Shown: positions 1 to 47,965, counted from the stretch's first letter. The stretch: DNA of 47,965 nt from Candidatus Fermentithermobacillaceae bacterium DTU015 (GCA_001513185.1 LFST01000033.1:1-47965); one strand, 5' to 3'. The notes: generated by a model not told the origin, from the sequence alone. Made by a program: numbers and translations.

Positions 1-355
1 GGGGCGGCCGGTCCGGAGGGAATGCTATCGCCGCCGGGACCGTCGCCGGGCGCATCAAGTCCGCCCTCCGGGGGCAGCATATCGCCGGGCTCCTTGTTGC
101 CTGGAGCAGGCAGCGTTAACCCGGCGTTCCGTCGTCTCCCTGTTGTGGCGAAGCCGCTTCCGGCGGGTCGCCTTCACCTTCAAGCAAATCGTCCGGAGCC
201 AAAGTGGTAATCTCACTTGGGTTCAAGGGTGTTATCTTCGGCCGGGCGAATGCTGTAGCCGGTACTACCTGCACCAGCATCACCATCGCCAAGACGGCGG
301 CGATCAGACGGAATCCTATCCTTGTCGGCCAAAGAGGTGTTCGTGGATCAAGCAT
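1..355 (-). pseudogene. Secreted Pro/Gly/Asp-rich protein N-terminus, apparently frameshifted near 116-123 and running off the left edge
   Basis: GGGGAGG RBS before ATG 355; Sec signal peptide (RLIAAVLAMVMLVQVVPATAFA|R); TAA at 116-118, but a shifted frame continues open with similar composition (LTLPAPGNKEPGDMLPPEGGLDAPGDGPGGDSIPSGPAA) to position 1. Confidence 0.55.
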
Positions 356-522
356 TGTGGTTACCTCCCCTCGGTACTCGAAGCCAGAAATCCACTATTG
401 CTGAGCGTACGGTGACCGGAAACAAGCAGGAAACAGAGAAAGGAGAGCAGCGTCCGTCTATCGGAGGTAGTGCTTATTTCATACTTGGGTGGCGAACCAC
501 TACCCGTCTATTCTCCTACCAG

Positions 523-551
523 TATTTTGGTGTCTCGCGGGGTTCTGGTCA
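523..551 (-). promoter_or_regulatory. Possible sigma-A promoter for the secreted-protein gene
   Basis: Minus strand TTGACC-N17-CAAAAT preceded by an A/T tract (TTTTTTGCAAAAAA). Confidence 0.35.
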
Positions 552-686
552 ACTCTTTTTTGCAAAAAAATCCCTCCGGTGACCGGTGTATAGCGTCTGC
601 TTAACTCCCCGCGACGGCAAGTTGGCAAACTCTTGTTTGCTGCGCCTCCTGCCCACTTTTCCACGAGGAAGACCGCCAAGCAAAGT

Positions 687-818
687 GCCGGAAACACTGA
701 TTTAGATTACGCTCAAATCTCTGATGAAGAGGTTGAACAAGCTCGAGAGGATATGGTTCAGACCAAAGGCTTCTTTATGCGGCCTAGTGAGCTTTTCGAG
801 AACGTGCTGAAGAGAGCA
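687..818 (+). pseudogene. hsdM: Internal fragment of type I restriction-modification M subunit (HsdM N-terminal domain)
   Basis: AGNTDLDYAQISDEEVEQAREDMVQTKGFFMRPSELFENVLKRA resembles the HsdM_N segment (DFDYAxLSDEEAExARED..TKGFFILPSELFxNV); no start context, no methyltransferase motifs; recognised from memory, not searched. Confidence 0.7.
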
Positions 819-863
819 GGGCAACTAGTGTGCGGAGACACACATTCATAGCAGGCAATAAAG

Positions 864-940
864 TGGTCGGGGAGACAGGATTTGAACCTGCGGCCTCATG
901 GTCCCAAACCATGCGCGCTACCAAACTGCGCCACTCCCCG
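864..940 (-). tRNA. tRNA-Pro (TGG)
   Basis: CGGGGAG/CTCCCCG acceptor stem, anticodon arm CATGG-TT TGG GA-CCATG, GGTTCAAATCC T-arm, encoded CCA; 77 nt. Confidence 0.98.
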
Positions 941-1031
941 ACGCATGGGTCAATCGATGTTCTTCATTACGCCCTTCGTTAAAGGCTCTGCGTGGTGAGA
1001 TTCTTCTCAAAAACCCATTAGGGCTAGAGAT

Positions 1032-1060
1032 ATTATATGATTTTTGCAGTGCTGAAGCAA
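1032..1060 (-). promoter_or_regulatory. Sigma-A promoter of tRNA-Pro
   Basis: TTGCTT-N17-TATAAT on the minus strand about 90 nt upstream of the tRNA. Confidence 0.7.
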
Positions 1061-1324
1061 ATGGATAGGACTCTCCGCTCTCGAATCCTAAATAGACATC
1101 CAGACTTCCCATTCGTCATTTTGCTTCAAACCAACTTCGGCTAGGGATGGTGCAGTCTGTGTACCACGTACCCCAATCTGGCTAGATCCCCCGCCGCACG
1201 TCGCCGAAACGGTGCACCAGACGCACCATCCCGAACCGTTCCCCAACAAAGGCCTCCCTAATGGTACAGGTGCAACAGATGCCCCAAGGGAAATTGCCGG
1301 CGGGGAGCTTGCCACGAATACCGG

Positions 1325-1798
1325 TTATAGGAATATGAGATCCGCCCTAGGAGGCCGTTGCGAAAGGTCTATTATCGCGATAGAAGGCTGATAACCCTGC
1401 CTTGGGCTATGGACGCTCCCTGGGTTTACGAAAAGGATGCCATCTTCGCAAGACACCTGCGGAGTATGGGTATGCCCGAACACCGCTACTTGTACATCCA
1501 ACTCCTTAGCTCTTTCCACCAGCGCCTTAAGGTCCCGCTTGACGCTATAAAGATGCCCGTGGGTCAGATATATCCTGTAGCCGTTCAGTACAAACAGCTC
1601 TTCAAAGGGTCCACGCACCATATAATCGCAGTTGCCTGCAACCGCGGTAACCTTGCACTCCACCGCGGAATCCACAAGTTTGGCATCCTCGTAGAAATCC
1701 CCTGCATGGAGGATATGGTCCACTCCGTCCAAGTAGTGCAAGGCCTCAAGTATGCGTTTCCTATTCCCATGGGAATCGGAAATCACACCGACTAGCAA
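1325..1798 (-). CDS. Metallophosphoesterase, YfcE/YsnB (MJ0936) family
   Basis: SDSHG, HAGD, GNCD, THGH, GHTH, NPGS motifs; conserved position after rph-rdgB. Confidence 0.92.
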   Translation of the reverse strand: MLVGVISDSHGNRKRILEALHYLDGVDHILHAGDFYEDAKLVDSAVECKVTAVAGNCDYMVRGPFEELFVLNGYRIYLTHGHLYSVKRDLKALVERAKELDVQVAVFGHTHTPQVSCEDGILFVNPGSVHSPRQGYQPSIAIIDLSQRPPRADLIFL

Positions 1799-1988
1799 GG
1801 ATCAACCCTCTTCCTTCCAAATCCTTTTAACACCCCGGCCTAATATCCTGGCCGGAGTGGGACAACTAGCAATGAAGAAGCCGTGTTGGAAGACCAACCA
1901 AGTTCCAACACAGACGTTGCATGAGGTGACTAGAACACCTGCGAATGCAAACACATAAGCACCACAACACAGGCTCCAGGAGACGCCG

Positions 1989-2618
1989 TCACAACAAGAC
2001 ACACCGTATCGCCGGGATAAGCCTCTGGATAGCCCGCCTTCTGTGGCTGATGGCATCTTTCTCTGAATCAGATGCTTCTCCAAAGGTCTTCCCCAGTTCC
2101 ACCGCATAAAACAAAGGATCATATCCGAATCCGTTGGTTCCCCTAAGTTCCGTATGGACGATCCCTTCTACGCTCCCGGTAGATTCGGCAATCACGCCGC
2201 TTGAGTCAGCCAAGGCAATAGCACACTTGTATCTGCACGTACGCTCGTCCCAAGGAACCCCGTCCAGCAGTTCAAGCAGCAACTTGTTGTTGTCCTCATC
2301 GGTTCCGCTCTGAGAAAAACGGTGCGAATTCACCCCAGGGCCTCCATCAAGTTTGTCTACTTCAAGCCCGGAGTCTTCACCAAGGCATATGTATCCTGAA
2401 TATTCGGTGCCAGCCAAATACTTTGCACCCTCAAGCGCCTTGACCCTGGCATTTTCAGCAAAAGTGCTGCCTGTTTCCTCAATTTCGGGAAGTTCCAGGT
2501 CGATGGCACTCAAAAACCGCCACTGCACCTCTGGGACATACTCGGAAAAAATACGCTTGAACTCTCTGACCTTACCCCGATTGCGCGTTACCACAACGAT
2601 TGTCCTCTTGTCAGCCAT
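1989..2618 (-). CDS. rdgB: XTP/dITP diphosphatase (Ham1/RdgB family)
   Basis: TRNRGK, EETGSTFAENA, EDSGL, GFGYDPLF, SHRRRA motifs; start uncertain (2618-2636). Confidence 0.95.
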   Translation of the reverse strand: MADKRTIVVVTRNRGKVREFKRIFSEYVPEVQWRFLSAIDLELPEIEETGSTFAENARVKALEGAKYLAGTEYSGYICLGEDSGLEVDKLDGGPGVNSHRFSQSGTDEDNNKLLLELLDGVPWDERTCRYKCAIALADSSGVIAESTGSVEGIVHTELRGTNGFGYDPLFYAVELGKTFGEASDSEKDAISHRRRAIQRLIPAIRCVLL

Positions 2619-2890
2619 TTCTACCACCATTCTCAATACAAACCTGCTGTATATACACCTACTTCACGACCATGCTGCCCTCCTTAGCGGATACAGATCA
2701 CCTTGTAGGAACTAGAGTTCTAGTCGGCAACACCCGCCTCGTTCACTACGGCTACGAGGGCCCACAGGTGGCCGACTCCTACGCTAAAAGAGCACACGGC
2801 GCCAAATCACAGCCCCGGTCAAATCCCATTTTCCAGGCCCCTATTCCGCTGCCTCTACTCGGTCGCCTCTACTTCGGTATCACGCTGCCT

Positions 2891-3652
2891 CTATTCCCCA
2901 CTTGCGGGCTGGTTCACAAGACCGATCAAGCCGGCAGCAGGCCCTAACGCTTCCTTCTGGATCTTTACTAAGTTCTCGATGCCCTGTTTGGCAAGGGCCA
3001 ACAGTTGTTCCAAGACCGTAGCAGAAAACGGCGCCTGCTCTGCGGTCCCCTGAATCTCGATAAACTCCCCGCTGCCGGTCAACACAATGTTCATATCCAC
3101 CTCAGCGGCTGAGTCTTCGGCATAGCAAAGGTCCAGCATCGGGACTCCTTGATATACACCGACGCTCACTGCGGCAACATAGTCACGTACGGGGAATTTG
3201 GCCCACTGTTCAGTCTCGTTGAGTTTGGCCAAGGCAAGCGCCAGCGCAACGAAGCCGCCTGTTACCGCTGCTGTCCTGGTCCCACCGTCTGCCTGTATGA
3301 CATCACAGTCGATCCAAACGGTCCTTTCGCCCAGCGCCTCAAGGTCAACCGCTGCCCGCAAGCACCTGCCGATTAGCCGCTGGATCTCCATGGTCCTGCC
3401 TCCCGGCCTGCCACGGGACACTTCCCGGGAAGTCCTGTCCTGTGTGGCACCGGGCAGCATCGAATATTCCGCTGTAACCCAGCCTGAAGACGTACCTTTC
3501 AGAAACGGCGGGACCTTATCCTCGACCATGGCGGTACAGATAACTTTCGTATCGCCCGCTTCAATAAGACAAGACCCCTGAGGATACTTGAGATATCCCG
3601 GGGTAATGATAACCGGCCTTAGTTCGTCTGGTTTCCGGCCGTCGATTCTCAT
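2891..3652 (-). CDS. rph: Ribonuclease PH
   Basis: [40 protein letters not shown]; GAGGTG RBS before ATG 3652. Confidence 0.97.
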
Positions 3653-3900
3653 TTTACGCACCTCTTTGCCCTGCTTTAACTGGTTCTCAGCTATGCTACC
3701 CAAGCTACTCAATTATAATATACAGTTCATCTGCCCGTTGCCAGACCACTCCGGCATCCCTGAGGGGCTTAGCCTGCGCCTATAACATGCCGCCTAAACT
3801 CGCACCTGTAAAGCTATAGCAGGCCGCATGGTGAGGCCACATGCTAGCGCAAGTCACGTGAGTGAGGCGATAAGCGGTACTGACCAGGTCATCTCTCCGA

Positions 3901-4413
3901 TCACTTCAGGAAAGGTGTCACCCCGCCACGGACCGCTCTGGTCTCTAACACGGTCATGAAAGAGTCTGGGGCAAATTCTTCTATTATTGCAGCAAGCCTA
4001 GGTAAACTCTTGCGATCCGTCGACACCAAGAGTACCTGCTTGGGCCCTTTCAACCCATGACCTGTAAGCACTGTGACGCCATATCCGGCTGTCCTTACCG
4101 CCCTGAGCAGCTCTTCGGCATTTTCTTCAGGCGGAATTACTTCCAAAGTTACATGGCCTAATGCCAGCCGCTCCTCCACCCAGCTTCCAAGCAGTGTCCC
4201 TGAAGCAAAACCCAACCCGTATGCCAGCACTTTCAAAGGATCGTCTATGTTGCGCATCACTCTGCCGAGAGCCGTGATATAGATACTGGCTTCCACCAAG
4301 CCGATAGCCGCGGCAGGATACCGTTTTCCTCTTACTACTAATATCATCCTCACTGTTGAAAGGGTAACGTCACATACCCGTGCAAAGAAAATAAGCAGGT
4401 ACTCAAGTAGCAC
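3901..4413 (-). CDS. UPF0316/DUF2179-type membrane protein
   Basis: IFFARVCDVTLSTVR N-terminus, three TM segments, GYGVT and VRGG C-terminal motifs. Confidence 0.85.
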   Translation of the reverse strand: MLLEYLLIFFARVCDVTLSTVRMILVVRGKRYPAAAIGLVEASIYITALGRVMRNIDDPLKVLAYGLGFASGTLLGSWVEERLALGHVTLEVIPPEENAEELLRAVRTAGYGVTVLTGHGLKGPKQVLLVSTDRKSLPRLAAIIEEFAPDSFMTVLETRAVRGGVTPFLK

Positions 4414-4428
4414 CGGATTTCACCTCTA

Positions 4429-4560
4429 TCTGATTGCACTTCTGACTAGTAGCTCCTATGTCTGACTGCACCTGTGCCTGATTGCTTGCACCAGTCTGAC
4501 TTGCGCATCTGTCCGATTGTCTCGCATATCTGGCTTTCCGACTCTTTTCCGCCTCTGAAT
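4429..4560. repeat. Degenerate array of eight YCYGAHT heptamers in the MarR-UPF0316 spacer
   Basis: Copies start at 4429, 4441, 4461, 4477, 4495, 4512, 4537 and 4554. Confidence 0.5.
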
Positions 4561-4589
4561 CGTCCGGTATCCATGCCTGGTCAAATTGG

Positions 4590-5039
4590 CTAGACTTTGC
4601 CGGCAACCATCAGGGCATCAAGTTTTTCCAAAGCTTGAGCCAACTGGTCAATTTCCTCTTGTGTAAGTTGCTTCAAGATGGAGTCTACATAGCGCCTGCG
4701 GGCATTGATAACCTGATCGATAATGTTCTGGCCTTTTTCAGTTATAGACAACCTTATTACCCTTCTATCATCAGGATCCCGGTTGCGCTCCAAGTAACCA
4801 TTTTTCTCCATCCGGTCTATCAAGTCAGTCGCTGTTGAACATGCCAAATAGAGCCTTTCGCACAGTTCGCCCATGGTAATCCCGGGCCTGTCCTTTAACA
4901 CCACCAAAGCAAGAAACTGGGGCGTGGTTATGTCAAAGTCGCTGAGGATATCCCGTCCACGTTTTTTGATGATAAACGCCACGTGTCTCAAGAGACGCTC
5001 GATGCGGACCACAGAATCAGAGAACTCCTCCTTGGACAC
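4590..5039 (-). CDS. MarR-family transcriptional regulator
   Basis: ITTPQF...DRMEKNGYLER..DPDDRRVIRLSITEKG wHTH; AAGGAGG RBS before GTG 5039. Confidence 0.93.
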   Translation of the reverse strand: MSKEEFSDSVVRIERLLRHVAFIIKKRGRDILSDFDITTPQFLALVVLKDRPGITMGELCERLYLACSTATDLIDRMEKNGYLERNRDPDDRRVIRLSITEKGQNIIDQVINARRRYVDSILKQLTQEEIDQLAQALEKLDALMVAGKV

Positions 5040-5091
5040 AGAGGTCACCTCCTTCTGCCAGGCACTATGAGATGTTTTCAACTTCAAAGTA

Positions 5092-5120
5092 AGTCTAAAA
5101 TCCCAAAGTCAATCCGTCAA
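5092..5120 (-). promoter_or_regulatory. Sigma-A promoter of the MarR gene
   Basis: TTGACG-N17-TAGACT. Confidence 0.6.
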
Positions 5121-5240
5121 GAAATCAGTCAAACTGCACGCCTAGGGGAAACCGTCGCTGAACTGGACAAACAAGAACTGGGGTGTTTGCACTGATAGGC
5201 GCCCAGAGCGGAAATCGAGCAAGCGGTGGATGTGAAAGCT

Positions 5241-5589
5241 TGGTGGAGGCGGAGGGAATTGCACCCTCGTCCGCAGACAATCGAGTTTCAGTCTCTACGA
5301 GCGTAGCTCCGGTATTGATCTCGCAAGGTAAGCCGCCCCGGAGCGGGCTTCTTGCCTTGCCAGCTCAGAATCAGATTCCCTGTAAGGTCCCGAGCAGCCC
5401 CTTACAGGTATCTTCCCTGATGACGGTAACTCAGGGATAGGGAAGAACTCTCCCTGGTACCGTGGCCGCTATCTTAGGCAGCCAGTGCGTAGTTTGTGTT
5501 GGCAGTTATTTGTTTGCCGCTTTTGTGGGTTGCGGCCCCCATGCTCGCTACTCAAACCCAACTGCCTACGTCGAACCTAATTCGCCCCC
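5241..5589 (-). ncRNA. ssrA: tmRNA; tag peptide (A)ANTNYALAA
   Basis: 5' GGGGGCG..GGTTCGAC; 3' GAGGGTGCAATTCCCTCCGCCTCCACCA; ATAACT followed by resume codon GCC at 5503 to TAA at 5474-5476. Confidence 0.97.
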
Positions 5590-5633
5590 ATATACAATAT
5601 TTCCGTGACATCTGCTGTGATGCTGCAGTGACA

Positions 5634-5662
5634 ATTCTACCATGTATCCAAGAACCTGACAA
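5634..5662 (-). promoter_or_regulatory. Sigma-A promoter of ssrA
   Basis: TTGTCA-N17-TAGAAT with extended TG. Confidence 0.65.
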
Positions 5663-5679
5663 CAATTACAAAATCCCTG

Positions 5680-6639
5680 CTAGCCCTCGCGGGCAGAACA
5701 TAGCATTTCTGCGGCAACCTCATCTGTCACCAGCATATCCAGGTACTTGCCTCTTAGAGCGGCCAGGATCGCCGCAGCTTTCGTTTTGCCTCCCGCTACG
5801 CCGATGACTGTCTTTGTCTCACGCAGCTGATCCAAGCTAACTGCAATCAGAAGATCCTTACCACCTTCCATGCTTTCACCCTGGCTGTCGATGAACCTGC
5901 CACACAGGTCTGCCGCAACTTGCTTACCTGTACGTTCCTCAGCAGCCCTGACCCTTGCCAAGAATGCGGGGTCTCTGCTCAAGACGGTGCCCCCGATCCC
6001 TACAAGCGCGATATCCAGGGAGTCCCAGCGGTTAACACAGTCGGCAACGAGCCTTTCGTTCAGCAATGCTTGCTTGACTTCTATGCAACTCACGTAATAC
6101 GGCACGTTGAGATACACGCATTTTGCACCAAACGCCTCGGCAGCCTGGCGGGCCATCTCATTGACCTGGAAGTAGGAATCAAACAAGCCTGCGCTACCTG
6201 CTAGGGGCACTATGTAAGAAGAAGGCAAAGGGACCTTGCCTGAGAGATAGTTCACCGTCTGGTAAACAGTAGTACCTCGACCGATCCCGATGGTGTCGCC
6301 GTCTTTGGCGTACGACTCAAGTAGCCGCGCCCCTGCCCTGCCGATCCTCTGCTTGACCACATGATCGTCCTGAGATCCTGACACTACAACTGCCTTTTTC
6401 AGGCCATACAACTGCTCGAGCCTGCGCTCTAGTTTCTCTAGCACAATCCGGGGGTCAACTATGGAAATCCGGACTATACCCTTCTCCTTTGCAGTTGACA
6501 GCATCCTTGAAATGGATACCCTTGACACGCCGATGATATCAGCGATTTCTTGTTGGGTCAGGCCCTGCTCGTAATACATCTCGCACACATGCAACAGTAA
6601 GTCTATATCATGATCCTCTTTACGTACGGCCAATAGCAC
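5680..6639 (-). CDS. SorC/DeoR-family sugar-binding transcriptional regulator
   Basis: YYEQGLTQQEIA..GVSRVSISRML HTH; GIGRGTT, VGIGG, VAGGKTKA, LVTDE sugar-binding domain. Confidence 0.95.
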   Translation of the reverse strand: MLLAVRKEDHDIDLLLHVCEMYYEQGLTQQEIADIIGVSRVSISRMLSTAKEKGIVRISIVDPRIVLEKLERRLEQLYGLKKAVVVSGSQDDHVVKQRIGRAGARLLESYAKDGDTIGIGRGTTVYQTVNYLSGKVPLPSSYIVPLAGSAGLFDSYFQVNEMARQAAEAFGAKCVYLNVPYYVSCIEVKQALLNERLVADCVNRWDSLDIALVGIGGTVLSRDPAFLARVRAAEERTGKQVAADLCGRFIDSQGESMEGGKDLLIAVSLDQLRETKTVIGVAGGKTKAAAILAALRGKYLDMLVTDEVAAEMLCSAREG

Positions 6640-6807
6640 TTCACCACCTGCTGCTTGCTGTATGGGAGACAGTTACCCCGCTACATAAAGATACACCTTA
6701 TCCAACTTGACCCGCTTGTCCACTTCCGACTGAAGCATGAGTACCACACCACTTTGCATGCTCAGTCTATCAGCCTTCGCAAAGTGGGTTGACACGATCC
6801 AGTACCT

Positions 6808-6836
6808 ATTTCGACCAAAAGTCTCCAGTTTCCTGC
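6808..6836 (-). promoter_or_regulatory. Possible sigH-type promoter of the SorC regulator
   Basis: GCAGGAAAC-N12-GTCGAAAT; same architecture as three other sites in the window but -10 is GAAA rather than GAAT. Confidence 0.4.
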
Positions 6837-6923
6837 CTCAAATAAAAGATTGTGCTCACAAAGACATAGTGTACATCGTTTAGAGCTGACGTCACACTGC
6901 GGATATTAGCTTGTCCACCGTAC

Positions 6924-7772
6924 TCAGCCAAGGATGTTGAAGTAGCCCAATCCGAAGCCGGCTACAAACAGTATGAGTATGATGCGGTTGGGTGACGCTC
7001 CTTTTCTTAAGAGGTTCCAGACAACCAAAACTGCAGCAAGCGGAAGCAGGTTTGGAACAAGTTTGTCGAAAACCGCCGTCTGAATATCAATCGTAACCCC
7101 GCCGATAAGCACCTGAGACACCAGCCTGAAATTCACATACCTAGCGGTCAAAGACCCGGCAGCCATCAGCCCGATGAAGTTCACTATCGAAGTTGCGGTC
7201 TGAAGCAAGCCGCTTTCGGTAAGTTGCTCAATAATCCGCCCGCCCTGCTCATATGCAACCATAAACCACCAGTAGCTCAGAGGAAGGGATATGCCATTGA
7301 CAAGTATTGTGTACACTAAGGGGCCTGCGACATTGCCTTCCAGTCCCATAGATATCCCCAAAGCCAGCAGGATGGGGATCAGCATCCCCTGAAAAATGGA
7401 GCTGCCAAGACCGTTGAGAGGCCCCATAAGAGAGGTCTTTACTTTGTTGATTGTATCGTCGGTAAGAGGCGCCCCGTTCGCCCTCTGCTCTTCCATAGAC
7501 GCCATGATCCCGGCGGCTATGGTTCCGGCTGTATAATCCGTGTCGAAGAATACCAGATGCCGCTTGAGCGCCGCAACGATATCCTCCTTCAAGACATACA
7601 GCCTCCGTATCACCGGGATCATGGCATGGCAAACACCTACAGCCGACATCCGCTCGTAGTTCATCATCCCGCCCAAGCAGGAGATCCAAATCGCCCAGAC
7701 TTTGAAGAGGTCAATCTTCGTAAGTCGCTTGGTCTTGTGCGTTGTCTCTGAGTGCGTCTGTAGTTCGGTCAT
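6924..7772 (-). CDS. PTS mannose/fructose/sorbose family IID subunit (second, divergent-pocket paralog)
   Basis: NYERM, ALKRHLVFF, MEEQRANG, LMGPL motifs; GGGGAGG RBS before ATG 7772. Confidence 0.93.
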   Translation of the reverse strand: MTELQTHSETTHKTKRLTKIDLFKVWAIWISCLGGMMNYERMSAVGVCHAMIPVIRRLYVLKEDIVAALKRHLVFFDTDYTAGTIAAGIMASMEEQRANGAPLTDDTINKVKTSLMGPLNGLGSSIFQGMLIPILLALGISMGLEGNVAGPLVYTILVNGISLPLSYWWFMVAYEQGGRIIEQLTESGLLQTATSIVNFIGLMAAGSLTARYVNFRLVSQVLIGGVTIDIQTAVFDKLVPNLLPLAAVLVVWNLLRKGASPNRIILILFVAGFGLGYFNILG

Positions 7773-8013
7773 CCGGTGTTCGAACCTCCCCTTTGTTGGA
7801 TGATGCACAATGCCGGCATCCACTTTGTGTTCTATCTATACTTCTGTTATCTCTGTTATCTCTGCTTGTGCGTCTGGTTGTGTATCTCCAGTGCTACATC
7901 TCTCGCGCCGTGCAGCTTCGCTCGAGCAATCTGATACCGGCTGTTTTGCTTGGCCTTTTGTCCTTCTGTTTGGCCCCTACTTGGCCCACAGCCAGCCGGG
8001 AGCTATTCCGAGC

Positions 8014-9177
8014 TTACTTGTAAGCCAGTTTCAGGATTTCCAGCACATCAGGTACTTCCAGGGTCTTTATGGCCCCGATAGGCGTCCTGGCTCCGCTCCG
8101 CTCCGCTATAACCTCCAATGCTTCCTCGGGAATGCCTACCTCGCTAAGCCTTACAGGCATACCCACACTCTTGAAGAACTCTTCGGTCCTCCTGATACCC
8201 TCAAGCGCGGTTGCACGCAGGTCGTTGAAATCAGGCTCCACGTCCCATACCCTCACTGCAAATTGTGCAAACCGCGGGATGTTGGCATCAAACACGTATT
8301 TCATCCACGCAGGAGTGACTATGGCCAAGGTGGCGCCATGGATTGTATCGTACAGGCCGGTGACCTCACCTGCAATTGCGTGGCAGCATCCATCACTGCC
8401 CCTGCCTACTCCCAAGATCCCGTTCTGGGCCATGGTGCTCGCCCACAGGATCTGGGCCCTGGCGTTGTAATCATCAGGCTTCTCAAGTACCTTGGGCAGA
8501 TACTTGATTATCGTCCTGAGGGTTGCCTCGCTTAGGCGATCGGTGAGATCTACGTCAACATCGCTGGTGAAATACTTCTCCATGATGTGGGACATGGCGT
8601 CCACGCCGCCTGCTGCCGTGTGGTACGCAGGCACGGTATACAGCAACTCAGGGTTAAGAATGGAGAACTTGGGCCTTATCAAGGGGCTTATGAATGCCCG
8701 CTTGAGATTGGTCTCCTCGTTGGTGATTACCGAGCAGTTGCTGGTTTCGCTGCCTGCAGCTGCTACCGTAAGGATTACGCCTACAGGAAGGGTTTCCTTG
8801 ACCTCCGCTTTTCTCAGGAAGAAGTCCCATACGTCCCCCTCGTAAGGCACTCCCATGCCGATGGCTTTGGCAGTGTCAATTACGCTGCCGCCGCCCACTG
8901 CCAGAATCAAGTCCACATTTTCCCTGCGGCACAATTCTATACCCTCTTTAACCAGGGAGAGCCGCGGGTTGGGGACCACTCCGCTGAGTTCCACAAATTC
9001 AATGCCTGCTTCTTTCAAGTAACCTACGACCTTGTCGTATAAGCCGATTTGCTTAATGACGTCGTAGTATACCAGCAGCACCTTATTGCCGTATTGCTTG
9101 ATTTCATCTACTACGAGCGCTTCTGTGTCCTTGCCGAAAATAATCTTGGTGTCACAATGGAATTCAAAGTTGCGCAT
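8014..9177 (-). CDS. Iron-containing alcohol/aldehyde dehydrogenase (Bdh/YqhD-like)
   Basis: GVVPNP, AVGGGSVIDTAK, AAAGSE; D..SH, H and HG metal ligands. Confidence 0.93.
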   Translation of the reverse strand: MRNFEFHCDTKIIFGKDTEALVVDEIKQYGNKVLLVYYDVIKQIGLYDKVVGYLKEAGIEFVELSGVVPNPRLSLVKEGIELCRRENVDLILAVGGGSVIDTAKAIGMGVPYEGDVWDFFLRKAEVKETLPVGVILTVAAAGSETSNCSVITNEETNLKRAFISPLIRPKFSILNPELLYTVPAYHTAAGGVDAMSHIMEKYFTSDVDVDLTDRLSEATLRTIIKYLPKVLEKPDDYNARAQILWASTMAQNGILGVGRGSDGCCHAIAGEVTGLYDTIHGATLAIVTPAWMKYVFDANIPRFAQFAVRVWDVEPDFNDLRATALEGIRRTEEFFKSVGMPVRLSEVGIPEEALEVIAERSGARTPIGAIKTLEVPDVLEILKLAYK

Positions 9178-9328
9178 ATCTTTCCTCCTTGCCGTCTCGT
9201 GCCTTTAGACTCAGTGCTTCGCCGGCCGGCACCTTAAGCACCGTATACGCCAGGCTAGCGCACCACCCGTGGCCTCTGCCGTAACCGTGCTTCCCGTAGC
9301 CGTGCCTTGTGGGGGCCGGGGCGTGTGC

Positions 9329-10177
9329 TCACACCCGGCCCGCCGAATCGAACACCTTGATATAGTGCTTGATGGCTTCCTTGTAAGCTTTTGCCCCTGC
9401 GTCATACACCATCCGCATAGGCTTAAAGCCAAGCCCTTTGACCTCGCCTGTCTCCAGGAACTCCTTCATCCCGTTTGTGCCTGCAATCATCAGGTCACTC
9501 CATAGGTTTACCTTGCAAATCCCAGTCTTGGCTGCCCTGTGGAGGTTGTCATCGCCTGTGGATGAGCCACCGTGCAGCACCAGAGGTACCGGGACCATTT
9601 CCCGGAGCTTGGCCAGGCGGTCAAAATCCAACTTAGGAGTGCCCGAATACATACCGTGGGCGGTCCCCACAGCTACAGCCAGGCAATCCACTGATGTCTG
9701 TTTGACAAACTCTACCGCTTCCTCGGGTACGGTAAGCGCAGCATCCCTGTCTACTTCATAGCGGCTGCCCATACCCACGTGTCCCAGCTCCGCTTCCACC
9801 GATACGTCCACAGCGTGGGCCATCTTCACCACTTCTGAAGTAATCCGGACGTTTTCCTCAAAGGACAGGGTTGAACAATCGATCATCACCGATGTAAAAC
9901 CGAGCCTTACCGCCTTTACGGTCGCCTCGAAACTGCGTCCATGGTCCAGATTGAGGGCCGCAGGCACTTCAGGATAGCGCCGGGCGTAGAACCTGGCCAT
10001 ATCGGCCAACGCTTCCATATCGTTGTGTTCAGAAACATCAAGGACTATGGGCGCCCTTAGTTCCTTGGCTGCCTGAAAGGCTGCTTCGGTAGATTGCATG
10101 TCATGTACGCCCGGCGCTGCCACAGCGTATCCCTTTTCCCTTGCATCTTCCAGCAACACGCCCATTTTCACCAGCAT
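9329..10177 (-). CDS. Class II (Zn) ketose-phosphate aldolase, atypical
   Basis: LDHG, SVMID, EAELGH, VGTAHG, LHGGS, KVN; AGGAGG RBS before ATG 10177. Confidence 0.9.
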   Translation of the reverse strand: MLVKMGVLLEDAREKGYAVAAPGVHDMQSTEAAFQAAKELRAPIVLDVSEHNDMEALADMARFYARRYPEVPAALNLDHGRSFEATVKAVRLGFTSVMIDCSTLSFEENVRITSEVVKMAHAVDVSVEAELGHVGMGSRYEVDRDAALTVPEEAVEFVKQTSVDCLAVAVGTAHGMYSGTPKLDFDRLAKLREMVPVPLVLHGGSSTGDDNLHRAAKTGICKVNLWSDLMIAGTNGMKEFLETGEVKGLGFKPMRMVYDAGAKAYKEAIKHYIKVFDSAGRV

Positions 10178-10220
10178 GGGGATCCGCCTCCTGTCACAAT
10201 ACACTCAGCCTACTCGCAAC

Positions 10221-11282
10221 CTACATGGTCACAACTACACGGTAGGTGTTGTTGAACGATGCAAGCGCAAGCGCGTCTTCCACCTTTTCCAGCGGGAAGG
10301 TAGTCTCGATAAGGGGCTTTACGTCGATAAGCCTCTTGGACAAAAGCACCCCTGCCTGGTACATGTCCAACCGGTTCTTGCTCACCACACCGGTCACGTT
10401 GATGCCTGTACGGTGGACCATGTTGGGATCCAGCTCCAGAGGCGCTGCTGGGTGCGCTGACGCGAACAACATGATCGTGCCCTCAGGGCCTACCAAGCGC
10501 AGGGCATCGTCGTTGACCGCTTTGTTACCCACAGCGGTGATCACTGCGTCCGCTCCCCGGCCGTCGTTGAGGGCCTTGAGCTGTTCGACAATGTCACCCT
10601 TTTCAGGATCCAGCTCAGCGTGGGCTGCAAGTTCCAGGGCCTTCTTCCTCCTGGCAGGGTCAAGGTCGCTTACCACCACAAAGGCCCCTCTCAGCCGAGC
10701 CAGCATCATGTTGAGCAACCCCATGGTACCTGCGCCGATAACTACGACAGTCTGCCCAAGTTTGATGTCCAGTTTGTTGGTACTCTGGACGACACAGGCC
10801 ACAGGCTCAACAAAAGAAGCTTCTTCAAACGCGAGGTCGGGAGACATCTTGACTAGGCTCTCAACGTCAGACACCGCATATTCGGATAACCCGAAACTCC
10901 CTATTATCTCCTTGCCCGTTTCGGGGTCGATGGCTTTCGACCTGCCTCCGCCGGCTACTACGCATAGCCGTGTGAGCCCGACGGAGCAGTAGTGGCACGC
11001 ACCGCAGCTCCCTGTGCCTGCCCGGGCGACATGATCCCCTACCTTGAGTTCGGTCTTAGTACCAGGCCCGATGGCTTCTACCACGCCTGCGACCTCGTGG
11101 CCCCAAACTCCGCCGTATCCCCAGTCGGTAATGCCCGCGTACATCCTCTGTTCCATGGTGCACAGCGAACACGCACGCTGCCTAACGAGCACTTCTCCCG
11201 TCTTCGGCTCGGGGATTTCTACCTCCCTAATCTCAATTTTCCGCGGTTCGACCATTACAACCGCCCTTGATTTAATGGACAT
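10221..11282 (-). CDS. Zn-dependent MDR dehydrogenase (sugar/polyol-phosphate type)
   Basis: CTME, GHE, CxxCxxC-x7-C structural Zn site, EPVAC, GAGTMG. Confidence 0.92.
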   Translation of the reverse strand: MSIKSRAVVMVEPRKIEIREVEIPEPKTGEVLVRQRACSLCTMEQRMYAGITDWGYGGVWGHEVAGVVEAIGPGTKTELKVGDHVARAGTGSCGACHYCSVGLTRLCVVAGGGRSKAIDPETGKEIIGSFGLSEYAVSDVESLVKMSPDLAFEEASFVEPVACVVQSTNKLDIKLGQTVVVIGAGTMGLLNMMLARLRGAFVVVSDLDPARRKKALELAAHAELDPEKGDIVEQLKALNDGRGADAVITAVGNKAVNDDALRLVGPEGTIMLFASAHPAAPLELDPNMVHRTGINVTGVVSKNRLDMYQAGVLLSKRLIDVKPLIETTFPLEKVEDALALASFNNTYRVVVTM

Positions 11283-11322
11283 TGCTCTTCCTCCAAGATA
11301 CGTTATTCATCCAAAAACACGC

Positions 11323-11793
11323 TTACTCATCCAGCATTTTTGGATTGTCGTCAGGCAAAATCCTGAACTCTACAGGAACTCCCATGCGCTTAATCTCCCT
11401 GAGCATTTCCAATTCCTCGTCGCTCATGGAAATGTTCCTGTAATACTGCTTCCTGCCTGGGGCAGCCCCCATACCGCCTACGTTGAGCAGGCTAAACTTG
11501 ACTCCGGCCTTGAGCAGCTCCAAGGGAGCCACAGGAGTCTTGGCCAAGACGACTACCTTCTCGTCAGGCTGACCAGGATCAGTGAACAGTGCTGCAGCAT
11601 CTTCAATAGTGAATGCTTCCACAGATATTCCAGGAGGAGCTGCAAACTTAAAAATCTGCAGGGAGAACTGGTCTTTTGCTACCAAGTCATCTACGATTAT
11701 GATCCGCTTGGCGCCTGAGCGCTTGAGCCAGTTGGTCATTACCTGTCCGTGGATGAGTCTGTCATCGATACGGAAAAGGTCTATCTGCAGCAT
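11323..11793 (-). CDS. PTS mannose-family IIB subunit
   Basis: RIDDRLIHGQV phospho-His motif; LNVGGM. Confidence 0.96.
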   Translation of the reverse strand: MLQIDLFRIDDRLIHGQVMTNWLKRSGAKRIIIVDDLVAKDQFSLQIFKFAAPPGISVEAFTIEDAAALFTDPGQPDEKVVVLAKTPVAPLELLKAGVKFSLLNVGGMGAAPGRKQYYRNISMSDEELEMLREIKRMGVPVEFRILPDDNPKMLDE

Positions 11794-11819
11794 TTATGTG
11801 ACCTCCTTAACTCTTTGGT

Positions 11820-12221
11820 TTATTTGAGTTCTCTGAGTTCAGCACCTAGGTCTGTAAGCCCTTCCAGTCCTGCCTTCAGGGCCTCGCTTACCAGGTCAGA
11901 CAGGCTGGCCGATTCCCTGCTCAACAGGATGTGCAGCAACATGGGAAGGTTGGCACCTGTCAGACATGCGACAGAATCAGAAAGCATCATGGCTGCTATA
12001 TTGCCGGGCGTGCCTCCCTTTAGGTCAGCCAGTAGCAGCACTTCTGCGTCAGGGCCATACTTCTCGATGTTGGTCTTTACACGTTCTGCGTAAGCTTCAG
12101 GCGAGTCCCCAGGGTGCAACCCTGCTGTAAACAGCTTTTCTTGCTTGCCGCATATCAATTCAGCAGCGCTGAGCAATCCTTCAGGAAATTCGCCGTGGCC
12201 AAGGATTCCTATGACCACCAC
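11820..12221 (-). CDS. PTS mannose-family IIA subunit
   Basis: GHG, DLKGGTPGN, GANLPML motifs. Confidence 0.95.
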   Translation of the reverse strand: MVVIGILGHGEFPEGLLSAAELICGKQEKLFTAGLHPGDSPEAYAERVKTNIEKYGPDAEVLLLADLKGGTPGNIAAMMLSDSVACLTGANLPMLLHILLSRESASLSDLVSEALKAGLEGLTDLGAELRELK

Positions 12222-12259
12222 TGTGCCTCAACCCCTTTTCCACGTGTTTTGAAGCAAAC

Positions 12260-12285
12260 CCCGGAGGGCAAGAGCGCCCTCCGGG
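12260..12285 (-). terminator. Intra-operon hairpin (terminator or stabiliser)
   Basis: Perfect 10-bp stem CCCGGAGGGC/GCCCTCCGGG, short U run on minus strand. Confidence 0.5.
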
Positions 12286-12300
12286 CCCCTGTGCTGTCGT

Positions 12301-13365
12301 CTACAACTGACGCTTTATACCCAGGCCGATGTCCAGAACCACACGGTAAGCTCCGGGACGGATTCCGTGTTCAAAAGCTTCCTGGATCTGCTCGAAGGGA
12401 TATACTGCTTCGACCAGCTTATCCAGCTTGAAACGCCCGTCACTTACCAGCTTCACTGCCCGGTAGAAGTCATATTTCTTCGGGCTGACCGTGCCTACCA
12501 GGTTGACTTCGCTGTAGTGGATCTTGTTGAGGTCGATCTCGGCTTCGTCTCTCATGGCACCATGATACGAAGTATACAGCACTACAGGAGCTCCCTGCCT
12601 GCAGACTTCGATTAGACCGGGTACGATGGACTGGGGTCCGCCGGTAACCAGCACTGCATCCAGGCCCTTACCATGGGTAAGGTCCATGATCTGTTCGGCC
12701 AAGCCCTCAGTAGGATCGATAACCTCATCGGCGCCGAACTCCCGGGCCAGCTCGTGGCGGTCACGGTTGACCTCAGATACAATCACCCGTGCGCCTTTCA
12801 GGCGAGCGAGGGTAACGTGGATGAGACCCATGACTCCCGCACCCACTACCAGCACGTCATCACCAAAGGTGATGTTGGCCTTGTCGACGCTGCTTACGCA
12901 GCAAGCCACCGGTTCGGTGAGGGATGCTGCTACCTTATCCACAGGCGCTGTGAACTTGAACACCTGGTATGCAGGTACAATCAAGTATTCCGAAAAGCCA
13001 CCGGGTCCGGGCTGCCGTCCGGGCCTGTGGAGCTTCCTACTGTTAAGGCACCTGTTGTCGGTGTAGGTGCGGCAGTTAACGCACTCGTGACACCTGTTGA
13101 TCCTCGAAACCGACACATGGTCCCCGGGCTTTATATCATTTACTACTTCTGAGCCTACTTCTTCGACTATACCGGAGATCTCATGCCCCATGTAGGCTGG
13201 ATAAGTACCGGCCCGTTCTCCTGTGTACACTCCTCTTTCAGAGGTGCAGATCGCTGTGGCCAAAATCTTGACGCGGACTTCGTCCGGCCTCAGCTCAGGC
13301 ATCTCCCAGTCTACTAGTTCGAATTGTCTTGGTCCTGTAAGTCGTGCTACCTTGAATGTTGACAT
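12301..13365 (-). CDS. Zn-dependent MDR dehydrogenase (sugar/polyol-phosphate type)
   Basis: CTSE, GHE, CxxCxxC-x7-C, EPVAC, GAGVMG. Confidence 0.92.
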   Translation of the reverse strand: MSTFKVARLTGPRQFELVDWEMPELRPDEVRVKILATAICTSERGVYTGERAGTYPAYMGHEISGIVEEVGSEVVNDIKPGDHVSVSRINRCHECVNCRTYTDNRCLNSRKLHRPGRQPGPGGFSEYLIVPAYQVFKFTAPVDKVAASLTEPVACCVSSVDKANITFGDDVLVVGAGVMGLIHVTLARLKGARVIVSEVNRDRHELAREFGADEVIDPTEGLAEQIMDLTHGKGLDAVLVTGGPQSIVPGLIEVCRQGAPVVLYTSYHGAMRDEAEIDLNKIHYSEVNLVGTVSPKKYDFYRAVKLVSDGRFKLDKLVEAVYPFEQIQEAFEHGIRPGAYRVVLDIGLGIKRQL

Positions 13366-13384
13366 TGACTGGCACCTCCATCAA

Positions 13385-14233
13385 TTAAGCTTTGCCTGAT
13401 GCCCCCAGCTTCCTGAGATAGTCTCTGATAACCGGCTCTGCGGCTTCGTTGGCTGTCTTCCAAATACGCACTGCAGTTAGCCTCTCCAAAGGTTCGGATT
13501 CGATAATTTCCTTTACCTTCTTGCGGATAGGAATCTGAAGGTCAGTAAACACGTTCACCTTGGACACGCCTAGCGGAGGAGTCTGCTCCAAACCAGGGGT
13601 TCCGGAGCCTCCGTGGATAACCAAGGGAACATCCACTGTTTCTGAGATCTGCTTGAGCCTTTCAAGATCGATCTTCGGCTCAAAGGTGTAAAGCCCGTGG
13701 GCTGTACCTACTGCAACTGCCAGGAAGTCTACGTTGGTCAGTTCCACAAAACGCTTGGCATCTTCAGGTTTGGTGAGATACTTTTCCATGTCCTCTTGGG
13801 TAGGTGCCTGGCTGCCTACTCCCACATGGCCCAATTCAGCCTCAACGGACACACCGCATGCGTGAGCTATGTCGACGATCTGGCGGGTAAGCCTGACGTT
13901 TTCGTCGAAAGATTCCTGGGAAGCGTCTATCATCACAGAGCTGAATCCGTCGCGGATGGCCTGGATGATGATCTCGAAGGTCTTCCCGTGGTCCAGGTGA
14001 AGTGCTACCGGAACCTTGGCCTTCCTTGCGGCAACCTCAGCGATGGCTGCAAGGTAGGTAGTACCGTATGCTTTGATTGTGCCTTCCGCAGCTTCAATGA
14101 GACAGGGGGCATTTTCTTCTTCACATACTTTCACCACGGTCATGATGCTCTGCATATCCGTGATGTTAAAGGCCGGTACGGCGTAGCCTTCCTTGCGTGC
14201 CTTATCTAGAATTTCTTTGGTGTTGACTAACAT
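13385..14233 (-). CDS. Class II (Zn) ketose-phosphate aldolase
   Basis: AFN, LHLDHG, EAELGH, VGTAHG, HGGSG, KVN; GGAGG RBS before ATG 14233. Confidence 0.92.
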   Translation of the reverse strand: MLVNTKEILDKARKEGYAVPAFNITDMQSIMTVVKVCEEENAPCLIEAAEGTIKAYGTTYLAAIAEVAARKAKVPVALHLDHGKTFEIIIQAIRDGFSSVMIDASQESFDENVRLTRQIVDIAHACGVSVEAELGHVGVGSQAPTQEDMEKYLTKPEDAKRFVELTNVDFLAVAVGTAHGLYTFEPKIDLERLKQISETVDVPLVIHGGSGTPGLEQTPPLGVSKVNVFTDLQIPIRKKVKEIIESEPLERLTAVRIWKTANEAAEPVIRDYLRKLGASGKA

Positions 14234-14367
14234 GTATTGCACCTCCGCGCCTATTTTGTGGCATTACTGCCTGTATATCTTTCCCCAGGTCCATTCTTTG
14301 TGAATCATGATTTTCAGGCCCGGGGCACGTGCATCCAGCCCTCTCAAAAGGCACACCAGCCGGGTGC

Positions 14368-14398
14368 CGGGGTGAGCCCGCTTTATGAGCTCACCCCG
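14368..14398 (-). terminator. Intra-operon hairpin after IID
   Basis: 10-bp stem CGGGGTGAGC/GCTCACCCCG with no U tract; more likely stabiliser than terminator. Confidence 0.4.
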
Positions 14399-14407
14399 TA
14401 GGAGTAC

Positions 14408-15244
14408 TCAGCCGATGATGTTGAAATAACCTAGTACAATACCGATTCCGAACAGGGCAAAGATGATGTGGTTGACCTTTTTGCCCTTCCTCAGCAAGTG
14501 CCATACACCCAATACGAGCAGAAGTGGGAGCAAGTTGGGGATAAGCTGGTCCAGCACTGCTGTTTGGATGTTTACAGCCGGCATGTCGCCGATAGCTATC
14601 TCAGCCACCAACCCGAAGTTGATGTACTTCGCAGTCAGGGCGCCTGCAGCCATTAGTCCGACGAAGTTTACCGCAGACATCGCTGTCTGGAGCAGGCCGC
14701 TTTCAGTGAGGCTCCCGATTAGCTGTCCACCCTGCTTGTACGCTGCCTTAAACCACCACCACATGAGCGGGTAGGTAATACCCAGGATGAGCACGCTAAA
14801 CACGATGGGGCCTGCAACGTTCCCCTGGAGTCCCATGGATATTCCAAGGGCAACCAGAATGGGGATGAGCATGCCTTGCCAGATGGAGTCACCCAATCCA
14901 GCCAAGGGGCCCATCAAAGAAGCCTTCACGCTGTTGATCATTTCACCGGTCAAAGGCGCACCATTTGCCTTTTGCTCTTCCATTGAGGCCATAATACCGG
15001 CGGCTATGGTACCCGTGGTAGTGTTAGTGTTAAAGAACACCAGGTGACGCTTGAGCGCTTCTACTCTTTCTTCCTTGGTGTCGTATAGCCTATTGATGAC
15101 CGGGATCATGGAGTGGCATACGCCCACACCTTGCATGTTCCTGTAGTTGTACATGCCATGCAAGAAGCTGCACCAGATCGCCCATACCTTGAAAAGGTCA
15201 CCGTTAGTCAGTTTCTTCTCGACTCTGGCTTCCTTAGCGGACAT
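14408..15244 (-). CDS. PTS mannose-family IID subunit (canonical-pocket paralog)
   Basis: NY..MQ, FFNT, GPLAGLGDSIW motifs; start overlaps IIC stop. Confidence 0.95.
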   Translation of the reverse strand: MSAKEARVEKKLTNGDLFKVWAIWCSFLHGMYNYRNMQGVGVCHSMIPVINRLYDTKEERVEALKRHLVFFNTNTTTGTIAAGIMASMEEQKANGAPLTGEMINSVKASLMGPLAGLGDSIWQGMLIPILVALGISMGLQGNVAGPIVFSVLILGITYPLMWWWFKAAYKQGGQLIGSLTESGLLQTAMSAVNFVGLMAAGALTAKYINFGLVAEIAIGDMPAVNIQTAVLDQLIPNLLPLLLVLGVWHLLRKGKKVNHIIFALFGIGIVLGYFNIIG

Positions 15245-15987
15245 TAACCTTCAACCCCCTTTACACCCCGGTGAGCCAGCAAGGCTACACAGGTTCCGAG
15301 AATGACCACTGCCATGATGTCCAGGTTGAGGTAGGATGCAAGCACAAATCCGATGAAGAACGCAGGCAGCAGTTTTGTATCTTCAGCCATGTACCGCAGA
15401 AGCATGGCATAACCTACTGCAGGCAGGAGCTTACCTGCTACAGTGAGCCCATGGAGCAGCTGGTCAGGCATGGCACCGATAAGAGACTCAATGGGGCCCG
15501 CTCCGTAGTACATAGCCAGGAATGTGATGAGACCAGGGTTGATTGCGGCCCACAGGGTGCCGGGGACGATGTTCATGAATGCGATCCCCCGCAGGTTGCC
15601 CTCTTCGGCCATCTTGTCCACAACTCCGGGAAGCAACGAGAACAGGGACATCTTTAGCACGTTAAGGGATGCTCCTGCCACTGCTACAGGAACTGCAAAC
15701 GCCAAGGCTACCTCAGGTTCCATGTCCGTCAAAATCCCCAGGGCAGTTGCCAGTGTACCTGCAATCAACGTGTCAGCAGGCATCGCACCGCCTACACTCA
15801 GAACTCCGATGTATACGGCATTGACCATGGCACCGATGATTGTGCCTTTTACAGGATCTCCTAGAATCAAACCGATTACGAAGCCGTTAACTAGGGGCCT
15901 TGAAAATGCATAGAATCTGGTGTTGAGAGTCAACGGTGATCCTAGCCAAGTGGCCCACAATGCTACTGCAATCGCTTTCCACAACAA
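15244..15987 (-). CDS. PTS mannose-family IIC subunit
   Basis: RPLV, GDP..G.IIGA, VGGAMP, LPAVGYAMLL. Confidence 0.95.
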   Translation of the reverse strand: MLWKAIAVALWATWLGSPLTLNTRFYAFSRPLVNGFVIGLILGDPVKGTIIGAMVNAVYIGVLSVGGAMPADTLIAGTLATALGILTDMEPEVALAFAVPVAVAGASLNVLKMSLFSLLPGVVDKMAEEGNLRGIAFMNIVPGTLWAAINPGLITFLAMYYGAGPIESLIGAMPDQLLHGLTVAGKLLPAVGYAMLLRYMAEDTKLLPAFFIGFVLASYLNLDIMAVVILGTCVALLAHRGVKGVEG

Positions 15988-16075
15988 GGCTTAAGCCCTC
16001 CTTTCGAATTGATTACCGAGACAAACCCTAGAGCGAAACCTCCGTCCGAGTGCTCCTCTATGCCTGCCCCCCTCC

Positions 16076-16101
16076 TGTACATTTGTTCTTGCACATGTTC
16101 A
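16076..16101. promoter_or_regulatory. Palindromic operator TGWACAT-N12-ATGTTCA (candidate SorC-family site)
   Basis: TGTACATTTGTTCTTGCACATGTTCA, directly downstream of a sigH-type -10; 20/26 identical to the site at 28488-28513. Confidence 0.75.
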
Positions 16102-16102
16102 T

Positions 16103-16129
16103 ATTCGACATCAAACACAGAACTCCTTC
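16103..16129 (-). promoter_or_regulatory. SigH-type promoter of the PTS operon
   Basis: GAAGGAGTT-N11-GTCGAAT, close to the SigH consensus RNAGGAWWW-N11/12-RNNGAAT. Confidence 0.65.
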
Positions 16130-16194
16130 TGGGGTTTGAGGATTTCGTCGATTTTTGGCGTGTTAAAGGATGGCAGTGTCAACAATAATGAACT

Positions 16195-16218
16195 GGATAA
16201 CCACTCTAGCGGTTATCC
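16195..16218 (-). terminator. Probable terminator downstream of smpB
   Basis: GGATAACC-N8-GGTTATCC stem followed by a T-rich run on the minus strand. Confidence 0.5.
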
Positions 16219-16373
16219 GGCAATTTAAGCAGGTCATTTGCCGCTTGATCTTGGGGACAGAGCACTTCCATAGTCCTTAAGCGAAGGACTAAAGAGGGGC
16301 AAACAGAAGGTGATAGAGAAGAAAAACAAGGCACAGCGTCAGGACCATAGCCTGTAAGCCTGGTGAAGCCATA

Positions 16374-16841
16374 TCAATAATCCCTTTGCCTCACGGCCCT
16401 CCTGGCTTCACGCTCAAGGTCCCTTTCTCTGATAGCTTCCCGCTTATCGTAAGATTTCTTACCGCGGGCAAGGGCCAGCTCAACCTTAGCCTTGCCGTCC
16501 CTGAAATAAATGGAAAGGGGTACGAGAGTGTAGCCCCGCTGGGCCACCCTAGATGCCAGCTTCCTGATTTCTCTCTTATGAAGCAAAAGACGCCTGGGGC
16601 GCAATGGGTCGTGATTGAACCTGGCTGCCGGCTCGTATTGATCGATATGGGCATTTTTCAGAAATACCTCGCCATCTACTACCTGGGCATAAGCATCCTG
16701 CAAACTTGCCCTGCCCGCCCTGAGGGACTTGACCTCTGTCCCAATAAGGGCAATGCCGGCCTCGATCACTTCTTCGATTATATAATCATGCCTGGCTCTC
16801 CTGTTTCTCACTACCGTCTTGACATTGTCCCGCTTTTTCAT
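16374..16841 (-). CDS. smpB: SsrA-binding protein
   Basis: NRRARHDY, EAGIALIGTEVKSLR, LLLHKREI, GKKSYDKRE. Confidence 0.98.
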   Translation of the reverse strand: MKKRDNVKTVVRNRRARHDYIIEEVIEAGIALIGTEVKSLRAGRASLQDAYAQVVDGEVFLKNAHIDQYEPAARFNHDPLRPRRLLLHKREIRKLASRVAQRGYTLVPLSIYFRDGKAKVELALARGKKSYDKREAIRERDLEREARRAVRQRDY

Positions 16842-16957
16842 AACCTCCGTACTGCAATACCCTGAGCAACACCCTGATCACTTATCCTACGGTCAAATGC
16901 GCTCAGGCTCGCTCAGGGTAATGCAATCACTCCTTCCCTCCCGAAGGGGATCTTACC

Positions 16958-17509
16958 TTACAATCCAAGTTCTTGTGAAATCCCCTGCATAGCCTCAAGA
17001 GCAAGGGATACAAATTCTTCTAGTTCAAGATCTAGTTCTGAGCACGCTTTTATCGCATCACGGTTGGCGCCCCTGGCAAAGGATTTTTCGCCCATCCGGT
17101 TCAACACAAACTGGGTATCGATGCCCGCCAGTTTCTTGTCTGGAGAAATCAGCGCAGCCGCTACAATTAGCCCGGTGAGGGGATCGGCACAGTACAGCGC
17201 CTTAGCCATTCTGGTATCCCGCTCAAGACCGTGGATCTCATTGTGAGCCCTTACTGCATCTACGATTTCCTCATCAAAGCCAAGCTCTTCCGCAATTTGT
17301 GCAGACTTCAGGCTATGGGTATAGGGATCATTTTTGGTCTCTTCATAGTCGATATCATGGAGCAGCCCAGCGGCTCCCCAGCGGTCTTCGTCTTCTCCGA
17401 AATGCCTGGCCAGCCGCCTCATTACCGCTTCCACAGCAAGGATATGCTTGAACAGATTCTTGGTAGTTACCCGTCCGGCTACCTCAGCTACAAGCTCATC
17501 TCTGGTCAA
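16958..17509 (-). CDS. HD-superfamily hydrolase (HDIG/COG2316-like)
   Basis: KH..AVEAVM, GLLHDIDY, DPLTGLI, KSFARG; likely TTG start 17509 after GAGGGA. Confidence 0.88.
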   Translation of the reverse strand: MTRDELVAEVAGRVTTKNLFKHILAVEAVMRRLARHFGEDEDRWGAAGLLHDIDYEETKNDPYTHSLKSAQIAEELGFDEEIVDAVRAHNEIHGLERDTRMAKALYCADPLTGLIVAAALISPDKKLAGIDTQFVLNRMGEKSFARGANRDAIKACSELDLELEEFVSLALEAMQGISQELGL

Positions 17510-17636
17510 TGTGTCATCCCTCACTTGTTCTGGATTAGGTGGAGAGTAAACATTCATCCATGCCCCGGCCCTCACAGGGGCTCAGGGCATGGATGTTAAC
17601 TGCGCCACAAAGCGGTTTCCGCCGATAAAACAACTC

Positions 17637-19667
17637 TTACTTAAACAGCGATGCAAACACCAAGGCCACAATGCTCATAAGTTTAATCAATATGTTAAGG
17701 GACGGCCCCGCAGTATCCTTGCACGGGTCACCTACAGTATCGCCTACAACCGCAGCAGCGTGGGTAGGTGTACCTTTGCCACCAAAAGCGCCTGCTTCGA
17801 TATACTTTTTAGCATTGTCCCAAGCACCGCCGGAGTTAGCTAGGAATATCGCCATTACAACTCCGGTGAGCAAGCTGCCTACCAGCAGGCCTGCCAGAGC
17901 TTCTTTGCCCAGGACAAACCCCGCAGTCACAGGTACGACCACCGCCATGAGGCCAGGTACCATCATCTGCCGCAGGGCGCTCACTGTGGAGATATCGACG
18001 CAACGTGCATAGTCAGGACGGGCCTTGCCTTCCATTATACCCTTGATTTCTCTAAACTGCCTTCTTACTTCCTCGACCATCTGGAATGCCGCCTTACCTA
18101 CTGCTTCCATGGCCATGGCCGAAAACAGCATGGGCAACATCCCACCGATAAGCAGCCCTGTAATCACCCTGGCGTCGAGTATGTCTATGACCTCAAGCCC
18201 GACTGCCTGCGAATAGCTTGCAAACAGCGCCAGAGCGGTAAGCGCAGCCGAACCGATGGCAAACCCTTTGCCGAGAGCAGCTGTGGTGTTCCCGAGAGCA
18301 TCGAGGTTGTCAGTGACTTCCCTGACGCTTGGATCCTGGTGGGTCATCTCGGCAATACCGCCTGCGTTGTCAGCAATTGGGCCATAGGCGTCAACTGAAA
18401 CCGTCATACCAGTGGTAGACAGCATTCCCACTGCAGCCAGGGCAATCCCGTACAGGCCCCCGAACCCGCTGGCTTCGCCGAACCTGAACGCCAACAGGCT
18501 GGCGATGGCCACCAACAGAATGGGAACGGCGGTGGACTTCATCCCTACGGCCATACCTTGGATCACGTTGGTAGCCGGCCCGCTGCCCGACGATTCGGCG
18601 ATGGACTGAACCGGCGTAAAATCAGCAGATGTGTAGTACTCCGATGCAAGCCCGATGAGAACCCCTGCTGCTACCCCTGCAAACACAGGCCAAAACAGGG
18701 TAGCTGCGCCTGTGGCAAACTTGACGATCCCGTATGTAAGGCCTAACACGATGACGCTGGAAGAAACAGAACCTACCCTCAAGGCAGATGCAGGATCTGA
18801 CATCCTTGCCCTGACGAAAAAGGCTCCCAATATCGATGCAAGCACGCCGCCTGCAGCCAGAACCAAGGGCAGTACAACACCCACCACTGCCTTATCAACG
18901 GTACTCATTGTAGCGCCCAGCGCCATGGCCGCGATTATCGAGCCTACGTAGGACTCAAACAGGTCTGCACCCATCCCCGCCACGTCGCCTACGTTGTCGC
19001 CGACGTTGTCTGCAATAACTGCAGGGTTGCGGGGATCGTCTTCAGGGATCCCGGCTTCTACTTTTCCAACAAGGTCTGCGCCAACGTCGGCGGCTTTAGT
19101 GTAGATTCCGCCGCCTACCCTGGCAAACAGGGCGATCGAGCTGGCACCAAACGCAAAGCCGTTTACAACTCCCATAGAAGCAGGATCGTTTACGTCCCCG
19201 AAAAGGAAGTACACAAGCCCCAGTCCGGCCAGGCCCAGTCCAACCACTGTCATTCCCATGACCGCGCCGCCTGAGAATGCAACGTCAAGGGCACTCACAG
19301 TACCTTTCTTGGCGGCTTGAGTAGTCCTGGAGTTGGCCATGGTAGCCGTAGTCATCCCTATGAAGCCTGCCAAAGCTGAAGCCAGTGCACCGAGGATAAA
19401 CGCAATGGCGGTTTCAGGCCTCATTCCCCCCGGAGAAATGTAGCCGGCAATGAACATGATAAGCGCGACTACCACCACAAAAACGGCCAGATAACGGTAT
19501 TCCCTGCTCAAGAACGCCATAGCGCCTTCACGTATGGCGCCGGCTATGTCACGCATCTCTTTTGAACCAGGATCTTGAGACGCTACCCGTGAACGGAGAA
19601 ATGCAGCAAAAATCAGAGCGAGAATTCCTGCTATAGGTGCTGCAAATGCCCACCCAGAGCTCATCAT
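17637..19667 (-). CDS. hppA: Membrane-bound cation-pumping pyrophosphatase (K+-dependent type, probably Na+-translocating)
   Basis: [35 protein letters not shown] motifs. Confidence 0.97.
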
Positions 19668-19788
19668 GATCCATATACTCCTTTCAAATACCATTTACCC
19701 GCGCCGCCAAGCGGCTGCCATTACACCTAACAAAAAATAACATAGCATTCCGCATCAGATTGTCCGTGCAACCCGCCTGCCGGTGATT

Positions 19789-20016
19789 TCAGCGCCTGAG
19801 AAATGCAAGCGCCAGCGAGGTAACCATGAAAGCCACTGCAAATCCCACAGTCAGCTTTGAGAACATGGCTTCGAGGCCCTTTTTCCTCCTACTTGACATG
19901 CCCTCAAAACCGGCCCCCATAAAGCTTAACCCTGCACTTCTGCTTGGCTGCAACAGCACAACCAGGATCAAGCCTATGGTTACGATCCAGTGCAAGATCC
20001 TCACGACGGTCTCCAC
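19789..20016 (-). CDS. secG: Preprotein translocase subunit SecG
   Basis: VLLQ..AGL, two TM helices, position after eno. Confidence 0.93.
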   Translation of the reverse strand: METVVRILHWIVTIGLILVVLLQPSRSAGLSFMGAGFEGMSSRRKKGLEAMFSKLTVGFAVAFMVTSLALAFLRR

Positions 20017-20139
20017 TCAACTCACCTCTCTCACAAGAACACCTGCCGCCAAACCCGATTGTAACATCAGACTGAGAGGCAAGTCCACAGCCCTTTTGTT
20101 AGCAATCCGGTGTTTGAGGCGGCAGGCACTCAAGGACGC

Positions 20140-21408
<1,269 letters not shown>

Positions 21409-21433
21409 TCACCCCGCTCAATTCACAAAGATT

Positions 21434-22984
21434 TCAATAGATTATCAGGCTATCCCTGTCCATCTCTTCCGGTTTTTCCAATTCCATTATGTCCAATATG
21501 GTGGGGGCGACATCAGCAAGAATCCCTTGCCTCAGCCCCTTCACTGCCCGCCCCCGGACCTTGTTGTCCCTGGTCACCAGTATGCACGGCACATTGTTGG
21601 AGGTGTGATACGTATGGCTGCGCCCTTCTTCTGAGGTCTCAGTAAGTTCCTCTACGTTGCCGTGGTCTGCGATTACAAGTGCCGCGCCGCCCTGTTCCAA
21701 GATCACGGGGATGAGCCTGCCCACGCACTGGTCCACCACTTCAACCGCTTTCTTGGCCGCCTGGAAACATCCTGTGTGGCCCACCATATCAGGGTTGGCG
21801 TAGTTGAGCACCACAAAGTCGTACTTGCCGCTCTGTATCCTCCTGATAGCTTCATCGGTGACCTCAGGCGCGCTCATCTCAGGTTTTAGGTCATAGGTGG
21901 CTACTTTGGGCGAAGGGATGAGGCACCTGTCCTCACCTGGGAAAGGGTCCTCCCGCTTGCCGCTGAAAAAGAATGTCACGTGAGCATACTTCTCGGTCTC
22001 GGCGATCCTCAGCTGGGTAAGGCCTGCGTTTGAAATCACCTCGCCCAAGGTGTTCTTGAGGATGAGAGGCGGATATGCAAAATGCCCGGCTAGGTCTTCT
22101 TCGTACCTGAGCATACCTACAAAGCAGACTTTGGGATGCTTGGTCCTAGGGAACCCTTCAAATTCGTCGTCGCAGAACGCGTGGCTGATCTGCCTTGCCC
22201 TGTCAGCCCTAAAATTGAAGAACACAAGGGAATCGCCGTCTTGCACCACAGCCCCGTCAGCTATCACCGTGGGATATACAAACTCGTCGGTCTCCCCTTT
22301 GGCATACGCAGTCTCAAGGGCATCCCGCCAATCGCTTGCAGGCCTCCCCTTGCCCAGTGTGAGCATATCGTAAGCAGCTTGGGTCCTGTCCCATCGCCTA
22401 TCCCTGTCCATGGAGTAGTAGCGCCCTGTGATGGAAACCAGTTTTCCAGTGCCCACCTCAGCCAGTTTTTTCTCCAGGGCCTCAAGATACACACCGGCTG
22501 ATTGGGGGGGTACGTCCCGGCCGTCCAGAAAGGCATGGACGAACACTTTATCCAGGCCATGCTGCTTCGCCAGGGCAAGCAGGGCATACAGGTGTTCCTG
22601 GTGGCTGTGAACCCCACCGTCGGACACAAGGCCCATAAGGTGGAGGGCACTGCCATTTTGCTTAACATTTTCGATGGCGCCCAAGAGAGCAGGGTTTTGG
22701 AAAAACGCACCCCGCTTTATATCATTGGAAATCCTCACAAGATCCTGGTACACAATCCTGCCTGCTCCTATATTGAGATGCCCTACGTTTGAGTCGCCCA
22801 TCTGCCCGGGCATGAGCCCCACGGCTTCGCCTGCGGCTTCCAGACAGGTGCTCGGGTACTGCTCTATCAGTCTCTTCATATTATCTATGTTTGCCTGGGT
22901 CACTGCGGTGGGAGCTTCGCAGGACGAAATCCCCCATCCGTCAAGTATGACCAGGACTACAGGTCTAGGCCTTGCCACTTTCAT
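21434..22984 (-). CDS. gpmI: 2,3-bisphosphoglycerate-independent phosphoglycerate mutase
   Basis: ILDGWG, QMGDS, SDGGVHSH, AETEKYAHVT, DMVGHTG; start at 22984/22978 (upstream ORF extension overlaps tpiA). Confidence 0.97.
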   Translation of the reverse strand: MKVARPRPVVLVILDGWGISSCEAPTAVTQANIDNMKRLIEQYPSTCLEAAGEAVGLMPGQMGDSNVGHLNIGAGRIVYQDLVRISNDIKRGAFFQNPALLGAIENVKQNGSALHLMGLVSDGGVHSHQEHLYALLALAKQHGLDKVFVHAFLDGRDVPPQSAGVYLEALEKKLAEVGTGKLVSITGRYYSMDRDRRWDRTQAAYDMLTLGKGRPASDWRDALETAYAKGETDEFVYPTVIADGAVVQDGDSLVFFNFRADRARQISHAFCDDEFEGFPRTKHPKVCFVGMLRYEEDLAGHFAYPPLILKNTLGEVISNAGLTQLRIAETEKYAHVTFFFSGKREDPFPGEDRCLIPSPKVATYDLKPEMSAPEVTDEAIRRIQSGKYDFVVLNYANPDMVGHTGCFQAAKKAVEVVDQCVGRLIPVILEQGGAALVIADHGNVEELTETSEEGRSHTYHTSNNVPCILVTRDNKVRGRAVKGLRQGILADVAPTILDIMELEKPEEMDRDSLIIY

Positions 22985-23068
22985 TCCCCCGTTAACACGC
23001 GCTGTACGCACCGCTGCCGTCACAAGACCGGCGCCGCACAGCCGCCAAGATCGCCCTGTATCAAATTC

Positions 23069-23093
23069 CGGGGGTGCGGCTAGAGCACCCCCG
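23069..23093 (-). other. Intercistronic hairpin tpiA/gpmI
   Basis: CGGGGGTGC-N7-GCACCCCCG perfect stem. Confidence 0.5.
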
Positions 23094-23126
23094 TACACCT
23101 CGCATATTTTGCCAGGCTCATGCCTG

Positions 23127-23909
23127 TTAGCCTTTGGTTTTGTGTGCCGTTTCAACCAGTTTGAAGAAATCCTCAGGATCCAAGCTCGCGCCGCCAACCA
23201 AAGCACCGTCGATCTGCTCTTCGAGCATAAACGACCGGATGTTGGCAGGCTTTACGCTTCCGCCGTAGAGCACCCTGAGCTCCTCAGACACTCCCTGGCC
23301 CAACATGGTGTCCACCGTCTCCCGGATGCCTCTTATCACATCTGCAGCATCCTCTGGTTTGGCTTCCTTGCCTGTGCCAATAGCCCACACAGGTTCATAG
23401 GCCACCACAACTGACGGCACTTCTTCCGGCTTGATCTGGGAGAAAGCAGCTCTTATCTGTTCCGAGACCACCTTATGGGTGTTGCCCTGCTCCCTCTGTT
23501 CCAGGGTTTCCCCTACGCATATCACAGGCTTAAGCCCATGATCCAGGGCAGCCCTGGCCTTTTTGGCTACGTGCTCGTCGGTTTCTCCAAACAGCTGCCT
23601 GCGTTCTGAATGGCCTACTATCACAAAGGAACATCCGGTATGCTTAAGCATGGGAGCAGAAACCTCACCGGTAAAAGCTCCTTTGTCCTCCCAGTACATG
23701 TTTTGCGCACCTATATACACCGGCTTTCCGGCAAACACGGCACACAACGCAGGAATGCCTAAGAAGGGCGGGCATATCAGCACATCCACAGGGATGTGGC
23801 CCCCTTCAAACCGTTCAAACAGCTTTTGCCCAAAGGTACCGGCGAAGGTAAGGGCTTCGCCGATGGTCTTATTCATCTTCCAGTTTGCTGCGATAAGCGG
23901 TTTTCTCAT
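23127..23909 (-). CDS. tpiA: Triosephosphate isomerase
   Basis: NWKM, GHSERR, AYEPVWAIGTG, YGGSV, LVGGAS. Confidence 0.99.
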   Translation of the reverse strand: MRKPLIAANWKMNKTIGEALTFAGTFGQKLFERFEGGHIPVDVLICPPFLGIPALCAVFAGKPVYIGAQNMYWEDKGAFTGEVSAPMLKHTGCSFVIVGHSERRQLFGETDEHVAKKARAALDHGLKPVICVGETLEQREQGNTHKVVSEQIRAAFSQIKPEEVPSVVVAYEPVWAIGTGKEAKPEDAADVIRGIRETVDTMLGQGVSEELRVLYGGSVKPANIRSFMLEEQIDGALVGGASLDPEDFFKLVETAHKTKG

Positions 23910-23978
23910 GTCCTACGCTCCTCAATATCCGTTCGCTAAACCCGGCTGTACCTTCCCGGCCAAAGCCCTATCCCAGGC

Positions 23979-25163
23979 TTAACCCAGGTCCACAAGGCAC
24001 TCGATCCCGGGAAGTTTTTTACCTTCCACAAACTCCAGGGATGCACCGCCCCCTGTTGACAGGTGGCTTATCTTATCTGCGTATCCCGATAGCTCAACCG
24101 CCGCCAAGGAATCGCCGCCGCCTACCACCGTAAATCCATCAACATGGGCGATGGCAGCAGCTATCTCAAGAGTGCCTCCCCTGAAGGGTTCAACCTCAAA
24201 CACGCCCATGGGCCCATTCCAGAACACCGTCTTGGCACCCGCGATTTCCTCAGAGAACAACTTGCGGGTTTCCGGGCCGATATCCAGGGCCATCATGTCC
24301 TCAGGCACGGCGTCAGCTTCCACCACTTTCACAGGGACACCAGGCTCAGGTGCGGGAGCCACCACCAGATCGGATGGAAGCAGCAGTTTCTTACCTGATT
24401 CCACTGCCTTTTCCATGATCCTCAAGGCATCCTCGGCCCTGTCAGGCTCGATCAGGGACTTGCCCATGCCGTAGCCTTGTGCCAAGAGGAAGGTATTAGC
24501 CATCCCGCCGCCGATAATCAGGGTATCAACCTGGTCGAGCAGGCTCTCAAGCACCCCGAGTTTGTCTGACACCTTGGCCCCGCCTATTATCGCGACAAAG
24601 GGCCTGTCGGGCGACGATAGCAGTTTACCCAGGGCATTTATTTCCTTTTCCATGAGGAACCCTGCATATCCGGGTATGAATTCAGCCACACCTGCAGTTG
24701 ATGCGTGAGCCCTGTGGGCCGTGCCAAAAGCATCGTTGACGAATATGTCGCCCAAAGCTGCCAGTTGCCTGGCAAACTCCCTGTCGTTTTTTTCTTCTTC
24801 CGGGTAGAACCGGACGTTTTCCAACAGGGCAACCTGGCCCGGCTGCAGCTCGGCCACTGCCTGCTCAACCTCTGGGCCGATGCAGTCATCAAGCTTTTTG
24901 ACTTCAGCGCTCAGTAGCTGTGACAGCCTTTGGGCCACAGGATCCAGCCTAAGGCTGTCAACCACCTTGCCCTTGGGCCGGCCCAGGTGAGATGCCAGCA
25001 CTATCTTTGCTCCTTGTTCCATGAGGTACTTGACAGTGGGCAAAGATGCCCTGATCCGGGTATCATCCGTAATTTCTTGCCCTTTCATGGGCACGTTGTA
25101 ATCCACCCGGCAAAAACAACGCTTGTCTCTTAGGTCAACATCTCTAATGGTGGCCTTAGCCAC
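23979..25163 (-). CDS. pgk: Phosphoglycerate kinase
   Basis: RVDYNVP, SHLGRP, GGAKVSDK, WNGPMG, STGGGASLE. Confidence 0.99.
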   Translation of the reverse strand: MAKATIRDVDLRDKRCFCRVDYNVPMKGQEITDDTRIRASLPTVKYLMEQGAKIVLASHLGRPKGKVVDSLRLDPVAQRLSQLLSAEVKKLDDCIGPEVEQAVAELQPGQVALLENVRFYPEEEKNDREFARQLAALGDIFVNDAFGTAHRAHASTAGVAEFIPGYAGFLMEKEINALGKLLSSPDRPFVAIIGGAKVSDKLGVLESLLDQVDTLIIGGGMANTFLLAQGYGMGKSLIEPDRAEDALRIMEKAVESGKKLLLPSDLVVAPAPEPGVPVKVVEADAVPEDMMALDIGPETRKLFSEEIAGAKTVFWNGPMGVFEVEPFRGGTLEIAAAIAHVDGFTVVGGGDSLAAVELSGYADKISHLSTGGGASLEFVEGKKLPGIECLVDLG

Positions 25164-25197
25164 GGAAGTTACCCCCTTAATACCGGCTGACACCTAA

Positions 25198-26301
<1,104 letters not shown>

Positions 26302-28032
26302 TTATCTGCTTACAAGCCCCTCCAGGTATGCCCGGATTTCGTCCTTGTCGGTCATCATCCTGACTTTTTCCCAGATGGCTTTGGCTTCCTCGTAGCTTAT
26401 GCTCCTCACGATTTCCTTGGCTCTGGGAACTGACGCAGGGGCCATGCTAAGTTCATCTATGCCCATACCCACAAGTAGCGGCACTGCCGGCTCCATTCCT
26501 GCCATCTCGCCGCACATGCCCACCCAAATGCCATGACGGTGGGCCTCAGATATGGTCCTGGCGATGAGACGCAACACTGCAGGATAGAAGGGATCGCTTA
26601 GATGCGCCACTTTGGGGTTGCCACGGTCAGATGCCATGGTGTATTGGACCAGATCGTTAGTCCCGATGCTGAAAAAGTCACATTCAGCCGCCAGTACATC
26701 CGCCTGGATGGCGGCAGACGGCACTTCGATCATGATCCCTACCTGCACGTTGTCTGCTACCTGGACCCCTTGGGATTCAAGTTCGGCTTTTGCGATCTCG
26801 TACTCCCGCTTGGCGGCCCTAAGTTCGTGGATATCAGCTACCATGGGGAACATGATCCGCAAGGTGCCGAATGTAGATGCCCTTAGCAGTGCCCGCAGTT
26901 GGGACCTGAAGAGTTCCTTCTCTTCCAGGCATAGCCTTATGGCTCTGAAGCCAAGGAACGGGTTTTCTTCGTCGGGGATGTTAAGGTACGGGATGAACTT
27001 GTCCCCACCTGCATCCAGGGTGCGGATTACCACAGGCTTAGGCGCCAGCTGGCTTAGCACCTGCTTGTATATTTCAAACTGCTCTTCTTCAGACGGAGGA
27101 CTGTTTCTGTCGATAAACAGGAATTCTGTACGGAACAGCCCTACCCCGTCTGCGCCTGCATCTAGCACCAGTCCGGCTTCTTGGCCGCTGCCTATGTTGC
27201 ACGCAAGTTCAATCAGATGCCCGTCGGTGGTAATTGCAGGCAAGTCCTTGAGCACGGACAGCTCCTGCTTGCGCCGCTCTTCCCGCTCAATGGCTTCATC
27301 AAACTCCTTGAGTAGGTCATCTTCGGGTTTCACCACAACCCAGCCTTTGTTGCCGTCCATTATAACCAGGTCCCCGTCGCTGATATCCTCTGTAGCGGTC
27401 CCCAGGCCCATCACTGCAGGTATCCCCATGGATCTGGCCAGGATAGCGGTGTGAGAAGTCCTGCCACCTTTGTCAAGTACGATGCCGGAGACATTGTGGA
27501 TGTCGATGGCGGCAGTCTCTGAAGGCGCCAAATCGTCGGCAACGATCACAGTATCAGGCTGCAGCCTGCCTAGCACCACCGCCCGGTCGGCAGTTCCGGT
27601 GAGTGCTGCCAGAATCCGCCTGCCCACGTCCCTCATGTCAGCCGCCCTGGCAGCCAGGTATTCATCGCCCAAGCCTTCGAGCATCTTAGCTTGTTCTTCG
27701 CTGGCTTGTTGAACTGCGTTTTCAGCAGACATCAGGCTTTGGGCGATGCGGCTGGCCACATCTTCAGTGAACCCTGGATCAGACGCCATGAGTGCCTGGG
27801 CCCTCATAATCTCGGCTTCGGCTTCGCCTACCTTGGCCGCCACTTGGTTGGCCAGCTCTTCCAACTGGCTCACGGCGGTTTCCACGGCTTTGTTGAACCG
27901 GGCGATTTCTTTGTCCACATCTGCAGCGCCGATGCTACTTGAGGACCACTCAATCTTCTGGGATTTAAGCACCACTGCCTTACCTTTGCATAGCCCTGGC
28001 GCTGCACCGATTCCTTGAAACTTAAGACTCAT
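26302..28032 (-). CDS. ptsI: PTS enzyme I
   Basis: GGRTSHTAILAR phospho-His, GLFRTEFL, FFSIGTNDL, CGEMAG. Confidence 0.98.
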   Translation of the reverse strand: MSLKFQGIGAAPGLCKGKAVVLKSQKIEWSSSSIGAADVDKEIARFNKAVETAVSQLEELANQVAAKVGEAEAEIMRAQALMASDPGFTEDVASRIAQSLMSAENAVQQASEEQAKMLEGLGDEYLAARAADMRDVGRRILAALTGTADRAVVLGRLQPDTVIVADDLAPSETAAIDIHNVSGIVLDKGGRTSHTAILARSMGIPAVMGLGTATEDISDGDLVIMDGNKGWVVVKPEDDLLKEFDEAIEREERRKQELSVLKDLPAITTDGHLIELACNIGSGQEAGLVLDAGADGVGLFRTEFLFIDRNSPPSEEEQFEIYKQVLSQLAPKPVVIRTLDAGGDKFIPYLNIPDEENPFLGFRAIRLCLEEKELFRSQLRALLRASTFGTLRIMFPMVADIHELRAAKREYEIAKAELESQGVQVADNVQVGIMIEVPSAAIQADVLAAECDFFSIGTNDLVQYTMASDRGNPKVAHLSDPFYPAVLRLIARTISEAHRHGIWVGMCGEMAGMEPAVPLLVGMGIDELSMAPASVPRAKEIVRSISYEEAKAIWEKVRMMTDKDEIRAYLEGLVSR

Positions 28033-28051
28033 TGCCTAACCTCCAATGTAT

Positions 28052-28321
28052 TCAGGATGTAGCTTCAGCACCGCGCATGATAAGGTCCACTAAAGACTCC
28101 AAAGCTTCAGCCTCGTCTTCGCCTTCAGCGCGGATAAGCAAGCTGTCTCCCTGTTTGGCACCTAAGGACAGGACCTGCAAGATGCTTTTCCCGTTGGCCG
28201 TCTTCCCGTTAGCTTCCAGGGTAATCTGGCTCTTGAACTTAGCCGCAGTTTGTACAAACAAAGCTGCAGGCCTTGCGTGTAATCCGACTTCGCTTTGAAC
28301 CACGACTGTTTGTTCCACCAT
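28052..28321 (-). CDS. ptsH: Phosphocarrier HPr
   Basis: GLHARPA (His15) and NGKSI (Ser46). Confidence 0.96.
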   Translation of the reverse strand: MVEQTVVVQSEVGLHARPAALFVQTAAKFKSQITLEANGKTANGKSILQVLSLGAKQGDSLLIRAEGEDEAEALESLVDLIMRGAEATS

Positions 28322-28487
28322 GTTCATAACTCCCTTCAACTCCGCCGGGTCCCAGGCACGTCAGCCCACGGCACCCAGGTCTACTTGCTCGTTTCCTTGC
28401 ATAGTTTTTGCAATATGTGCCCATACTGTGCAGCGGATGCTGGCACATCTTGCGTTGTCAGCTTGTGAGTTCCCCCATCCTCACCCG

Positions 28488-28513
28488 TGAACATATGTCC
28501 TGACAAATGTTCA
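28488..28513. promoter_or_regulatory. Palindromic operator TGAACAT-N12-ATGTTCA upstream of ptsH
   Basis: TGAACATATGTCCTGACAAATGTTCA abutting the -10 element; matches the site at 16076-16101. Confidence 0.75.
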
Positions 28514-28541
28514 ATTCGCCATAGGACGACAAATTTCCTTC
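28514..28541 (-). promoter_or_regulatory. SigH-type promoter of ptsH-ptsI
   Basis: GAAGGAAAT-N12-GGCGAAT. Confidence 0.65.
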
Positions 28542-28727
28542 CTGTAGAGGATAAAATCCCGCCTTTCTATATGTTGCTAAGTGTGGGCCAAAACGGCGGC
28601 AAGCCTTGCTCAAAACACAAAGCGTCATGCACGCCACAAGCACAAAGGATTCTGCCAAGACCTCGCTAGCAATAGGGATATGCGGCGTGAATGTGCGGAT
28701 GGATGTGCAGCCAGGCCAAGCAGCCTG

Positions 28728-29492
28728 CTAAAAGAACACCGTTATCCGCGTCCGCTTGGAAAACGTGGCCAGCTGACGGTAGCCCACCCTTTTTGCAAGC
28801 TGCCTCGCCAGCGAAATGTCCCTGCCCACCTCCTTGGGTGTGTGGGCATCTGAACCGAAAGTGATGGGGATTCCGTAATCGTAACATCTGCGAAGTATTT
28901 CTTCAGAGGGATACATCTCAGCCACAGGCTTGTACAACCCGCTGGTGTTTATCTCTACGCAAATACCTGCTTCCTTGATGGCCTTAAGCACCGGCTCGGC
29001 ATAATGCATAACGCCCTCAGGGGGAAACCCAGGGTTGAAAAGCTTTATAAGGTCCAAGTGCCCCACTATGTCAAATAAGCCTGTCCGGCAAGCTGATAGC
29101 ACCCGGCTGTAGTACTGTTCATACACCTGGCTTAGATCCCGCTTCTTGAATTCATCCTTTAATGCCGGGCTATTGAACAGCCAATCACCGATGTAGTGGA
29201 CAGATCCGATGACAAAATCAAGGCCAGGCATACTCAGGGCATACTCGATTTCTGCTTGTGTGTCCCTGGAGAGGTCCAGTTCAAAGCCGAGCCTCAGCTG
29301 GACTTCAGGAAAGTAGGTGTTAGCTTGCCTTAGAGCAGATACCACCCGGCGCGGGGCAAGTTGCGTGTGGTCAGCTATTCCTAGGTGCGCCAGCCCTTGC
29401 TTGGATGCTTCCCGGAAAAACGGGATAACCTCCTCCAGTGAGTTTACGTATTCCCCGTGTCCTAGTGTGTGTACGTGGTAGTCTACTAGCAT
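28728..29492 (-). CDS. PHP-family histidinol-phosphatase-like (HisJ/HisK) protein
   Basis: DYHVH, ADH, IGSVH, GHLDL, EINTSGL, GSDAH. Confidence 0.88.
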   Translation of the reverse strand: MLVDYHVHTLGHGEYVNSLEEVIPFFREASKQGLAHLGIADHTQLAPRRVVSALRQANTYFPEVQLRLGFELDLSRDTQAEIEYALSMPGLDFVIGSVHYIGDWLFNSPALKDEFKKRDLSQVYEQYYSRVLSACRTGLFDIVGHLDLIKLFNPGFPPEGVMHYAEPVLKAIKEAGICVEINTSGLYKPVAEMYPSEEILRRCYDYGIPITFGSDAHTPKEVGRDISLARQLAKRVGYRQLATFSKRTRITVFF

Positions 29493-29603
29493 GATGCCCT
29501 CCTGAGTTTCTTGAGACGATAAGACCCAAGCCAACGTGGGTACCGATTCAGATTATACTGTGGCTACCATAACGTCAAGCACGTGTGGCAAAATGCGGGG
29601 GCA

Positions 29604-30131
29604 TCACCGGTTGTACAGCACCAAGCCCAGGGCGCCCGACAATACCAGGAGCAAGACCGGGTCTATTTTGAACACCAGGATGGCCACGATTACGGCAGCA
29701 GCCACTACAGCCGGGACTACCCCTGTAACCGAGGTGGAGAATACAGACAGGGCAGCAGACAAGATGAGCGCCACCACAACGGGCCTTATGCCGCACAGCA
29801 TATCCTGGACTACCGGCACTTCCTTATATTTTAGGAACAGCCTGCCCAAGATCATCATTATGATAAACGGCGGCACTACGACCCCCAGGGTAGCCACCGC
29901 CGAGCCTAATACACCGGCCACTTTGTAACCTACGTAGGTGGCACTGTTTATGGCAATCGGGCCCGGAGTACCTTGGGAAATGGCGATCACATCCACAAAT
30001 TCAGCCATATCCAGCCATCCCCTGATGTCTACCACTTCGCGGGAAATCAAGGGGATCATGGCGTACCCTCCGCCAAAAGCAACAACACCGATCCTGAAAA
30101 ACGATGAGAAAAGATCCCACAACACTGACAT
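29604..30131 (-). CDS. chrA: Short-chain chromate transporter subunit
   Basis: AFGGGY, SQGTPGPIAINSA motifs. Confidence 0.92.
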   Translation of the reverse strand: MSVLWDLFSSFFRIGVVAFGGGYAMIPLISREVVDIRGWLDMAEFVDVIAISQGTPGPIAINSATYVGYKVAGVLGSAVATLGVVVPPFIIMMILGRLFLKYKEVPVVQDMLCGIRPVVVALILSAALSVFSTSVTGVVPAVVAAAVIVAILVFKIDPVLLLVLSGALGLVLYNR

Positions 30132-30175
30132 CGGGTTATCTCTGCTCCTTCCGTCCGGTTTACACCGCCAAGGGT

Positions 30176-30868
30176 TTATCTAGGTTCACGGTCCCTGTGT
30201 GAGTCCTTGGCGCCGCACGCGCCCCGTTTCACAACGCCCAGCGTTATCCCGCCTGCTGCAGCTATGGCAATTGCTATCACCGGGTTTACTTTGAACCCTA
30301 TGAGCAGCACTGCACCGGCCAGGGCAAACATGATGTCCTGCCTGTTTCTGACCGACTTCCTGCCTACCTGACACACGGCTGAAACCAGCAGGCTAAATAT
30401 GGCAGGGCGCATACCTCTGAATATGGCTTCAACCGCGCTTGAGTCACGGATCTTCAAAAAGAAAGCGGCAACCACCAGGATGGTGATAAACGAGGGCAAG
30501 CTTGAACCCAAGGTGGCGACTAGGGCACCGGGGAGCCCCCTCAGCCTGTAACCGCATAGCACCGACGTGTTGATGGCGATGGGGCCGGGGCCGCTTTGGG
30601 CGATTGCCAGGATGTCTACGAACTCCTGATCGTCCAGCCACCCATACTTTTCACAAAGTTGTTTTTGGATCAGGGGCACCATAGCCCATCCTCCGCCAAA
30701 AGTAAACGCGCCTATCTTGAAGAAACTCAAGAAAAGCTGGGTAAGGCTCGCAGATCGCTGATAAGGTGCCGTATCCGCAGCACAACCGGATGCGCCGGGA
30801 CTTACCTGCTTACTTTGAACAGCGGCGTCGCGTTCCAACCGGCCGGCTGCTGTACCGTTGTCATCCAT
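30176..30868 (-). CDS. chrA: Short-chain chromate transporter subunit
   Basis: TFGGGW, AQSGPGPIAIN; paired with the adjacent short CHR gene. Confidence 0.92.
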   Translation of the reverse strand: MDDNGTAAGRLERDAAVQSKQVSPGASGCAADTAPYQRSASLTQLFLSFFKIGAFTFGGGWAMVPLIQKQLCEKYGWLDDQEFVDILAIAQSGPGPIAINTSVLCGYRLRGLPGALVATLGSSLPSFITILVVAAFFLKIRDSSAVEAIFRGMRPAIFSLLVSAVCQVGRKSVRNRQDIMFALAGAVLLIGFKVNPVIAIAIAAAGGITLGVVKRGACGAKDSHRDREPR

Positions 30869-30954
30869 TCCTAATCCTCCTAAGACTCTAATCCTCACAA
30901 AACCCGAAAAATAGCAGGAGGCAATACATAGTCATTATATCCTAAAAATCAATA

Positions 30955-30973
30955 AGCCCGGTAGCCCCGGGCT
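30955..30973 (-). terminator. Rho-independent terminator after sigA
   Basis: AGCCCGG/CCGGGCT stem followed by TATTGATTTTT on the minus strand. Confidence 0.6.
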
Positions 30974-30999
30974 CAAACGTATCCGCCTGCCACTAAGGG

Positions 31000-32244
31000 T
31001 TAGGTGAGATAATCCCTCAGTTTTTTGCTCCTTTGCGGATGCCTGAGTTTCCTGAGAGCCTTGGCCTCAATCTGCCTGATGCGCTCCCGGGTGACCCCGA
31101 ATTCGCGTCCTACTTCTTCAAGCGTCCTGGCCTTGCCGTCGTCAAGCCCGAAGCGGAGCCGCAAAACCCGCTGTTCCCTCTCGTTGAGCGTATCGAGCAC
31201 CTCTTCAATTTGCTCCTTGAGCATCACAAAGGACGCAGCCTCTGCCGGCGCCAAGGCATCCTGGTCTTCAATGAAGTCGCCGAGATGGCTGTCCTCTTCC
31301 TCGCCGATAGGAGTCTCCAAAGACACCGGCTCCTGTGCGATTTTCTGGATCTCTCTGACTCTCTCAGGTGTGAGCCCCATCTCTTCGGCAATTTCCTCTG
31401 CAGTGGGCTCCCTGCCCAGCTCCTGCAGCAGCTGCCTGGAAGTACGTACGAGCTTATTGATGGTTTCCACCATATGCACAGGGATCCTTATGGTCCTGGC
31501 CTGGTCAGCAATCGCCCGGGTAATCGCCTGCCTGATCCACCACGTAGCATAAGTGCTGAGTTTGTACCCTTTCCTGTAGTCGAATTTCTCCACCGCTTTT
31601 ATGAGCCCCATGTTGCCTTCCTGGATGAGGTCGAGGAACAACATTCCCCGTCCCACGTACCGCTTGGCGATGGATACCACAAGCCGTAGGTTGGACTCGA
31701 TGAGACGCTGCTTGGCTTCTTTGTCGCCCATCTCCATCCGCTTAGCCAGTTCAACCTCTTCTTCAGCGGTAAGAAGGGGTACCCTTCCGATTTCTTTCAG
31801 GTACATCCTCACAGGGTCATCTAACGCTATCCCTTCAGGCACAGACAGGTCGATTTCCGTATCCTTCCCATCTTCCTTGGCTTCAGCCTCATCAGAATCG
31901 CCGGTTTCGCTGTCATCAACATCTTCGTCAAAATCTGCTTCGTCATCTTCTGCGGCATCTTCATCAGAAAGAGGGACCGGAACTGCGCCATCGGTTGCCG
32001 GTTTTCCGGCAGCACCTTCCGGAACCCGGCGATGGGCATAGTCTCCGTGAGCCGATTGCCGCTCGCTGATTACTTCTATACCTAAATCGTGAAAAACACG
32101 ATAGACTTCCTCAGCCTCTTTTTCGCCAATATCGATACCTTCCAGGGCGTCGGCAATTTCCTTATAGGTCAAGAAGCCCTTTTCCTGCCCCTTGGCAATA
32201 AGGTGTTTTACTGCATCAGCCGCTAGTTGTTGTAAGTCTTTCAA
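31000..32244 (-). CDS. rpoD: Primary RNA polymerase sigma factor SigA/RpoD
   Basis: [44 protein letters not shown]. Confidence 0.99.
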
Positions 32245-34088
32245 CCCTCTTCCCTCCCGGGGAAATCATCAGGGAAACTGTCATAATCATCTCCCCTGGT
32301 AGACTTCGCTTGTCTAAGTAGTTCCTGATATTCGTTGAGAATCGCCATGAGTCTCTGCTCATCCTGCGCTTCTTGAACCAGTTTCATCTCTTCCCGCAAC
32401 TCTCTGAGCCGGACTTCCTTAAGCCTTCGTATACAATCCATGAGCACACGTTCAGGACGGTCTACGGGTCCGAATTTGGCGCAGATTTCTGCAATCCAAC
32501 TAGAGACTTCGTGATCCTCGGGCAGTTTGGGGGAACTTGCCAAATTCGTGTATACAAAACGACACATATTGCCGGCGAAGTCGCTCTCATCAAGATAAGC
32601 ACTTGCCATTCTTATTAGTTCAGGCTTTTCTACAAGCGCCCTAATAATTCCTTCCTCAGCCCTCTGCCGTCCAAGAGCAATGCTGCCCTGGACGCTGTGA
32701 TTTTTCCCACTAGATCGAGACCGGTTGTCATAACCTGTAGTATTGCTGTTTTTTGGATTTTTATACCCACGGGTCCCAGCCCGTGCCCTTCGTCGGTATA
32801 ATTCTACATCCCTCTCTAAAGATTCCTTTCGTACATCAAGCTTCCTGGACAGCTCGGTAGTATACACTGAGATTTCGAACTCGCTGTCCAAGGCTGCCAA
32901 TACCGGTATCATTATGTCCTTTACTTGAAGTTTGCCCTCAACTGTTGAAATATCAGTTGACCTGGCCGCTTCTTCAAATATGAACCTTATGTCGGGACTT
33001 GCATTTTCAATCAATTCCTCGAATTTGTCCCCTCCGTACCTCTGCACGAACTCGTCGGGGTCTTTAGCGCCCTCGAAGGTAACTACCCGGCTGCGCCCAC
33101 CGGCTTCGCGAAACACGTCAATACAACGTCTGACCGCTTTTTTCCCCGCTTCATCCTGATCGTAAGCCAACACCACATCGTCGCTTAGCAGCAACAGGGC
33201 CCTAGCTTGTTCCACCGAAAAGGCCGTCCCCATGCCTGCCACAACGTAGTCTATGCCATTTTGGAACATACTGATAACATCCATGTACCCTTCCATTACA
33301 CAAACCCGTCCCTTGCTCCTTATACTTGGCTTAGCCAGGTGAAGGGCATACAGTTCCCTGCTCTTGTGGAACACAGGTGTATCAGGGGAGTTGAGATACT
33401 TGGGCGTCTCATCTCCCAACGCCCTGCCGGCGAACCCGATAAGTTCGCCCCGGGTGTCCCAAATCGGAAACATTATCCTGTTGCGGAAGCGGTCATAGTA
33501 TGTTCCCCGCCTGCTCCGTACGGAGAGCCCCGACAGTTCAAGATACCTAATGTCTATTCCCGCCTTTAAAGCTCCCTGGGTGACAAAATCCCATCCTGCG
33601 GGAGCATACCCCAATTGGAATAGATCGATTATCTCACGGGATAAGCCCCTGCCTTGCAGGTACTTGAGAGCTTTTGCACCGTGCGCCGAGTAAAGCATCT
33701 CCCTGTAGCGGTCCCGGGCGAACTCAAGCGCCTTGCGGATACCCGCCGCGCGGGCGCTCCGCCTGGCCGCCTCAGGATCCAATGCCGCCTTGGGAAGGGG
33801 TAAGCCTGTTCTTCTAGCCAACTCTTCCACGGCATCCTGAAACGTCAGGTTCTCTATCTTCATCAGAAACGTAAATATGTTTCCGCCTTGTCCGCACCCG
33901 AAGCAATAGAACAGTTGCTTATCAGGGTCGACGCTGAAAGACGGTGTCTTTTCCTGATGAAACGGGCACAAGCCCACATAGTTCTTCCCTGTCCTCCTGA
34001 GCCTCACGTACTCAGAGATCAGGGACACTATGTCGGCCCTGGATTTTAGTTCCGCAATAAAATCCTCGGAGTAGTACCTTCTGGACAC
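32241..34088 (-). CDS. dnaG: DNA primase
   Basis: CPFH..CFGC Zn finger, [22 protein letters not shown]; likely GTG start 34088. Confidence 0.98.
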
Positions 34089-34154
34089 TTTGCCGTCCGT
34101 TAACTCCCTTCCCACAAGTGCTTTGATATTTGGCGACAATATAACCTATACAAT

Positions 34155-34181
34155 ATTCGATTTCGGTGTCGAAATTCCTTC
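34155..34181 (-). promoter_or_regulatory. SigH-type promoter of dnaG-sigA
   Basis: GAAGGAATT-N11-ATCGAAT; SigH promoters in the dnaG-sigA operon are known in Bacillus. Confidence 0.7.
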
Positions 34182-34288
34182 TCAGCAATACCGTCAACTG
34201 CAGGTATCGGAGTCTTAGGTGTAAGGCAGAAGCTTGTACATCTTATATACGACTACGGGCGGAAAAAGTCCTACGGAAGTCAAAACAA

Positions 34289-34316
34289 TCACGGGCCCGG
34301 TCCCCCGGGCCCGTGA
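34289..34316 (-). terminator. Rho-independent terminator after ppdK
   Basis: 12-bp stem TCACGGGCCCGG/CCGGGCCCGTGA followed by TTGTTTT. Confidence 0.8.
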
Positions 34317-34346
34317 AAGCCTTGGCCGGCTTGGGATTCTGGCTTG

Positions 34347-36998
34347 CTAGGCCTGCCGGCTTCTTAATGCAGCCTGTGCCGCCGCAAGCCTTGCCACCGG
34401 CACGCGATAGGGCGAACATGATACATAATCCAACCCGGCCTTGTGGAAAAACTCGATTGACGAAGGCTCCCCGCCATGCTCTCCGCAAATGCCGATCACC
34501 AAATCCGGCCTGATGCCCCGCCCGAGTTTAACGGCAGTCTCAACCAGCTTGCCTACGCCTTTCTGGTCGAGCACGGCAAACGGGTTGTCCTTGAGTATCT
34601 TCTCACCCAGATATTTGTGGAGGAACTTGGCTTCTGCATCGTCCCTTGAATACCCAAAGGTGGTCTGGGTGAGGTCGTTGGTCCCGAACGAGAAGAACTG
34701 GGCATGTGCCGCAATTTCATCTGCGGTAAGGCACGCCCTGGGAATCTCTATCATGGTGCCGATAACCACAGGAAAGTCCACTCCCTGTTCCTGTTTAACC
34801 TGCCCGGCCACCTGCTCCACACGCTCCCTGAGGATTTCCAGCTCCTTGGCTGCGCCTACCAGGGGGATCATGACCTCAGGGTACACGTCTGAAATGCCTT
34901 CTTTGATGAGCCGCGCCGTGGCTTGGAAGATGGCCCTGGCCTGCATCTCGTAGATTTCGGGATATACAATGCCCAGCCTGCAGCCTCTCATTCCAAGCAT
35001 GGGGTTCATTTCCTGAAGCGCCTTGGCCTTCCTGAGAAGGTCCTCGACGTGGGAGATCTCTGACTTAGGAGCTCCCTTGGCTTTCATCTCAGACAGGGTC
35101 TTCATAAGTTCCTCTACGTTGGGCAAAAACTCATGGAGAGGAGGATCCAGCAACCGTATGGTGACCGGGTAGCCTCTCATGGCCTTTAGGATGTCGTAAA
35201 AGTCAGCTTCCTGCATGGGCAGGAGCACATCCAAAGCTTTCCGCCTGTCTTCTTCGGTATCTGCAAGGATCATCTGCTGGACCGCAGCCATCCTGTCGTG
35301 TCCCATAAACATATGCTCGGTGCGGCAAAGCCCTATACCCTCAGCCCCGAACTCTCTCGCGCGCCGGGCATCCTCAGGGGTGTCGGCGTTGGCTTTGACG
35401 CCCAGTCTCCTGACTTCATCGGCCCATCCCAGGACTTCTTTGAAGGCCCCGCCCATGATGGGCTCCACCAGGGGAACCTGCCCAAAGTACACGTTTCCGG
35501 TGCTACCGTCTATGGAAATCACATCGCCTTCATTTATTTCTCTACCGGCGATGGTAGCTTTGTTGCCTTCGAGGTCGATCCGCAAGGCATCGCACCCTAC
35601 CACCGCGGGCTTGCCCATACCACGGGCTACGATAGCGGCGTGGCAGGTCATCCCGCCCCTTGATGTGAGGATTCCCTGAGCATGGACTATCCCGGGCATG
35701 TCATCCGGGGTGGTCTCAGGCCGGACCAAGATTATCTTCTCGCCCTGCTCTCCTAGGATCTCTGCCTTAGCTGTGTCGAACACCACCTTGCCTGTGGCCG
35801 CGCCGGGGGATGCAGGCAACCCCTGGCACACTGCCTCAGCGATGGCTTTGGGGTCGATGGCCCTGTGGAGAAGTCTTGAGACTTCTTCGGGACTTATGCG
35901 CATTACCGCGGTTTCCTTAGAAATCTGCCCCTCCTGCACCAGGGCCCTGGCTATCTCAAGCGCTGCTTGGGCAGTACGCTTCCCGGCCCTGGTCTGTAGG
36001 ATGTAGAGCTTGCCCCGCTCTATGGTAAACTCAATGTCCTGCATGTCCTTGTAGTGATCTTCAAGCAGCCGTGCCACCTTCTTGAGCTGCTCCAGCATCC
36101 CGGGCAAATCTTCATCGATTTCCAATATGGGCCTGGGGGTCCTCAGCCCTGCCACAACGTCTTCACCCTGGGCATTCATCAAGTACTCCCCGTAGAGCAC
36201 CCGCTCGCCTGTTGAAGGGTCCCTGGTAAACATGACCCCCGTACCAGAGTCTGCTCCCATGTTGCCAAACACCATGGTTTGGACGTTTACTGCAGTACCC
36301 AGGTCATGGGAGATTTTGTTGATGTTCCTGTATATGATGGCCCGCTCATTGTTCCACGAGTCAAACACAGCGGACACAGCCATAAACAGCTGATCGTAAG
36401 GATCATCAGGAAACTCGATGCCCGCCTTTTGGCGAATTATCCGCTTGTACGACGCCACAAGGGACTTAAGCCCTTGAGCTGAAACATCCTGGTCCTGGGT
36501 CACCCCTTCATCCTTCTTCAGTTGCGAAAACACACGCTCAAACTCGCTGTGAGGGATACCCAGCACCACGTTGCCGAACATCTGGATGAACCGTCTGTAA
36601 CAGTCGTATGAAAAACGAAGATCCTGAGTGGCTTCGTAAAGCCCTTTGACGCTCCGATCGTTTAGACCCAGGTTCAATATGGTATCCATCATCCCTGGCA
36701 TGCTTATGGGAGCACCGGACCTGACTGACACCAAAAGGGGGTTTTGGTCACCGCCGAAGTGCTTCCCTGTTTTCTGCTCCAGACCTTTGATGTAATCTTT
36801 TATGTCCTGTTTGAGGGAATCCGGCAGTTTCCTGTCTGATTGGTAATATAGTTTGCAAGCTTGAGTGGTGATGGTAAAGCCAGGAGGTACCGGCAAACCT
36901 ATCCTGGTCATCTCTGCAAGGCCAGCCCCTTTGCCTCCCAGGATAGCCCTGTGCTCCTCCCCACCTTCTTCAAACCAGTACACGAGTTTACCGGCCAC
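34347..36998 (-). CDS. ppdK: Pyruvate, phosphate dikinase
   Basis: LGGKG, SMPGMMDT, GGMTCHAA (regulatory Thr, phospho-His), SFGTNDL, CGEHGG. Confidence 0.99.
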   Translation of the reverse strand: MAGKLVYWFEEGGEEHRAILGGKGAGLAEMTRIGLPVPPGFTITTQACKLYYQSDRKLPDSLKQDIKDYIKGLEQKTGKHFGGDQNPLLVSVRSGAPISMPGMMDTILNLGLNDRSVKGLYEATQDLRFSYDCYRRFIQMFGNVVLGIPHSEFERVFSQLKKDEGVTQDQDVSAQGLKSLVASYKRIIRQKAGIEFPDDPYDQLFMAVSAVFDSWNNERAIIYRNINKISHDLGTAVNVQTMVFGNMGADSGTGVMFTRDPSTGERVLYGEYLMNAQGEDVVAGLRTPRPILEIDEDLPGMLEQLKKVARLLEDHYKDMQDIEFTIERGKLYILQTRAGKRTAQAALEIARALVQEGQISKETAVMRISPEEVSRLLHRAIDPKAIAEAVCQGLPASPGAATGKVVFDTAKAEILGEQGEKIILVRPETTPDDMPGIVHAQGILTSRGGMTCHAAIVARGMGKPAVVGCDALRIDLEGNKATIAGREINEGDVISIDGSTGNVYFGQVPLVEPIMGGAFKEVLGWADEVRRLGVKANADTPEDARRAREFGAEGIGLCRTEHMFMGHDRMAAVQQMILADTEEDRRKALDVLLPMQEADFYDILKAMRGYPVTIRLLDPPLHEFLPNVEELMKTLSEMKAKGAPKSEISHVEDLLRKAKALQEMNPMLGMRGCRLGIVYPEIYEMQARAIFQATARLIKEGISDVYPEVMIPLVGAAKELEILRERVEQVAGQVKQEQGVDFPVVIGTMIEIPRACLTADEIAAHAQFFSFGTNDLTQTTFGYSRDDAEAKFLHKYLGEKILKDNPFAVLDQKGVGKLVETAVKLGRGIRPDLVIGICGEHGGEPSSIEFFHKAGLDYVSCSPYRVPVARLAAAQAALRSRQA

Positions 36999-36999
36999 T

Positions 37000-37815
37000 T
37001 TACATGCTCCTCCCCTTGATGATCTCCAAAACCTGGTTAGCCGTTTCTTCTACAGCCTTATCTGTAACGTCGATCACGCCGCAACCCAGCTGGCGGAAGA
37101 TCTCGTTTGCATAGTCAAGTTCCTGAAGAATCCGCGTAAGATCCGCATAAGACGAATTCTCGTCAAGCCCCATGGCCCTGAGCCGTTCTTTCCTCACTTT
37201 AACCAGCTTTTCCGGGCTCAAGGTGAGCCCTATGATCTTTTCCACCGGGATCTTAAACAGTTCCCGTGGCGGCGGAATCTCAGGTACCAAGGGGATGTTT
37301 GCCACCTTATATCCCCTTTGGGCCAGGTAGAGGCTGACAGGAGTCTTCGAGGTACGGGACACCCCTATCAGAACCACCTCAGCAAAGGGTAAAGACAGAA
37401 GGTCTTTGCCGTCATCACACTTAACCGAAAACTCAACCGCCTCGACGCGCCTGAAGTAGTCCTCATCGATCTTGTGCATAAGGCCAGGCTCAAACCTTGG
37501 CTCTGACGGGGCAACCGTGGCAAGCGCGTCCAATACGGGCCCCAGCACGTCTACTGCCGGAATGCCCCTGAGTCCGGCCTGGGTTCTTGCATATTCCCTA
37601 AGTTCAGGTTTGACAAGGGTATACACCACTATGGATTTCTTGGACTCTGCCTGGCTGAGAGCCCTGTCAATCGCTTCCTCGCTTTGCACATACCCGAACT
37701 TGTGGATGTTAACGCCCCCGGCGTTAAACTGGGCGGCTGCAGCTCTTACAACGAGTTCTGCGGTTTCACCCAATGAGTCCGATAGTACGAACACTGCAGG
37801 CCTTTCAGTTTCCAC
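37000..37815 (-). CDS. PPDK regulatory kinase/pyrophosphorylase (DUF299/YqfL)
   Basis: SDSLGETA, DDG, GVSRTSKTP, KAVEETA. Confidence 0.95.
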   Translation of the reverse strand: METERPAVFVLSDSLGETAELVVRAAAAQFNAGGVNIHKFGYVQSEEAIDRALSQAESKKSIVVYTLVKPELREYARTQAGLRGIPAVDVLGPVLDALATVAPSEPRFEPGLMHKIDEDYFRRVEAVEFSVKCDDGKDLLSLPFAEVVLIGVSRTSKTPVSLYLAQRGYKVANIPLVPEIPPPRELFKIPVEKIIGLTLSPEKLVKVRKERLRAMGLDENSSYADLTRILQELDYANEIFRQLGCGVIDVTDKAVEETANQVLEIIKGRSM

Positions 37816-37963
37816 ATGTAACCCTCCCTGTCTGCCCCAAAACCTCAAGCCGGCCAATCCAGCATACCAAGCGCTCCGGGTCCATCACCTGCGGGCCCGC
37901 ATCGCGGCATGGTGAAGGGCATACCACTTGAGGGCTCCTCCGGCGCGTACTTTCCGGGAACCC

Positions 37964-40135
37964 TCAGTGCTTTCCGGTCAGAGGCAGCACATACGCGAAA
38001 TCAGCGAACCTGGTAAACATGTCTGCCACCAGCCCCAAGAGGCTCAGGCGGTTTTGTTTGAGTGCCTCATCCTCTGCCATGATCAGCACGTTGTCCAGGC
38101 AGCTGTCAATGGGAACCCTCATTGACGAAAGTTCCTCAAGGTACTCTTCATATTTCTTGTTCTCAAACAGTTCGTCCATAAGCCCGGCTTTTTGCCTGAT
38201 TAAATAGTAGAGCTCTTTTTCAGCTTGTTCAACAAGCAGGCTTTCATCCACTGCCCTGCCCTGGGCTTTGCTTCCCAGCACTGAAGTCCTGCGCCACCCT
38301 GTGACCACGTTGTCGAGCTGTTCCGTGCCTACAAGGCTTGAAAGCGCCCGGATCATAAGGGGCAACCTGGCGATCCTGGTTTCGCCCCCGCCGATGACCC
38401 CTCTTATCATTTCTATGGGTAACCCTTGTTCAGTTAGAAGGGCTTCCACCCGGTACAACATGAACTGCTTGAGGTTGTCAACAACAGTGCTTTCATCAAG
38501 CTGATTCCGCTGCTTGGCCTTGCCTGCCTTACCGTTTGCAGGCTCGCCCTTTTCGGGCCTGCCGAAAGCTTCATCGCCTTGCTTTACCGCATCCATGGCA
38601 AGTTCCACGGCAAACCTGATTATTTCGTCTAGCCTTAAGTCATAGCCGTGGGATAGGATGATGTTTACCGCGCCGGAAGCCGCCCTCCTAAGCCCCAATG
38701 GGTCTTGGGAACCTGAAACCTGGGTACCCAGGGCAAAAGCCACCGACAAAGTGTCGATCTTGTCTGCAATGGCAACCAGGGCGCCAGGCCCTTTATCCGG
38801 CAGCTTGTCCCCTGCCCCCTTAGGCAGGTAATGCTGGGCTATGGCATCGGCCACCTCTCCGGGTAATCCTTGTGCCCTGGCGTAATGGCCGCCCATTATC
38901 CCCTCGAGTTCGGGAAGTTCCCTCACCATCTGGGTGACCAGATCACACTTGGCAAGACGAGCTGCTTCCAAGGCCGGTTCCATCTCATCGTCTGAAAACC
39001 CTAGGCTTTTTCCCAGATAAGCTGTGAGGTCAACCAGCCTGTGGGCCTTGTGCCACAATGTACCGGCACCCCGCAGGAAGTATACCCCCTTGAGGTCAGG
39101 GAGCCTGTCGCCCAGGGGAACGCCCAGGTCTTGGGAATAGAAGAACAGGGCGTCCTCCAGCCGGGCCACCAGCACCCACTCATTGCCCTTTATCACATTT
39201 TCCATGCCGTGGGTATCGCTCCCGTCCCGGACCCCTATAAATCCGGGAAGCACATTGCCTTCTTGATCGAGGATGGGGAAATACCGCTGGTGATGCCGCA
39301 TGACCGTGATGAGCACTTCCTTGGGAAGTTGCAGGTAATCCGGGCTGAACCCGCCCCTGAACGCAGCGGGACGTTCGCAAAGGCAAGTAACTTCGTCAAG
39401 CAATCCTTTATCGTCTAAAGGTACTCCTGATAGCTCACCTGCAAGGCGCTTTGCCCCTTGGAGGATAAGCTCCCGCCGGCGGTTGTGGTCGACTATAACC
39501 CCAGCGTCCTCCATGATTTGGAAGTATGCCGGCGCTGAAGGGATTTCCACTTTACCAGGATGCAGAGTCCTGTGGCCGAAACTTGTGCGGCCTGATTTCA
39601 CCCCGGCTATCTCGAGGGAAACCGGCTCTCCGCCGTAGAGGCAAACCACCCAGCGGATAGGCCGGTACCAACGCCAGTCGCCTTCACCCCACCTTAAGGG
39701 ATGGGGGCAATCCATGCCCATGACCACAGACGGCAGGATTTCCGGAAGGATCTCCTGCACAGGCCGGCCAGGTTCATGCTTGAAGCCATACACGTATTCA
39801 CCGCCGGACTCTTCTTCGATGATCACCTCCGACGGATCTATGCCAAGAGACCGGCTAAACCCCAAGAGCGCCTTGGTCGGGTTGCCTTCAGCGTCAAACG
39901 CCACCTTCTTGGAAGGCCCTCTTTGCTTGGTGGTAAGATCCCGGCTCTTGGGAGCTAAATCCTTGACGTATACCACCAACCGCCTTGGAGTGCCGTAAGC
40001 ATCCACCCGGCTAAAGCTCAGCCTGGCTTGTTCCAGGGCCTGTGCGGTCCTTCGCCTGATTTGTTCGATGGCAGGCAAAAGATACCTTGCCGGGATTTCG
40101 TCTGAACCTACCTCAAAAAGCAAGTCTGCATTCAT
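37964..40135 (-). CDS. glyS: Glycine--tRNA ligase beta subunit
   Basis: [36 protein letters not shown]. Confidence 0.97.
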
Positions 40136-40998
40136 TTCTCGTCAAACCCCCGGAGACTCAGATACTTGTGTGCGCACTGGCGTGTGAGCTTGCGGATCCT
40201 GGCAATGTAGTTCTGCCGCTCTGCAACAGAGAGCGCGCCCCTTGCGTCGAGCAAGTTGAAGATATGGGAGCACTTTAGGGCACAATCGTAAGCCGGCCTG
40301 ACCAATCCTTTGTCAAGAAGCGCCGCACTTTCCTCCTCGTAGCCGCTAAATTGCTGCCTGAGAAACTCGACGTCAGCCACTTCAAACCCGTAGACTGAGT
40401 TTTGCTTCTCTTGCTCCAGGAAAATCTGGCCGTAGGTGACCCCCGGCGACACCTGGATATCCCACACGTTGTCCACGTTTTGGATATAGGCGGTGATCCG
40501 CTCCAAACCGTATGTAAGCTCAGCCGCAATAGGCTTGATCTCTAGCCCGCCCATCTCCTGGAAATAGGTAAACTGGGTGATCTCCATTCCGTCAAGCCAT
40601 ACTTCCCAACCCAAGCCTGCAGCGCCTAAAGTAGGTGACTCCCAGTTGTCCTCCACGAGCCTGATGTCATGTTCCCTGCGGTCTATACCCAGCCTTTCGA
40701 GGGAGTCGATGTAGAGTTCAACCACGTTGTCAGGCGGAGGCTTGAGGATTACCTGGAACTGATAGTAGTGGCCCATCCTGTTGGGGTTGTCTCCGTAACG
40801 GGCATCCTGGGGCCTCCTGCAAGGTTCAACATATGCCATGTTCCAGGGCTCAGGGCCGAGCACATAGAAGAAGGTCAAGGGGTTCATGGTCCCGGCGCCT
40901 TTTTCAATGTCGTAAGGCTGCCCGATGTAGCAGCCGTGCTCTGCCCAAAAATCTTGCAGTGCCCGTATCACGTCCTGAAAATAGAAACACTCGCCCAC
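40132..40998 (-). CDS. glyQ: Glycine--tRNA ligase alpha subunit
   Basis: [36 protein letters not shown]. Confidence 0.99.
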
Positions 40999-41047
40999 GG
41001 TAAAACTCCTTCCCCTCGCATAAGATACCTGGCTGTTTCTGAAACAT

Positions 41048-41083
41048 CAGGGACGGTCCTAAGTACGTTAGGATCGTCCCCTG
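41048..41083 (-). terminator. Long hairpin upstream of glyQ (probable terminator of the DUF4342 gene)
   Basis: Minus strand CAGGGGACGATCCTAA-CGTAC-TTAGGACCGTCCCTG followed by ATGTTTC. Confidence 0.5.
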
Positions 41084-41110
41084 GATTCCATCATCCCCTA
41101 GCTTGTTCTG

Positions 41111-41506
41111 TTACTGTCCATTTTCATCTAAAGGCCGTTCTATTTCAACTGTCCAAGTGCTCAGCATGAGCGCAACAGAACCCAAAACCGCCAGCCACGG
41201 GGCAAACACAGTTGCCACAACACCTATTGTAACAGGTATGTCGGCCACAACGTAGTCCCCGCTCCTTACTATAATCCTGGACGCATTGCCCCGGCGTATG
41301 ATGTCCGACACGGTCCGCACCAGATCCGGCCCTTTGACCTTGATGACCTCACGCCTAGGAGACGATTTCTCTAGTTCCACCAGGGCCTCAACCACGTCGC
41401 CTGAAGCCCTTTCCAGGGCAAGTTTGGCCGCTTCATAGGTGGCGCCGGTCCTCTTGCGGATTTCGTCAATCTTGTACAACATATCATCCCTGTAAGGCAT
41501 GCCCAC
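41111..41506 (-). CDS. DUF4342-type protein with N-terminal UBA-like domain
   Basis: KIDEIRKRTGATYEAAKLALE..GDVVEAL UBA-like start; GNASRIIV and IPVTIG; typical location near recO/glyQ. Confidence 0.8.
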   Translation of the reverse strand: MGMPYRDDMLYKIDEIRKRTGATYEAAKLALERASGDVVEALVELEKSSPRREVIKVKGPDLVRTVSDIIRRGNASRIIVRSGDYVVADIPVTIGVVATVFAPWLAVLGSVALMLSTWTVEIERPLDENGQ

Positions 41507-41530
41507 CGGTAAATCACCCCCAAACGGTTG

Positions 41531-42334
41531 TCAAGTCTCATCTTCTATACTTTCCACCAAAGAGGCGGATTTAAGACGTTTGTCGAGCACAAAACTGATG
41601 TATTTCCGGGAAATCCGGTTGATCTCTGACCTCACCTGCCCCCTGGCGGTGATGTTGGGGCAGCTCACGTGCCCCCAGCCTGTTACCGGAGCCGATAGGA
41701 TCTCCAGGGTCCTGAGGGCTCCGGGAGAAACCCGTATCAGTTCACCATATGTGCGTATCTGGTTTTCCGGTGAAGCCGACGTGGCAGGCGCAGCTGACAC
41801 ACATGACCCGCACAAGCCACCCCCGTCCCTCAGTGAAAAATACACGGGAGGCTCTTGTAGCTGGCTGCCGCATTCAACGCATTGGGAAAACGACGGCGCA
41901 AACCCGGCCAGCTTAAGTATCCCCAGCTCGGCCCAGCGGACAACCACCCACGGGTCGTGTTTGTCCTGAAGACAACCCAGCACAGTTAGGAAAAAATCAA
42001 ACAAGGCGGGATGCCGTTCCTTTTCAGGAAGCACACTTGTGAGAAGTTCCACCAGATACCTGGCATATATCATCTTCTCATAGTTTTCTACTATCCCCGG
42101 AAACCCGTTCTTGACCGCCACCTGAGTAACCCGGTCCAGGTTCCGTCCCCGGTAGATCTGGAACACTCCATGGGTTAGCGGCTGGGTGAGCCCCCTGAGT
42201 TTGCTCCTGGGCCGCCTGGCTCCTTTCACCACGGCCCTTACCAAGCCTTCCTGCCTGGTAAAAATCGTGGCTAGCTTGTCGTTTTCCCCCAGATCGTCTT
42301 GATCCAAGACAACTGCTTCTGATTGATAGAGCAA
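41531..42334 (-). CDS. recO: DNA repair protein RecO
   Basis: GENDKL, KGARRPRSKL, C4 Zn finger CVEC...LCGSC. Confidence 0.95.
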   Translation of the reverse strand: MLYQSEAVVLDQDDLGENDKLATIFTRQEGLVRAVVKGARRPRSKLRGLTQPLTHGVFQIYRGRNLDRVTQVAVKNGFPGIVENYEKMIYARYLVELLTSVLPEKERHPALFDFFLTVLGCLQDKHDPWVVVRWAELGILKLAGFAPSFSQCVECGSQLQEPPVYFSLRDGGGLCGSCVSAAPATSASPENQIRTYGELIRVSPGALRTLEILSAPVTGWGHVSCPNITARGQVRSEINRISRKYISFVLDKRLKSASLVESIEDET

Positions 42335-42982
42335 CTACTTCTCCTCCTGCCCAGGGCATGTACCTGCGCTACCTGACACAGTTGGGCCTTGGCTTGCGTC
42401 TTCTGAACCTGTTGGAGGTGCGCCAAGACCTAGGCCGTCCCCAGGGCTCAATTCTGCTCCCTCGCGGCAGGCGAAATAGATAACGCCCCAAAGGGAAGGC
42501 AGCACGAAGACCACCACATGGGCCAGGAAATATGGCCATCTGTGCGCAACAAAGCCTTCAAATACTCCTGGGAGATCTCCAAGCAGTGGCAGAAACACTA
42601 CGGCGCCAACTACCAGCGAGAAACCTGCAGTCAGCAGCACCCCGGCGGCCGCAACGTCCTTGATGATTTTGGCAATCACGCTGTACTCGGGGTTCATGAG
42701 ATCCACCAGAGACTCGGTAAGTGTGTTGACCACTTCCGCCGACAGCACTGCCATTACCGCCAGGGCAACCATGAAGAAGTCGGCCTTCTCCACCCCGCCC
42801 ACGATACATGCACCAAATGCCAGGGAAGCGAGGAACACGTGTATGCGCATGTTGCGTTGGCTGACGTAGATGTAACTGAGCCCATCCCAGGCGTAACGGA
42901 AACTCTCCCAAAGGGAACAGGACCGGAGGTCCCGGCCTCCTAGATATTGAGGGCTTTTAGGATCGCGTCTTGCTTCTCCCAC
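42335..42982 (-). CDS. dgkA: Diacylglycerol/undecaprenol kinase family protein with C-terminal extension
   Basis: SFRYAWDG, QRNMRIH, EVVNT..E..VDL, KDVAAAGVL. Confidence 0.9.
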   Translation of the reverse strand: MGEARRDPKSPQYLGGRDLRSCSLWESFRYAWDGLSYIYVSQRNMRIHVFLASLAFGACIVGGVEKADFFMVALAVMAVLSAEVVNTLTESLVDLMNPEYSVIAKIIKDVAAAGVLLTAGFSLVVGAVVFLPLLGDLPGVFEGFVAHRWPYFLAHVVVFVLPSLWGVIYFACREGAELSPGDGLGLGAPPTGSEDASQGPTVSGSAGTCPGQEEK

Positions 42983-43461
42983 ATAACCGCCTCTTTTTGA
43001 GGTTCATCATGGTCATAGCCCAAAAGGTGCAAAGTGCCATGGATAAGCAGGAGCGCCAGCTCCTGACGCAAGGGCCTGCCGTGGGATTCAGCCTGCCGGG
43101 CAGCGGTATCCAGCGAGATTACTATGTCGCCCAACACCCGCGGCATAGGGGTCAAATCCTCGCCGCCATCGTCTCCGGTATCGTATTCTATTTCTGTGCC
43201 CTCAACATCTTCCTCGTCGCCGCTCATGGGAAACGCCAGCACATCAGTGGGGCCGTCTTCATCCCGGTACCTCTTGTTGAGGGAAGCGATGAAATCATCG
43301 GATGTAAACAGCACCGAGACCTGGACATCGCGCAAGTCCACGCCTTCCCGTCTCAAGGTGTACCTCACCACCCGGGATGCCAGCCTGCTCAGAAACTGTT
43401 TTTGCCTCAAACCGATACCGGACTCTATGTTTATGGCTACCTCAACTGTCATTTGCTTCAC
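42940..43461 (-). CDS. ybeY: rRNA maturation RNase YbeY
   Basis: PTDVLAF, LGDIVIS, HGTLHLLGYDH. Confidence 0.97.
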   Translation of the reverse strand: MKQMTVEVAINIESGIGLRQKQFLSRLASRVVRYTLRREGVDLRDVQVSVLFTSDDFIASLNKRYRDEDGPTDVLAFPMSGDEEDVEGTEIEYDTGDDGGEDLTPMPRVLGDIVISLDTAARQAESHGRPLRQELALLLIHGTLHLLGYDHDEPQKEAVMWEKQDAILKALNI

Positions 43462-45688
43462 CGTTCCCGTCCTTTACGTTGTTATCGTTGCTAGGGTTGT
43501 TGTCGTTTTTCTTTGGCTTGGGATACTGGATCCTCGTATGGAACAACCCTGTTAGCACCTGTACAAACGTCTCTGCTATAGTATCCAGTTCCCGCAAAGT
43601 TAGATCGGATCTGTCCAGCTGATGGTCGAACAACCGCTCTTGTATAATCTTCCTCACCACAGATTCGATGCGGTCAGGAGTGGGCCTGGAAAGGGACCTG
43701 GTGGCCGCCTCAATGCTGTCAGCCAGCATCACGATAGCCGTCTCTTTGCTGCCGGGCCTGGGGCCTTCATACCTGAAAGCCCATTCCTCAGGCGGCTTTT
43801 CGTTCTTGGCCGCAGCTTCTTCCGTAGCTTTTACGTAGAAATACGAAGCAAGGCCGGTTCCGTGATGTTCCCTTATAAAATCGATTATCTGCTCAGGCAC
43901 CTTGTACTCCCTGGCCAACTCAACGCCGTCTTTTACGTGAGACATTATGACTGTAGACGACAAGGACGGGCTCATCCTGTCGTGAGGGTTCTCCATGTCG
44001 AACACCTGGTTTTCGGTGAAAAGATACGGCCGCTTGATCTTGCCGATGTCGTGGTAATATGCACCCACCCTTGCCAACAAGCTGTCAGCCCCTATGGCCG
44101 TGGCGGCAGCTTCCGCAAGGTTGCCCACCATGATGCTATGGTGATAGGTACCCGGGGCCTCCATAAGCAGCCTGTTGAGCAGCGGATGTTCAGGGTTTGA
44201 CAGTTCAAGCAACCTGATAGGTGTAAGTATGCCGAACATGGTTTCGAAAATAGGCAACGAACCCACTGCAAGCACCGCCGACAGAGGGCCGTTGGCCAGC
44301 ACCAGCATCACTTCCCGCCACACTGATGCGCCTTCTAGAGCCATGGCCCCTGTAAGCCCCAGACATGTGTAAGTGGCTCCTCCCACAATCGCCACCACAA
44401 GCCCTGCCTTAAACAGCTGGGTTCTGTTCCAGACCTTCTTGACAGCCAGTGCCGAGGCAAGCCCAGACGTAAGCGCAAGCGCCACGTACTTGACTTCAAA
44501 CCCGGCTAGGACTCCTGATGCAAAGGCAAGCCCGGCTCCAAAGAACGCCGCAAACCTCCTGTCTATCAAAGTAGCAGACAGCATAACCGCGAAAGGTACC
44601 GGTGCGAGGAAACCGGAAATCCCGGTGAGGAGCTTAAGCACCACCAGACTCAGCATGATCACCAAAGCCAGGAGCGCGGTATTCTTAGGGGTAAGCGCAT
44701 CGGCGTGATAGGTGACCAGATAAACCCCGGTAAAGCCGCAGAAAAGCAGCGCTATTAGGAACGCGCCTGAAACTTGGGAGAACCTCACTCGGGCCCCCAT
44801 GATGCCGAGCTTCTCCAGCAGCACAATGTGGTTTTCGGTTACAAGTTCGCCTTTCCTTACGATAAACTCATCCCGGCGGATTCTTACAGGCTCCACTTGG
44901 GTAAGCGCCTGCCGGATTTTCTTATCGGTCTCTTCCTGGTTCAAAATCAGGTTAGGTTTCAGGTTCTTGTCGATAAAGCCTGCCAGAAACCTGGCGACCT
45001 GTTCAGGGATTGAGTTAGTTGCAGCCAGCTGGGATTTGACATCTTCCTTGGCTTTATCCAGGTTCTCAGACTTGAGCCCCCGGGACAGTACATCCTCCAC
45101 TGCCTGCCGCACCCTGCTTATAGCACTTTCTACTACTGCAGGTGAGGTAGCCATCACCCCGATGATGTCGGTATCTGAAACGTCATCAGACACAAAAGGC
45201 CTGAGTTCCCTCACAATGTCTTGGGTGGCAATCTCCTCGCTGGAAGCCAGGGTGTTTAGTTTGGACAACAGGTCATCGAAAAGACCGTTGATTTCATCTA
45301 GCACCCTGGGGTTGCTGTCGTACACTTCTGATACCCCTGCAATGACCTCAGCCCTGAGGGCTTCGGTGGCTGCTTCGTCCACCACTTCCTTGGTAGCCCT
45401 CACGTCAATAGGGGACACTTCCCCCACCTTTAGTTCCACCTGAGGGGGCACCAGGGAAATCAAAAACACTGCAAAGGTGACCACAAAGGTTGCCGCACCC
45501 CATACCAGCAGATGGCTGCGGGGTTTGAGCCTTTGAGCCAAACCGTTACCGTTTTCCTGGTTTGGCCGCTTTGAATTACCGGAGGATGCCGCGTTATTAC
45601 TATTGTTGTTGTTGATCTTTCCGGCTTTCTCCGCTTTTCTGAACACTGGATTTCTCCTCTTTCCAAGCTTCTTCGTCGAAGCTGTCAT
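43442..45688 (-). CDS. pgpH: 7TM-HD family phosphohydrolase (c-di-AMP phosphodiesterase PgpH/YqfF type)
   Basis: Extracellular domain plus 7 TM; EAPGTYHHS, YYHDIGK, HHGT, MLADS; exact start uncertain. Confidence 0.9.
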   Translation of the reverse strand: MTASTKKLGKRRNPVFRKAEKAGKINNNNSNNAASSGNSKRPNQENGNGLAQRLKPRSHLLVWGAATFVVTFAVFLISLVPPQVELKVGEVSPIDVRATKEVVDEAATEALRAEVIAGVSEVYDSNPRVLDEINGLFDDLLSKLNTLASSEEIATQDIVRELRPFVSDDVSDTDIIGVMATSPAVVESAISRVRQAVEDVLSRGLKSENLDKAKEDVKSQLAATNSIPEQVARFLAGFIDKNLKPNLILNQEETDKKIRQALTQVEPVRIRRDEFIVRKGELVTENHIVLLEKLGIMGARVRFSQVSGAFLIALLFCGFTGVYLVTYHADALTPKNTALLALVIMLSLVVLKLLTGISGFLAPVPFAVMLSATLIDRRFAAFFGAGLAFASGVLAGFEVKYVALALTSGLASALAVKKVWNRTQLFKAGLVVAIVGGATYTCLGLTGAMALEGASVWREVMLVLANGPLSAVLAVGSLPIFETMFGILTPIRLLELSNPEHPLLNRLLMEAPGTYHHSIMVGNLAEAAATAIGADSLLARVGAYYHDIGKIKRPYLFTENQVFDMENPHDRMSPSLSSTVIMSHVKDGVELAREYKVPEQIIDFIREHHGTGLASYFYVKATEEAAAKNEKPPEEWAFRYEGPRPGSKETAIVMLADSIEAATRSLSRPTPDRIESVVRKIIQERLFDHQLDRSDLTLRELDTIAETFVQVLTGLFHTRIQYPKPKKNDNNPSNDNNVKDGNGEANDS

Positions 45689-46625
45689 AAGCCCGTATTA
45701 TCCTTGACACCAGTTCGTGGCGGACCACGTCCCGGTCTGTAAGGTAGACCATCTCTATGCCCGGCACGCCCTTGAGTACCGCCTGGACCTGGTCAAGCCC
45801 TGAAAAGGCTCCCTTGGGCAAGTCGATCTGGGTGATGTCGCCGTTAACCACTGCCTTGGAGTTCATCCCCAACCTGGTAAGGAACATCTTCATCTGCTCG
45901 GGCGTGGTGTTCTGTGCCTCGTCAAGTATCACAAATGCCGATTCAAGGGTACGGCCCCGCATGTATGCCAGAGGAGCTACTTCAATGAGCCCCCGCTGCA
46001 TGTGCCGCTCGAAAGTATCCAACCCAAGGATATCGAAACACGCATCGTAAACAGGCCTTAGGTACGGGTTGACCTTTTCCTGGATGTCTCCGGGCAGAAA
46101 ACCGAGTTTCTCGCCTGCTTCAACTGCAGGCCTGGTAAGGATAATCCTGTCCACCTCGCGCCGCTTAAATGCTGCAATAGCCATGGCTACTGCAAGGTAG
46201 GTCTTACCGGTTCCCGCCGGTCCAATCCCAAACACCAGGGGATTGCGCCTGATAGCGTCGACATATCGTTTTTGTCCGGGTGTCCTCGGCCCAATGGCTT
46301 TACCCCGTGCAGTGACTATGATCACATCGTTGTAGTTCTTTAAGGCATTACCTTCCCTGACCGACCTTATGGCATAGCGCACATCCTGGGCAGTTACCTT
46401 ATGGCCTGTCCGTACCCTGCTCACCAAATGCTCCAACACTTTTTGGGCGTCAGCAACTTTGTCACTAGGGCCAGAAACCATCAAGCTGTTCCCGCGGGCG
46501 ACCAGCTTCACATCAAGCGCATCTTCCAGAAGTGCAAGGTTTTCGTCGTAAGAACCAAACAAGTTAAAAGCCTCAGCATTGCTGGCAAGTTCAAATATGA
46601 CCTGATTTTCAGATGGCAACTTCAA
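45600..46625 (-). CDS. phoH: PhoH-family ATPase
   Basis: GPAGTGKT, RPAVEAGEKLGFLPG, YMRGRTL, DEAQN, DVVRH. Confidence 0.97.
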   Translation of the reverse strand: MKLPSENQVIFELASNAEAFNLFGSYDENLALLEDALDVKLVARGNSLMVSGPSDKVADAQKVLEHLVSRVRTGHKVTAQDVRYAIRSVREGNALKNYNDVIIVTARGKAIGPRTPGQKRYVDAIRRNPLVFGIGPAGTGKTYLAVAMAIAAFKRREVDRIILTRPAVEAGEKLGFLPGDIQEKVNPYLRPVYDACFDILGLDTFERHMQRGLIEVAPLAYMRGRTLESAFVILDEAQNTTPEQMKMFLTRLGMNSKAVVNGDITQIDLPKGAFSGLDQVQAVLKGVPGIEMVYLTDRDVVRHELVSRIIRAYDSFDEEAWKEEKSSVQKSGESRKDQQQQ

Positions 46626-47798
46626 TTACCAACCTCCGTCTTCATCGCTTGGCCAGGGCGCAAGTTCTCCTATATCCTCTATGGTACTCGCCACAACCCT
46701 CACCAGCACCGATTCTGCATCACCCGATGTTTCATAGGTAAAGTCTATCAGCTTTGCAGTAGAAGGCAACCGGCTTTCGATGGCACGCTTGCCTTTACCT
46801 TGAGCACTTGCAACCGCTTCTTCTATGGAAACCTCTCTCCAATCCCATTGTACTTCAAAAAACACCCTTGTGAATAATTCGACCGCAAGGGCCGCTTCAC
46901 CTTTTCCAAATACCTTAATTGGATATTCTTCTATTTCATACCACTCAAACATTTTACCCATTGGAAACAAAAGGAATTCCCTGTCTCCTATCTTAAGTAC
47001 AGGGACTTCTTTCTTCCTACCGGTTCTGACCCGCTCCAAGCGAGAAAGGGGTTCTTCAGTTATCACCTCGTACCAGGTCCTGGCCGTAACGCTGCCCCGT
47101 GCACCTTGTATCCCCCCTGAAGCCATACCTGCAATGAGCAGGTCTCCCTTCTTGACGGTCTGACCGGGCTGCACCACAGGCACGCCCGAGAGCACGAGCA
47201 CCGATTCGACTATCCCGTCCTTCTTGGCTACAATGTCACCTGGACCGGGGATATCCGGCCTCACCTTCTCTACGATTTCTATAACCGCGCGGGTACCTTG
47301 GAACTTCACATACACCCATGAGATTTCGGGAAATGCCAGCGCTATGGACTGCTGGAGGCTGTCTACTGATATGTAGCTTTTCCTCGCCCCTATCTTGAGG
47401 CCGTTGTCGGCTGCCACCTCGAGGATGTCCTTCCGGGATACTTTGGTGTTGCCTTTGACTGAAATCGACCATATCGAGCCTGACAGCCAGATGAACGCCG
47501 CAAGCAAGATACAGCTTACAAGAATAAACACCGGCCTCCGCCTGATCTTGCCTACAGTGAAGGGAATCCCCCTGCGTTGCACCACTTTAGGGACGCATCT
47601 CGCTTTGCGCGCCAGGGGCCTGATTTGTTTGTACATGGTGAGGGTGGTGGAAAAATACAAGGTGTTGTCTTCAAGGGCGATATCCCAGATAGGAAAGCCT
47701 GAACACACGCACAGGTTAACCAGGCGTTCCGGGTGCTTGCCCCTCACCTGGACGCGTACATAGCCCAACACGTAGCCTATGAGCCTTCGAAGGGTCAA
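46626..47798 (-). CDS. yqfD: Sporulation protein YqfD
   Basis: GYVRV..G..PERLVN, IVAKKDG, V.KGDLLI, ARTWYE; position upstream of phoH. Confidence 0.9.
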   Translation of the reverse strand: MTLRRLIGYVLGYVRVQVRGKHPERLVNLCVCSGFPIWDIALEDNTLYFSTTLTMYKQIRPLARKARCVPKVVQRRGIPFTVGKIRRRPVFILVSCILLAAFIWLSGSIWSISVKGNTKVSRKDILEVAADNGLKIGARKSYISVDSLQQSIALAFPEISWVYVKFQGTRAVIEIVEKVRPDIPGPGDIVAKKDGIVESVLVLSGVPVVQPGQTVKKGDLLIAGMASGGIQGARGSVTARTWYEVITEEPLSRLERVRTGRKKEVPVLKIGDREFLLFPMGKMFEWYEIEEYPIKVFGKGEAALAVELFTRVFFEVQWDWREVSIEEAVASAQGKGKRAIESRLPSTAKLIDFTYETSGDAESVLVRVVASTIEDIGELAPWPSDEDGGW

Positions 47799-47965
47799 AC
47801 TCGTATCGCCTCTCTCATTCTTGTAATGCTCTGCTTGCTCTTTTGTTGCCTTTTGCTTGCTTTTTGCTTGCCAGGCATCCCTTTGGTGCGCCCTATTGGC
47901 GTATGATTTTGCGGCGTATCATTTTGTGGCGTCTCGTTCTGTGGCGTATCATTTTGCGGCGTATC
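47795..47965 (-). CDS. 3' end of an ORF entering from the right edge, with (D/E)TPQN repeats and a basic tail
   Basis: Open frame DTPQNDTPQNETPQNDTPQNHTPIGRTKG...AIRV*; TGA overlaps the yqfD TTG start. Confidence 0.5.
   Translation of the reverse strand, partial: DTPQNDTPQNETPQNDTPQNHTPIGRTKGMPGKQKASKRQQKSKQSITRMREAIRV
47897..47965. repeat. 15-bp tandem repeat (about 4.5 copies visible, truncated by window edge)
   Basis: GGCGTATCATTTTGY units repeated head to tail. Confidence 0.9.

Follow-up and report, generated by a model that had tools for sequence, protein, structure and literature searches.

An extra IID subunit with rewritten family-invariant residues may give one Man-family PTS transporter a second substrate

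Main finding

The window analysed here, a 47,965-nucleotide stretch of DNA from Candidatus Fermentithermobacillaceae bacterium DTU015, carries a Man-family PTS operon in which one IIC is accompanied by two IIDs. This arrangement is rare. In the extra IID (IID-2), residues that the rest of the family keeps invariant have been rewritten, and a single transporter may thereby have gained a second substrate. The reading that we tentatively prefer, and to which we assign somewhat less than an even chance, is that IID-2 shares IIA, IIB and IIC with the resident IID (IID-1) and so makes up a second permease, whose site is remodelled. Man-family PTS permeases are regarded as fixed IIC-IID pairs, and their choice of substrate is poorly understood. 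If true, one IIC serving two IIDs would show that IID alone can set specificity, and Man-PTS specificity could evolve through duplication of IID alone.

Organization of the operon

ORF calls and profile searches place a single operon at 15987-5680 in the order IIC, IID-1, aldolase-1, Zn-ADH-1, IIA, IIB, Zn-ADH-2, aldolase-2, Fe-ADH, IID-2 and SorC-type regulator; these genes, and the others located below, all lie on the minus strand. The IIC gene (15244-15987; PF03609, 225.5 bits) is the only Man-family IIC gene in the genome, and its stop codon overlaps by one base the start of IID-1 (14408-15244; 278 aa; PF03613, 279.8 bits), which occupies the usual IID place immediately after IIC. Module 1 consists of a class II ketose-bisphosphate aldolase (13385-14242; PF01116, 302 bits) and a Zn-dependent medium-chain dehydrogenase (12301-13365; PF08240 and PF00107), which are 69.5% and 63.7% identical, respectively, to the corresponding enzymes of L002, a locus in a metagenome-assembled genome of Candidatus Fermentithermobacillaceae. 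The Man-family IIA (11820-12221; PF03610, 73.5 bits) has GILGHG at its N-terminus, and the sorbose-subfamily IIB (11323-11793; PF03830, 156.2 bits), the sole IIB in the genome, contains RIDDRLIHGQ. Module 2 comprises a second Zn-dependent medium-chain dehydrogenase (10221-11282; PF00107 and PF08240), 59% identical to the enzyme encoded after IIC-IID in another such metagenome-assembled locus (L003), and a second class II ketose-bisphosphate aldolase (9329-10204; PF01116, 292 bits), 63.7% identical to the L003 aldolase. An iron-containing alcohol dehydrogenase of the aldehyde reductase type follows (8014-9177; PF00465 and PF25137). Among NCBIfam models, PRK15138 scores best (271.8 bits, under the cut-off of that model), and no counterpart reaching at least 100 bits occurs in any of 81 related loci.

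IID-2 (6924-7772; PF03613) is preceded not by an IIC but by a 241-nt spacer (7773-8013) that contains a purine-rich direct repeat and has no Rfam match at E<=0.1. The IID-2 ORF as listed spans 6924-7823 (299 aa), but the ATG at 7772 is the likelier start, because GGGAGG lies 12 nt before it and homologues P0002-P0006 begin there. Contigs from four RNA libraries, produced in four studies, bridge the junction between Fe-ADH and IID-2 (X15, 7375-16028; X16, 7240-16400; X18, 7461-10973; X20, 7710-9608), and one RNA-library variant of the spacer is missing 4+12 nt at 7913/7918. An RNA-library contig that crosses IID-2 is no proof of transcription.

The final gene encodes a SorC/DeoR-type regulator with HTH and sugar-binding domains (5680-6639; PF04198, 204.6 bits), which is 47.5% identical to the regulator upstream in L002 and 75% identical to the product of a gene adjoining smpB in a same-genus genome (G004). 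The island is flanked upstream by smpB (16374-16841; PF01668, 204.8 bits) and downstream by the tmRNA gene ssrA (5241-5589; ARAGORN, tag ANTNYALAA; Rfam RF00023). The general PTS proteins Enzyme I (26302-28032) and HPr (28079-28318) are encoded together at 26302-28318.

One IIC and two IIDs

Profile searches of the whole genome (1.73 Mb in 61 contigs, 93.8% complete) found one IIC, two IIDs and one IIB, along with EI and HPr. A first-pass annotation of this DNA had reported one IIC with two IIDs, which holds for the operon and for the assembled genome; neither contains a second IIC that could be dedicated to IID-2. A survey for IIC:IID imbalance covered 42 other Man-PTS genomes, of which 41 returned equal counts. 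A Man-PTS occurs in 10 of 40 relatives, and nine of these 10 have equal counts, the exception (G026) owing its extra IID to a 51-residue fragment only. Within a phylum sample of 300 genomes, all 32 with a Man-PTS have equal counts (49 IIDs and 49 IICs).

Equal numbers being the rule elsewhere, and this genome being incomplete and divided among 61 contigs, IID-2 could have a dedicated IIC in the missing ~6% or in a collapsed contig, and would then belong to an ordinary permease pair whose genes are scattered. We consider this improbable, because an IIC standing alone would be no less unusual than an IID standing alone. Of 80 related loci, 78 have an IIC immediately before the IID, and in the remaining two a contig end comes first; in the phylum sample, the genes of 48 of the 49 pairs are adjacent, as read from coordinates. 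IID-2, which is not directly downstream of an IIC, instead resides in an operon that is intact, on a contig of 48 kb, where Fe-ADH and the 241-nt spacer precede it, and it is a duplicate of IID-1, the very partner of the resident IIC.

IID-2 is a conserved paralogue with rewritten motifs

IID-1 and IID-2 are colinear, with 184 of 269 residues identical (68%; BLASTP E 7e-134) and one 1-residue gap. The shared blocks listed in the first-pass annotation (DLFKVWAIW, ALKRHLVFF, GTIAAGIMASMEEQ, QGMLIPIL and LTESGLLQTA) are all present, and the BLASTP alignment reproduces every substitution that it described between the two proteins (HGMY to GGMM, MQG to MSA, FFNTN to FFDTD, GPLAG to GPLNG, GLGD to GLGS and SIW to SIF). 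The resulting signature of IID-2 is G34, M37, S43, D77, D79, Y80, N120 and S124. IID-1 retains N72 and D119, though it also departs from the family by a change of NYER to NYR(N/S), which reads NYRN in the copy in the window. IID-2 matches PF03613 across profile positions 2-265 of 265 at 262.6 bits, against a gathering cut-off of 25. Neither paralogue can be assigned to a named specificity, because all named NCBIfam IID models are missed: TIGR00828 scores 196.7 bits for IID-2 and 205.2 bits for IID-1, both under the cut-off of 292.75, and the other models (PRK11103, AgaD and AgaE) leave both proteins still further below their cut-offs.

In the phylogenetic tree, IID-2 falls in a clade of six 90%-identity clusters (74-97% identity, support 100/100), whose sister is the clade containing IID-1; no IID-2-type gene was found in the genomes of other species or in JGI metagenomes. 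The changes specific to this clade fall in the most conserved N-terminal motifs of the family, and two of them, FFN to FFD and GxGD to GxG(S/T), are present in all six members. We compared the clade with 187 other IIDs, a set in which some sequences are entered twice, as a protein and as a locus. Position 77 is D in 6/6 clade members; among the other IIDs it is N in 185/187 and never D. Position 124 is S or T in 6/6, against D in 187/187. Less uniform differences occur at position 43 (S or A in 5/6; Q in 166/186 others) and position 120 (N or T in 5/6; A in 181/187 others), and the G34, M37 and Y80 of IID-2 are absent from all other IIDs compared. The family-invariant Asn and Asp, which are N73 and D120 in E. 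coli ManZ, are therefore missing from IID-2 and from all five of its clade relatives, and the fixation of the residues that replaced them points to constraint rather than drift.

Judged from these comparisons, IID-2 is an intact, conserved paralogue that is not decaying. Its frame is open, and dN between IID-1 and IID-2 is 0.26 with synonymous sites saturated (pS 0.75), so that neutral decay of the second IID, a fate that the first-pass annotation had considered, is not borne out. Measured against the nearest outgroups, IID-2 evolved at about twice the rate of IID-1 (42 versus 24 unique changes, p = 0.027; 45 versus 21, p = 0.003), a difference that is not significant with two farther outgroups and that fits relaxed constraint as well as it fits adaptation.

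Origin of the doubled enzymes

The operon in the window appears to be a fusion of two cassettes, each made of PTS genes, a Zn-dehydrogenase and a class II aldolase. Relatives carry such cassettes separately, so that in them one enzyme pair accompanies one IIC-IID pair: L002 reads regulator-IIC-IID-AFOR-aldolase1-ZnADH1-IIA-IIB, L003 reads IIC-IID-ZnADH2-aldolase2, and both L009 and G004 contain IIC-IID-ZnADH-aldolase. The parts of L002 and L003 are 50-70% and 57-64% identical, respectively, to those of the window, and the fuller order in G004 is IIA-IIB-IIC-IID-ZnADH-aldolase. In L002, L003 and G004, a single IIC is accompanied by a single IID, which has the canonical N and D, and there is neither IID-2 nor Fe-ADH; in the window, by contrast, both enzyme sets stand behind the same IIC. 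The two aldolases (43% identical) and the two Zn-ADHs (32%) are far more diverged from each other than are the IIDs.

The first-pass annotation had viewed the doubled dehydrogenases and aldolases as fitting a second IID. Both enzymes are indeed doubled, but the second set was not the source of IID-2. In relatives, Zn-ADH-2 and aldolase-2 adjoin another IIC-IID pair (the P0021 clade), whereas the tree places IID-2 as a duplicate of the IID-1 lineage, apart from the IID found in operons of the module-2 type. Such descent is expected if compatibility with the resident IIC had to persist.

A composite operon of this kind could also have left IID-2 behind as an intact but functionless remnant of a second permease that lost its IIC in the fusion of the two operons. 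Its branch is longer than that of IID-1, and clade members P0002 and P0003 carry an M-to-T change in the conserved MEEQ motif, as might be expected of a remnant. We nevertheless regard this origin as highly improbable, since the duplication is old, as evident by the saturated synonymous sites, yet dN is so low; at least four diverged lineages keep both the frame and the same signature; and IID-2 differs from the IID that the module-2 operon type would have contributed.

Predicted pairing of IID-2 with IIC

An AF2 monomer model of IID-2, of moderate quality (pLDDT 72.6), has a ManZ-like fold; 13 Man-PTS IID chains match it at E<=0.001 (TM 0.57-0.60), with E-values for ManZ-type chains as low as 3.6e-14. 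The pairing of IID-2 with the single IIC, as the first-pass annotation had proposed, is predicted as confidently as a true pair. The complex scores 0.69, compared with 0.00 for the best of three controls. Of 80 solved complexes, 58 attained that mark, as did 2 of 110 mismatched pairs, although these counts hold only roughly because we supplied our own alignments; since ManYZ-like complexes have already been solved, the score may reflect structures already known to the model and shows likeness only. Contact agreement across runs is at least 83%, and partner pLDDT is at least 76.

Residues of IID-2 that touch IIC in the model include G34, M37, Y80, S124 and G274. Conservation between the two IIDs is no higher at the modelled contact than elsewhere (68% versus 69%; Fisher p = 1.0), and the placement of five of seven clade-specific novel residues in the modelled interface, where 2.6 are expected, is not significant (p = 0.067).

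A second permease or a modulatory subunit

Our preferred interpretation, a second permease on a shared IIC, can be outlined as follows. IID-2, a paralogue of the resident IID, would have neofunctionalised; with no IIC, IIA or IIB of its own, it would assemble with the single IIC of the operon, so that the cell builds two kinds of protomer, IIC/IID-1 and IIC/IID-2. Phosphate for the latter would be drawn from the shared EI-HPr-IIA-IIB relay. In the ManYZ structure, as a passage of PMC8021565 describes, the sugar is clamped by the cores of IIC and IID. The IID half of this clamp is presumably remodelled in IIC/IID-2, where the changed residues would line the pocket: the carboxylate would have left GxGD and taken the place of the Asn in FFN, another Asp would have been added two residues beyond it, and His, Tyr and Gln would have given way to smaller residues. 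The operon might in this way gain an entry for a second substrate, which would feed Zn-ADH-2, aldolase-2 and Fe-ADH. A more general proposal, that IID is an exchangeable module with which one IIC and one IIA/IIB pair build two permeases through either paralogue, the move of the invariant carboxylate from GxGD to FFN and an enlarged site changing the accepted substrate or hydroxyl, strikes us as possible but doubtful.

The annotation's description of IID-2 as a swappable specificity subunit survives in part. The gene encodes an intact paralogue that can be modelled on IIC, but N77 and D124 do not look like ordinary specificity determinants. Their retention in 185/187 and 187/187 IIDs, as well as in ManZ and AgaD, makes them look like core, mechanistic residues; changing them is likely to be more radical than a specificity tweak, and could abolish a core step instead of retuning specificity. 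The accompanying idea of a decoy, or bacteriocin receptor, found no support.

If the Asn and Asp serve sugar binding or phosphoryl transfer, their loss could instead make IID-2 a non-transporting, modulatory partner of IIC, whose inactive or gated IIC/IID-2 protomers tune or shut the permease or sense ligand. This would represent a new kind of control for the Man-PTS family. Conservation of both residues regardless of annotated sugar is the pattern of mechanistic residues, and the location of IID-2 at the end of the operon, behind the spacer, its docking on IIC in the model and its faster evolution than IID-1 are likewise consistent with such a role. We judge it unlikely, however, because the replacements are fixed and look less like a loss than like a carboxylate that has been relocated. 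Furthermore, the usual route of PTS sensors is through PRD or EII domains, and a Pfam profile search found neither in the regulator, whose SorC type and sugar-binding domain fit a catabolic operon and not a PTS sensor circuit. The literature that we searched offers no precedent for a modulatory IID, which would also leave the second enzyme set unexplained and without a transporter of its own.

Under the shared-IIC reading, a fermenter with a small genome would have broadened its sugar range by a single added gene of 0.85 kb, and IID-1 and IID-2 on the same IIC would form a matched pair for dissecting the invariant Asn and Asp.

Comparison with known systems

E. coli ManXYZ (ManY is IIC and ManZ is IID; 6K1H, 7DYR) is built from the same families (PF03609, PF03613, PF03610 and PF03830). 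IID-2 aligns with 6k1h_Z at E 8.3e-45, but is only 36% identical to E. coli ManZ, whose residues Q38, N73, A116 and D120 correspond to S, D, N and S in IID-2. In ManXYZ a single IID accompanies the IIC, and the two are encoded by adjoining genes, whereas the window has a second IID for one IIC.

The E. coli aga cluster may offer a precedent, by analogy, for Man-family permeases with a common soluble phosphocarrier, as the AgaBCD and AgaVWE permeases share, we assume, one IIA (AgaF). In the annotation of E. coli K-12, agaV and agaB/C/D are clustered beside the class II aldolase gene kbaY. However, each Aga permease owns its IIC and IID, whereas the part proposed to be shared in the window includes the membrane subunit IIC, and AgaD retains the Asn and Asp that IID-2 replaced.

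A further likeness is to the Klebsiella-type L-sorbose PTS operon, which combines a SorC-type regulator with Man-family EII genes, and in which the Zn-dehydrogenase is the sorbose-1-phosphate reductase SorE. The enterobacterial loci with the nearest IIDs (Klebsiella, Raoultella and Yersinia; 36-41%), which we take to be sor operons, run from a SorC-like regulator to IIB-IIC-IID. The operon in the window differs in having no SDR-type SorD and in adding two Zn-ADH/aldolase sets, Fe-ADH and a second IID. Of the components expected of a sorbose-type operon, it has a PF04198 regulator, the EII set and two Zn-ADHs, but the NCBIfam and PDB matches of these dehydrogenases, including the PDB relatives of Zn-ADH-1, are generic threonine/polyol dehydrogenases only. 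The source organism is an anaerobic-digester bacterium, and the operon is one for sugar uptake.

Operon organization and the surplus IID gene

The Man-PTS operon of the window comprises 11 same-direction genes on the minus strand (15987-5680). The IIC gene (15987-15244) is first and is followed by IID-1 (15244-14408), whose start overlaps the IIC stop, and then in order by genes for class II aldolase-1, Zn-dehydrogenase-1 (Zn-ADH-1), IIA, IIB, Zn-dehydrogenase-2 (Zn-ADH-2), class II aldolase-2 and an iron-type alcohol dehydrogenase (Fe-ADH), all on the same strand. IID-2 (7772-6924) is gene 10, and a SorC/DeoR-type regulator gene (6639-5680) is gene 11. The ATG at 7772 is the most likely start codon for IID-2, because the sequence GGGAGG is located 12 nt upstream and homologues begin at this position. 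No kinase gene is encoded in the operon. Both IIA and IIB carry His-containing N-terminal motifs, which we take to be the phosphorylation sites, and genes for Enzyme I and HPr are present in the window 10-12 kb from the operon. These latter genes directly adjoin the glycolytic genes gap-pgk-pgm-eno, with pyruvate phosphate dikinase, the kinase that regulates it and a membrane pyrophosphatase encoded close by (20140-28318).

The first-pass annotation described the two IID proteins as colinear paralogues with long identical blocks that differ at family-conserved motifs, and all of the blocks and substitutions it listed are present (184 of 269 residues identical, 68%; E 7e-134). Divergence is much greater between the duplicated enzymes than between the IIDs, with identities of 43% for the aldolases and 32% for the Zn-ADHs, and a PDB search with both Zn-ADHs yielded generic relatives only.

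In the survey of genomes for the 1 IIC:2 IID arrangement that this annotation had proposed, only the genome of the window has an IID lacking an IIC. Man-family PTS genes occur in 10 of 40 relatives, and the numbers of IIC and IID matches agree in nine of these; the surplus in the tenth (G026) is a 51-residue IID fragment. In a phylum sample, all 32 genomes with a Man-PTS, out of 300 further genomes, have equal counts (49 IIC vs 49 IID), and 48 of these 49 pairs are adjacent as read from their coordinates. The IIC gene is also directly upstream of the IID gene at 78 of 80 related loci, with the contig ending first at the other two. A literature search for duplicate, unpaired or extra IID proteins within a limited paper collection brought up no relevant PTS paper among the 20 of 46 matches listed. 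The arrangement of one IIC with two IIDs is rare.

The sole non-adjacent pair of the phylum sample (G082:C1:294969-299040) has its genes 2.7 kb apart. Two other genomes (G325:C32 and G273:C12) carry two complete IIC-IID pairs in tandem within ~4 kb, and in one pair IIC and IID are read as one continuous 552-aa frame.

A second IIC might exist in this genome and simply be unassembled. The assembly, which is 93.8% complete with 1.73 Mb in 61 contigs, contains two IIDs with just one IIC and one IIB, and we regard a missing IIC as quite improbable.

IID-2 belongs to a conserved and divergent lineage

A protein search uncovered five other clusters (90% identity) that carry the IID-2 signature, with identities to IID-2 of 96-97% (P0002 and P0003), 81% (P0004), 80% (P0005) and 74% (P0006). 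A maximum-likelihood tree built from 39 IIDs groups the six IID-2-type members into a clade with support of 100/100. Its sister is the IID-1 clade, also of six members (100/95; both together 100/99), and therefore the duplication predates several lineages. Synonymous sites are saturated between the window paralogues (pS 0.75), and dN is only 0.26. As the first-pass annotation noted, neutral decay of the second IID would undermine a functional role; the six-cluster clade and this excess of synonymous change instead mark IID-2 as a conserved lineage, which makes it highly improbable that the gene is a functionless leftover.

The path from the duplication node to IID-2 is approximately twice as long as that to IID-1. 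Relative-rate comparisons with the two nearest outgroups likewise assign more unique changes to IID-2 than to IID-1 (42 vs 24, p = 0.027; 45 vs 21, p = 0.003), and the counts with two farther outgroups (35 vs 27 and 33 vs 27) are not significant. A single-protein scan of genome contigs with IID-2 recovered no relative, and an alignment scan of genome contigs gave no IID-2-type protein among the best 80 of 573 relatives (top identity 65%). From JGI metagenomes, a single locus was recovered, and it is of the IID-1 type. In the two closest IID-2 relatives, P0002 and P0003, the MEEQRANG motif has Thr in place of its Met, which is otherwise almost invariant.

Signature residues of IID-2

To define the residues that set IID-2 apart, we used an alignment of 199 IIDs (2 from the window, 117 from the protein search and 80 locus translations, with some duplicates), of which 187 fall outside both clades. 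At IID-2 position 77 (ManZ N73), Asp is present in 6/6 members of the IID-2 clade, and the other IIDs have Asn in 185/187 and Asp in none. Position 124 (ManZ D120) is Ser or Thr in 6/6 and Asp in 187/187 of the others. Similarly, position 43 (ManZ Q38) is Ser or Ala in 5/6 vs Gln in 166/186, and position 120 (ManZ A116) is Asn or Thr in 5/6 vs Ala in 181/187. Residues G34, M37, Y80 and K110 of IID-2 are absent from all other aligned IIDs outside both clades. Both E. coli ManZ and the galactosamine-type AgaD retain the Asn and the Asp that are replaced in IID-2.

IID-2 departs at seven of the 48 columns with conservation of 85% or more in the family, and three of these departures it has in common with IID-1. 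The latter has two departures of its own at residues 35-36 (window 14408-15244), where NYER becomes NYR(N/S); other IIDs have this Glu in 183/186 and this Arg in 179/186, and the IID-1 clade has NYRN or NYRS in 6/6. Conserved motifs were therefore changed in both paralogues after duplication, and more deeply in IID-2.

In PMC8021565, the cores of IIC and IID are described as a clamp on the substrate; a residue-level description of the sugar site was not found in passages of PMC8021565, PMC12915331, PMC13543919 and PMC13190303. The Asp that is gone from GxGD in IID-2 is matched by gains of Asp at FFN and two residues later, which suggests that a carboxylate has moved rather than been lost. Replacement of His, Tyr and Gln by Gly, Met and Ser should enlarge the site. 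The loss of family-invariant residues is also what would be expected if IID-2 were a modulatory IID that does not transport, an explanation we consider unlikely. Our tentative preference is for a second, remodelled IID that would pair with the only IIC of the operon, draw on the same phosphorelay as IID-1, and thereby provide a route for a second substrate.

Modelled association of IIC with IID-2

The first-pass annotation proposed that IID-2 pairs with the single IIC. A complex model of the window IIC with IID-2 scored 0.69, compared with 0.00 for the best of three controls, and the runs had contact agreement of at least 83% and partner pLDDT of at least 76. Among solved complexes 58 of 80 attain such a score, as do 2 of 110 mismatched pairs, counts that are only approximate for our custom alignments. 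In the model IID-2 docks on IIC as had been proposed, which speaks to likeness rather than to binding by this particular copy. Its passing score may reflect memorized structures, given that ManYZ-type complexes have been solved. Modelled IIC contacts of IID-2 include G34, M37, Y80, S124 and G274, and no confident contact involves D77, D79, S43 or N120.

Two proposed trends at this interface were rejected: paralogue conservation is no better at IIC-contact residues (68% vs 69% elsewhere, p = 1.0), and novel IID-2 residues are not significantly enriched there (5/7, p = 0.067). An initial AF2 monomer of IID-2 built from 15 sequences was too poor for use (pLDDT 54.9). A monomer model with a pLDDT of 72.6 aligns to IID chains of known structure at TM 0.57-0.60.

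Origin of the operon

Each of the two enzyme sets has an operon of its own in MAGs recorded as Candidatus Fermentithermobacillaceae. Locus L002 has the order regulator-IIC-IID-aldehyde:ferredoxin oxidoreductase (AFOR)-aldolase-1-Zn-ADH-1-IIA-IIB, and locus L003 has IIC-IID-Zn-ADH-2-aldolase-2. The order IIC-IID-Zn-ADH-aldolase is also present in L009 and in the same-genus genome G004. The window operon is thus two cassettes merged behind one IIC, IIA and IIB. The IID of L003 is canonical and belongs to another clade (P0021), and judging from sequence relationships, IID-2 arose by duplication of the resident IID rather than arriving with the second enzyme set.

The AFOR of L002 (3245-5248) is of the tungsten type (PF01314/PF02730) and is located between IID and aldolase-1. 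The window lacks AFOR and has Fe-ADH in module 2 (Zn-ADH-2 and aldolase-2). Related locus L081 has a like-sized gap (~1986-3972) at the AFOR position, the domain scan having covered L002 only. The presence of an aldehyde-handling enzyme in both operon types suggests that the aldolases may free an aldehyde, for example from a ketose 1-phosphate.

The 10.8-kb operon and regulator block has smpB (16374-16841) on one side and the tmRNA gene ssrA (5241-5589) on the other. The spacing of this gene pair is about 105-110 nt in the same-genus genomes G006 and G002 and up to ~660 nt in G003, and therefore the window operon seems to be an accessory island inserted between smpB and ssrA. In G004, a regulator orthologue (75% identical) directly follows smpB.

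Representation in RNA libraries and noncoding features

Between 80 and 97% of sampled words of the operon were found in six metatranscriptome runs from five studies. Each of four examined runs (four studies) yielded a contig bridging Fe-ADH and IID-2, these being RNA-library contigs for which DNA carry-over is possible. The 3′ half of IID-2 (~6924-7375) is on separate, lower-depth contigs in libraries X15, X18 and X20, and the Fe-ADH contig of X20 has a depth of 201 vs 5-18 for the rest, although contig depths cannot rank genes. Deep contigs covering the regulator also extend into the tmRNA gene. Contigs end at 16028 (X15) and 16009 (X18), which could at best faintly suggest where a transcript begins.

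The 241-nt spacer preceding IID-2 (7773-8013) contains a purine-rich direct repeat (cagagataacagagataacag), and a variant from RNA library X16 is missing 4+12 nt at 7913/7918. Rfam gave no match to this spacer, and promoter and terminator scans were close to shuffled expectation. A strong stem-loop of 11 pairs (9 G-C) with a T-poor tail is located within the operon on the minus strand, in the gap between Zn-ADH-1 and IIA (12260-12285).
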